From the NCBI GenBank assembly GCA_951406725.2, contig OX597818.1:38502001-38566000 (forward strand): 64,000 nt of DNA, read 5' to 3'. Under the pieces are notes generated by a model. It made no database searches. It was given only the letters and a program-made list of their open reading frames with translations, and was not told the DNA's origin. The translations under genes and the position numbers were made by a program. Shown piece by piece: positions 1 to 64,000 of the stretch (position 1 is the first letter of the stretch; the number at the start of each line of letters is the position of its first letter). Origin of the DNA: Octopus vulgaris. Its lineage: Eukaryota.

Positions 1-148
1 AATCATATTTGGTACAAAGCTTTTATGACCTGGAGCATCTAAAATGGTAAAATGTTTTTTTTCAGTCTCAAAATATGCTCGTCCAACTTCCACAGTTTTC
101 CCCTTTTCACGCTCCTCTAAATTTGTATCCAAAGCCCAGGATAAATAC
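1..148 (-). CDS. GSPT1: eRF3 exon 6 (runs off window)
   Basis: AG acceptor at 150/149; reads (W)YLSWALDTNLEEREKGKTVEVGRAYFETEKKHFTILDAPGHKSFVPNMI, containing G2 and the G3 DAPG motif of the eRF3 GTPase. Confidence 0.97.
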
Positions 149-1002
149 CTTTGAAAAAAGAAAAACACAAAACAGTAATATTTTGCTTAGTTAGTTTGGT
201 TGTAACTACAAACAAAAACCAATATATTTCACAGAAAGGATATGGTTCCTGTATAGCCTAGAAACAAAATCTATGGAAGTGTGGGGGGGGGGGGATATTT
301 CACATGTGTTCGTTTAATTAAATTATAAAATTTTATAACAATTATTTCAAAATTAAGTGCTTACACAAGACATTTTAGAAATATGTAACTCATGTCAGTA
401 ATTATTCAAGGTAGGTGTTGGTGGGTGACCTTTATGTAGTAAAACACACAAAAAATAAACAAAACACAGGTGCGCAACTGAGTTGAAGGCAGATTTACTT
501 CTGCATTTATAGCACAAAGAAAACTATGTTGTAGGAGTGTACTCAGCACATGTACTACAGCAGTACTATGCATAGCTTAAATACTGAGATTGAAAAGCTG
601 GGGTGAATCATGCCTACCTAATCTACAAAAAAATAAAATATTTTGCATTTTATGCACAGTAATCAGAGTAACCGTCATAATTTTATTGAATTAGGTGCAT
701 ATTTTGCCATAAAAGGAAAATGTTGCTATTGATCTATTTTATTCAAGGTAGGCATTGCCTACCTAGGCATCATGTCCCTACCAAATGTCTTTCATAAAGC
801 ATACACTTCAATTATAATAACTACATCGAATGATTATTTTGCCAACTTTTGACCTAAGTCATTTTTGATCTGCTCCGTTTAACCATAACGAAGGGTACAA
901 GATCTTTTCTATAAAAGATATTACTTTACAAAATCCAATCTAAACACTGAATATTGCTGGATGACGGTATTACTGAACTGAGTCAAGCTTCAAAAAGGTT
1001 CT

Positions 1003-1504
1003 TTAACCCTTAAGCATTCAAACCGGCCAAAATATTCTCCCAGTTTTATATTGAAACTGAGCAGATCAAGCCTCTCACACCTACCCTATGATGTCATTTT
1101 AAAACTAAACAATCACATAACTGAAATCTTTAAACTACAAGGTGATGGATGGATGATTAATTCAGTACAATATAAATATACAAGCATCATTTTTGCCAGA
1201 ATAATCTGAATACTAAAGGATTAATAATAAACTTGTTCTATTTAAATAGGTTACCATTAAGAAGCCATTTAGATTTAAAAAAGAGTTATAAATTTAATCC
1301 TTTAGCATTTAAAGCAGCCATATCCAGCCCAAAATGTTCAATCTGCTTTATGTTCAAATTGGCCAACTCTGGCCCTGCACACCTCCACTTCGAAAAATAA
1401 ACTACTGCATTATTAGAATCTTGAAGCTATAAGATAATTCATGATTAACTCAAAACAATGTGAATAGATAAGCATTACATTTAATCTAAACACTAAAGGC
1501 TTAA
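1003..1504. mobile_element. two adjacent piggyBac-like MITEs (1003-1224, 1294-1504)
   Basis: About 215-bp related units bounded by TTAA with CCCTTTAGCATT...AATGCTAAAGGG-like inverted termini. Confidence 0.7.
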
Positions 1505-2289
1505 GTGCATGCATGACTGTGTAGCTAAGAAGCTTGCTTTGAAATCATGTTTAGATCAGCCCCACTGTGTGGGTGATATTGGTTGGTTCCCTCTACAACA
1601 TCATTGAATGTCTGTTGTCCATATTGGCATGGTTTGGACAATTTGATCAAGGCCGGCAAGCTGAGGGGTTGCACCACATGCCAGCCTGATTTGGCATGGT
1701 TTCTATGGTTGAATGCCCTTCCTAATGCCAACAACACCAAGTGTAATGGGCACCTTTATGTGCTAGTTGTAAGACATTAGTATCTGTTAGGACTGATTTC
1801 ACTTGGCTTGATAGGTCTTCATTGAGTAAAATTTGGCAGAAACTGAAAGAAACCTGCCCATACATATGTGTCTATGAGACTGCGTATTCATCTGTTTTAG
1901 TATGTGCACACTGATTGTAATCAAAGCACTTTTCATATAAATGGTGTATTCTTTTACTTGTTTCAGTCATAGCGGCTATGCAATATACATTATCATTATA
2001 GAATGGCTGTGTGAATGTGCATGACTTAGTGGTTAGAGTCAGATTTACAATTATGAGGTTGATTCCAGGACTGGACTAAGTGTTGTGTTCTTGAGCAAGA
2101 CACTCATTTGATGTTGCTCCAGTTCACTCTACTGTAGAAATAAGTCAAGACATCACTGGTGCCAAGCTTTCTCAACCTTTGCCTTTTCTTTGACAAAATT
2201 GGTGGCGCCCCTTCTTGACCGAAGGGGGTCTTTACCTTTTACTATAGCGGTTTATCATTACAAATAATAAAAATAAGGAAATAACTAAC

Positions 2290-2367
2290 CATGTTTCTCT
2301 ATTCTTTTCTTTAGCTTCTTTTTCATATTTTTCAAGAGTTCTTTTGTCCACCATGCCAGTCAAATAC
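2290..2367 (-). CDS. GSPT1: eRF3 exon 5
   Basis: cag|...|gttagt, 78 nt, phase 2-2; (M)YLTGMVDKRTLEKYEKEAKEKNRET(W). Confidence 0.96.
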
Positions 2368-2908
2368 CTGTGTAGTATAAATTATAATTGTCTTGTAAAT
2401 AAAGAATACAGAAAATATTGTTTTCAATTACTCTCAATTAGACCCACTTAAACAGAAACTATGATAAAAAAGAGAGGCTATTTTGATGTTTAAAATAAAA
2501 AATAATTATAAACACAGGAGGTAAAAATTCTGAGTAGTTGGAAGACACAATATCTGACATTTATATCCAAGCCATCTTATCATGGATTTCAATTTTCAGT
2601 CATTCTGAACAATAAATACCAACATTCATTCTCATTCCTTTACAACTGAAGCTCAAATTCTTCAATGTCACTGCAGTACTATTCAATATATATAAAAAAA
2701 GTCAAAGTTAATTTAGCTTACAAATCAGTTTTTTTAAAAATAATATTAAAAATTAACTTCATTTATGAAGCCATTCACTAATAAATTTACATAACTAGAA
2801 ATAGTAAAATCTGTTGAGAATGCCAAACTGCTAATATGAATACAGATATACCTAATATCATAAAAATTATATTTTCAGCAATGAAAACAGGATAAAAATA
2901 AATCTTAC

Positions 2909-2942
2909 ATTATATGACCACCAATCGTGGATTTTCCAGCAT
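2909..2942 (-). CDS. GSPT1: eRF3 exon 4 (P-loop)
   Basis: ttttag|...|gtaaga, 34 nt; (D)AGKSTIGGHI(M), completing G1 GHVDAGKST. Confidence 0.96.
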
Positions 2943-4545
2943 CTAAAAGATGAAATGAAGGAAAAAAAATTACTCATGGTTATAGTAACAAATTTAATGA
3001 GATTAAAATGATAGCAATACAAAACTTGTTAGTAATCTATACTAACAATATTCATTGCATTAAACAAGCTACAGGTGCTAAATTAAATAAAAACAATGAA
3101 ATATATGGCAACATTTCTTTACATATTACTTAAAATCCCAAATCTTATTTTTTCCATGATAATAATATAACCTATCCCCAAAACATTCAAATCTAATGAT
3201 CAAATTATAATTGGTAATTTATGCAATACATTTTACCAAACATCCTTTACAGCACAAATCATGCTATTGTATCAAGAATACTGTATATCTTGGCTAACAG
3301 ATATATTTACTTGTATCTCAGTAGAGTCATTATGCCAACAAATATTGGTTAATCACTTAACCAATTTACTAAGTGTGTGTGTATTACTAGCATAATGAAC
3401 CGAGATACATCAAAATCTGTTTCAACAGAAGTTCACATCAAGAATCTTGCAAGCCAAATATAAAAATGAGGTATATTTAGCATATTTACTTTAATCCTTA
3501 CTAAAAAGTCAACTGAGCCTATAATTAAAAGTATTAGGGCTTGTACAAATCAACCCAATCTTATTACAAAAGCATTTATAATCTCATGTTAGCAAAATGT
3601 TAAGTTTACTATGTGTACACATATCTCTGCATGTATGAATGTGTTTATGTATGTATATATATACCATCATCAGTTAACATTCACTTTCCATGCTGGTAAT
3701 AGCTGGATGGTTTCATAGAAACTCGCAAGCCAGAGAACCACACCAGGCACTACTGTCTGCTCTGAAAATGTTCCTTCAGCTGGATGCCCTTCCTAATGCC
3801 AACCACTTTACAGAGTGGATTGAGTATTTTTTTTTTTTTACATGGCACCTGCACGGCCACCAAGTAACTTGCAAGACAAAGACTCCTCAGGAGAGGGAGT
3901 GGTACTGAGGGAGGTGGCTTCATGCTGGTTGAGAGGTTGAAGTATAACAGCGGGATCAAGATAGATGTCTTACTAGAGAGGAGATACTTGGTTACCCCAG
4001 TAAGAAAAGAAAGAACACACACATAATGTTAATTTTATTACCACTATTCTATGCTAGCATGAATTAGTTGAATATGTACCCAGATGCTGTTTTACAAGCT
4101 AGATATCTCTTCTGATCCTACTCATTACCTATTTTACACCCAAGCAATGTATTTTCTTTTTACTCCATTTGAGGACAATGTATTAATAAGGAATGACAAA
4201 TGTCACTTTTTGATCAACACTTTTCATTCAAGGACATAGAATGTAAAAATCCCCTCTCTCACACACACATACAGCAGGCTTCTGTCCAGTCTCCGTCTAA
4301 TAATTTCAGTTACAAAGCCCCCGCCGACCTGAATTTGAAGTAGAAGACACCGAAGGTGCCATTTAGTGCAACAGAACTCTTGACTATGTGTTAACAAAAA
4401 GAACTCCTTATCCATGCAGTCATGCCTGCATCTACACACAGACTATATATGTGTAGCAAGAGTGAGAGGTTCTCAAATTATTACTTGAGAAAATATTGCA
4501 ATATACTTAAATTCGATCAGTTATACAACATTTTATAATACTTAC

Positions 4546-4719
4546 CTACATGACCTATAAAAATAACATTTACATGTTCTTTCTTGACACTTGGTGCTGC
4601 TATATCTTTGTTTTTCCGTTTTGGTTTAATGGTAACATTTTCAACTTCCATTGTTTCAACAGCATTGTTTGACTTTTCTTCTTCCTCTTCATCTTCAACA
4701 TTGTCAGCCCAGTCATCAG
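4546..4719 (-). CDS. GSPT1: eRF3 exon 3
   Basis: aag|...|gtaagt, 174 nt, phase 1-1; ADDWADNVEDEEEEEK...KKEHVNVIFIGHV. Confidence 0.95.
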
Positions 4720-6542
4720 CTTTAAAGATATTTAACAAAAAATTATACAAAATGGAAGAAATTAAGTAACATTTTTAGATAATCTAAATTAAAAACATAA
4801 ATTCCAAATCAAATTAAATACTATAAAGTGGCATATGCGTTACAACTTTTGTTTCAATTTGTGCTCTAGAAATGATAGCAGAAGCAATTACTCATTTTGA
4901 GTTAACAATAGACGAGCTAACTTTATTTATTAATAAGAGGAAGGAAACAGAAAACTAACTTAACTTTCCAAACTTTGTAGCTCAGCCAAACTGGCAACTT
5001 CATTAGTGCTGCCATGATCAAAGACCCAGTATACTCTATAAAATGGCTGGCATTAGGAAGGTCATCCAGCCACAAAAACCATGCCAAAGTAGACATTGGA
5101 GCACAATTATGGTGAAATTCTAACAATCCTTTGTTAGACCTGAATCCAGGGACCATCACTACAAGCTTGTTTTTAGATAGTAAGATCAGAATTAAAAAAA
5201 ATTTTTTTTTTATACAAAATGAATTCATATGCCTCGCCTTCCTCAACTTGTCAGATCTTGACAAACCATCTAACCCCTGCCAGTATTGAAAATAAATGTT
5301 TAAAGCTAATAATGATGAGGATTTAAAATGTTTTCAACCCTTTCACCTTAAATCCAGAATTAAAATGAAATGGTTATACAAAATGGTTTTATCACTGTCT
5401 GTTCCTAATACAAATGATAGAAAGTAAAACCAAGCCTGGAATCCCACAGACAAAATTTTTATTTGCAATCTTAAAATAACCCAATTGAATATAAAATTTA
5501 GACAAGCAAGTAATTCACAAATGAATGAAAGTTAGAACCCTTAAGTGAAATAGGTAAGACATGGATTCAAAATAATTTGAATTTCACCTTCCAACTTCCC
5601 AAGACATTTTTTAGCAATAAACCATCTATCTTCCAATAGATTTAACCCATTGGCCACTAAACCCTACCATTTGACCATTGGGTACAATCAGTGGAGTGCA
5701 CTCTGCACTAAGCATTCAAGCCCAAGTCTCCAGTCAGAAAATAGCTTCTGCTTATCAGCTTCAGAGGCCTTGAGGGCATGGGTCCTGTCCTACTATCCCC
5801 ACTCTCCAAAGTCATGCATTTGGCAATATAGGGTGTTTAAGTGAGAAAGTATCTGAAAAGGTTAGTCATTCATACACTTACCAAAAGTATCATCTTGTGC
5901 AAAGATGAATCACGTCAATGAATGAAGATGCATAAAAAGTTGTTAGAGTTGACTAGTGCTGGTTAAAACCTGTCTTAAATTTTCTTGGTATTCACTATCT
6001 ATTTTATTCATACCTCCAGCTCAGTCATTTGTATTTATATTGTACCTATACATAGTTCTCTAGCATTCAGCCTATTTTCTAGTTTGCAATTAAACCAAAC
6101 TTTATCCTCTTTATATTAAGTATTTATTGCCCATGTTTCACAAGCATTAAGATTTGAATTCTAACTTTAAAGTAATAGATTTTCCATCAATCAATACTAA
6201 ACAAGGGTTAATTTTTTTATATATAGACAAACTGTTGTTTTCTTTTTACTCATGCTTCAAAACTGAGCAATCTGGAAAAAGATAATCACTACTTCAGGAT
6301 CCAATTATGCGTTTACATGCATATAAATGGATAAAGATACAAAAAGTATATTTAGCATTGTTTATATCAAAAATGTTATTCATTAATGTGATGTTGCAAT
6401 ACACTATCTAAAATAAACTTTACATCAATTTCACCCAATTTACTGAATTACCAAAATGAATAATTTGATTAGAAATTAAGAAGTTTCGTCTTTGAAACGA
6501 CAAATATTTTAAGGAGAGAAAAAAAAACCCCCAAAAACTTAC

Positions 6543-6569
6543 CAACATTGCTGTCATCCATTTCATCAT
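6543..6569 (-). CDS. GSPT1: eRF3 27-nt microexon (exon 2)
   Basis: cattcatag|ATGATGAAATGGATGACAGCAATGTTG|gtaagt; phase 1-1; encodes acidic DDEMDDSNV like the flanking linker. Confidence 0.7.
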
Positions 6570-7182
6570 CTATGAATGACAAAAGTTATCAAAATTAAAA
6601 TTTGGCATAGCTGATGGTTGAATTAAAACAGTTCAAATTTAAAAGATAAAAAAAAACTTGGTGGCATATTTATGTCTACAAACCTTTATAACACAGTAAT
6701 GTTAGGGCAATGGATTAGAGAATCAAGAGAGCATCAGACAAAATGCCTTGCAATATTTGTTCTAGCCTTTTATATGTTCAAAACCTGTAAAGGTAAACTT
6801 TGCCTTTCATCTTCTGAGAATCAATAGGTTAACAGTTAAGTACTAAGGTTGATGTAATCAACTGTACTCCTCCAAAATTTTCTCTTTATACTTAGGTTAG
6901 AAATTATAACACAGCAATGCAAGTTAGTATTTATCAGTTCATGTAGACAGTATAAAAAAAAAAAGCATAAACAACACCAAAGCTTAATAAAACTAAACTA
7001 AGTTGAAATTCTGATGACCAGTTTGTTAGACTTGAATTTAGGGACTACAACTACAAATTGGGTTTCAAATAGCAAGGTTAGAAATGTTTTACGATACAGA
7101 GTGAATTCATATGCTCTGCAATATGTAATTTTCCTCATCTCCAATCTCAGCAGAAACTACCAGATGATCAAAAGACTAAGTA

Positions 7183-7323
7183 TTAGGTTGTCCCAAAAGT
7201 TCGTAAACACTTGTGAAAATTGAATTTTTACTCGCCAAGTACTAACAAAAACAACAAAAATTATTCCTCAAAATAAAGACCATTATTTTCCAAGACTTTC
7301 TACGAACTTTTGGGACAACCTTA
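7183..7323. mobile_element. mariner-type MITE
   Basis: TIRs AGGTTGTCCCAAAAGTTCGTA / TACGAACTTTTGGGACAACCT flanked by TA. Confidence 0.85.
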
Positions 7324-7890
7324 TATTATCATTTCAATGTCCCCTTTTCTATGTGTCAGATGGAATTTGAAGCAGCTTTCCTACAACTGGATGCCCTTTT
7401 ATTACCATTCCTTACCCGTTTCCATGTAGAGAAATATTACTTCATGGTCAAGCAGGTTTCCACAGAATATTGGAAACAAACGGCACTGCTTGCTTGACAA
7501 TAGAATTCATTCACAACTATTATGTTAAATGGAAGCAGACAGACACACACATATACAACAGGTTTCCACCAGTTTTTGCCTACCATATCCACTCACAAGG
7601 ATTTGGTTGGCCTAAGAATATAGAAGGCACTTGCTTAAGGTACCACAAATTGGGATTGAACCAAAAAGCCACGTGTTTGGGAAACAAACTTCCCACCACC
7701 GTATTTATAGTATATATACAGTATTTATAGCAATGATAATGTTATATCTATTGGAATCTAACGCCCCAAATGAGATCTGATCAAGCAATCCCATTCCATG
7801 CAAATAGTCGACTGAATGACTAAATGCAATCTACAGATATATTTCAGTTATGCAATACCTTCGCCTGAGAACCTTACTGCACACTCATAC

Positions 7891-8014
7891 CTGCTGGGAC
7901 GAATTGTATGGGAGTACAGTATGACAACTCACTAAAAACCTTGCTTGGGACACAACTAAAGACCTTGCCGTTATATTGTAACTCGGGATCACATAACTTT
8001 ACAGAGCAGTTCAT
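7891..8014 (-). CDS. candidate alternative first coding exon of eRF3
   Basis: ggaATG at 8014, 41 open codons ending ...IQFVPA, then CAG|GTATGA donor in phase 1, compatible with downstream eRF3 exons. Confidence 0.35.
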
Positions 8015-11000
8015 TCCTCTCTTTGTTACATTGTAGTTCAGTAAACTAACGAAATACCAGTAAATTTTATTGTGTGCATCTATTGCTATTCTAACTGGCA
8101 CCTATTTGAGGCTAAGTAAGCTGGAATACTGACAATGTATAGGCAACGAACACGTAGCAGTGATGAGAAAGAAACAGATTGATAATCCGGTACTCGACCG
8201 ATTAGACCAGTTGTAACTCTAGTGTTCTAGCTTAGGGCTATAAACATTACTTTGAATGTTATTTCGTGTCTACGAAAATGGGTAAACTGTTACATTCTTC
8301 ACTATTATATCAATGAAAATAACAGAAAAGAACGTGTTTACAAGAAAGTCATATTACACATGAAATTAAACGAACAGATGACACCTCAGAAAGAATTACC
8401 ATCTTGAAATATTTCAATCTCAGAATAAGCGAGCGACAAGTAAGAAACCGGTTGAAACCCAGTTCCCCTTCCTTTATTAGAACAGGTCAGAAGTCCAACA
8501 TTAATCGGAATATTTTAAAGATACGAGTGTAAAGGGTTATTAAGCTCAACATTTTAAAATGGGAATTCAAGTTCTTGGGAACACATTCATAAAATGTAAA
8601 AATCAAATCAAAAGATATTGTAGTATCGCATTTAAGATAGCAAAACGGTTGAACAGATAAGGATACCGAATATACTGGTACTGGATATGTGCAGATATCC
8701 GAGGTATTTATCATCTTCCAATTTAACACGAGTGGACACTTGCTTATTGGCGTTTTACAGGTGAAAATGGCTGACTGGTAAAAAACTGAGTCAACAACAG
8801 CAATCTCAGTAATAGGCATTGCCCAGTAATATAATTTAGAAAGAACAATTAAGACATTACAGGATAGTAGCTGAAACATTAATAATTCGACAGATGTACT
8901 GCGAAAAGCATCTAATTTTGGGTTCTTGCAACCGTAGTTTCATATACGGTGCAGAAAATTCAGATGTTTTTAACCCGAGGTTAGCCGTGACTGAGCAGAC
9001 ACGAAGCGTTCACGCTGCGACCATCCCATCTTTGTTTAGGATATATCTGGGATTAGATTCTTTTAGATACACGTCTGTGTCCCCTTTTTAAAAGGACAGG
9101 GCGTGTTTTGAAGGAAATATGACTGCTATTTCTAGCAGGTCGAACGACCGCGTAAAAGCCTCCCCCCCATCCCACGGTTATTTTTTTTTGGCGGCCCAAC
9201 TAAGGGAATATTTTTTAAAAATCTAATGCGAGTCGACAGGCCATGTCGAAATAGTATATTAAAATCCGATTTAATATTGAATTTATTGGTGAATTTATCA
9301 CCAGATGTTTTTTTCTTTCTTGATAACACATGCATCCATCAGACGAAAAATAAAAATGTATTGTAATAACGTTCAAACAATAAAAGATGAGTTTTAAATA
9401 TTGAAACGATTTATGATGTAGAAATGAAAATCGACAATCTATTACAAAAACTTGATATACCAAATTTAATTCTGAGAGAGAATAAAAAAGGCTGCCACAA
9501 GCACGATGGGAATATTTCGGCAAGGCTAATATAACACGAGACCAGATGGTAGCTTCTTCATGAGATTACATTTTTTTGACTTTTAAGTTAAACAATTTAC
9601 TTGTTGAGACAGCGGAAACCATGGAAAAAGGAAACATTAACATTTAATATATGCAAACAACATAATTAAAAGCTGCAGGCTGCATAAAAAATTACTTTTC
9701 AATATTAAATATGGGAGCAATGTAAATAATTTATCACACTAAAAAAATAATACATAACATTCTGCTACAGCTATAAATTCAAGTGATTTACTTCACTTCT
9801 AATATTTTTTTAAATAAAATAATGTGGCGATTGCAGTTTTAATTCTTAAAAAATGGTCATTTATTAGTAAGAAGGAAAGAGACGAAAATCGAAATATATG
9901 GATACAAATGGCTACCTTATGGAATACAAAATAAACCCACGGTTTTCAAATTGAACATACTATTCTTAGTTACACGTATATATATATGTATATATATAAA
10001 TGAGATAACATTACAATTTTAATATCTTATAGAACCCAAGTTCAGACATTTGAAAATTGCCCCCTTCGGAATTAATCTGCTTAAATTGTCGACGATTAAT
10101 TCTTTAAATTACATTTGGGTTTCTAAAAAAATTTTTTTTAAATGCTTGGGTAACAAAAGCACTTCAGGAATTGTCAGGTGGTCTTTCATGATCGCGCTAG
10201 GTCATCATACTTTGGCGAAATATAAAACAATATAGTTGAATTAAAATCGTGTTTGAAAATTTTCCCCAGAGTCAACTTAGTCCAAGAGCTTATTTTCTGT
10301 AACGCATTAATGTATCTATCTACTTAGCGTTATCCAGAAACTATTTCACAGTATCTGTTGGGGGAGAAAAAATGCATCGCGTATAATTCTTACATTTCAA
10401 CACATGTACCTGAAATTCAAGAATTTCAATCATGAAAGGTTCTAAGGACGGGGGTAGCTAATATCCTTTCGGGGGGGTAAAAATTACTTTTAATCCAAAA
10501 CCAAGTATTAAAACACTTATGGTACATTCTAAAATGGTTATGAGAATACTATTCATTAGGTCTTCGTTTATCTATACATCAATGTATGCGATATATATAT
10601 ATATATATATATTTAAAAAAAGGGAAAGCCATAAATTTATTCACGAATCAATATATACTAAACTGACGTTTATTACCGGTGAACAAATGGGTGTGTGGAC
10701 TTACTTTTTCTTAACTAAAAATAATAGTAGTTTGACATTAAAAAAAGAAACGAAAAAGAAAACCGTTCAGTTCAGATGCCTTTAAAAAAATAAAATTTAA
10801 ATGTATTAGCAAAGAAGTATCTGAATACATATAAATGTTTTAGTTATCTTTATAATGTGCCCAAAAACAGATTACAAGAATATACTAGTTGAACACAAAG
10901 TGGGTGTTTCATATTCATATCAGAAGAATACTAAAATGGGGCCCCGTATTTATGGCCACGTCAATTAAAATGTGGTCAGCATGTCGATTTCGCTGAAGCT

Positions 11001-11155
11001 ACTGGGAATAGCAATGCTAGTAAATCTTCAGAAGAACAGTATTTTTAGGCAGCGTTTAGCAGGAAAAAATATGTATAAGTAGACAAGCTATGTTGGGATA
11101 TCGACAATCAATAATGTAAACTATTATCATTTATTTGGTTTGTACATTAATTTAC

Positions 11156-11360
11156 CTTGTAGACTTTCAGGATCTTTCATGAACGAAGGTACGAATTCAG
11201 GAGCATGTACATTTTGACCAGGAACGAATTCTGCAGCATTAACATTTAAGTAAGATAAAGTAGAATTTAATTCATCCAAACTCGATTCGTTTTCAGGAGA
11301 ATCATTCAGACTTTGTTCCCAGGAGTCTGGGGCACTGTTATCGTTATCTTCAGAGGCCAT
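11156..11360 (-). CDS. GSPT1: eRF3 exon 1 (N-domain with two overlapping PAM2 motifs)
   Basis: MASEDNDNSAPDSWEQ...LNVNAAEFVPGQNVHAPEFVPSF...; AAG|GTAAAT donor, phase 1. Confidence 0.95.
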
Positions 11361-11691
11361 AAGTGTTTTTTCTGTTAAAAAGTCTCCTCTAAAATTTGCT
11401 GAACTCTGCACGGACACCGCGTGTGGATCTTTCGTGACGTCACGATCCAAATAAGAGACATGCGTGTTGTCTCGTGCCCGATTTGTAACGGAAGTTCCCG
11501 ATCACCGTGTTATTTACGCATTTTCAAAATAAATGTGCATCATTTTATCGTAACTTAAGTATTTAGCATATTTTGGAAATTCGATTGTAATTATGTGGTA
11601 CTTTTTTTATTGCTGATGAAATATAAAAAAGAAATTCTAATATCGGAGAAAACATCGTCATCTTGTCCTAATTTGTTTCCAAAATGGCGGC
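11361..11691. promoter_or_regulatory. bidirectional promoter and 5' UTRs of eRF3 and LUC7L3
   Basis: 323 bp between divergent ATGs; CpG-retaining; perfect palindrome TCGTGACGTCACGA (CRE core) 11432-11445; ETS-type CGGAAGT 11489-11495; YY1-type CAAAATGGCGGC over the LUC7L3 ATG. Confidence 0.8.
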
Positions 11692-11788
11692 CCATGCAGC
11701 GGCGGCTCTGTTGGATGAATTAATGGGAAGGGACCGAAATTTGCAGCCCACTGAAAAGAGAAGTGAATTGAAATGGGATGATCCAGAA
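11684..11788 (+). CDS. LUC7L3: LUC7-like 3 exon 1
   Basis: aaaATGG; MAAHAAAALLDELMGRDRNLQPTEKRSELKWDDPE|gtatgt, the LUC7L3-type N-terminus LLDELMGRDRN. Confidence 0.96.
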
Positions 11789-13071
11789 GTATGTATTTCA
11801 AAATTTGTTTTTATTGCAAATTATACCTGTAGATGTTCTTAATTTTGTAACTGCAAAACTTGATTAGTGCAATGGTCGTTGAAATTATGAAACCATGTAT
11901 TATGGCGTATATAACCATAATCGGGTGGAAATTATGTAAAAGAGAAACAATAAATACTAGATGTGAATGTAGACATTGTAAATCTTTTATATATGCAATA
12001 ATCTGTTTTTCTTTATATCGGTTTTTGTTTTATATTATATTTCTATTTTGCAATCGATTTTTACATTTATACTATGGGGATTTTAGAAAGACGCATTTGT
12101 CATGATACATGGGGGTTCCGGATCTTACCTTATTTGTCATGATAGCGACTTTTAAATTCCCCTCAAATTTTTGAAAAAGAAAAATATATATCGAGATAAT
12201 ACATGCGCGGACAGAACTTGTATAAAACGTTCAAATTACGAATGCATTTCGATTCTAGATCTTTCGGTTACAAGCGATTAAGAGTAAAAATGCATGTTTT
12301 GCTTTTAATGTATAAACATTACATTTTGCTGCTATTTATGTATAAGTTTTTTTTTTTTTTGGAAAAACGAGAAGCTATAGAGTTAAAACTAATATCTGCT
12401 AGTTGTCTACTAACTTGTGATAAGCACATTGTCCAACGTCTACTTTGCTAAATTCATGTCGATTCTTGTTGAAGAAAAGAAAATGTTTTTTCGTGTAACA
12501 TAATCTTATTTTAAAGCATCGTTTAATTGTATTTAACACTTAAAATTGTTCAGTGCGCTCCACTCATGTAATCTTTTACATTTTCTTTGTTTTCGTTATG
12601 TTTTTTCAAATACTATCAGCACTTTATGTTTCGTTAATTTCTTTTCATAGAAACTTTCTCTTTGTTAGCTTAACTCTTTTCATTGTTATGTGCTTTCATT
12701 TTTGATGCTCTAAGTTTATTGTTATTATTATTATTCATGCTAAAGTTCCAAATTAACACAGTAGTAGAAAGTGCTGGACCAAATGCGTAGCAGTATTTAG
12801 TTACGTCCCTTTATGATCTGTGTTCATATCTTACAAGGATTGATTTTATCTTCCTCTTGTGTTTTTGATTGTCAACAGTATTGAAGTATCTGTGACTTAA
12901 CCCGTGTAAACAAGCCATTTCCTAAAAAAAAAAAAACAGAAACATGCAGTCCCTGTTTCCTTACATAAAATTTCCAGCAACCGTGTTATAGTTTTTTTCT
13001 GATGTTGTTTTAAGTTAATATTATTTAAATGCTTTCGATATTCCACCCGTAAAACAATATTCTACAATTTG

Positions 13072-13921
13072 GAGGCGGCGAGCTGGCAGAAACGTTAGCA
13101 CGCCGGGCGAAATGGGTTGCCGTATTTCGCCCGTAGCTACGTTCTGAGTTCAAATTCCGCCGAGGTCGACTTTGCCTTTCATCCTTTCGGGGTTGATTAA
13201 ATAAATACCAGTTACGTACTGGGTCGTTATAATCGACTTAATCCGTTTGTCTGTGTTTAACCCCTTGTGGGTAGTAAAGAAATAGGTATTTCGTCTGTCT
13301 AGGGGCGGCGAGCTGGCAGAATCGTTAGCACACTGGCGAAATGGGTAGCCGTATTTCGCCCGTAGCTACGTTCTGAGTTCAAATTCCGCCGAGGTCGACT
13401 TTGCCTTTCATCCTTTCGGTGTCGATTAAATAAGTACCAGTTACGTACTGGGGTCGATATAATAGACTTAATCCGTTTGTCTGTGTTTAACCCCTTGTGG
13501 GCAGTAAAGAAATAGGTATTTCGTCTGTCTAGGGGCGGCGAGCTGGCAGAATCGTTAGCACGCCGGGCGAAATACGTAGCCGTATTTCGTCTGCCGTTAC
13601 GTTCTGAGCTCAAATTCCGCCGAGGTCGACTTTGCCTTTCGTCCTTTCGGGGTCGATAAATTAAGTACCAGTTACGCACTGGGGTCGATGTAATCGACTT
13701 AATCCGTTTGTCTATCCTTGTTTGCCCCCTCTGTGTTTAGCCCCTTGTGGGTAGTAAAGAAATAGGCATTTCGTCTGTCTTTACGTTCTGAGTTCAAATT
13801 TCGCCGAGGTCGACTTTGCCTTTTATCCTTTCGGAGTCGATAAATTAAGTACCAGTTGTGTACTGAGGTCGATCTAATCGACTGGCCCCTTCCCTCAGGC
13901 CTTGTGCCTAGAGTAGAAAAG
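13072..13921 (+). mobile_element. multimeric tRNA-derived SINE (Nin/Deu-type core) with 16-bp TSD
   Basis: Three head units of about 230-250 bp plus a 3' unit; B-box GAGTTCAAATTCC; core GCCTTTCATCCTTTCGGGGTCGATAAA; AATATTCTACAATTTG at 13056-13071 and 13922-13937. Confidence 0.88.
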
Positions 13922-14869
13922 AATATTCTACAATTTGAAAATATTTAGCGGATTTTTAAATACATAATGACAAAAGTGATATTTCTGTTACGTTTAAAAT
14001 CCGTATTCTCTGTATGGATATGTGGACTAATATAATAGAAATATAATTGGTTAAACCATATAATGAAATTAAGAGCTCACATATGTGCTTAACCGAAGTT
14101 TATGAGCGATCAGTTTAAAAGAGAAGCAAATACTCCAGAAAGTTTGAAACATTTTTCTAATCCAAAATAATTTGGTTTTTCATAGCTTTAACTAAAAATT
14201 TGTAATCTAAATCTACTGAAGTAAAATCTAAGACTTTAAATCTTTAAAAACCCAGTGGATGTTTTACATTTACTTTTTAGTATTGAGGCAATGCTCATGT
14301 CCATTTTGCAGGGCATCCAAAAATGGTGGGAGGGAGAGTAAATTATCCTCAAATCGTAGACCTCGTCTGAATGCTTCCATTCCTCCAAGAAAACCTGCCC
14401 GGTCTTGAAAAATATTACCTTGCTTAGAAATAGATGAGGGTTGGTGACAGGAATACATTTGGTTGTAAAAAAAAAAAAATCTGTTTCAACAAATTCTGTC
14501 TGATCTATGTAAGCATAGAAAACGGACACTTAAACTGATGTTTAATGTACATGGACGAGAGATTAAGATGTTTGCTTTGCAATTATGTTGGTTTCGGGAT
14601 TAATCTCAGCACCTTGGGTATTTCATTATAACCCCAGGTTAACCAGTATTTTGTGAGTAGATTTGGTAGAAGAAAATCTGTGCAGAAGCCTGTTATGTAT
14701 ATGTATGCATTTGTGTTTCTCTTTCACTGTTTAGCAACTAGTGTTAGTTTGTTTACATCCCCCTAATTTAGGGTTTGGGCAGAAAGGGTCGTCTAGTAAA
14801 GTAAAGGTTTGATCATCAACCCTCCAAGATGGTGCCTCAGCATAGCTGCTGTCCAGTGAGTGAAACAAG

Positions 14870-15700
14870 TTCCCTGACTAGTTCTGTAAGCGCACCAACA
14901 GATGGCAGCACATGATTGCGTGCATAATGACCTTCATGAGGCAGTATGTTGAGTAACATTGCTGTGTTTATTTCACACGTTGTGAAATTTGTGTTTTTGT
15001 GATCACGTATATGCTGTTGCCTGTGATTTGGTCACGGACAGGAAGAAAGAACCCACATGAAATTTTGTGTTAAACTTGGCAAGTCTGTTACAGAGACATT
15101 GAGCATACTTTGGCAAGTTTACAGCGATGAGGCAATGAGTTGTACACAATGTTTTGAGTGGCACAGGCGCTTCAAAAGTGGAAGATGATGAGCAATCTGG
15201 ATGACCTTTTATGAGCGTCATCCCCCAGAAAAGTGTTGTTGTGCTTTGAGTATTTATCCTCCAGGGCCAGACCTGCAATGTCTTGAAGTGTTTGTGGGAA
15301 GACATTTAGCAAAAGCGACTGGATCTGTTGAACTCAAAATATTGGATTCTTCAGGATGACAATACATTCTTTCACTGAGCTCCCCTACTCGTGAGTTTTC
15401 CTCCAAAAACAACATAGTATCACTTCCGTACAAGTCCTATTTGCCAGATTTTGCACCTGCAGACTTCCATCTTTTCTCTTAAGATGAAAATGCATCTCAG
15501 GGATTGCTGTTTTAATACCGCTGTCAAGATCCAGAATAGTCCTTGACTTCCTTATGGAAAATGATTTCCAGGCCGGATTCCAAAAGTGGCAGGAATGCTG
15601 GGACTGGTGTATTGCTGCACAAGGTGACTATTTTGAAGCAGATTATGTTAAAACTTGGGGAAATAAGTTATTTTTTATTAAACATAAACTAGTCCTGGAA
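14870..15700 (+). pseudogene. decayed mariner transposon
   Basis: Fragments KFCVKLGKS, CFEWHRRFKSGR, PYLPDFAPADF (YSPDLAP-like), FQKWQECWDWCIAAQGDYFE; TIR relics at 14870-14883 and 15687-15700. Confidence 0.85.
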
Positions 15701-16839
15701 GATCAATTAAAATATGGGAGCAATGCACTTAAGATTGTGTATTAGGCCAGCAGGTGTTTGAAATTTAAGTATTTTCTAACCTGAACAGGGTGCTTGGCAG
15801 TTATGATACCATTTTGTTCAATTTAGATTTGTAGTTCCCATTAAAAGTACCAGATTGGGAAGTCTCATTAGGAATGTGTTTGAGAGTTTTATTTTGTTTG
15901 ACCTATAATCAAATATATGTATCAATGGGTGATCAGCCTTGCTATTGAAAATCCAGTTTTAACTTTTTTTCTATATCATTGAATTTAGCAAGATCACTGA
16001 ATTTGTTTGGTAACATGCCACTTCATGTTAATTTGCAGTCGTTCAGCTAGTTATGGTATATCTAATGCAATAAATCTGTGGATCACACTTAGTTGTTTTA
16101 CTAGTGGTCTATTCCAAAAGGATTGATATGGATCTAAACAACAATTAAATCTAGCAATGATTTCCTTGTAGCCAACACACACAAAAGAGTATTATATGCA
16201 ATAAGTGATTGACATTGAAGATGTGTGTATGTATTGTAAAAACAGGATTTGTAGTTTTCTGCTGCTGGTGTTTTAAAAAAGAACTAACTTCAGTATCTGA
16301 TCGATGTGGATTAAGTGACATACGAGAGCAGTATTTTTACCAGTGGAACAAGTGCTTCAATGCACCATCACAAATGACTGACAGTATGCTGCTTCTAATA
16401 ATGGCTGAATACTTACCTCTAAGGTATTGTGAAAATGTCAAACCCTTCAGCTACTCACTTGGTTGTGTGCAGTATAGTTGTTGATGACATTGAAATTAAG
16501 AGTTTCAAAAACAGCATTAAATATGTACTGCCATTTGGTTATTGTTTTCAAATTTTATCAAGATGGAATTAACTTTTCTATTAAAATAGGATTTTATCGG
16601 TTTTGTAATGCACTTGTGTACAGGAAACAAGCTCACTACAAAACATGTGAAGACAGTTGTTACTGGTGTCATTGTCAACTGGTTGCTATATTATTTTCAG
16701 TCATAAAGCTTGAGGCTTTTTAAAATTTTTTATACAATATCAAACAATATTATTTTGTAACAAATGTTAGTTGCCCCATGAACATTCAGAATAGAAAAGA
16801 TTTTATTTGTTTTGTCATATTTTTGATGTTTTGTAACAG

Positions 16840-16906
16840 GTTTGCAAATACTTTTTGTGTGGGTTTTGTCCTCATGAGTTGTTTGTTAATACAAGAGCAG
16901 ATCTTG
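16840..16906 (+). CDS. LUC7L3: LUC7L3 exon 2 (zinc finger 1)
   Basis: cag|VCKYFLCGFCPHELFVNTRADL(G)|gtgagt, 67 nt. Confidence 0.97.
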
Positions 16907-17309
16907 GTGAGTATTTTGCTTTATATAATAACTTTATTGTCTATGTTCATAGCTAGTTATATAATAAGTCTATTTACATCAGTTATAAATTCTTGCACTT
17001 TTGACTGAAAATATTTTAATGAATTCATCATTATAACTTACCCCAAAATCTAATTTCCTCTATTATGAACTTTTCAGGGAAAGACTAAGAGAATATAATT
17101 ATATTTTAATTTTTCTCATTTCATTCATATTGAATTGATTACAAATTTATTCCTTTAAATGTCCCTGTCAAAAGATTTGCCAGATATTTTTTATAGTTCC
17201 CAACAATTGTATGATAAAGTATGATAGACACTTGTTTTCTGAAGAACACTCCACAATGCAATCTATGATTTAAGGTTGTAATCAGTAATATCTTTGTCCA
17301 GTGAAATGT

Positions 17310-17530
17310 CTAACCCTTTAGCATTTAAACCAGTCAAGTGCAACCCAAATATTCTACTTGTTTTATGTTCACATCAGCCAGATCTCACCTCATACATACC
17401 CTGCAATGTCATTCTAAAAATAAACAATCACATTAAAATATTGAAGCTATGAAATATTGCAGGATTAATTTAAAACAGTGTGAATAAAGGAGCATTACAT
17501 TTAGCAGTAATCAGAATGTTAAAGGGTTAA
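17310..17530. mobile_element. piggyBac-like MITE, same family as 1003-1504
   Basis: TAACCCTTTAGCATT...AATGTTAAAGGGTTAA. Confidence 0.75.
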
Positions 17531-20265
17531 TAGTAGCTAAGTTCCCCTGGTCTTTTTTTTCTTTTTTTTATGAGAAATAGGTGTAAAGAAAATTGAAATT
17601 TTTTTTTCTTGTAAGCATGACTTCATTATTTTACTCTGTTTTGTGTCCAATTTCTCCCTGGTTAGGATGACAGCCTATTCTGATATTTTATCATGTTGAT
17701 TATTTGGAGGTTCTACATAGTTTATATATCGTCATTATCATCATCATCATTTAACATCCACTTCCCATGCTGGCATGGGTTGGATGATTTGACTAAGGAC
17801 TGGCAAGTCAGGCAGCTGCACCAGGCTCCAATCTGATCTGGCAAGGTTTTTACAGCTGGATGCCCTTCCTAATGCCAACCACTCTGAGAGTGTAGTGGGT
17901 GCTTTTTATGTGCCACTGGCATCGACCATGCTCAGATAGTGTTTTTTATGTGCCTCCAGCACTGGCATTGGCCACGACAGTGATTTCACTTGACTCAACA
18001 GGTCTTCTCAAGCACAAATTGCTATTTTAAGAGGAACCAAATGAAGCAGTTACGTGATGAATGCATCTGATATTTTGTGGTTTTATTTCACTTTTACAAC
18101 ATTATCATCATCTTTGTTTAACATCCACCGTCTATGCTGGCATGGGTGAGGCATATTCTTATTAGTAATATTATCAAAGTGAGGAGGGTTTTATTTTTCT
18201 ATTTTGATGTGCAGAAACAGATGGTGGTATTTAGAAATAGTTCTAAACATGAATTAGTTTTCAATATTCTATAAAAATAACATTACTCTTTTGTAATGCC
18301 TTTTCATAAATTTAATCCCTGAATGGATCAATTATTTTGACATGGCGTTTCATTTCAGAGCATTTTTTTTATTATTTCCTTTTTTAATTATATACACTGT
18401 TAATTACAAAAAGTTTTTTTTATCTTGTTTCCTTTATTTTTTATTATAGAAATTAAAATGTACTTTTACTCATTTGGATTTAAATGAGTTAACTAGGACA
18501 TTGAAAAAGTATATATAACTTAATATCTTTGATTTTTTATAAGATGTATTGCTTTTAAATCAAGGGAAAGTTTTTAAAAAATGAGATGATAGTTTATTTA
18601 GAATGATAATTTTTAAAACAAGGAGTTACACACAAAGTTATCTTGCAGGCTTCACACATGTATCTGCTTTCTCTTTGAATCTTCTTTCCTTTAGCGTCTC
18701 TCTTCTCTGCGCATTTTGCACACTGTCTTGTAGGGTTCTTTTTCTTATCACATGGTGGTATTTCCATGAGAAAGTAACCAACTGGGGCAAATCGTGTTGG
18801 ATGTGGGATTGATGATAGTTTTCTTGGTTTCGTGGGGGTATGTGTTTATTGAGGTGCAGTGGACATCTGTATGGGCCTTATGGCACAAGGTGAGTAGAAG
18901 TGAATGGGAAGGGTGGAAGCTACAAGAGTATATGGGAGAGTGAAAAACATTAGAAATTAAATTATTTTGCAAGGTTTTTCATGTGTCTATGTTTGTGTGG
19001 GGAAGGAGGTGGGAGTAGTGTTGAAGGGAAAGGTAGAGGAAGAATGGGATAATGAGGAAAATAAGTGGTGGCAAAGATGTGAAGTGTGTTGGAGTGAGAA
19101 ATATTCAGTGTCGGGGATGAAGTCAGGTACATGACGGTAATGATCATAGGTAATTAGGCGGGCTACTGCTGGCAAAATAAAGAGTTGTATAAAGGAAAAG
19201 TTAAGTGAAAGGGGTATTTAGTGAATAATAAGGTGGTAAGAGATGGTGCTGAGAATGTGTTAGACAAAGAAAGTGGTTCCAGGAAGGGTTAGAGGTAGAG
19301 AGATGAAATATGTCCACTTTTGCTCTCATAATTACAACAGCTGAGTAAGTAGTGCTGTAATCAGAATAAAAATTTGAAGTTAGGTGTTAGGAAGCTATGT
19401 GAGGGAGAGATTCATCAAGGACAGGTTGGTTACAGGGTCATAGACATAAGTATTATGTTTTTAGGGCCTCATTGTTGTTTAGATGGGCAGGTCTTCACAA
19501 GCACAGCAAGTCACTGATCTCAGTCCTTTGTCATCTCCTCCATGAGGCTAAACAGTTAGATGTCATTCTTCACTACTTCATTCCACATCTTCCCATGTCT
19601 TCCTCTTGCACTGGTCCCATTCACCCTTAGCGGCTGGTACTTTATGCAGCTATCCCCAGCTTTATGCATCACATGGCCATACTAGCACTGTCTTCTCTCT
19701 TGCACACTACATCTGATGCCTTCTATGCCCAATTCTTCTCTCAATATATGTGCACTTCATTGTACATGCACACTGATGATGCACTTCTGTGCTGGCATGG
19801 GCTGGATGAGGCTTTGTGAAGCAGTATCCTTTCTGATGCTCTTCCTGACTTGTTTTCCAAGTACAGTACTTTATCTGTCTTTGCATGTTGGACAGCCAAG
19901 CTGCTGAACTTTTTATTAGTGTCAAATATAAACAATGTGACTACAGCTTCAATGCTGTCAGTGCTAAGATATTTGGACAAATACCAACACACATGCACAC
20001 ACACACACACACACACTGATACATACATACACACACACTAGGTTTCTGCACAGCTTCCATCTGCCAAATTTCATGTTTATGGTATTGGTTACCCCAAGAT
20101 TTGTAGAATTCACTTGCCTAAAGAACTATGTAGTGGGGCTGAACCTGAACTCATGTAATTGCAAAGAGAACTTGTTAATCACAGCCATCCCAACGTACAC
20201 ACAAACTACAATTTTGTAAAATGTAATAATGAAAACTATTAATTGAATCCTTGTTACTTTTCCAG

Positions 20266-20305
20266 GAAATTGTGAAAAAATTCATGATGATGTATTACGA
20301 AAAGA
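20266..20305 (+). CDS. LUC7L3: LUC7L3 exon 3
   Basis: ccag|(G)NCEKIHDDVLRK(E)|gtaagt, 40 nt, completes CCCH ZnF1. Confidence 0.96.
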
Positions 20306-21182
20306 GTAAGTAATAAATTTTTCAAATTGTGGATTAGTAGCAATAGTGGTGGTGTTCTAGATTTAAAGCTTTAAAGTATTTAGTTTTGTTTATCTTTATT
20401 CTGAGATCAAATTCTGCCCAAGTTGATTTTGTTTTGCGTCAGTAAAACCATTATCAGTAATGCATTTACTTGATTCAGTGTTATTAAGTGAAAAAAAAAA
20501 AAAAAAAAATTTAACAGAGACTGAGTTGATTTAGCAGTTTTGATATAAATTTTTAAAAAATTCTTCTGTTTTCTTATGTGAACTGTGAGAAAATAGAAAA
20601 TTTTAAAGTGTTGCTTGAAATATATTTATATTTCACAACATGGTCTCTTTATTATAATAGACTGTTTTTTTTTTGATTTTTTTGTAACTATTCTTTAAAA
20701 AATGTTATCATCAGAGGAAAGTTTGCTCTTTTTTATGTTTGAATCTGACTTCATTATCTTAAACTAACACATTAAAATTTCTTTTTCATAACTATCCATA
20801 GTTCTAAATAGAAAGTGTATTATGGTGCACATATAATATCTCATATACTAGATTTACTGTTTAAATATCCATAAATTGTCTTTGGGAATTTATAATTACC
20901 AGAAGACAATTGTATTACTAGCCAAAAAAGCAGCTCATGGTGGCAGACTTTTTAGTCTACCTCTTGCAGATGTTGTTGATTCATCAGCCTAAGAATTGAA
21001 GAACTTTAAAAAAGAAGACCTGAGATGGCATCAGTTATTCTTTATTTGCATAAATAAAGTTTATTGTACGAAACTTTGGAAGATTGAGTGAAGTTCTATA
21101 TGTATATATATATCTTTATTTGTCTGTATGTTTGTATGTATGTATGTATCTATCTATCTATCTATCTATATATATATATATA

Positions 21183-21380
21183 TCATCATCATCATCATTT
21201 AGCGTCCGCTTTCCATGCTAGCATGGGTTGGACGGTTCAACTGGGGTCTGGGAAGCCTGAAGGCTGCACCAGGCCCAGTCTGATCTGGCAGTGTTTCTAA
21301 GGCTGGATGCCCTTCCTAACGCTAACCACTCTGTGAGTGTAGTGGCTGCTTTTTACGTGCCACCCGCACAGGTGCCAGAT
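21183..21380 (-). mobile_element. RTE LINE 3'-tail copy
   Basis: (CAT)n TTTAGCGTCCGCTTTCCATGCTAGCATGGG..., matching the 3' end of the LINE at 52843-54835. Confidence 0.9.
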
Positions 21381-21624
21381 ATAATTTAGAGAAAAACTAC
21401 TATTAAGCAATTCAATACAGATGTTACTCACATTATATAGAAAACTTATACTATATAAAAAAACCGTATTTTAAATCAATAAAGTACAATAAACAGTATT
21501 ATTTATTATTTATTGTAATTTATTGATTTAAAATAAGGTTTTTTTATAGTGTAAGTTTTCTATATGGTGTGAATAACATCTTTCTTTATTGACTTGTTTA
21601 ATAGTGGTTTTTCTTTAAATTATA
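21380..21624. repeat. AT-rich fold-back element
   Basis: Imperfect inverted arms of about 115 bp with a short spacer. Confidence 0.8.
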
Positions 21625-21712
21625 TACATACATTGTATATTGTGAAATTTGATTTAAAAATTGTTAAATTGAATTTTTCCCTGTAAGTTTTGGAATTATA
21701 TTCCCTACTATT

Positions 21713-21743
21713 ATGTATATATATATGTGTGTATATATGTATG

Positions 21744-21776
<33 letters not shown>

Positions 21777-21891
21777 ATATATATATATGTGTGTGTGTGT
21801 ATATATATATATGTATGTGTGTGTATATATATGTGTGTGTGTGTGTGTATATATATGTGTGTGTGTGTGTATATATATATGTGTGTGTGTG

Positions 21892-21942
<51 letters not shown>

Positions 21943-22027
21943 GTGTGTGTGTGTATATATATATGTGTGTGTGTATATATATATGTGTGTGTGTGTATAT
22001 ATATATGTGTGTGTGTATATATATATA

Positions 22028-22060
<33 letters not shown>

Positions 22061-22109
22061 GTGTGTATATATGTATATATATATATATGTGTGTATATAT
22101 GTATATATA

Positions 22110-22152
<43 letters not shown>

Positions 22153-22930
22153 ATATATGTATATATATGTGTGTATATATGTATATATATGTGTGTATAT
22201 ATGTATATATATGTGTGTATATATGTATATATATATGTGTGTATATGTATATATGTGTATATATGTGTATATGTATATATATATGTGTGTATATATGTAT
22301 ATATATATATGTGAATATATGTATATATATATATGTGTGTATACATGTACGTATATATATATGTGTGAATATATGTGTATATATGTATATATATATGCGT
22401 ATATATATATGTGAATATATGTATATATATACATGTGAATATATGTATATATATACATGTGAATATATGTATATATATACATGTGAATATATGTATATAT
22501 ATACATGTGAATATATGTATATATATACATGTGAATATATGTATATATATACATGTGAATATATGTATATATATACATGTGAATATATGTATATATGTGA
22601 ATATATGCATATATGTGAATATATGCATATATGTGAATATATATATATGTGAATATATGCATATATGTGAATATATGCATATATGTGAATATATGTATAT
22701 ATGTGAATATATGTATATATGTGAATATATGCATATATATATATATGTGAATATATGTGTATATATGCATATATATATATGTGTATATATATATATATGT
22801 GCGTGTGTGTGTATATATGTGCGTGTGTGTGTATATATGTACATATGAGTGTATATATGTACATATGAGTGTATATATATGTATATATTTGTGTATATAT
22901 ATATGTATGTATGTATATATATATATGTAT
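21713..22930. repeat. compound (TA)/(TG) microsatellite with a 24-bp higher-order unit
   Basis: ATGTGAATATATGTATATATATAC repeated about 7 times near 22409-22580; source of the long Y/I/H/T ORFs. Confidence 0.97.
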
Positions 22931-23368
22931 TTGTTTAACTAAAAGTGGTGCACCTGCATGGCTGCAGTCAAAATGACCAACAAGTAAAAGATGTGTGTGT
23001 GTGTGTAGGTAGATTATGTACTACTCAAGAATTTACAAAACAATCTAATTCATTACTCTCATGACAGAAAGAAAAATTAATTGCAAAATATGTGTTTATT
23101 CTATTATTATTATTATTATTATCATCATCAGTGTTATCAAGACAGCAAGCTTGAAGAATTGTTAGTACACTGGTAAAATGGCTTAGCAGCTTTTCATCTG
23201 TCTTGACTTTCTGAGTTCAAATTCTGCTAAAATCAACTCTGCCTTTCATCCTTTCTACTTTGATAACCCACTTCCTCAAAGTTGCTGGCCTTGTGCCAAA
23301 ATTTTAAGCCTTTATTATCAGTGTTATTTTTGGCAGTGGATTTATATTTACTTATTTATTATTTTAAG

Positions 23369-23507
23369 GTATACGAAAAGTGGTCGGTTTGAAAAAATGG
23401 GATATGAGGAAGAATTTATGCGTTTCCTTCAAACTTTGATTTCTGATGTTGAAAGAAGGATTCGAAGGGGCCATCAGCGCTTAGCCTTGAATAGTACCCA
23501 AGGAACA
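23369..23507 (+). CDS. LUC7L3: LUC7L3 exon 4
   Basis: aag|YTKSGRFEKMGYEEEFMRFLQTLISDVERRIRRGHQRLALNSTQGT|gtaagt. Confidence 0.97.
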
Positions 23508-24125
23508 GTAAGTAATTCAAATTTGTTTATATACCTCTTTTAGTACAGTATAAATTGTTTTCCTAAATATTGCGTTTTTCTTAGAAAAACGGCAGTGTAC
23601 TATTTGTAAAAACGTCTTTTTTTCATAAACATTAAAACCATTTTGTTAGATCTGAAAAATATATTATATAGTCTAGTCATTTTAAATATTTAAGATTTTC
23701 CAGTAACAACTTGTGCTTATGAGAAATGCGATGTGTTATAGTATTAGGAAATATTAATATTTTGAGCTCCAGATGTATCATATTTGTTGAAAAATGCCGT
23801 TGTTTAGGTAATATGGGATGGAAATTGGTAAAAATTATTCAAAACTGAAGAACAAATATAAGCTGTTATTTTGCCCCACCCCACCCTACAAGGAGATCTA
23901 TGGTCAAAGGTGTTCCAACCATAACCAATTCACCTTATTTTCAGATGCAGTGTATCTAGGATTACATTATCCAATGTGCCTTTCTCCTTTTAAAGATGGT
24001 AGGTGTGCTTGGGGGAGATTTGGCCACTATTTCTAGCTGGTCGTGTGTCTAAGTAAAGGCTTCCTCATTGACACATGAATTTCTGGTTAGAGCATAATAT
24101 GCCTGGTAAACATGTTTATAGATTA

Positions 24126-24523
24126 CTAGCAGTATCACCCGGCGTTGCTCGGGTTTGTAAGGGAAATAATTATATAAGCATTTTTAGAGATGTAAAGTAT
24201 AATAGCCATCTCAATATGGCTAGCCACAAAGTGGGGTGTTACTGTAGCTTTTTACATTCTGAGATTTAATAATACATTTTTAGAGAGTTACTTCCCTTAT
24301 ATAATAGCAGAAAAATTCATTAAAAATGGGAAAAAATGATGGTAAATTTTTTTTTAAATCGTAGACTCATCGTAGATGCGCGCTAATACCCAGAAGGGCT
24401 GGATGTGAATCACGACTATAAGATACCCGCTTTTGGTTACACTGCACCGCAAAATGTGGGAGTAGTTAGGAATCTAAATCATAGGAGACAGACACCACAC
24501 AACCTCACTTTTATATATATAGA
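24126..24523 (-). mobile_element. non-autonomous Helitron
   Basis: 5' TC, 3' CTAG, subterminal hairpin CCCGAGCAACGCCGGG, A^T target; sister copy at 35212. Confidence 0.88.
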
Positions 24524-24619
24524 TTTTTAAACATGCTACATGGCTAGTGTTCCTGGTAGTTATAAGAAATAAAGTTTTAGTAGTTTAGTATTTTTCATGA
24601 AGATTTTGACTCCTCGTCT

Positions 24620-25073
24620 TTGTGGACCAGTGCCGGTGGCACACAAGAAAATCATCCGAACGTGGCCGTAGCCAGTACCGCATAGACTGGCCTCCGTGCT
24701 TTGGGGACGTAACAAACACCATCCGATCGTGGCCGTCCGCCAGCCTCATCTGGCACCTGTGTCGGTGGCACATAAAAACACCATCCGAGCGTGGCCGTCT
24801 GCCAGCCTCGTCTGGCACCTGTGTCGGTGGCACATAAAAACACCATCCGAGCGTGGCCGTTCGCCAGCCTCGTCTGGCACCTGTGTCGGTGGCACATAAA
24901 ATCACCCACTACACTCTCGGAGTGGTTGGCGTTAGGAAGGGCATCCAGCTGTAGAAACACTGCCAGATCTGACTGGCCTGGTGCAGCCTTCGGGCTCCCC
25001 AGACCCCAGTTGAACCGTCCAACCCATGCTAGCATGGAAAACGGACGCTAAATGATGATGATGATGATGATGA
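24620..25073 (+). mobile_element. RTE 3'-tail copy with three internal repeats of about 61 bp
   Basis: CACCATCCGAGCGTGGCCGT...GGTGGCACATAAAA x3; ends GCTAAAT(GAT)n. Confidence 0.9.
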
Positions 25074-26814
25074 TTTGTTGTATGTTTTCATATTTTGAAT
25101 TAGTTTTTTTTGTTAATTTCACTAAGTATTTTTTGTTTGAATTTCTTCTGAATACTTTGAATTTTGTATTAAGCAATTACAAATTTTGACGTAAACAAAA
25201 TTATTTTTATAGTATTCGTATTTATTGCTGAAAATAAGGTACCGTGTTAAAAGGACTGGTGCTGGTGCTACATAAAAAATATACTCTATAGAATGGCTGG
25301 CATTAGGAAGGGCATCCAGCTGTAGAAGCCTTGCCAGAACAGATATTGGTGCCTGGTGCAACCTCTGGCCTTACAAGCTTTGGTCAGACTGTCCGGCTGA
25401 TGCCTGTGTGGAAAATGGATGTTAAATGATAATAATAAGGATTACATAGTGTTCATTAGCAAATATCTTGAAGTTCCTTTTTGAGAACAAAGTGGCTAAA
25501 AGAATCATTACAAGAGGAAATAAAGAGAGACACTAGATAAAATAGTCCAGGGTACACTTGGCTGGAAAAAAAAAAAGTAAAATGGATATCTTCAATACCT
25601 TTTGATCATAGGTTAGATCACTCAGGGCTAAACAATAACTTCATGAATTAGATTCTCTTATCATTCATACCAGATTCCATATTAAACATATTCAATGCTT
25701 TCTCATTGGTGTTCCTTGTCCACATGCTCCCACTTCCACCTGTAACAATTCAAACTGAAGATTTCTCAAGTTTTCTGTATTTTTTAGGAAGGACTTTATA
25801 GTTGCATTCACTTTTCTGTTTTACTAATTCAAGAACATGTATTCTATATAAATCATAACAGAACACTGTCTAGCCTATACTTACAATGTAATAAAAAAAT
25901 TATTTAGGAAGGAAAACATTAAGAAAAGATTTCTTAACCTATTCATTATAGTATATTTCTAACTAGAAATACTCTTTCTGTTAAATTGTAAAATAATTGT
26001 GAATTTAGGCTATTTTCATAAAACAACTATAACTTTTTTGTTTATTGATGTATTAAGGTGATGTTTGGAACACAACATAGCAAAAGATTCTTACATAAGT
26101 CTATGATGGAATTTTTGTCTCAAAACTACTTTAATTACAGGTAAATTCAGTGAAATCTAAAATTATTTAAATTTTTGTTTAAATATTACCATATAAAATG
26201 AGTTAGTAGCCTATATTCTTTTGGGATTAATAAAGTTGTAATAAAGGACATCAGGGAATATTGTACCTTCTTGTATTTTTATTTACACTTGAGTGCATAT
26301 AAATGAGGTACACAAAAGTAGATTATCACTAACGAAGCAGAATTTGCCTCTCCGTTTCTGGGTAAATTCAAAACTCAAAAATAAGGCAAATTAGAAAATA
26401 AAGTATTCCAGAATGCTCATTGGAAAGTTATTTCAATTGACCACCCATTGGGTTGCTTTCCATTTCTGGTATTTGCATTCTCAGTATGCTATCTTGCAAC
26501 TATTATGAAGTTGGTCAAATTTAAAAGGATATTTCTATGTAGATTTTTTTTTTCTGAGAGAAAGCCTGTCCTCAGCTCAATTCTGCAGCTGGGTACATTG
26601 CTTTCGTACTCTTAGTGATTTGGTTATTAACAAAATTTTTTAAAAAATGTCAGTACTTATATTTACTGTATATCACAGCAAGTGTTGCTTTCCACCAGGT
26701 TTACCTGGTAAAAGCTCATAGTTCAGTTTAATCAAACTATATTGCCTCAATTGAACTGTTTTGATTGAAGTTTACAAATGATGTGCCACTTATAGCTTTA
26801 TGTGGTTGAACATA

Positions 26815-27090
26815 TCATCGTTTAACGTCCATTCTCCATGCTAGCATGGGTTGGACGGTTCGACCGGGGATCTGGGAAGCCAGAAGGCTGCACCAGGCTC
26901 CGGTCTTATCTGGCAATGTTTCTACAGCTGGATCCCCTTCCTAACGCCAACCACTACGTGAGTGTAGTGGGTGCTTTTTACGTGCCACCTGCACTGGTGC
27001 CAGGCGAGGCTGGCATCGGCCACTGTCGGATTGGTGCATTTTACGTGCCACCTGCACGGAAGCCAGTCGAGGCGGCACTGGCTTCGGCCA
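26815..27090 (-). mobile_element. RTE 3'-tail copy
   Basis: CATCGTTTAACGTCC...CATGCTAGCATGGG family. Confidence 0.88.
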
Positions 27091-28429
27091 TATGGGTAGA
27101 AATTTATTGTGACTCTTGTTTCTACACTCACTAGCAAATTTCCTTTTTGCTGTTGGATTATTTCCCCACTTTGTTTTAATTTTAATTTTTTTATATATTC
27201 ATCAACACCCTCTTTATTTATTTGCATCCTTGTGACATCTGTCTGTTATTACAACTTCTAAAGCCTTTACATACTTGACTAAAGAGAAATACTAGTCAAA
27301 AAAATATTTGGTGTTTATAGTATGGAAATGATGATTTCCCTACCACACCCTATTTCAGGCCATGCTGACTTGCACATTTGTTTTTTTTTTTCTTCTCCAC
27401 AAAAATAAAACCTACGGCAGTACCCAACATCTGTTCATAAGTCTTCCAAATTTTGATACCATATTTTGTTAGAAACATATCTAGCTTTTATACCTTACTA
27501 TCTTTCACTTGTGAACAACCTTTATCATGATTTTCAAGGCTATTTATAGAACTAAAGTGTCTTGTAAAGTGTTCATTAGGGGTTGTATTTTGAACAACAA
27601 GCCATAGTTTCATTTCCCAAATAGTGTACTATTAGTTACATATATGAAAATACTGACTCGGCTTTTAAATACATGTGTGAGTAGCTACAGGTAAGATTCA
27701 TCAGAGCTGCAGTAGTTGGTAGTCCATTGGCCTAGTTTCTTTTATCCATTATTATATTTATGACAAAAATGTCTGAATTTCATCTAAGTATCTGGGACTT
27801 TATTTGTTCTTTTTTTACTCTTTATTTATGGTCTCCATGTTGATTGTCTGGAACACTTACATTGTTAAAAGAAATAGTATTTTTTTTTTATCAATAAACA
27901 GGAACACTAATTACAATGGGAAAGAAATATTTTTAAAAGTTTCACTTCATTCTGCTTCTGTTATCAATTTATTGTTTGTTTTCACTCTTGTTGTTTGAGT
28001 TGTTTCCGCTCTCAGAAATTGATATATAATCATCCACTTGATTATGGTTGTATTTTTCACATGCTGCTGCATTTGTTCTTTCAAAAACACTTCAAATTTC
28101 GAGTTACTGCTCCTAAATCTGAAGCTGGTATCCATATTAGAAAGGGTAGAGAGCATTACAGAAATAATTTTTTAAATGGATGTGGAGAAAAATGACCAAA
28201 ATTTCAGAGGACAAATTGTAACAATATTACAAAATCTTTACCTAGTGAAATCTTGTATTATCACTGATATGAATTTAGATTTAATTGACCAGAAAAATAC
28301 AGGCAGTTTCTGTGGATTGGTAGCATAGGTAGGACAAAAAATGGTCTCGGGCAGTATTGGTAATGAATGTGTTAACTTACATGGCTGTTTTGAAAAAAAC
28401 TTTTATCTGAACTATTTGTTTATCTCCAG

Positions 28430-28507
28430 CCTTCAAGCAATGCTGCTGCTCTGAAAGAAGAAAAAGTTGCCATGTTAACTGAACGGATTAATGATTTAGT
28501 TCAACAG
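28430..28507 (+). CDS. LUC7L3: LUC7L3 exon 5
   Basis: ccag|PSSNAAALKEEKVAMLTERINDLVQQ|gtatgt. Confidence 0.94.
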
Positions 28508-29784
28508 GTATGTACTAATTACACTATCAAGGGTGAGTTCATCTTGTGTATCGTAGAAAAAATAGATTATAGCATTTGAACAATTTTTTGAAGATTATTC
28601 TAGCCTGATGTACAAATTTGTTGTGCTGTAAATAAAAACAACTATAAAGTATTCAGTACGTACCATTGTACTTTTGCTTTTCTCATGGCCCAAAACTTAC
28701 ATCGACTGGTGTCTTATCAAATTGGTTGCTTTGTAAGTGTAGGTATTCTTTTCAGTAAAATAGTTTGTATAAATAATACTTGTAACTGTATTGATTACTC
28801 TAAGCTAGAAACAGTATGATAAACATTTTAGTCAGTTGATGAGAACATCCGTATAATTTAATGTTTGTCTTAACTTTTATAGAAATATCCTATAGTTTCC
28901 AACTGAATGTTGTCTATCTATGGAAATTGAGTTATCTAGCTTAATTTCATTTGAAACTTGAAAGAACCGACAATAGTTTTAAATAGTATTCATATTTAGA
29001 TTGAAAACTTATTTTTTTGCTTGAAGTACCAAGAATAGTTTGAGAAAGCTTAATATTGAAGTATCTTCATTCAATGATTCAGAAATTTATTAACCTTAAA
29101 TTTTTACAATCCAGTTAATGAAATTAAGGTAGTGGCTTGTTGAGAAGATTAGTATTAAGTTTGTTCATGTCACATTCAATTGATTACATCAGCTTGATGC
29201 CAAATAACTGCTCAATATTATCTTAATTTTTAAAGCAGTGAGCTGGCAGAACTGTTAGCATGCTGAGCAAAATGCTTAGCAGCGTTTCATCTGTCACTAC
29301 ATTTTGAGTTCAAATTCCACTGAGGCCAGTTTTACCTTTCATCCTTTTGGGGTTGATGGTAAATGATTTAATCCCTCCCTTGAAATTACTGGCCTTATGC
29401 CAAAATTTGAAATCATTATTATGTTAATTTGTTTTAACTACATGCACAGAAGAATTGTTCCTACAAACTGTTTGTAGTCTTTGTTCAATTCAGCCTAACA
29501 TATTTCAGAATTAACTAAATAAAAAAAAAAATTATGGCTTATATATATGAAAAATAAGTAATAGATTTTGTTTATATAGCAGTATATTACATGACTCCCT
29601 CTCTTCATAAATTTCTATCTATCTGTTCGGCTGATTTGTATCAGTGTCAAACGAGTCTGCATTGTTATCAGACATTTGAATATTTCCTTTGCACTGATAT
29701 GAACAGATTGCTTGTATCTATTCTTAATAACCTCTTCAAGTTACATTGGATTTATTTTATTGCATTTGTTTTTTATTTTCTCAG

Positions 29785-29880
29785 GCAGAAAATTTGGGTT
29801 GTGAAGGAAAAGTTGAAGAAGCTCAAGGTGTTATGAAATTATGTGATTTACTAAGAGAGGAGAGGAAAGTTTTAGAAAAT
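29785..29880 (+). CDS. LUC7L3: LUC7L3 exon 6
   Basis: tcag|AENLGCEGKVEEAQGVMKLCDLLREERKVLEN|gtaagt. Confidence 0.96.
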
Positions 29881-30030
29881 GTAAGTTGAAAATAGTCTTA
29901 TTCTAATAAGAAATTTATATTTTTGAAAGATTTTCTGCTAAAATACCGAACAATTGTATCTTAACTTTTTGCTCATTTTTATGATGTTTTGTATGACATT
30001 TTACAAATGGAATTTGTTTTTTCATTTTAG

Positions 30031-30204
30031 CAAACCCGGCAAAACAGTCAAACGCCAGAAAGTGAAAAAACCATGGAAGTGTGTAATGTATGTGGTGCAC
30101 TCCTTGTTGTTGGAGACATTCAGCAGCGTATTGATGAACATATCATGGGAAAACAGCATTCTGGTTATGCCAGGATCAGAACGTATGTTGAAGAAAGAAA
30201 GCAG
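30031..30204 (+). CDS. LUC7L3: LUC7L3 exon 7 (zinc finger 2)
   Basis: ttag|QTRQ...MEVCNVCGALLVVGDIQQRIDEHIMGKQHSGYARIRTYVEERKQ|gtttgt. Confidence 0.96.
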
Positions 30205-31063
30205 GTTTGTGGCATGAGAACATTTTTAGTTTTTGTAAAATCATTTCTATTACATATGTAAAGAACTCTTCAATGTATTTGTCTTGAAATTTATATTTTT
30301 AACACTTTAATTTAGAACAAAATTTCAAGCTTGAAATATTTTGGAAAATACATTTTAATACTGGTATCTAAATGACAGACCATTCTTTGCTCATATAAGT
30401 AATTTCAGTAGTAACCACTAGATAACTAATCAGGATATTTAACAGTTTCATACACAAAATGGTAGTTTTTTTCATATTTAAAAAGTATTACCATGTTCAG
30501 TGTTTTGCTATGCATGCTCTTATGATTTTCCTATACTGAATTGGAACAATGTTAACGAGAAGCAATTATTTGAGGAGACATTGTTTCTCTCCCATTCATT
30601 TGTAAAAACCTTTCCTACTGTCATTTGTTGCAAACTGAAGTATGAAAAGTGAGTTGTTAATTTTATTGGCTAAGCAAGCAGCAATAATAACAAGTTAAAA
30701 ATTAACAAGAGCAAAAAACTGTTTTCCAGTCATGTACTGTTTTTATTAGAGCAAAATGCAGTTGAATTTGCTTCAAAGAAAAATGAAGCCACTTGTCTAT
30801 TGTTCATCAAAATAAGGCTTTTCCTTTCGTGCTACTTATTTTTCTAACAGACTTGAATACTGCATCTATTTAAAAAAATTAACAATTAACAATTAAAAAT
30901 TTAAATTGTCCTCTGGATTTATATTGTTTAACCTGTGCTCTATACCCATCAATGTAATGATAATTTAGAAAAGTTTAAATGTAGTAATAAATAATCTTTG
31001 GGAGAATCAAATATTTTGTATTTGATTATTTCTATTAATTATACTATTTGTATATTATATTAG

Positions 31064-31275
31064 AGAAAGTTACAATCTGCAGAAGAAAGAGAAGCTCGAC
31101 TTGTCAGAGAGAAAGAAGAACGTGAAAAAGAAAGAGAGCGGGAAAAAGAGAAAGAACGAGAAGAGAAACGTAGGAAAGAAAAGGAAAGGGAGAAAGAAAG
31201 GGAGAGGCAAAGAGAACGAGAAAAAAGACGACGGCGTAGCCGTAGTCGAACCAGGAGGAGTAGAAGCAGAGAAAG
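31064..31275 (+). CDS. LUC7L3: LUC7L3 exon 8 (RE-rich region, start of RS domain)
   Basis: ttag|RKLQSAEEREARLVREKEEREKERER...RRRRSRSRTRRSRSRE(R)|gtaatt. Confidence 0.94.
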
Positions 31276-32974
31276 GTAATTTTGTTATGACTTGAAGTCT
31301 TCTCATTATCATTTCAGAGTCTGTTTATACACTGTTATGGGTTTCACTGTTTTGTCTGTATCACATCTATCCGTAATTTGGGGTCATTTGTTTATTATAT
31401 TTGTTTTAGTTACATCTATTTATGTTTGACTTCATTACATGTATCTATGTTTACTTTGGTCTACTGCTACAATTGAGATCCTCTCCAGCATCAGCACACA
31501 GCAACTTTTCATTAAACATTCAAAACAAATTATCAAATATATTCAAATTAACTTTTTTAAAAGAGTGTGCATTTTGCTCTAGTATAACCATCTCCTACAA
31601 TATTAGAGCATAATTTCAAAGGACACAAAACTGATAATTTTTCTTAGCAATGCAAATGTTGAAACAGTTTCCTACAGAATTATTGACTATCAGGTTTGAC
31701 TATTTTTGGCAAAGATGATTTTCTACCAAGTAGGATTGTAATTGATCCCATTACAGTAAAGGTTGTATAATATACTGTACAGAGCCTAACATCTCTGATG
31801 CCAGTATCCAGTCAATTCCAAATCCTTTTGAAACAGTAATTTCTTCATTAAATTATGGCATTCAAGCTCTGTTATAGCCCTAGCATTCTAGTGGGCCATT
31901 ACTGTTATTTGCCAGATGGAAAAGTAGACCAGTTTGTATTAATTGCCCGGGTTAATACAGATGGAGATGTTAGTTTAAGCTCCCAGCATAATATTGGTGG
32001 GAATATCCTTTGACTTGAAATTCATATGCAAAGTTTCCTCAAAAATTGATGTCTAGGCATGTTCCTAAGATATGCTTGTAAGCTACTCTAGTCTGAAAAT
32101 GTTTATTTGTTAACATAGAACCAGATTGCTCTTATAAATTTAAGTTTGATGACATATTGCAGTAGGTACTTGATGTAAAAATCTTGAATGCTTAATCTAT
32201 TTTACACTTTCCAGTTGGCTTGTGGTAATCAAAACACATTCCACAGTTTTATCACATGATACCTCACACCTGACTACATTTGCAGAGGTTTGTCAGTACT
32301 TTGTGGTTTTACGTACTATGCTTTGCTGATGAGGGCTGCTAGTGCAAGCAAAACTTCATGTACATTTATAAGTTAACTTCTGTGAGGCTCTACTCAAATG
32401 CTTATGTGTCTCTTTTTTTCTAAAGAATCAAGTCCTGAAGTTTAAACTTCAAATGTGCTTTGCTCCTCTGGCAGCTAAACAAATCACCACTGAATGGGCA
32501 TCATTCAAAGACAGTTTATGGTAGTCTGCAAATATCTTAGCTTGGTCACTGGCCCAGAGAAAGGCAACTTCAACAGCTAGAACAATTCCATCTAGCTAAC
32601 CAAGGAATGAAAGCTCATGAAACCAGAACATCCAGTTATAAAGTGTCAACAAGACAGACCACAATATAAAGAATGTAGGACTGTAATAAATATTGGTAAT
32701 AGATAGGCTCTGATATAAAAAGTTTTCCACTAAACTGAAATATTATCTTAGAAATATTGCATTTCTAAATCTCTCAGAGAGACTTATACAGTAGCAGCAT
32801 GATAAAGTGATGATTTGTTGCCAACTTAATATGGCAATCCCAGGAAAGGGATGAGTGCTACTGTTATTTAGCCCAAGGAAGCATCGTTTCCAGTTAGCTA
32901 CGTGACACAAGCATTCTGTGTCCTTAAGTTTTCAAACAGGGGAGATAAGTACCTCCACCCAGCAGAGCCAGCCA

Positions 32975-33015
32975 CCAGAGACTAGTTTCAGAGTTATTAC
33001 TCTTCATCAGTCTGG
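32975..33015 (-). ncRNA. minimal type I hammerhead ribozyme
   Basis: Minus strand CCAGA-CTGATGA-AGAGT aata ACTCT-GAAA-CTAG-TC-TCTGG: stems I and II fully paired, complete core, GUC cleavage triplet. Confidence 0.85.
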
Positions 33016-33679
33016 AGTAGCTTGGCTTGCTAGCTGTCAGTGCTTCTTTGCATTTGAAAACTTATAGAATTTCAAGTGAAATAAATTCACTGATCTACAA
33101 AATTAGAAATATTGCATTTCTAAATCTCTCAGAGAGATTTATATTTTATTATTCCTAATCATAATAATGATAGAGTAATCTGTAGTAACTACAGTAGAAT
33201 CAGCTTGATTAATCTTTCTTTGAAAGTCTTTTACCATCTCCTCAATCATTTCTGCCATGCTAGCACTGCATATTTTTAGCATCATAGCATTAATAATAAT
33301 TATCATAATAATACTTATGGTGTTTTCCCAAATAAAGTGAGGTTTGAGCCTAGTTCTGAGTTATAGTCAGTGTTATAACTTCATTGGCCTCTTTCAATGT
33401 CATCCTTTATTGATTAATGCCATTTGTCTTTGTTGTTCTTTTAAACCTATATATAGTTAGGTGTTAAATTTAATCACAGTTTGTATCAGCTTTGGACCAG
33501 TGGATTGAAAATTGCAGAAATGGTGTTAATGGGAAGTTTAGGAAACTTTTATTCATTAGCAACCCCCCCAAAAAAAAAGAAATTAAAAAGAACTAAATAT
33601 ACATTTGTAGCATTGATGTAGATCCTATTAGAAATGAAAATGATACCAATTTGAGCTTGAAAAATAATATGAGGAAGCA

Positions 33680-34043
33680 TGCTGATGGCACACAATAAGC
33701 ACCATTCATGTGTGGGTTGATGCCAGTGCTGCCTGACTGGCTCCCCATGCTGGTGGCATGTAAAAAGCACCATCTGAACATGGTCAATGCCAGCCACTCC
33801 TCCCCGACTGGCTCCTGTGCCGGTAGCACATAAAAAGCACCATCCAAGCATGGCTGATGCCAGTGGCACATAAAAAGCATCCGCTACACTCACGGAGTGG
33901 TTGGCGTTAAGAAGGGCATCCAGCTGTAGAAACCTTGCCAGATTTGATTGTAGTCTGGTGCAACCTCCTGGCTTGCCTGTCCCCAGTCAATCCATCCAAC
34001 CCATGCCAGCATGGAAAACTGATGTTAAATGATGATGATGATG
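33680..34043 (+). mobile_element. RTE 3'-tail copy
   Basis: Same family; ends GTTAAAT(GAT)n. Confidence 0.88.
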
Positions 34044-34415
34044 AAGGCAGCTAAGAATGGAAGATATGAGAATGATATTTTGTTTGTATGTATCCATACA
34101 TGTGGACACACTGGCTATTAATTTAACACATTTAAGACCACCAAATGAAAAAAATCAAATTTTTCTCTAGTCAAGGGCATTACTGTTTCCTTTACTCCAT
34201 CAAGCTGGAAATAGATTCAACTCCCACTTCACATTTGGGTTCTTTGCAGTATGAATGTCATCAAATTCTAAAACCTTATAATACATTGTCCAAATTTGAA
34301 ATACTTTGCTGTTACCTTGAAAAAAATGGTATAGTATGTTGTATTTTCTGGATTAGTTTGGTTTAGAAAATCAAACCTCAAAAATTCATTAATTTATTTT
34401 CTCTTGTATTTTTAG

Positions 34416-34819
34416 GAAGAGACGTTCCAGAAGCCATGGTCATCGATCTCAAAGATCAAGTAGTAGAGAAAAACATAAAATTGCTCGTCGGCATCGTTCA
34501 CGGAGTCATTCTAGTTCTAGAAGCCATTCCTCTCGTCAGTCAAATCATCATAGAAGGTCTCGGAGTAGAGAATTTAAACATAGATCAGGTAGTAAAGAAC
34601 CCAAATACAGATCACGGAGTCCTGATTCTAAAAATGGCTCACCTAGCTATGAACTAAGTAAATATCATTCAAGGAGTCATGAACTTAAACATCGCTCTGG
34701 TAGCCAGGATTCAAGTTATCGGTCATTCAGCCAAGAAACCAGGCAGTACTCAAATAGTAATGATTCAAAGCAGCGACCAGGCAATAATTGTGACAGGAAA
34801 ATTTTATATTTAGAAAATG
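34416..34819 (+). CDS. LUC7L3: LUC7L3 exon 9 (RS domain)
   Basis: ttttag|KRRSRSHGHRSQRSSSRE...RKILYLEN|gtaagt; open across 404 nt in the required phase. Confidence 0.92.
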
Positions 34820-35211
34820 GTAAGTTATAATTTTGATCATCAGATAAAACACTTTATAAATTCTGCCTCAGTGCAGCGAACTATTAATTTTGTCATTTTT
34901 ATTTATTGAGCTATTTTGTGGTTTATAGCTGACCAAATTGGTAGGATGTCAGCCTATTGGATTAATTTATGCTGAGCTGTATTCCTGCTAAAGACAATTA
35001 ATTCTTAGTTTACCTAATTATATATGGGTGCTAAATAGGGATGCAATTTACTGTTATAAGACGCAAGAGTGCTGTAATTACATGTTTATTAGTTGGCAGA
35101 ATGTACACGAATATTCTCCTGTTTATGATGTGGAATGAAATTTGTCTGGCTGACTTAAAGTAGATGTATGATATGAATGCATAAATCTTCATACTTGTAT
35201 ACTATATAAGA

Positions 35212-35609
35212 CTAGCAGTATCGCCCGGCGTTGCTCGGGTTTGTAAGGGATATAACTATATAAGCATTTTTAGAGAGTTATAGCCAAAAAATAGCAAAAA
35301 AATGCACTAAAAATGGGAAAAAAATGATAGTAAATTTTTTTTTAAATCGTTGACCCATCGTAGACATTTTTAGAGAGTTACTTCCCTTACATAATAGCGA
35401 AAAAATGCATTAAAATGGGAAAAAATGATGGTAAATTTTTTTTTAAATCGTAGACTCATCGTAGATGTGTGCTAATACCCAGAAGGGCTTGATATGAATC
35501 ACGACTATAAGATACCCGGTTTTGGTTAAACTGCACCGCAAAATGTGGGAGTAGTTAGGAATCTAAATCGTAGGAGACAGACACACAACTTCACTTTTAT
35601 ATATAAAGA
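35212..35609 (-). mobile_element. non-autonomous Helitron
   Basis: TC...CTAG termini, GC hairpin, A^T target; closely similar to 24126-24523. Confidence 0.88.
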
Positions 35610-37050
35610 TTTACTACCGCTCACAAGATTAGTAACATATAGATTTGGAACCTTACTTTTTGGAGCAATAAATTAAGATTTGAAATAAGTTGCTTTGCAT
35701 TAGATTTTAAATATGTTGTAAATCCTTTTGCAGAAACTTATACACAATATATATCATGAAATAAAAATATGTTCTTGAAGGCATATTAAAATACTTAGGT
35801 ACTATAAATCTCTAAGAATTTAGAGAGCTAACACTGCTACCTCATTACTGCACTGTTTTCTTTTGAATGCTTATTATTTTTGCTGTAACTAACATTACTC
35901 CAATGAAGTTTTACCCAAATTGAAACAGTACTAAAAAGGAAGTATCGAGAAATAATTAGTTTAAGTATAGTGGATGAGATATTATAGAGGTGGTTGGAGA
36001 AATGTATGTGTTCAGGTGGAGATGTTATTGAGAAGAGTTGACATTATTCAAAAAGTGGATGGTACTCTATTGAATGTAGTTATCCAAAACATGTGAGTAA
36101 TATACAAGTCAAATATACATGCGTTTCAATTATGCTTATTTTATTTCTTTCTATGTAGTTGTGAAATTGGTCCCTACAAACTAAGGACCTTATTGTTTCA
36201 TGGTATTTGATAACTAGTGGTAATTATGTTCATGACATTGATTATATATGAATGTATGATCTCTGGGAATGTTGCTCTGGGAAGCCACTATCATCCATTA
36301 TGAAAATCCTCTTTCTTTGTAAAGTTGGCTACACATGTCAACATCCTTTTGACACCTTCATCTATTTTCCAGTAATCCAACTCCATACTGAGCTTGGTTT
36401 GGTAGCAGTTCCTTAGTAATCAAATGCTCATTGAAGTAAACAATGCATTGGTTCCTGGCCAAATGTATAAAGTTTACACTAGTGGTCTAGTTTCAGATTG
36501 TTTTGGCAACTAAAAGACAAAAGTGAGCTAAGCCTGATAGGTTGAGTACTGAAATGTTTTATGGCTGTTATGCAAGACAATCTTTAATGAAATATTATCT
36601 CTATATGTAATTAATCATGTAATTAATCATGTAACCATCAAGAAAGTTTGTTAAGTCTAGCATTTGCATGAAGTATGTTTTCAATTGTGTTGAACATGAA
36701 TTGTGAAATTCAAAACCTTTTTTCATGATGTGTGATGTTTATGCTTTGGTGCTATACAAAGACATCAATTATGTCAATATCTGTTGAAATAAAAAAAAAC
36801 AAAAATACTCTTTACGTTTACAGTATTTTGGATGTGTCTTGCATTTTACATTTTTGTAAATTTTGGTTTCATAATTTTCTGTGATTCCTTTATTGTATAA
36901 AATCTATTTAAAGCACAAAATTGTACATAATTTGTATACATGAGAAACACTGAAAACTTGACCAGGAAATATCACAAAATATTGCAATTCTTAGATCATA
37001 TAAATCTATATCTTTAGAGCTTAGGTATTCCAATTTTATTTTAAATCCAG

Positions 37051-37205
37051 ATAAGCAGTTAATGTACAACGATGACAACACCCAGCATATGGAGATGATG
37101 CACTATGATAAATATGAAGATGGTGAAATTCCATCAGACAGCCGTGCTGATATTGATGATAGTAATGAAGAGACTGGCACACATTCTGAAGGTGACACTA
37201 AATGA
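37051..37205 (+). CDS. LUC7L3: LUC7L3 exon 10 (acidic tail, stop)
   Basis: ccag|(D)KQLMYNDD...YEDGEIPSDSRADIDDSNEETGTHSEGDTK*; phase fits; summed CDS is 1470 nt. Confidence 0.85.
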
Positions 37206-40200
37206 ATGATTGATCTAGCCTGCTTCTGATCAACCCATGCTGGTAAGTGACTGTCTAATGGTTTACCTGATCTTGCTTTCAGCTCATTCAGAGGTAAGTG
37301 GTGACCTCTACTGGCATGCATCCGTCCGTCTGTCTATTTGTTCGTCCATTGGAGTTGAGCAAGAGACACCAAGCTAATAGACGGCAGCCACTCAAATATG
37401 TTGGTCTGTAAACTAAAACAGACTGTCATGGCACTTCTAAACAATATACTTGGTAAATGTCATCAGCACCTACTGTTCCCTGTGCTCCCCCACCCCTTAA
37501 ACCTGTATTCATCCTTTAGTATATTTAATAGATTTTCTTCCTGCCATTATAGTCCCATTCATGGATCTGTGTTCAAGGTCGATAATGAATTGGCTGATAA
37601 TCGAAGAACTGGTAAACATATCTTAATCTGTTGCTGCTTGTAATTTTTGTTAATGATAATGTGTGTGAATGAAGAATGCTTTGATATTGTCCATAATAAT
37701 ACTGGTATCGAATTAAGATAATTCTTAATAGTGATGTCATCAAAAGGGATAATTGTGTTACAGTTCTTTTTCATTTTGTGGAATAGGAATTTTGTAGTTT
37801 TTAGAAAAATAATCACAGAAAATACTAACATCAATTTTACTTGATTTGAAAACTGGTAGAATTACAATAATTTTATTTTAACTTAGCTCAAGCTCGACTC
37901 ATTTGAGGAGTGTGGGAAAAGCACTTATTCCTTCAAAAATTAGCCAGATTGAGTTTCTTAATTCATTTTTAGTCTTTCAATCTCAATTTCTCTAATTACT
38001 CAATATAGCATTGACATTTTATATATTTCATTTTAATATCATTTGATGTCTGAAATGAATACATGAATGTTGTGTAATTTAAAGAAACGGTTTCTTTCTT
38101 TCTTTTACACATAACATTGAGTATAGGTATGAAATATAAGCTAGCCAATGTTTTGCTATTCAAACTTGACTGCAAAATCAGATTAAATTAACTCTTTATG
38201 TTTACTTCCAAATAATTAAAAAAAATCTCCAGTTTGAGAATGTCTCTGAAACATAAAAATGTGTACTTGAAAAGAGCAATATATTTTATTCTAATAAATA
38301 CTTTAAGCATAGACTAAAAACACCCCCAAAACTTAGATTTTATCAACTTTCTTATATAATAGTTATTTACTGCTCCATCAAAATAACTCTGCTGGAAAAA
38401 AAAAAATTTACAAAAACCTACATCAAAACTTGATTTTATAAACAAAGTAAAACTTAGTCACTTCACTTTTTTTCTTCTTTTTAAACATATTACAAAGTTT
38501 TTAACCACTGCATCAATAAACATGAAAAAAATCTGGGTTTAATGTTATTTGTGAATGGGGCCTTAATATTTTATTTTCCTGCACAGACACCATCATCATT
38601 CCAGTGGTTTTATTATAAGCACATGCCTATAGTCTGACCAGTTTCTTTTCTGATACAGACAGATTTCTATTTATGCAGTTCTATCAATCTTTGTCAGCAC
38701 CATGTTTGAATTGCTCGGTCGCCAATGTTGAGAGCATTGCTTTGACTACCAATCTGTTACATGAGACCACGGTGCCTCAATGCTTCCTCGACACCAGTGA
38801 TGCTTGCCTCTCTATACAGGTATTTCTTTGGTCTTAGATAATTGATATGTAAGCGGCTTCATTTATACTATCTTCCCTGCTGAATTCTGTTTTGTGCAGA
38901 TTTGTATATATTTACTTGGAGAAATAAAATTCATTTCCATGTTATGTTGAATGTATGATTTAGGTTGTGATAGATGTTTTAGCCAAGAGTGTGTGTGTAT
39001 GTTTGCGTTCATATACCAGCAACACACTCTAAATTGCCTTATTCTGTGTTCTCATTAGCAGAAGAAATATAAAAAAAGATGAATCTGAAATATATGTTAA
39101 TGCTTCCACGTTGGGGATTTACACTTTCTCTTTCAGATCTTAAGGTAAGTGAAAAGCCAGGATTCTGATAGTGTATCCTGAGTTGATGGCCTTCTGCATT
39201 TAGAATTAAAAGGGAACAAACTTGCAAATGTAACAGTATTTAAAGATAGGTAGCCTGAGATTTTTGGAGTTGAAACAAAAGAATCATTTCCTTTGGTTTA
39301 TCTACTTACATATTTAATTTCAAGATATATTCAAATAAAATATTAGCTTCGAGTAGTGTATCAGTTGAAATGGATATAACCAAATACTTTAGATTGAAGC
39401 ATACTAAAAGAAGTTATGTAGTATCATAAATTATTTCTGTGTAAGAATTGTTTGACATGAAATTGTATTGTTAAAATTCTTTTAACAAATTACAAAAACA
39501 ATTTATCGTAGAACATACAGAATGATTTGTTATTACAGTGGCTGGTGGTTAAAGCTTTGAAGAACTCACTTTATGACCATCAAATCTTGAGCCATTGGAC
39601 AGAAATATAACAACTTTACTTACAGCAGTTGCCTGCTTAATACCAGGCTCTATTCCTACTTTGTTGGGTAGGTACACTACCTAGTTGAAAAGTACTTGTG
39701 CTAACATGGGAAAATAAATATAAAGCTACATGAAGATGCTGATATTTTGAGAGAAATTCTAATTATATTTTAAAGATATATTTTCAAAATTTATTAAATA
39801 TTTCATGTAATTATTCAGTAATAATTTTTTTCACATAATTTATAGTAAAAAGCTCCATTTATAAAACATGGGCACCAAGCATTTAACTGATGTGACAAAG
39901 CCTTGAATTTTATGGATAGGCTTTTCAGTGTGCTTTTCCTGCTTAACTGATAGATATTTTGTAATCGGAAAAGTATGTCATTTTCATACTGTGCTTTAGT
40001 TTGTCACTTAACTATGCCAGCATGGTAAAACCAGTGCAAGATTGCAGCTGAGACTAGTTTGAAGGATTACAATAATATTTCATCTTAAATTGGTGCATCA
40101 TTCCCTGTTTGTTCCTGAAAGTATTATGCTGGTTTCACTCAGGCTATGCCAGCCACAAATGCATTAACTATATCAACTCGATACTCATCAATCTGCTGAT

Positions 40201-43200
40201 ATCAACTTCTTTTTACAGCATTTTCTGATTTTCAACCACAAATGGCTCAAAACTTATTGCAATGTAGATTGCTTGCTAACAGCTGTTGTCTTTGTTCATT
40301 TTCATCTATTGGTATGAGTACAAGTTTGGAGTGTATTGGCAGCAGGCAGAGAACAGTTTTATTTGAGGTATGGCTACATTTATTCTGCTCTGTCACACTG
40401 AAGATAAGCAATCCTAATGAGGAGTTTTCACTCACCACTTCTGTAGTCCGTCATATTCCATTGATGCCCCTTGTTCCCATTTTTGAATTTTCTCAAACCA
40501 AGATTTCGATGTTGCAGTCACAATCTCGTCATATTTTTCTGCCAAAATAGAGTTTTGAGTTGATTACTCTATTGGCATAATAATATTGGTATTACAAACT
40601 TTTTTTCATATTGAAACTTTCAGATTAAATTCGAATATTAGAGGTCATTGTTTGATTGAATTTTTTTTTGCAGTTTTGAAGAATTTGCATGGCTTTTTTT
40701 TTTTAAATGTATGAAAAAGACATGTTGCCAATTTCAATTTTTCTAGATATTTTAGTTTTAACAGGTTTGATTAATTATTTCTTGATCCCTTTCTTTTAAA
40801 TGGGCATATGCTTATTACTAGTGCTAATTTCTATTTTACTGTATATCTATTTAGCTCTAGTATTTAGCTATTCTTTTTCTACTGATGATTTCATAATGTA
40901 AATTTTATTCAGTTATTGACTGGCCAGACTGGTGATAAAGTGAAGGATATTATTACTGAAATTAGTTATGTATATTTATATCACCACAAAAACTATTTGA
41001 ATATAGTTACACTAAATATACCTGAAATTTTACACATGCGCGCATGCACACACACACACACACAAAGTTTTTTATAAATTAGAATGTTGTTTTCCTTATT
41101 AGCATAAACCAACCTTTTGAAAGTTTCATTTTTTTAAAAATTTCCCCATTGATTATTTAATTTACTTTTCAAAATTATATTACAAAAGTCTACTTAATTG
41201 GGTTCAGAATTGGTCAGAATTGCTATTTTGTAATAATCTATCAAAATTAAATTATTTATTTCAATTTTATTTATTTATTGGTCATTTTTTTAATCTTTTA
41301 ACAGTAGGGCATTTTTATAGTATTTCTTGGTTCAACAACTTCAGTTTCAATAGGTTATTTGCATGTGTTGACTTCAACTATGATATATTCTTCACACTTT
41401 CATTGTTTCCAAGTTTTAGTAAAACTATTTAAATGTAGATAGTTGAAATGTTCCCTATATGAAAGCTGAATTACTAGTTGTTCATCACTGGCCATCATGT
41501 CTTTTAGATGGTTTGTATTAAAGGTATTCTCTTGTTACCAGCTTTCTACTCAATGTTTGCTGATCGTGGGAGTGAGTACTGCATGTATGGATTTGATGAG
41601 CATACAGAGGTTAGTGCAGCTTTCTCTGGCCAAGCGTTTAAAGACATTGACTGACTGACTGCTGGGGGGTGGTGACAGTACATACAGACACCTTCCCTGT
41701 ACCATCACTTTTAGCGTAATTCAATCTGTATCCTTGACTGAAAATTTTGCGCACTGATTTATTATTGAAATATCTTTACGAATTTTTTTTTTTTTTTGAA
41801 AAAAGAAATGCATTTAAATTATTGCCTTACATTATATGGCAAGATTTTTTGAGAAGTACTTTTAAAAAAAAAAAAGTTTAATACATTTATTATTACTACA
41901 TTTTTATTAGTAAACAACAAGCATACAGCTGCCTCTTAAAAAAAAAAAAGTATTAGTTTCAAATGGTAAACTGATAAAATTCTGATTCCTCCCTGCTAAT
42001 TGGAAATTTCCTCACTCACATAAACCAAAGAATATTGTTGACTAATTTTAACTTAGCTTATTTGGGCAAAATATAAACTTATTTTGTCATTTATTTTTTC
42101 AGTGACTCTAAATAATAAAGAAAACAAACTTTTGTATTATAATTTTTTTTTAAAATATTAGATGAAAGGTTTCTTGTAAAAATTTGAATGACAAGTATTG
42201 TTTCATTATCATCATATTTTGTTTTAAGTATATCATGTTTTGTACCTAATTAAAATCATAGAATTAAATAAAAACTGAACAACAAATTTAATAGTTTTTT
42301 TTTTATTATTATTTTCCAAACCATTTATTTTTCTTTTCATTTTCAATCAATAGAAAATATTCTTAAATTTTCTGTTGGTATAGATTTATTTTCTGTATTT
42401 CCTGAAACCATTTTTGTTTTTCATTGCTCTGAAAATTGATAAAATATTTCCTTCAGATATTACTTGACCACATTTTTTGTGTTCATTAATAAAATTTGCA
42501 ACTTAATGTATATATTTTTTTCCTTATGATCATTTTTACTCAGTACCATTTTTTAATCTAACAAATGGTGTTGCAAATTTAAACCTGATAAATTAAGAAT
42601 ATTTGTCTGTCATCTCTTAGCTTCTCATTATTCATTTTGTTAGATTATTCACACAGTTTTTTTTTTATTCAGATGGCAATTATATGGGAGCTGTATCTTA
42701 TAGTTGAATTTTTAGTCTTATGGTGATTTACAAATTTCTAAAAAAATTTGAATTTGTCTTTCATAACAGCCAATCAAAAAGATATTTCTTTTTGATTTGA
42801 GCAGGAACTATTGTTTATGCTAGAACGTGTGGTGTGCAATGAAGGTGTTTGTTTTTAGATTGTGTTGACATATGTTAACTTTCATAGATGATTGGATGAT
42901 ACTTATTTGAAGTTTCTTCTATTTTTCTCTTGTAGTGAAATGACAGCACCACCGCCATTTGAACTGTGTTATTTCCTTTGCTGTAAACCAGTTGAAACAG
43001 TCCTGATGATGAGAATAGTGTCATTATTAAGATAATCAACACCTTAGCCATGCCAGGATTGAAACCAGCTATTCAAATAGGTATTTCTACTTAAAAAGAA
43101 CCAGAGGTATGTGAAATAGGTACCTACTGTCTCCTCCTCTTATTCCTCACTGTAGTGTCAGATGGTTGTTCCTGTTTTTCCTCTGGTATATAACTGACAA

Positions 43201-43351
43201 CTGCTCTTGCTGCTGTTCTATTATTCACTGGTTAGAATAGCACTCCATGCAGTGTAGTCTTTTCATACAGTTTTGACTGTTTCTGTCCATTCATTTTGTT
43301 ATAAATGGTCTTGCTAATTTTTTTTTTAATGTATTTCTTCTATAAAGAAGC

Positions 43352-43357
43352 AATAAA
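43352..43357 (+). terminator. candidate distal poly(A) signal of LUC7L3
   Basis: AATAAA followed by a U-rich stretch at the end of the transposon-free 3' region; another AATAAA lies at 42267. Confidence 0.4.
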
Positions 43358-43479
43358 ATACATTTTGCTCTTTTTTATTTATTTGTTATGCTTTCAATGA
43401 TTTTGGAGAAATTATCGACCACTTTTACAAGAATTGTGAATAAATTTTTTAATAAATCTGATCATGTTTATCGTTCTTA

Positions 43480-43900
43480 TCTTACATATTAAAACTGAAA
43501 ATGTCTGTGTGTGTCTGTGTATCGGTATGTCCTCATTTTGCGTCAAAACAGCTCGACCAATTTTTCTTAAACTTCATACGCACTATGTATGCTTATGTAT
43601 TTGGGTTTTAAGTATAAATTGATTTCGAAAAATGTTTGGGTAAACGGCAGGAGGAATAATATTTGGGCATGAGTGAACAGTGGGAGTAAAATTTTTAAGC
43701 TTCCAAGGGAAACAACCCATTCATTTTCAGTATGCTTATTTCTTAGTATTTGAACTATTTTAGTTATTTTCTCAATTTATCTAATACAATGGTTAAACAA
43801 ATAGTATTTTCCTAAACAATAGATCCACTTATTTCGGTTAGTGACTTATTCACGAATATACTAACACTAGTGCTTGTGTTGGTATGTTCGTGAATAAGCT
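43480..43900 (+). mobile_element. possible Helitron-like element
   Basis: Starts A^TCTTACATATTAAAACTG...GTCTGTGTGTGTCTGT, like other Helitron 5' ends; 3' end uncertain. Confidence 0.4.
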
Positions 43901-43939
43901 TTTTTTCACAGTTAATTACTTTGAATTGTTATTATCTCA

Positions 43940-44370
43940 TGACTGGCATCCGTGCTAGTGGAGTGCTAAGAGCACCATGCAAGCATGATCGTTGCCAGAG
44001 CAGCTAACTGGCTTCCGTGTCACTGGCATGTAAAAAGCACCATTTGAGCGTGATCGTTACCAGTGTCGCCTTACTGGCACGTGAAAAAACATTTGAGCAA
44101 GGTCGTTGCCAGTGCTGCTGGACTGACTCCTGTGCAGGTGGCTCGTCAAAAACACTATTTGAGCGTGGCCGTTGCCAGTACTGCCTGACTGGTCCTCGTG
44201 CCAGTTGTATGTAAAAGCACCCACTACACTCTTGGAGTGGTTGGCATCCAGCTGTAGAAACTCTGCCAGATCAGATTGGAGCCTGGTGCAGCCATCTGGT
44301 TTGCCAGTCCTCAGTCAAATCGTCCAACCCATGCTAGCATGGAAAGTGGACATTAAACGTTGATGATGAT
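43940..44370 (+). mobile_element. RTE 3'-tail copy with four internal repeats
   Basis: GAGCGTGRTCGTTGCCAG-type units then the common tail. Confidence 0.85.
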
Positions 44371-46169
44371 CTGGTTAGCCTGTTATTACGTAAAATGTTT
44401 CATGGTTTTAGTATACACCTCTCTCTCTTTCGGAGAGGCACAAGCACCTACACACACGGCAGTAACTTCCACCTACCGAATTCAATCACAAAGCTCCGGT
44501 CGGCTCGGGGCTATAGTGGAAGACACCTACCCAAAGTGCCACGCAGTGGGACTGAACCCAAAACCATGTAGGTAGGAAGCAAGCTCCCTAACCACACAGC
44601 CATGCCCCTTATTAGTATTTCCTCCTAAAATCTATATACTCTGGGAATGTATTAAAGCCCTTTATTTTATTTATTTGAATTCTTACTATATGGTAATTAA
44701 TTTCATGTTATTACATAACTGACTTCACAATTTGGGTATTCATAACTTATTGGGAATTCCTAAAAACAAGATCCTTTATAAGACAGTTCGGTATTCTCAA
44801 TAAATACACAAAAACCGTTGTAAGGGCTACATACTTTGTATTTTTGTTATTAGATTAGCAAAACAATTATGAGAATGGAACCAAGGGATAAGCTCGCTTT
44901 CCTGGGAATTACCAGCTATGTCAGCTACTATATATATATATATATATATATGCTTATTATAGCCTCAGACCAACCAAAACCTTGTGAGTGGATTTCATAC
45001 TTGGAAACTGAAAGAACACTGTCGTATATATATGTATGTGTGTGCGTGTCTTGTGTTTTTACCCCCACCATTGCTTGACAACTGATGTTGCTGTATTTAC
45101 ATTCCCGTTACTTAGCAATTTGGTAAAAGACATTGGCAGAATGAATACTAGGCTTACAAAGAATAAATCCTGTGGTTGATTTCTTCGACCAACGGCAGTG
45201 CTCCAGCATGGCCACAGTCACATGACTGAAACAAGTAAAACAATAAAAATTTATGCCATTTTAATCCCATGCAAGGCTGGGTATCTCTGCTAGTTTTTAT
45301 AAAAACCATTGAAATATAAATGCTTCCAGTTGTCTCAACCCTTTGTCCAATAAATATGCACTGCATATAACCATATATCTCTTATCCATGCAGATATTTT
45401 CTCTCAATATCCAGTCACTATCTCAACTTAGTTTGCATGGTGCATTTTGCATACAAGAAACTTTACAGAACTTATTCTCAAATTGCTGCATGCCCTCTGA
45501 ATTCATCATATAACATCACACTTTTTATGCTTGCATCACAAAGTGGAGAGAAGAGCCTTTTTTGAATTTTAGTTTCATTCATTTCAAACTTTTTTACCGG
45601 CTCTTCCTCCATCGTTAAATATGTTATTTAAGTCATAAAATCTAGCCACTCCCTAATGAGAACTAATTAAGAAGTCTATAGTTGCTTTTGGTATTAGTTG
45701 CTGTACTGTTAGTCTTTGTTTACTGATGAGTGATATTTCTGTATCCTGCTATTAACTTCTTTTTTGCACCACCAGTTTCATTTCTGTTCCTCGGTGACTT
45801 ATTTAGTGTTATAAGCTAGTTATAAACTTTTTAAAGACAAATACAAAGATACCTTGCTCACCACCAAATTCACCATCTTCTTGGCATTCTGAACATGAGG
45901 AGGTGAAGTAAGTATTACAAAGCATGTTGTCCAATTCTTGAACAATTTTCCAGTCTATTGTCCTGAACTAGTATTTTATTGAACACTGAAAGATGGAATC
46001 AAAGTTCACAGCAGGATTTGAACCCTGCACGTAAAAAGTTCAAACAAATATTGCAAGTCATTTTATTCAATGCTTTTAAGTTCTTGTTTACCACAATAAC
46101 TTTTGATGAGTGCCACTCAAATTTTTTAATAGTATGCTGATTCTTCAATCATTTTGACAATACTTATAT

Positions 46170-46885
46170 GTAGGAGTGGCTGTGTGGTAAGTAGCTTGCT
46201 TACCAACCATATGGTTCTGGGTTCAGTCCCACTGCGTGGAACCTTGGGCAAGTGTCTTCTACTATAGCCTTGTGAGTGGATTTGGTAGACGGAAACTGAA
46301 AGAAGCCCGTTGTATATATGTGTGTGTGTGTGTGTGTGTATATATATGTTTGTGTTTGTCCCCCCAACATTGCTTGACAACTGATGCTGGTGTGTTTATG
46401 TTCCTCGTAACTTAGCGGTTTGGCAAAAGAGAGTGACAGAATAAGTACTAAGCTTACAATGAATAAGTCCTGGGGTCGATTTGCTCAACTAAAGGCGGTG
46501 CTCCAGCATGGCCACAGTCAAATGACTGAAACAAGTAAAAGGAGTGTGTGTGTGTTTAGGTGCATGTATAGCTATGTGGTTAAGAAGATCTTGCTTCCTA
46601 GCTGTGTGGTTTTGAGTTCAGTACCACTGCATGGCAACTTAGGCAAGTGTCTTTCACAGCCCCTGGCTGACCAAAGTCTTGCCTGTGGATTTGGTAGGCA
46701 GAAACTGAAAGCTGTATGTATGTATATATATGTGTGTTTGTATAAAGGTGTACATATGTTGCTATATGTATAGATAAATCAAAAATACAGGGCTTACAAA
46801 GAATAAGCCCTGGTGTCGATTTGCTTGACTAAAGGCAGTGCTCCAGCATGGCCAAAGTCAAATGATTGAAACAAGTAAGAGTAAA
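46170..46885 (+). mobile_element. two tandem tRNA-derived SINEs (second family)
   Basis: A-box TGGCTGTGTGG, B-box GGTTCAGTCCC, core CCTTGGGCAAGTGTCTT, tail GACTGAAACAAGTAAAA; further copies near 14560, 44960 and 62127. Confidence 0.88.
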
Positions 46886-47369
46886 GAGTATATATATATA
46901 TATATGTTGTTATCAGTCCGAATATGCTTGATGCATGTCCAAACTGGGGAACAGGCTAATCACCGCGTTTTATCATGGAGAATATATCTTACTTGTAGAC
47001 AAATGGTGTGTATACACTTAGATCAGCTTGCAGCACCACCTACTTAGACTTTGAAGTGCTAGCATTTCGGAGTAGTTATCTCCTTTTCAGTGACAGACAC
47101 TAGACAGACTATGCTATGAGCCGACTGAAGAGATTGACTCGATGCTTTTCCAGTCACCATACAGTGACTGGTAGTGTTATACATGCATCAAGCATATTTG
47201 GACTGATAATAACATTACAATTCTACTTATCACTGCTTAGCGCTCCCTCTCCATAATATGTATATATATATACATACACACAAGATGTACCTGTGATATG
47301 TTGGGTCACAACCAATCCAAGTTAAAACTGTTAATGTGCAGTGGCAAAGGAAAAAATACCATTTTGAAC

Positions 47370-48110
47370 TTTATGCACTAAAATTCTTTAATACAGTTGT
47401 CTGGTCTTTGTTATGACAACATTAACATGACCATGTGTTCTTTCTTTGAAAACATTCAAATGGCCTTCAACTTTTTGCCATTCTTTGTTACTACTGTTCC
47501 AGGTGAAATACGTGGGTACTTCAGCATAAAGTAATGCTTATGCAAAGTCATTGATGCACAATGAAAAGAATTCTGTCAATGTTGTATCGATCAGTATAAA
47601 TATGGTAACTCCTGTATCTTTCTATAAATGCCAAAATAATTTATTACTGCCTCTTAACATTAGTTTTGGGGGTATGTTGGGAGTGAAAACGTTAAATTCT
47701 GTAGATGAAATTTTTTGAGATATATTTTACTTGAAAAGATCATCTCAGTTGATATTATCTAGGAGAAAAATTCTTGTTTTTTTTTTTTGTATTCACACAA
47801 GAATACTTTAGTGAAGAAAATTGATATAAGTTTCAGGATATACAACTAAATTGGGTTTTTTGTGAAACTGGCTGAATGGCCAAAAGTATGTTTGATTCAT
47901 ACCATATACTTCTGTCATATGTTGTTTATTGACAGCCTCATTATTTCTGAGCAATTTTCTTTGTTCATCTGTTAGATAAACTTGCAGTCTCAATATTGCA
48001 GGTTCTCTTTTATGACTTAAAAATCCTAAAATGAATGCAACTGCTTCAGATGGTCCAGTATGCCTACCCATTAGATATTGACTAATTTTGTTATCATTGT
48101 TTGAACAGCA
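47370..48110 (-). pseudogene. decayed Helitron Rep/helicase fragment
   Basis: ISQYLMGRHTGPSEAVAFILGFLSHKREPAILRLQVYL and TTLTEFFSLC...LLYAEVPTYFTWN, motifs typical of RepHel; stops and frameshifts present. Confidence 0.75.
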
Positions 48111-49090
48111 GTTTGGTTTTGATTAAGATGACAAACTTAACATAAAGTTTAATATTTTATTTTAAATAATATAATTTTCCCCTTTCAGAAAAGAAAAAAA
48201 ATCAAGTACCTGTGATTCATAAAAATATAAAAATATTGGGGAAAATTTTTATCTTTCAGTCTATGGCACTCCGAAAGTTGTATTAATGATTAAGGGAAGC
48301 AAAAAGGACGGACAGTGGTAGCTGCGACAACTCTTTGAAGTGTTGTTGCCACAAATAACATTTTCAACTTGGTTTTTTTACTTTAAGGGGTAAATGACAT
48401 TTTATTCGTAATCTTTACCATCTTAAAGGGCAGGAAAACAAACTTTTGAGTTTTATTATTTTATATATATATCATCATCATCATTTAACATCCGTTTTCC
48501 ATGCTAGTATGGGTCGGATGGTTCAACCGGGGTCTGGTAAGCCATGGAGGCTGCACCAGGCTCCAGTCTGGTTTGGCAGTGTTTCTACAGCTGGATGCCC
48601 TTCCTAATGCCAACCACTCCGTGAGTGTAGTGGATGTTTTTTACGTGCCACCGGCAAGGTGCCAGAGGAGGCTGGCAAATGGCCACGATCGGTTGGTGCT
48701 TTTACGTGTCACCGACACGGACGCCAGTCAGGCAGCGCTGGCATCTGCCATGTTTGGGCAGTGCTTTTTATGTGTTACCGGCACAGGTGTCTTAACTACA
48801 ATTTCCATTTGATTTTTATTTTGATGTTGGTGTTGACGTACTCGACTCAATAGGTCTCCTCGAGAACAGCGGGTCACTCTACGGTCCAAGGTTAGCACAG
48901 CAGGCTGTCCTGCGAGCCATGAACTCACTTCATTTGTCGGGTCTTCACAGTCACAGCATATCTCAGGGGTCTCGGTCTTCGTCATTTCCTCTGTGAGGCC
49001 CTACGTGCTACCGGCACGGGTATCACAACTACAATATCCATACAATTTTTATTTTGATGTTGATGAACTTGACACACACATATATATATA

Positions 49091-49699
49091 TAATTAAGGT
49101 GACTAGATGCAATCTAAAACCAAAAACGAAATAATTCCCTGTCACTAAAGTGATCAAGGGTGCAGAGAGCACTTGCATTGCTATGAATATGTCATAGACA
49201 CTTTAGCTACAGAAAGCACAGTCTATTTGGACAGGGGAGACGATCTCCTCAGTGCAAGCAAGATGCTTTAGATTAGCATATTAATTTCGTTTAGAAATTA
49301 ATACTCATCAGTGATGCTTACTCTATTGCGAGTTGCTCCCAGCACCCTTGGTCACATTAGTGATGGGGAATTATTTCTTTTTTGGTTTTAAACTGCGTCT
49401 AGCCACCTTAATTATTTTATAATTTTCACATTACCATTTTGTGGAATCAGCCACTATGGTATTTTCTATATTACTGACAGGCAAAAATTTAGCTTCACCA
49501 TGTGCAATGGAATAAGCATTACTGATGAGCATTAATTTCTATATGAAATAAGCATGCTAATCTAATGCACCTCACTTGTGGTGGGGAGATTGTCTCTGTC
49601 ATTTCAAATAGAACGTGTGCTTTCTATGGCTGAATAGTCTATGGCTCATTTGTAGCAATGGTGGTGCTCCCTGCATCCTTGGTTACTTTAGTGACAGTG

Positions 49700-49705
<6 letters not shown>
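49091..49705. mobile_element. Penelope-like fold-back element with two hammerhead motifs
   Basis: Inverted arms 49091-49180 / 49325-49414; 49512-49705 is an inverted copy of 49130-49320; hammerhead cores at 49265-49317 (-) and 49516-49568 (+). Confidence 0.65.
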
Positions 49706-49736
<31 letters not shown>

Positions 49737-50258
49737 TATACATATATATATATATCATCATCATTGTTTAGCGTCCGCTTTCCATGCTACCATGGGTTGG
49801 ATGGTTCAATTGGGGTCTGGGAAGCCAGAAGGCTGTACCAGGTTCCAGTCTGATCTGGCAGTGTTTCTACAGCTGAATGCCCTTCCTAACAGCAACCACT
49901 CCGTGAGTGTAGTGGGTGCTTTTTATGTGCCACTGGCACAGGTGCCAAACGATGCTGGCAAACGGCCACGATCGGTTGGTGCTTTTTACGTGCCACCGGC
50001 ACAGGGGCCAGGCGAGGCTGGCAATGGCCATGATCGGATGGTGCTTTTTATGTGCCACCGGCATGGAGGCCAGTCAGGGCGGCGCTGGCAACGGCCATGT
50101 TCAGATGGTTCTCTTACGTACCACCAGCACTGGTATCACAGCTACAATTTCCATTGTTGTTGATCGATTTCGATTTTGATTTTGATATATATATGTATGT
50201 GTGTGTACACGCACACACACACATAATGTGCAGGTGTGGCTATGTGGTAAGAAGCTTG

Positions 50259-52208
50259 CGTTGGTCAGTGTTTTTTTTTGTTTTTTTTTTGCAATGCTAG
50301 GAGTCATGACACCCAACGTCATGAATTATTGAACAAGTGAAGCACAACTACAAGGTAAGACATTTGTTTTTTGGGGATTCAGTGGGGGTTTGTTGCTTGT
50401 GTTTAATTATTTTGTCGAACAAGAAATCTCCACTGAGTTCTGGGCATTTGTCTGCCTGTAGTTGTGCTTAGAAGTCTCACTTAGTGGTGAGAAGTGTGTT
50501 TTGGGGGCATATCCCTCCTCCTATAATTGAGAACTTATTTTTTACCCATTTTTTGGTGAAATTGTTGTGTGTGCCCTGGATTACCAAGTGGATTACTGAG
50601 TTGGCCAGAAGTACCAGGATAGCCAGAAGAATAGTTTGCTGTGTTTTTGAACTGTTGCTTGTCTTCTTCCTTCTTTCGTGCATTTTTTTGTTTTTTTAAA
50701 TCTGTGAACTGTTGTTTTCTGTGAATTTTTTTCTCAAAAAACATAGCAAGAAAGATAAACAACTCTACGTTGGAGTGCGAGGTTGTCCCACCCAAACAGT
50801 GGATGAAAGACTTTGAAGAGAGGACGGTGGTGTTAAGGACTTACTCAAAGTTGCTGGACACCATCGCTCTCTTTAAAAAAACAAAAATTGTAAAAGTGTT
50901 GGCAAAGTATTTGCCAACTATTAAATTCATCTCCATTGCAATGGTGTGGTTGCTATTTGACACCCCTGAGGAGGCTTGCAAATTTGTGAGCCAGCCCTTA
51001 GAGGGCGAAGAGATTTTGTTTCTTCTCATGTATTGTGGGAAGAAGTTGACAAGAGCTTGGGTCTGTGGGTTGCCACCCTGGATAGAACCCGAGTGGATAG
51101 CGGATACTATCTTCTGGGGTCTGGGTGGCAGCGGATCCAAGCTGCTTAATGTTAAAATTTTGCCAGCGGCTGATTGGGTTGGGTCAAAAGCTGTTTTGAC
51201 CCTGTGGACCCAATCAGCCAAGAATCTGGTCTTTCCAGATTTTTTGAAAATGGCCGGTTGCAGGTATCCAGTTATACTTGAGGGACGCCCCCTCCCCAAG
51301 TGTCACCTGTGCCTGGAACCAGGCCACATTAAAAAGAACTGTCCCCAGTACCAGAGTAGGGTCCTGGAACAGTTGGCAGTGGAAGAGCTCCCCCACCTCT
51401 TCCGGAAGGAGAGATGGAGGTAGTTGAGAAGGTAGAGACCTCATCCGAAAAAAAGGAAGAAGGTGGGTAACAATGGTTGCTCACCAAAGGACCCTAAAGC
51501 TGCAGGAGTTGAGGGATGATCCTCTGGTTAAAGCAGAGGAACCACCCCCTCCCATATCAAAGATGAGAAAAAAGAAGAAAAAGAATGGGACATGCTGGCA
51601 TGTCCTGAAACCTTGGTGGGAATTGTGCCATTGATGGAGGAAACTGTAGCCCCTCCCAGTATAATAAATGAGGAATTTGTGATCTTCTTTCTTAAGGGAG
51701 GGGCCATAGAGAACTTTGTGAGGAATCTGGAAGGTCGGGAACAGGCGGTCCTGACCTGCATTGAAAGCCCGGATTGGCCTCCACAGGTGGCTACAGAGGT
51801 CATGGCATAAAATTATTTCTACAGGGTGATAGATTCCTTTACTAAGGATGAATACAATTGTCTCTTATGGGGCCCCACCTTGTGACTGCAGGCAGTAAGA
51901 GACTTAGTCGGGGAGGTAGAGTAAGAGGTTTTTGTGCCTCGATTTGAATTTGGTGAGTTTGGTAAGAGGCTTAGCGCCTCAAGTTGAAAAATTGATTGTA
52001 TATGTTTGCTAAACTTTTGTGAGATTTGATTGGTAAGAGGCTCAGTGCCTCAATTTGTAACTGTTATAAGAGGTTCATTACCTCGTTTGTGGTTTTTCAA
52101 AAAAATGAACAATGTTATCAGGAAGTAACAATCGGTGGGCATTGTCTGTGTTCAGTCCTCAAGCTTCCATCTGTATTATGCCTTTATGGCAAATGTAATG
52201 AAATGAAA
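50259..52208 (+). mobile_element. non-LTR retroposon with only an ORF1-like gene, nested in a SINE head
   Basis: Zinc knuckle CHLCLEPGHIKKNC in ORF 50770-51423; no EN/RT motifs seen; AAGCTTG duplicated at 50252-50258 and 52209-52215; host SINE resumes after it. Confidence 0.7.
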
Positions 52209-52842
52209 AAGCTTGTTTCACAACCACTTGGTTCAATCCCACTGCATAGCACCTTGGGCAAGTGTCTTATACTGTAGTTCTGGGCCAACTAAAACATCCC
52301 ATTGTAGCTCCAAACTGACATGCCTTGTGAGTGAATTTGGTAGACAGAAACTGTGGAAATCCATAATGTATAAAAGTGGATGTATAAAAGAAGTCCAGCA
52401 TATGTGTGTTTGTCCCCAGTTTTACGTGACCACTGGTGTTAGTTTGTTTACATCCCTGTAACTTAATAGTTTGGAAAAAGAGACCAATAGAATTAGTATC
52501 CTGCTTTTTGTGCTTACTTTGTAATTTGAGGGTATGCTCTGCATATCTTCACCATTATGTTTCTTTTCCAACCAGGTTAACCCTATATCTCCTCTATAGC
52601 AAGATTCCTATTCCTGTCCCTTTAACCACTCATTACTTGTGGCAGTTCCACATAGGAAGCACCCTGTACACTTTGTAAGGTAGTTGCCATTAGGAAAGGT
52701 ATCTAGCAGTCATTCGAGCTTGGTCTAGCCCTCATGCCTGCCAGCTTCTGTTGAATCGTCCAAACCATGCCAGCATGAAAAACGGATCTTAAATGATGAT
52801 TGTGTGTGTGTGTGTGCATGTGCGCATGTGTGCATATATATA

Positions 52843-54835
52843 TCATCATCATCGTTTAACGTCCGCTTTCCGCGCTAGCACGGGTTGGACGGTTTGACCG
52901 GGTCTGGGAAGCCAGGGGCCGCTCCAGGCTCCAGTCTGAATCTGGCAGAGTTTCTACGGCTGGATGCCCTTCCTAACGCCAACCACTCCGTGAGTGGATT
53001 GGGTGCTTTTACGTGCCACCTGCACAGGGGCCGGAGGGTCCGGCATCGTCACGATCGGATTCGAGCATTTTAACGTGTCAGCGGCACGGGGGCAACGAGG
53101 TCCGGGGTACTTTGGGGATTGGGGTATTTTGGGGATCCAGGGTACTTTGGGGATCCGGGGTACTTTGGGGATCCGGGGTACTTTGGGGATCCGGGGTACT
53201 TAGAATGGGTAGGGGGGTACTTAGAATGGGTAGGGGGTATGTGGAATTGCTGCAGAAAGCAGCCCGGGTCTTTGTAGTCACAGCATATCTCCAGAGATCT
53301 CGGTCCTTCGCCATTGCCTCAGTGAGGCCCAATGCTCTGAGGTCATGCTTGACCACCTCATCCCATGTCTTCCTGGGTCTACCTCTCCCCTGATACCTTC
53401 AACTGTTTGGGAGTGGCACTTCTTCACACATCTCTCTTCATCCATCCGCAGCACATGACCATACCATCGCAAGCGTCGCTCTTGCACACCACATCTGATG
53501 CTTCTTATATCCAGCATTTCTCTCAGGATACTTACACTCTGTTTTGCGTGCACACTGACACTACACATCCAGCGGATCATGCTAGCTTCATTTCTTTCAA
53601 GTCTACGCATGTCTTCTGCAGTCACAGCCCATGTTTCATTACCGTGAAGCATGGCAGTTCGCACACATGCATCATATAATCTACCTTTTGCTCTGAGGGA
53701 GAGGCCTTTTGTTGCCAGTAGGGGTAGGAGCTTTCTGAACTTTGCCCAGGCTATTCGTATTCTAGTGGTGATACTCTCTGTGCATCCACCTCCGCTACTA
53801 ACTTGGTCTCCCAGGTAGCGGAAACTATCAACTACTTCTAGTTTCTCTCCCTGGAGTGTGATGGAATCTGTTTTCTGAGTGTCTGTTGTGTCTATTGTCC
53901 CTGTGCATCTGCCGCACATGAAAGCTATCTTATCTGTTAATTTCCCTTTAATGTTGCTGCACCTCTTATGTGTCCATAACTTACATTGGGTGCATCTTAT
54001 GGAGTTTCTACCTGTACCTTTCCTACAGGTTGAGCAGGGCCACCTACCCGAGGGGATGTGTGTTGAGTACCTCTTGCTGCTTACTAATACTTTGGTCTTT
54101 GCTACATTTATTCTAAGGCCCTTTGATTCCAACCCTTGCTTCCATACCCGAAATTTCTCTTCTAGTTCCGGTAGTGATTCTGCTATGAGAGCTAGGTCAT
54201 CGGCATAGAGGAGCTCCCAGGGGCATCCCGTTTTGAATTCCTCTGTTATTGCTTGAAGTACTATGATGAACAAAAGGGGACTGAGGGCTGAGCCCTGGTG
54301 CACACCTACTTCTACTCGGAATTCTTCACTATATTCGTTGCCAATCCTAACCTTGCTAACAGCCTCTCTGTATAGAGCCTGTACAGCCCTTATTAGCCAT
54401 TCTTCAATCTCCAGTTTCCGCATCGACCACCAGATAAGGGAACGGGGAACCCTGTCAAAGGCTTTCTCCAAGTCTACAAAAGCTATGTAGAGGGGTTTAT
54501 CTTTAGCTAGGTACTTCTCCTGCAGTTGTCGGACCAGGAATATAGCATCAGTGGTGCTTCTACCTGGTACAAAACCGAACTGCATTTCATCTAAACAAAT
54601 TCTCTCCCTAATGAGATTGGTTATGACCTTCTCTGAGACCTTCATCACCTGGTCCAACAGTTTGATACCTCTGTAGTTATTTCTATCTAGAGCATCACCC
54701 TTACCCTTGTAGCAGTTGACTATGGTACTGCTGCACCAGTCATTGGGTATGGCTCCATTGTGAACTACCTGGTTTACAATGCGGGTGACTATGGCATGGC
54801 CCACATAGCCAGCTGTTTTAAGCATCTCAGCAGTG
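52843..54835 (-). mobile_element. 5'-truncated RTE-clade LINE with near-intact RT
   Basis: ORF 53278-54825: NYRGIKLL, QFGF, FVDLEKAFDRV, GVHQGSALSPLLF, YADD, FRYLG, RRLRWYGHV; one frameshift near 53385; (GAT)n tail. Confidence 0.95.
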
Positions 54836-55469
54836 ATACATATATATATATATATATATGCTGTGACTGCGAAGACCCGAAAGATAATGTGAGTCCATGG
54901 CTGTTTCCTGCACCAGCTTCACATAGAAGCTCCAGCCCATCCAAAGTGCCTTGGGTCGCAGAACGGCCTGCTATACTTACCTTGCATCGTAGGGCGACCT
55001 GCTGTGCTTGAGGAGACCTATTAACTGAAGTACATCAACATCAAAAAATCAAATGGAAATTGTAGTTGTGATACCCGTGCTGGTGGCATGTAAAAAGCAC
55101 CATCCAAATGTGGTCAATGGCAGCGCCGCCTTGACTGGCTTCCATGCCGGTGGCACGTAAAAAGCACCCATTACACTCACGGAGTGGTTGGCGTTAGGAA
55201 GGGCATCCAGCTGTAGAAACACTGCCAGATCAGACTGGAGCCTGGTGCAGCCTCCTGGCTTCCCAGACCCCGGTCGAACCGTCCAACTCATGCTAGCACG
55301 GAAAACAGATGTTAAACGATGATGATGTATATATATATATATATTAAGAAGTTAATTATATCGAAGAGTGACCAATGGTTTTGCATCCATAAATTACTTA
55401 GCTTTATATACAGCTCATTAGACTCAAATGGCCATGGGCATGTAACTGTTTAGAGTGTACTTATTTTTC

Positions 55470-56785
55470 AGATATATGATCTACTGACAATAGCTGAATC
55501 GCTACCAGAACCAGAGATGTTTCAGATATGGAAGCAAGAATTCAAGAGCCTTAAAGTTAACCTAGCAAAAACCAAAGTCTTAGTAAGTAGGAAGGCAGAC
55601 AAATCGCATATCCCTTCAGGTAGATGGCCCTGCTCAGTCTGTAGAAAAGGCATAGGTAGAAACTCCATAAGATATACCCAGTGTAAGCTATGGACACATA
55701 AAAGGTGCAGCAATATCAGAGGAAAGTTAACAGGGAAAGTAGCTTGTGTGTGTGGAAGATGCACAGGTACAATAAACACCAAAAATGTACAATGGGGTAA
55801 GCTAGAGGTAGTAGATAGCTTCCATTATCTAGGTGAGCAAGTTAGTAGTGGAGATGGATGCTCTAAGAGCATAACAGTATAAGAATAGGCTGGTCAAAGT
55901 TCAGAGAGTTCCTGCCTCTGCTAGCAACAAAGGGTCCCTCAGAGTGAAAGGCAGATTGTAAGATGCCTGTGTGCAAACAGCTATGCTACTCTGCAGCGAA
56001 ACTTGGCCTGTGACAGCTGAGGACATGCGTAGGCTGGAAAGAAATGAAGCCAGTATGTTTTGCTGGATGTGCAATGTCAACGTGCATGTTCAACAGAGTG
56101 TAAGCATCTTTAGAGAAAAGTTGGGCAGAAGAGGCATCAGATGTGATGTGCAAGAGAGATAACTGCGCTGGTATGGTTATGTGATGTGTATGGATGAGGA
56201 CAGCTGTGTAAAGAAGTGCTAATCTCAAACTGTGGAGGGAAGCTGTGGTAGAGGTAGACCCAGGAAGACATGGGATGAGGTGGTGAAGCATGATCTTTGA
56301 ACTCTGGGCCTCACAGAGGCAATGACTAGTAACCGAGACCTTCGGCAATTTACTGTGCTTGAGGAAACCTGTCAAGCCAAGTGAAATTGTAGTCGTGGCT
56401 GATGCTTGTGTCACGTAACTGGCACCTGTGCTGGTGGCACATAAAAAGCACCTTTGAGCGTTGGGCCACACAGAGACAAAGTGGCAGGTAAAAAGCTCCT
56501 TTCAGGCATTGGGCCTCACAGAGGCAATGACAAATTGAGAAGAAGACCCATCAAATCAAGTAAAATCATAGTTGTGGTAGATACAGGTGTCACACAAATG
56601 GCATCCATGCTAGTGGAATGCAAACACACTCATTACATTCTCGGATTGGTTGGTATTAGGGAATCCAGCCATAGAAACCATGCCAAATCAGACTGGAGTC
56701 TGGTGCAACCTTCCTGCGTTCCAGTCCAGTCAAACTGTCCAGCCTATGCAGCATGGACAACAGACATTAAATGATGATGATGATA
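55470..56785 (+). pseudogene. second, decayed copy of the same RTE LINE
   Basis: KVNLAKTKVLVS, WPCSVC...WTHKRC...CGRC, FHYLG, RGRPRKTW, with stops and frameshifts; opposite orientation to the first copy. Confidence 0.92.
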
Positions 56786-56790
56786 TATAT

Positions 56791-57172
56791 ACTCTTTTAC
56801 TTGTTTCAGTCATTTGACTGTGGCCATGCTGGAGCACCGCCTTTAGTCAAGCAAATCGACCCCAGGACTTATTCTTTGTAAGCCTAGTACTTATTCTATC
56901 AGTCTCTTTTGCCAAACCGCTAAGTTATGGGGATGCAAATACACCAGTATTGGTTGTCAAGAGATGTTGGTGGGGACGGACACACACACACACACATACA
57001 TACATATATACAACGGGCTTCTTTCAGTTTCTCTCTACCAAATACACTCACAAGGCTTTGGTTGGCCCGAGGCTATAATAGAAGACACTTGCCCAAAGTA
57101 CCACACAGTGGTACTGAACCCAGAACTGTGTGGTTGGTAAGCAAGCTACTTACCACACAGCCACTCCTGCAC
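56791..57172 (-). mobile_element. tRNA-derived SINE (46170 family)
   Basis: Reverse complement closely matches 46170-46542. Confidence 0.9.
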
Positions 57173-58235
57173 CTTATATATATATATATAATCATTTAAC
57201 ATTCTTTTTCCATGCTGCTATGGGTTTGATGGTTTGACAGGAGTTGAGTGTACAAACCATGCCAAGTTATAATGTCTGCTTTGACATGGTTTCTACAGCT
57301 GGATGCTCTTCCTAACACCAACCACTTTACAGAGTGTACTGGTGTTTGTACATGATACCGGGACTCGTGAGGTTTTCAAATAACTAGCAAGACAAGACAG
57401 ATGAGTTGGGAGGTGGCTTTATGCTAGGTGATGAAATGTTAAATTATGGTGGTGGACAGGAACAGGTATCTTGCTGCAGGAGAGATACATGGTCACCTTG
57501 ATTGGATTAATGGAGGATGGTTAAAATGTATCAGGGCATTTCCTTAAGTTACAAGAAGGTGAATAAAGAGAAGTGGTATGAGTGGGTAAGTAAGTTCATG
57601 GGAGAATGAGAGGCAAGTAGCAGATGGATAGAGGGAGATGTAGTGAGTGATGAATATGGGTGGAGGCAAGGTTAGTCATGAATATATGAGGGAAAGGCAG
57701 GGGAAATGGGTTTGGGTCAGAGAGGTAATAGGTGGCAGTAAAGATGATGTGTAGTGGAGGGTTGTGTGCAAAAGAGATGCACAGTGCTAGGGGAAAGTCA
57801 GTGGTATATGGTGTTAGAAATGGTGGGAGATGGACAGAAGTAATGGGGGTTGGAGGGGCTGCTGCTTGGAAAAGGAGGAGGTGTACAGGTGAAGGGGAGG
57901 TGAAAGAAATGTTCAGCAGATATAGAGAGATAAGGGATGATACTGAGAGCGTGTGGAGAAAGTAGGGGTCTCAAAATTACAGAGTTTAATTGCTAGCTCT
58001 GTAGTTAAAAGGGTGATGAACTGATGGGTGTTAAGAAGATGAGTTGTGGGGAAAATGGCCTGTGTCAGGAGGTGGTGTTCATCAGGAATGGATTGGGTGC
58101 ATAGACATGAGTTGTGGGAGTAGAAGGGAGGGTAGGTTGGTTCGGGATAGACTGGATGTAGAAGCATAAAAATACAACGTGCATCCCAGAAGGTTTGAGA
58201 GTTTTAGGAGATACAGTTATAACCACCTAGATTAT

Positions 58236-58405
58236 TGTTATATAATTACTATCATTATTATATCATTACTATTATTATTATATCATTACTATTATTATTA
58301 TATCATTACTATTATTATTATATCATTACTATTATTATATCATTACTATCATTATTATATCATTACTATTATTATTATATCATTACTATTATTATTACAT
58401 CATTA
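58236..58405. repeat. (ATT)n-derived 20-bp minisatellite
   Basis: TATCATTACTATTATTATTA tandem units. Confidence 0.93.
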
Positions 58406-58479
58406 ATATACATCTAATAAGCTGACCTGCTAACTTTTATTATTCCAGATTGAAGAGGACGGCTGTAACAGCACTTTGA

Positions 58480-59360
58480 ACTCACCCTACTGAACACTGC
58501 TTACCACAGCTGACTAGTTTGCAGAATGCAGTCATGACATGAAAAAAATTTGGAAGCTTGCTACGCAACAAAGTTTTGTGTTAAACAGGATAAAAATGCT
58601 ACAGAAAGTTATGAAATGCTCCAGCCAGTAATGGATTAACTTGTTTAAGCTAAGCATCTGTTTTTCACTGGTACATTTGTTTTTCACTGGTACATTTGTT
58701 TTTCACTGGTACATCTGTTTTTCACTGGTACAAGATTTTCAAGGACAGTTGAGAGGTATGGGAAGGAGTGGGACAAGGAGTGGTTGAGCAATTGATGAAA
58801 ATAGATGAAAATTGTCTATAATGGCAATAAGCATACAATTTGAGGTTTGTGTAACACAATTATTCATGAAGATCTGAACTTTGAGCAAAGTTCTCAGAGT
58901 GTTTGGTGATGAACTAAAAGAAATATGCATTGGTGACAACAGGAGATGGTTGAACTCATTATCTCCAATCCATAAATACTTGAGTCTCTGGTGACCTATA
59001 ACAAAAGCTAGGTCCACTGTTATGATCTAGAGATCAAGTGCCCAATAGAGGCATCATGGCTCCCCCAGGTCCAAGAAGGCCAGGCAAAGTAAGTCCTCTG
59101 GGAAGCTTATGATGATCCTCTTTTTCAATCACAAGAGCATCATCTACATTCACTGAATTCCCTCTGGCCAGACAGACAACACAGAATATTTTGTAGAAGT
59201 TTTGAGGAAGTTCAAGAAGAGATTTTGTCACAAAGGGTCAGAACTCTTCCTCTCAAACTGGTGGTACCTACACCAGGACAATGCACCAATCCACAATTCC
59301 AAACTGGTAACCAACTACTTGACAGGGACAAGCATCAAAACCATCCATCACCCTCCCTGA
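58480..59360 (+). pseudogene. decayed mariner transposase with an internal 19-bp x4 tandem repeat
   Basis: KFCVKQDKNATESYEMLQ, KKARQSKSSGKLMMILFF, WYLHQDNAP; TGTTTTTCACTGGTACATT x4 at 58659-58732. Confidence 0.8.
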
Positions 59361-59559
59361 GTTTTGTCAAGCTGAGCAAATCCCCAACCATTCCAGTCCA
59401 TTGTCATATCCTCCATGAAGCTCAAGATCTGGAGATCATTCTTGACCACTTTATATCTCATATTTTCCTGGGTCTTCTTTGTCTACAGGTTCCATCAACA
59501 TTTAGCAATCAGCACATCTTTATGTATATTTACATATTTACCTTTATATATATTAAATT

Positions 59560-60835
59560 CAATAATGAATTAAACATTATCGACTGCACATACTTGTCTT
59601 GTTTATTTGTTGACTCCCTGTGGTATAGCACCTGGTGGATGACTCCCTCATTATGCTGGGTGCTAAAGCACCTGAAAGTCATAGATAGGTGAGATAATTT
59701 GCCTCTGATTGAATTCAGGAGTGATGGATATCGATATTTTACCATTTTTGGGGCTTATCAACATCATGTACCTGAATTTAACTGGGAATGAACGGAATTG
59801 CCAGGCTATCACTATATATAAATTGCGTAAAATCTATTTGCTGGCATGTCATGCTAATGCATACGTATAATTAAATTCAATAATAAATTATAAGCAGAAA
59901 TAGTGTTGTAAGCATTATCAAATGTACATACTCAATGAATGTGTTTTATTTGTTCACCAGTTTGCTGTGGAATAGTACCTGGGGGATGACTCCCTCATTA
60001 TGGTGGGTGTTGTAGACAGGTGAGACAACTTGCCTCTGATTAAATTCAGGAACGATGGATACTGATGTTTCACCATTTTTTTTGGCTTATCAGTATCATA
60101 TAACTTAATCAAACCAGAAATGAATCGAATCACCAGTCTATGAAAAAAATGGCAAAATATTGGCATCCATCACACCTGAATTCAATTGGAGGTAAGTTGT
60201 CTTATCTGTCTATGACTTTCAGGTGTTTTAACACCCAGCATAATGAGGGAGTTGTTCCCCAGGTACCATACCACAATGAACCAGCGAACAAACAAAACAT
60301 ACATTGAGTATATCATCATCATCATCATCATCATCGTTTAACGTCCGTTTTCCGCGCTAGCACGGGTTGGACGGTTTCGACCGGGGTCTGGGGAGCTCGG
60401 GACTGCCCCAGGCTCCAATCTAGTCTGGCAGTGTTTCTACAGCTGGATGCCCTTCCTAACGCCAACCACTCCGCGAGTGTAGTGGGTGTTTTTTACGTGC
60501 CACCTGCACAGGTGCCAGAGGGGTCTGGCATCGGCCACGTTCGGATGGTGCTTTTTATGTGGGGGGGGGGTGCAGAAATATAGGGGAGCACCAGTGGGGA
60601 GGGGTGGTTCAGAGAAATGATGACAGGTTCTAGACAAGTAGAACGTAGGATATCGAGAGAGGGGTAATGCATGGTGAAATAGCGTATTGAAGAGGGGGTT
60701 CGAAGAGTAGACACCTATAATGGTGGTGGGAGAAGCGACATCCAGTATAGATGGAGCAAAATATAGAGATATCCGGTATTGGTGGTGGGGGTGGGCAGGG
60801 CGGGTGAAGATACGAAGTTTGATTTTAGACGAATG

Positions 60836-60871
<36 letters not shown>

Positions 60872-60999
60872 GAAATTAGATAGATAGAGAAATTTGATAA
60901 ATAGTTAGACAGATAGAGAAACATAAATAAATGGTAACCGAAGTGAAAATTAAGCATTCAACTTATCTGCACTCAGGACTACAGCTTGTAGATGAATGA

Positions 61000-61031
<32 letters not shown>

Positions 61032-61795
61032 ACATATGTGTATTAGAGGGGACATACTTCAAGATGGCGCGAAGATACGAAGTTTGATTTTAGACGAATG
61101 TAGATAGATAGATAGATAGATAGATAGAGAAATTAGATAGATAGAGAAATTTGATAAATAGTTAGACAGATAGAGAAACATAAGAGGGAGTATCCGGTGT
61201 AGATGGTGAGAACAGTGTTCACCGGTATTGGTGGTGGGGGTGGGAGGGCGGGCGCACCGCGCATTGGGAGAAGATGAGGTTTTAGGCGGCAGAAAGAAGA
61301 CAGGATTGAGATGAAATGCTTTGCGGTGTGTGAATAAGTTTTTGAGTGAAAGTTTTTATGCTTCAGCTAGCATTTGAGACGAAAGACAACGATAACGCTA
61401 TTAGATGGGGATACAATAATAATAAGGCTTGCAAAAACAATGAAAAGAGGAAGGTTGATAATGTTAATAGCACTATTCCTGCTTTTAATTCGTTATAGAA
61501 TTTAATCTTACATATGCCTGTGCTGGTGGCACATAAAAAGCACCCACTACACTCACGGAGTGGTTGGCGTTAGGAAGGGCATCCAGCTGTAGAAACACTG
61601 TCAGATCAGACTGGGCCTGGTGCAGCCTTCTGGCTTCCCAGACCCCAGTTGAACCATCCAACCCATGCCAGCATGGAAAGCGGACGTTAAACGATGATGA
61701 TGATATGCATCACTGTGGTATATCAGTAAATAGTTTTTACCCAATTTATATATAGTCACAGACTGGTGATTCGATTCGTCCTGGTTTGATTCAGG
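59560..61795. mobile_element. direct-plus-inverted repeat complex with decayed hammerheads, interrupted by nested insertions
   Basis: Related units at about 59595-59810 and 59940-60140; inverted copy 60146-60310, with further inverted pieces at 61470-61515 and 61757-61795. Confidence 0.65.
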
Positions 61796-62346
61796 TACCA
61801 CCACCACCACCACCAATAACAACATCATCACAACCACTACTCTTATCACCATGAATGTTATTTTAGCATCCATTTTCCTCTGCTGGCATTATTTAGATGA
61901 GTCTGTAGTATGGCACATTGTCATTCTCGGTCCTGTAATTACCTCATCAGTGGGTACTAATATTTTGAGAAATCTGACCGTATTGTTTCTTTGCATAATT
62001 TCTATTTTAGTTCTTGCCCTCTTTACTTTTTGAATTCAAATGTATTTAACTTGATCCATCATCTCTCCAGTATTTATACCCTTAATGGATACTAGTTGAT
62101 TCAATTGATTATAACCTTTCTCAGGTGCAGGCATGGCTGTGTGGTTAAGAAGCTTGTTTTGCAACCACATGGTTTCAGGTTCCGTCCTATTGTAGCCCCA
62201 AACTGACAAATGCCTTGTGAGTGAATTTGGTAGATGGAAACTGTGTGGAAGTCCATAATTTATATATGTACATGCATGTTTTTGTATTTGTTCCTCCTGG
62301 CACTCCCACTGCTTGGCAACCTGGTATCCTGGTGTTTATTTGCTTA

Positions 62347-62796
62347 CCGTAAATCCTCGAGTATAGTCTGCCCTTGAGTATAATACACAGGGAGTTTTTA
62401 GGGGGCTGTACTTTTGAAAAACCTAAACCTTGTGTATAATACACACCCCTTCTTTAACATGAGTCGTGTGTAATTAAGCCAGCAGCACCTAGTCGAACAA
62501 ACACTTCCGCGCATGCGTAATACAATAATGGTGATGTTCTTAACTGTTATATGGGAATGTAAATATGTTTGCAAATTGTTTTTGTTATTCTGTGTTTGCT
62601 TTCAGGCTTAGCTTAAGGTATTTTCGCGCCCGACATCACAAAATGTGTCTGAATAAACATTGCCGGACAGCAAATAGTGACTCGGACATTGTTTAGAAAA
62701 TATTTTTCATTTTTAACCTCGTATATAGTACGCACTAGGGACTTTGACCTTTAAATTTTGGGGAAAAAAATGCAGATTATACTCGAGGATTTATGG
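62347..62796. mobile_element. Tc1/mariner-superfamily MITE nested in a SINE
   Basis: TIRs CCGTAAATCCTCGAGTATA / TATACTCGAGGATTTATGG, TA duplication; SINE sequence continues on both sides. Confidence 0.9.
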
Positions 62797-63328
62797 TACA
62801 TCCCTGTAACCTAGCACTTTGACAAAAAAGACCAATATAATAGGCACCGAACTCAAAAATAAGCACAGGGGTCCATTTACTCCACTAAACTCTTCAAGGC
62901 TGTGCTTAGTTTCACTGTAACTCAAAGACTGAAACAAATAAAACATGAAAAAATAAAATAAGGAACGAAAAAATACAAGGCCTTGTATCTTTTACTAAGA
63001 AACTGATATTTTGTTATATGTATTTTTTTTTTGAAGATTATAATCCTTGTGCATTAATTTACAATTAAACATTGTTCGTAAAGCTTCATAAAATATTGAT
63101 ATTATTTTTCTTAGCAGAATATTTATTGCAAAAAATACTTATTTTGCCATTATGTTTTTCAGAATTTTTAATAGAATTGTTTCATTTAGCATCTGGATTA
63201 ATTAAGCTTAATTATTTTGGTTCATCAGTACAATTTGATAATTATTTATATTAAATTAGTAATCTTATTGTTTTTAGATATTATTAAATATGAATTGACA
63301 TGTATTTTTGAATATATATATATATATA

Positions 63329-63424
63329 CTTTATTTAAAAGCAGCAGAAATATAACAAAAGCTGTTACTCAGAGTTTACTCTGAGTAACAGCTTTTGTTA
63401 TATTTCTGCTGCTTTTAAATAAAG
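63329..63424. repeat. perfect inverted repeat, 47-bp arms and 2-nt spacer
   Basis: CTTTATTTAAAAGCAGCAG...CAGAGT tt ACTCTG...CTGCTGCTTTTAAATAAAG. Confidence 0.95.
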
Positions 63425-63493
63425 CATATTACTCTACCTCTGGTATTTGAGTACTCTTTTTCCACCTTGTTTCACATTTATGTGCTTACTTCA

Positions 63494-63539
<46 letters not shown>

Positions 63540-63620
63540 ATACATAAGCACATTCATACAAATACAAACAAATACTTGTATGAATATATGTTATTATAGC
63601 CTTACACATATCGCGTACTA

Positions 63621-63656
<36 letters not shown>

Positions 63657-64000
63657 ATATATGCATTTTCTAAGAAATATATTTCTATTTCTATCTATTG
63701 TGATTATTTTCATAACCAGAATCATGATAATTATGCAAAGAAAATTTTTTTGCTTGTTCATTTCGTAATGAAAAAATTCCTCTTATACTTCTTTTACTTG
63801 TAGAATTGGAATCCAAATGTATTCCCTCTGAATTTCTTGGAAGTGCAATTTTAACATCTTTGCTAATTGCTTTTATATTTCTTCTGGTAATATTATTTGA
63901 TTCAGGAATAGTTTTTAATATGTAGACATTTGTAGTCTTTGGTTCAATTTTGTTAGTATGTTTTAAACCGAGGGAATTCAAAATTTTCGATTTATTTTCA

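Follow-up and report, generated by a model that had tools for sequence, protein, structure and literature searches.

Introns in the 3' untranslated region (UTR) serve feedback by nonsense-mediated decay (NMD) in the RNA-binding protein genes SRSF1, SRSF2, hnRNP A2/B1, and TDP-43. In mammals, a junction more than 50 to 55 nt past a stop codon triggers decay; exon-junction-dependent NMD is weak in flies, and a literature search found no study of it in molluscs. The splicing-related gene ARGLU1 carries an ultraconserved cassette in a detained intron, for which the available part of the source describes spliced, retained-intron, and predicted NMD forms (PMC5389617). The decoy exons in intron 4 of SF3B1 and intron 4 of OGT are conserved cryptic acceptor-donor pairs within retained introns of more than 1 kb, and in the available part of that report their joints were not seen in normal RNA (PMC6097662). 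Within the LUC7 family, feedback exons are known for LUC7L (a poison exon) and LUC7L2 (alternative exon 2), with proposed self- or cross-regulation via 5' splice-site choice (PMC11842720, PMC11648925); in the available text of the key paper, none comparable was found for LUC7L3. Ultraconserved pseudo-5' splice sites are short donor-like motifs shared by distant animals with little flanking identity, and they are not seen to be cut (PMC13100119).

Here, we describe a cluster of splice signals around the stop codon of an octopod LUC7L3 gene, which lies in a 64-kb stretch of DNA (the window). Three 5' splice sites (donors 1, 2, and 3) are present, and donors 2 and 3 are separated by a candidate short intron and a candidate microexon. 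The ARGLU1 element occupies an intron of the coding region and consists of a long block of vertebrate sequence (according to the part of PMC5389617 available), whereas the LUC7L3 unit lies after the stop, every form codes for a full protein, and it is the spacing of the splice sites that has been conserved from molluscs to insect-like animals. Feedback was demonstrated for ARGLU1 and is presumed for LUC7L3. The unit shares with the SF3B1 and OGT decoys the acceptor-donor pair in a long retained intron and the lack of observed joints, but those decoys, as described in the available part of PMC6097662, measure 29 to 200 nt and lie inside the intron, whereas the LUC7L3 candidate measures 0 to 19 nt and lies 40 to 68 nt from the intron's own donor. 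It differs from the LUC7L and LUC7L2 exons in its near-balanced donors 2 and 3 (+1) and its place in the 3' UTR. As in SRSF1, SRSF2, hnRNP A2/B1, and TDP-43, splicing after the stop would decide between a stable and an NMD-sensitive message; in genes of the SRSF1 type, however, splicing creates the NMD signal, whereas the default LUC7L3 splice is predicted to be safe and a donor shift of about 50 nt would create the signal. A microexon route that would rescue the message is a further difference from such feedback. Unlike the LUC7L3 unit, the pseudo-sites have no paired acceptor or NMD geometry in the available part of PMC13100119, and LUC7L3 occurs zero times in its table file of conserved sites.

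The splice-site cluster and RNA contigs at the locus

The identification of the gene as LUC7L3 in the initial annotation was confirmed: the exon at 30031-30204 encodes 58 aa that are 100% identical to luc7-like protein 3 of Argonauta hians, PF03194 matches fall in exons of the gene, and the LUC7 domain is accompanied by a second zinc finger of the LUC7L3 type, as expected of an orthologue. A second LUC7 gene, a paralogue of the LUC7L/LUC7L2 type with the other zinc-finger type, lies on another contig of the genome. The start codon was read from the sequence, and the gene end is approximate, based on contigs that end at 43431-43458. The frame of the last coding exon is continuous, and its upstream GT-AG joint (34819 to 37051) was found in 4/4 RNA runs. 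The C-terminus SEGDTK is also present in two other cephalopod-type proteins; a search for cephalopod isoforms with a different tail found two proteins only, both ending in SEGDTK. The features are listed in Table 1.

Table 1. Features of the octopod LUC7L3 locus (window coordinates)
Feature	Position	Strand	Details
LUC7L3 (luc7-like protein 3) gene, octopod	11684..43460	+	Start codon to approximate end of distal 3'-UTR exon
Last coding exon	37051..37242	+	Ends H-S-E-G-D-T-K-stop plus 37 nt of 3' UTR
Donor 1, AAG/GTGACA, exon-side type	37189..37197	+	Last exon base 37191, within the E-G-D codons of S-E-G-D-T
Stop codon TGA	37203..37205	+	From sequence
Donor 2, CTG/GTAAGT	37240..37248	+	Exon end 37242, +37 nt from stop; used donor of the 3'-UTR intron
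3'-UTR intron, 5693 nt	37243..42935	+	GT-AG joint in 4/4 runs; spliced in some contigs, read through in others
Short intron candidate, 40 nt	37243..37282	+	Ends in pyrimidine run plus CAG; acceptor AG at 37281-37282
Microexon candidate, 11 nt	37283..37293	+	From sequence; starts with CT
Donor 3, GAG/GTAAGTGG	37291..37301	+	Exon end 37293, +88 nt from stop
AATAAA, candidate intronic polyadenylation signal for unspliced 3' UTR	38515..38520	+	From sequence
Second microexon candidate, 8 nt, full-consensus donor, in same 3'-UTR intron	39137..39144	+	From sequence
Distal non-coding terminal exon	42936..43460	+	Acceptor of the donor-2 joint in 4/4 runs

All three donors of the initial annotation, as well as its 40-nt mini-intron and 11-nt exon, were present where it had placed them. 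The exon end of donor 1 lies 14 nt before the end of the TGA. A balance score, defined as in PMC11842720, compares the exon side of a donor with its intron side; donor 1 scored -2, and donors 2 and 3 scored +1 each. The 10-mer around donor 3 occurs once in the 64-kb window. Branch-like motifs in the short intron lie 16 and 28 nt from donor 2, and AATAAA occurs in the distal exon at 43352, 43439, and 43451.

RNA data from four of 24 listed runs, each from a different study, were aligned over 34300-43500. The runs consist of contigs whose RNA nature was guessed and which were read as RNA because the joints are GT-AG; rare and NMD-degraded forms drop out of such contigs, and shares cannot be read from them. 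In all four runs, donor 2 was joined to the acceptor at 42936. The proposal that donor 2 lies within the NMD-safe distance agrees with this joint at +37. For the junction usage that the initial annotation had asked about, donor 2 stood, and the contigs of these untreated samples, from which rare forms are dropped, held no joint that uses donor 1 (37191), the microexon acceptor, or donor 3 (37293) in 4/4 runs. The listed contigs cross these three sites unbroken, and neither removal of the short intron nor inclusion of the microexon was found among the contigs of the four runs. The second microexon candidate was likewise without a joint in these contigs. The lack of joints at donor 3, the microexon, and donor 1 is expected if NMD or a decoy operates and is equally expected if the sites are not used.

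In three of the four runs, a contig begins at 37213 and continues into the 3'-UTR intron, to 38514, 38405, and 42964, respectively, so that one contig (37213-42964) spans the whole intron. A run other than that of the spanning contig covers the 3' part of the intron as far as the distal exon, and the fourth of the runs has intronic pieces from 37369 onward. The read-through is special to this intron, because the intron before the last coding exon had zero cover in 3/4 runs. Spliced and unspliced 3' UTR forms of LUC7L3 both exist, and the host intron, at well over 1 kb and retained in RNA, agrees in size and retention with the host of a decoy exon or a detained intron. The initial annotation had overlooked that a 3'-UTR intron of 5.7 kb, much of it read through in contigs, opens at these donors, and with this intron, retention and intronic polyadenylation enter as possibilities.

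Conservation of the post-stop unit

A single metagenome-contig scan supplied 76 LUC7L3-type loci for comparison of the unit; no LUC7L3 locus came from the collections of genome and viral contigs. The full layout after the stop (donor 2, short intron, microexon, donor 3) was present in 16 loci, representing 8/18 other lineages examined (Table 2, with distances computed on one locus per group). Remaining loci of the 76 were mRNA-like, were too short, or had a stop that could not be placed. The clam-like protein (L041) is 83 to 84% like named venerid-type proteins, and L049 and L053 are 72 to 79% like hemipteran references; L044 to L046 resemble mollusc/annelid-type sequences, and L067 and L019 are unplaced. 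Second zinc-finger peptides of the unit-bearing loci share 47 to 82% identity with that of the window.

Table 2. Spacing of the unit in nine lineages (nt)
Lineage	Stop to donor 2	Short intron	Microexon	Stop to donor 3
Window	37	40	11	88
L041, clam-like	24	57	8	89
L044	33	282	8	323
L045	40	59	8	107
L046	30	68	19	117
L067	38	53	7	98
L049-L051, insect-like (L049)	37	46	17	100
L053, L054, L055, L057, L058, L060, L061, insect-like/termite-like	62	66	16	144
L019	47	46	0	93

The counterparts of the short intron in the eight other lineages measure 46 to 68 nt (282 in one), and those of the microexon measure 7 to 19 nt (0 in one). With the window included, donor 2 falls at +24 to +47 in 8/9 lineages, and donor 2 plus the microexon remains at most 54 nt from the stop in 8/9. 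Donor 3 alone falls at +88 to +323 in 9/9, and its use would place a junction beyond 50 to 55 nt past the stop in every lineage. The termite-like loci break the distance rule, with donor 2 at +62 and, with the microexon, +78. A productive splice predicted to escape NMD was in use in two cases: the joint 37242 to 42936 in 4/4 octopus runs and, likewise, the joint of an mRNA-like, insect-like contig (L017, ∼91% identical to L049), in which donor 2 at +37 joins an exon ∼2.2 kb on. The L017 joint skips the microexon and donor 3, as in octopus.

The full unit was absent in 10/18 other lineages examined, with stops placed by inspection: one donor only at +60 to +74 (L029, L065, and L066), AG/GTTAGT only at +89/90 (L069/L070), donors further off (L003, L021, and L075), or no donor (L030, L037, and L039). 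No unit was found after the stop of the LUC7L/LUC7L2-type paralogue; matches to a relaxed scan near that gene lie in repeats far beyond its stop and were discarded. Two loci, L020 and L075, were dropped as junction evidence for their uneven match (75% and 98%). An 11-mer at 4623 of L046 was rejected as the homologous site, the true unit lying at 2958-3045.

A strict scan (donor, 35 to 100 nt, acceptor, 4- to 30-nt exon, and strong donor) returned one match on the plus strand of the 64-kb window, the LUC7L3 post-stop site, and none on the minus strand. Over 401,634 bases of loci, 16 matches were on the plus strand, 13 of them at the post-stop site, and one was on the minus strand; the background is low, with three other plus matches and one minus match in 401 kb, or near 1 per 200 kb. 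Three unit-bearing loci fail the strict scan by pyrimidine count (L041), intron length (L044), or exon length (L019) and were read by eye. The relaxed scan gave 11 control-strand matches, ∼1 per 36 kb, and under a Markov null the unit arose in 6/20000 composition-matched 200-mers. The splice-site stretch is single copy in the genome, and a repeat origin of donor 3 was rejected on this ground. The stretch had no match in Rfam, and its RNA fold was no better than that of shuffles (z, +1.18).

The initial annotation had suggested an ancient RNA-level element and an alignment across bilaterians. The first is upheld by a layout conserved from clam-like to insect-like loci in eight other lineages, and the noncoding element is, in this sense, evolutionarily conserved. 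At the nucleotide level, the alignment holds in part: the layout recurs in 8/18 lineages, but the UTR stretches of the unit-bearing loci are alignable at donor 3 only, where the site is the same or nearly the same at the matching place. We conclude with high confidence that this is a real, deeply conserved splice-site unit.

Possible functions of the unit

On balance, we lean toward reading the post-stop unit as an unproductive-splicing switch that works by NMD and/or retention, in the manner of the ARGLU1 cassette and set in a 3'-UTR intron. The shared cluster of splice signals likely enables the cell to destroy or hold back the LUC7L3 message, and in this way the level of the splicing factor is likely kept in check. 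We infer the participation of NMD, of donor 3, and of LUC7 proteins. Splicing from donor 2 to the distal exon would give a stable message, with its junction at +37, below the limit of 50 to 55 nt. Splicing from donor 2 through the microexon and donor 3 to the distal exon would also give a stable message, with a junction at +48. If donor 3 were chosen with the short intron kept, the junction would fall at +88 and a message for the full protein would be degraded. The earlier claim that donor 3 elicits NMD is predicted to hold, then, when the short intron stays, and not for the microexon route, which is predicted to escape.

An intron of 40 nt is near the lower intron size limit. Because of this size, and with the first branch-like motif only 16 nt from donor 2, removal of the short intron would be slow or impossible and would be the rate-limiting, regulated step. 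In addition, factors on the two sites of the microexon would sequester either donor 2 or the acceptor of the distal exon in the fashion of a decoy exon, and either event would lead to intron retention or intronic polyadenylation. The likely input is the complement of U1 snRNP and LUC7 proteins, through which the gene would regulate itself or be cross-regulated. As for donor 1, it may be an older side door, which would alter the last few residues (to S-E-V-K or S-E-A-H-S-E) without NMD.

The best-surviving alternative, which we consider unlikely, is a terminal-exon switch without NMD, in which clustered U1 sites choose between splicing of the last coding exon to the distal exon and its use as the terminal exon, with polyadenylation ∼1.3 kb into the intron; the two 3' UTRs would differ in stability, location, or translation, and donor 3 would be a U1 site that is not cut. 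Two read-through ends (38514 and 38405, in two runs) lie near the AATAAA at 38515, a weak hint given an A-run at 38396-38407. Such a switch also accounts for the lack of a donor-3 joint, and conserved U1-acting pseudo-donors that are never used are known, as the available part of PMC13100119 describes. However, the contig that spans the intron in one run and the cover of its 3' part to the distal exon in another represent retention. Moreover, a site that only binds U1 gives no reason for the acceptor to be conserved, and the distance pattern around 50 to 55 nt would be unexplained.

Less probable still is an aid to stepwise (recursive) or tissue-specific splicing, in which the short intron is taken out first and then donor 3, or an AG/GT at the acceptor, is used; the microexon would be a harmless by-product and no message would be degraded. 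The zero-length exon of L019 (AG/GT), the microexons of L044, L049, and L053, which begin with GT, and the microexon route of less than 55 nt in 8/9 lineages fit this idea. The microexon in the window, by contrast, begins with CT, and splicing in two steps would make the message 11 nt longer. All four runs join directly from 37242, an intron of 40 nt is ill suited to being removed first, and the long intron is only a few kilobases in length.

We regard as improbable that donor 1 holds the main function, with donors 2 and 3 secondary; as an exon-side (LUC7L3-favored) donor, it would swap the C-terminal tail or route the message to regulated downstream exons. In the window, proteins made from it would terminate in H-S-E-V-K or H-S-E-A-H-S-E, and their stop would fall in the last exon. 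The C-termini of 208 retrieved LUC7L3 proteins of at least 300 aa were surveyed, these being annotations of related species and not independent events. In 96/208, x-G-[DE] plus a few residues forms the end, following sequence that is unalignable; these proteins come from cephalopods, gastropods, venerid clams, a brachiopod, a nemertean, amphioxus, and vertebrates, and 53 vertebrate proteins among the 208 end in SEGDTQSN. Another 44, all from vertebrates, part ways directly behind S-E, and their next residue is always G, V, or E, as a cut behind base 1 of the Gly codon would require. Other ends were found in 68/208, among them oysters, scallops, truncated models, and vertebrate exon-skipping forms. 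The SEGDT ending and alternative splicing after S-E that the initial annotation named for human LUC7L3 are borne out in vertebrates, although no record among them was labeled human. Database annotation already includes the vertebrate isoforms that diverge at donor 1.

Two mRNA-like contigs (L001 and L002) also keep AG/GTGACAC, with Ser or Ala, not Glu, as the residue before Gly. In the clam-like L041, the Gly of G-E-T is coded by GGG and is not a donor, and AAG/GTGAAT stands instead 2 nt past the stop, which suggests that peptide and donor may both be under selection; the peptide may have a value independent of the donor. Further against a main role for donor 1, no joint was found in 4/4 runs, only two to four residues would change in the window, and the peptide is missing in oysters, scallops, insect-like loci, and L044 to L046, several of which keep the donor 2/donor 3 unit. 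Finally, chance splice-like words beside an ordinary 3'-UTR intron were already disfavored and are very improbable: donor 2 alone was seen in use and the relaxed scan finds a unit every ∼36 kb of control strand, but the unit stands at the same place in nine lineages, against a strict background near 1/200 kb and the Markov frequency of 6/20000.

LUC7 proteins as a possible input and implications

Under the favored unproductive-splicing switch, LUC7 proteins suggest themselves as the input because of the role of the gene. Control of the post-stop unit by LUC7 proteins, as the initial annotation proposed, is nevertheless doubtful. Its idea that donor choice follows exon-side versus intron-side pairing applies to donor 1, which is exon sided (-2), but donors 2 and 3 score equally (+1 and +1). 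Across the nine lineages, donor 3 has a balance of 0 or +1 in 9/9 and, compared with donor 2, is higher in four, equal in three, and lower in two; the contrast sought, in which the productive donor is balanced or exon sided and the unproductive one strongly intron sided (near +3), was not found. A handedness switch between donors 2 and 3 is weakly supported.

Published data bear on this question from several sides. Human LUC7L3 mRNA approximately doubles on LUC7L2 knockdown (logFC, 0.97; FDR, 0.002), whereas LUC7L knockdown gives no doubling (logFC, 0.16) (PMC8078730 supplement). In the significant-splicing table for LUC7 knockdowns (PMC8078730), no row is labeled LUC7L3, many rows being without symbols, and no human LUC7L3 junctions were found when a supplementary splicing table was searched for the gene name and for position prefixes. 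LUC7L3 mRNA was unchanged in LUC7L2-low leukemias. In the available part of PMC11648925, Prpf40a knockdown left productive splicing of mouse Luc7l3 unchanged, and mouse Luc7l3 also has nonproductive isoforms, which are unnamed there. LUC7L3 is among the genes with retained introns in the accessible portion of PMC7733475. A full-text literature search, with subscription papers and large supplements outside its scope, found no description of a LUC7L3 3'-end element; in the available parts of papers on LUC7L3 translation, genome stability, nuclear retention, heat stress, and condensate homeostasis, nothing on the 3' end was found.

The balance between the two main 5' splice-site classes depends on the LUC7 paralogues, and loss of LUC7L2 is tied to myeloid disease. 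For LUC7L3, the unit is a precise candidate, with three sites within 100 nt. A bolder and tentative proposal is that it supplies the feedback element so far missing for LUC7L3, a splice-site ruler predating the split of molluscs and insects, whose limit-sized intron and microexon set the spacing of the two donors so that they straddle the 50-nt NMD boundary. The balance of LUC7L3 against LUC7L/LUC7L2 on U1 would then determine whether the full-length message survives, and together with donor 1, which is embedded at the stop and shared with vertebrates, the unit might close a LUC7 homeostatic loop across bilaterians. It is rare for a noncoding splice element to be retained between molluscs and insects, and alignment screens would overlook an element conserved by spacing only. 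The distance pattern described here offers a direct test of the 50- to 55-nt rule in lophotrochozoans.

Stop-to-donor distances and a second microexon candidate

In several arthropod-like LUC7L3-type loci (L029, L065, L066, and L053-L061), the first 3'-UTR donor was found at +60 to +74 (nt after the stop codon), which exceeds the mammalian NMD limit of 50 to 55 nt, whereas lophotrochozoan-like loci remain below 50 nt; differing NMD rules may be the cause. The 3'-UTR intron of octopus LUC7L3 contains a second microexon candidate of 8 nt with a full-consensus donor. If donor 2 (the first past the stop codon), the first microexon candidate (11 nt), and this candidate were all joined, the last junction computed from the sequence would be at +56, slightly above the NMD limit.

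Both insect-like groups have in common a short stretch, AGTGAGTGA (L049, 13478-13486; L053, 4250-4258), that includes a donor-like GTGAG ∼20 nt upstream of donor 2. At the clam-like locus L041 (3797-3825), the C-terminus looks like a short duplication, with peptide and donor split between copies: one has retained the G-E-T peptide but lacks a donor, and the other has retained the donor, now positioned 2 nt past the stop.

C-terminal tails, introns, and the paralogue

The cephalopod LUC7L3 C-terminal region is long and divergent, with Ser/His/Tyr-rich repeats followed by an acidic tail (window 34417-34819 and 37051-37205), and only two cephalopod-type proteins were found as relatives. Amniote LUC7L3 proteins (P0103 and P0164-P0201) have an extra conserved exon (V-Q-R-K-Y...), accessed from donor 1 (before the stop) or by skipping of the last coding exon, and several additional tails; a coelacanth model has only the first five residues of this exon.

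Between two coding exons, an intronic stretch (window 26058-26140) ends in a pyrimidine-poor AG immediately followed by a strong donor. One LUC7L3 intron also holds a TA/TG microsatellite of ∼1.3 kb (window 21660-22930), and numerous short interspersed repeats are scattered through the rest of the intronic sequence. A LUC7L/LUC7L2-type paralogue was located as well; a poison exon is known in vertebrates for such genes.

Locations of candidate splicing features and of the paralogue (G000, genome in which the paralogue was located)
Feature	Location	Remark
Second microexon candidate, 8 nt	Window 39137-39144	Inside LUC7L3 3'-UTR intron
AG/GTTAG site	L019 2266-2312	89-98 nt past stop (range over L019, L067, L069, L070)
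AG/GTTAG site	L067 2014	Same range
AG/GTTAG site	L069 7185	Same range
AG/GTTAG site	L070 8960	Same range
AG/GTTAG site	L029 4229	243 nt past stop
LUC7L/LUC7L2-type paralogue	G000:C9:36422808-36430741	Loci L078, L082, L083

Abutting acceptor and donor sites

At AG/GTTAG sites, found in unplaced and cnidarian-like loci and in L029, an acceptor immediately, or almost, abuts a donor. The five listed may represent a more ancient, zero-length version of the unit formed by donor 2, the short intron, the first microexon candidate, and donor 3, or they may be due to chance.
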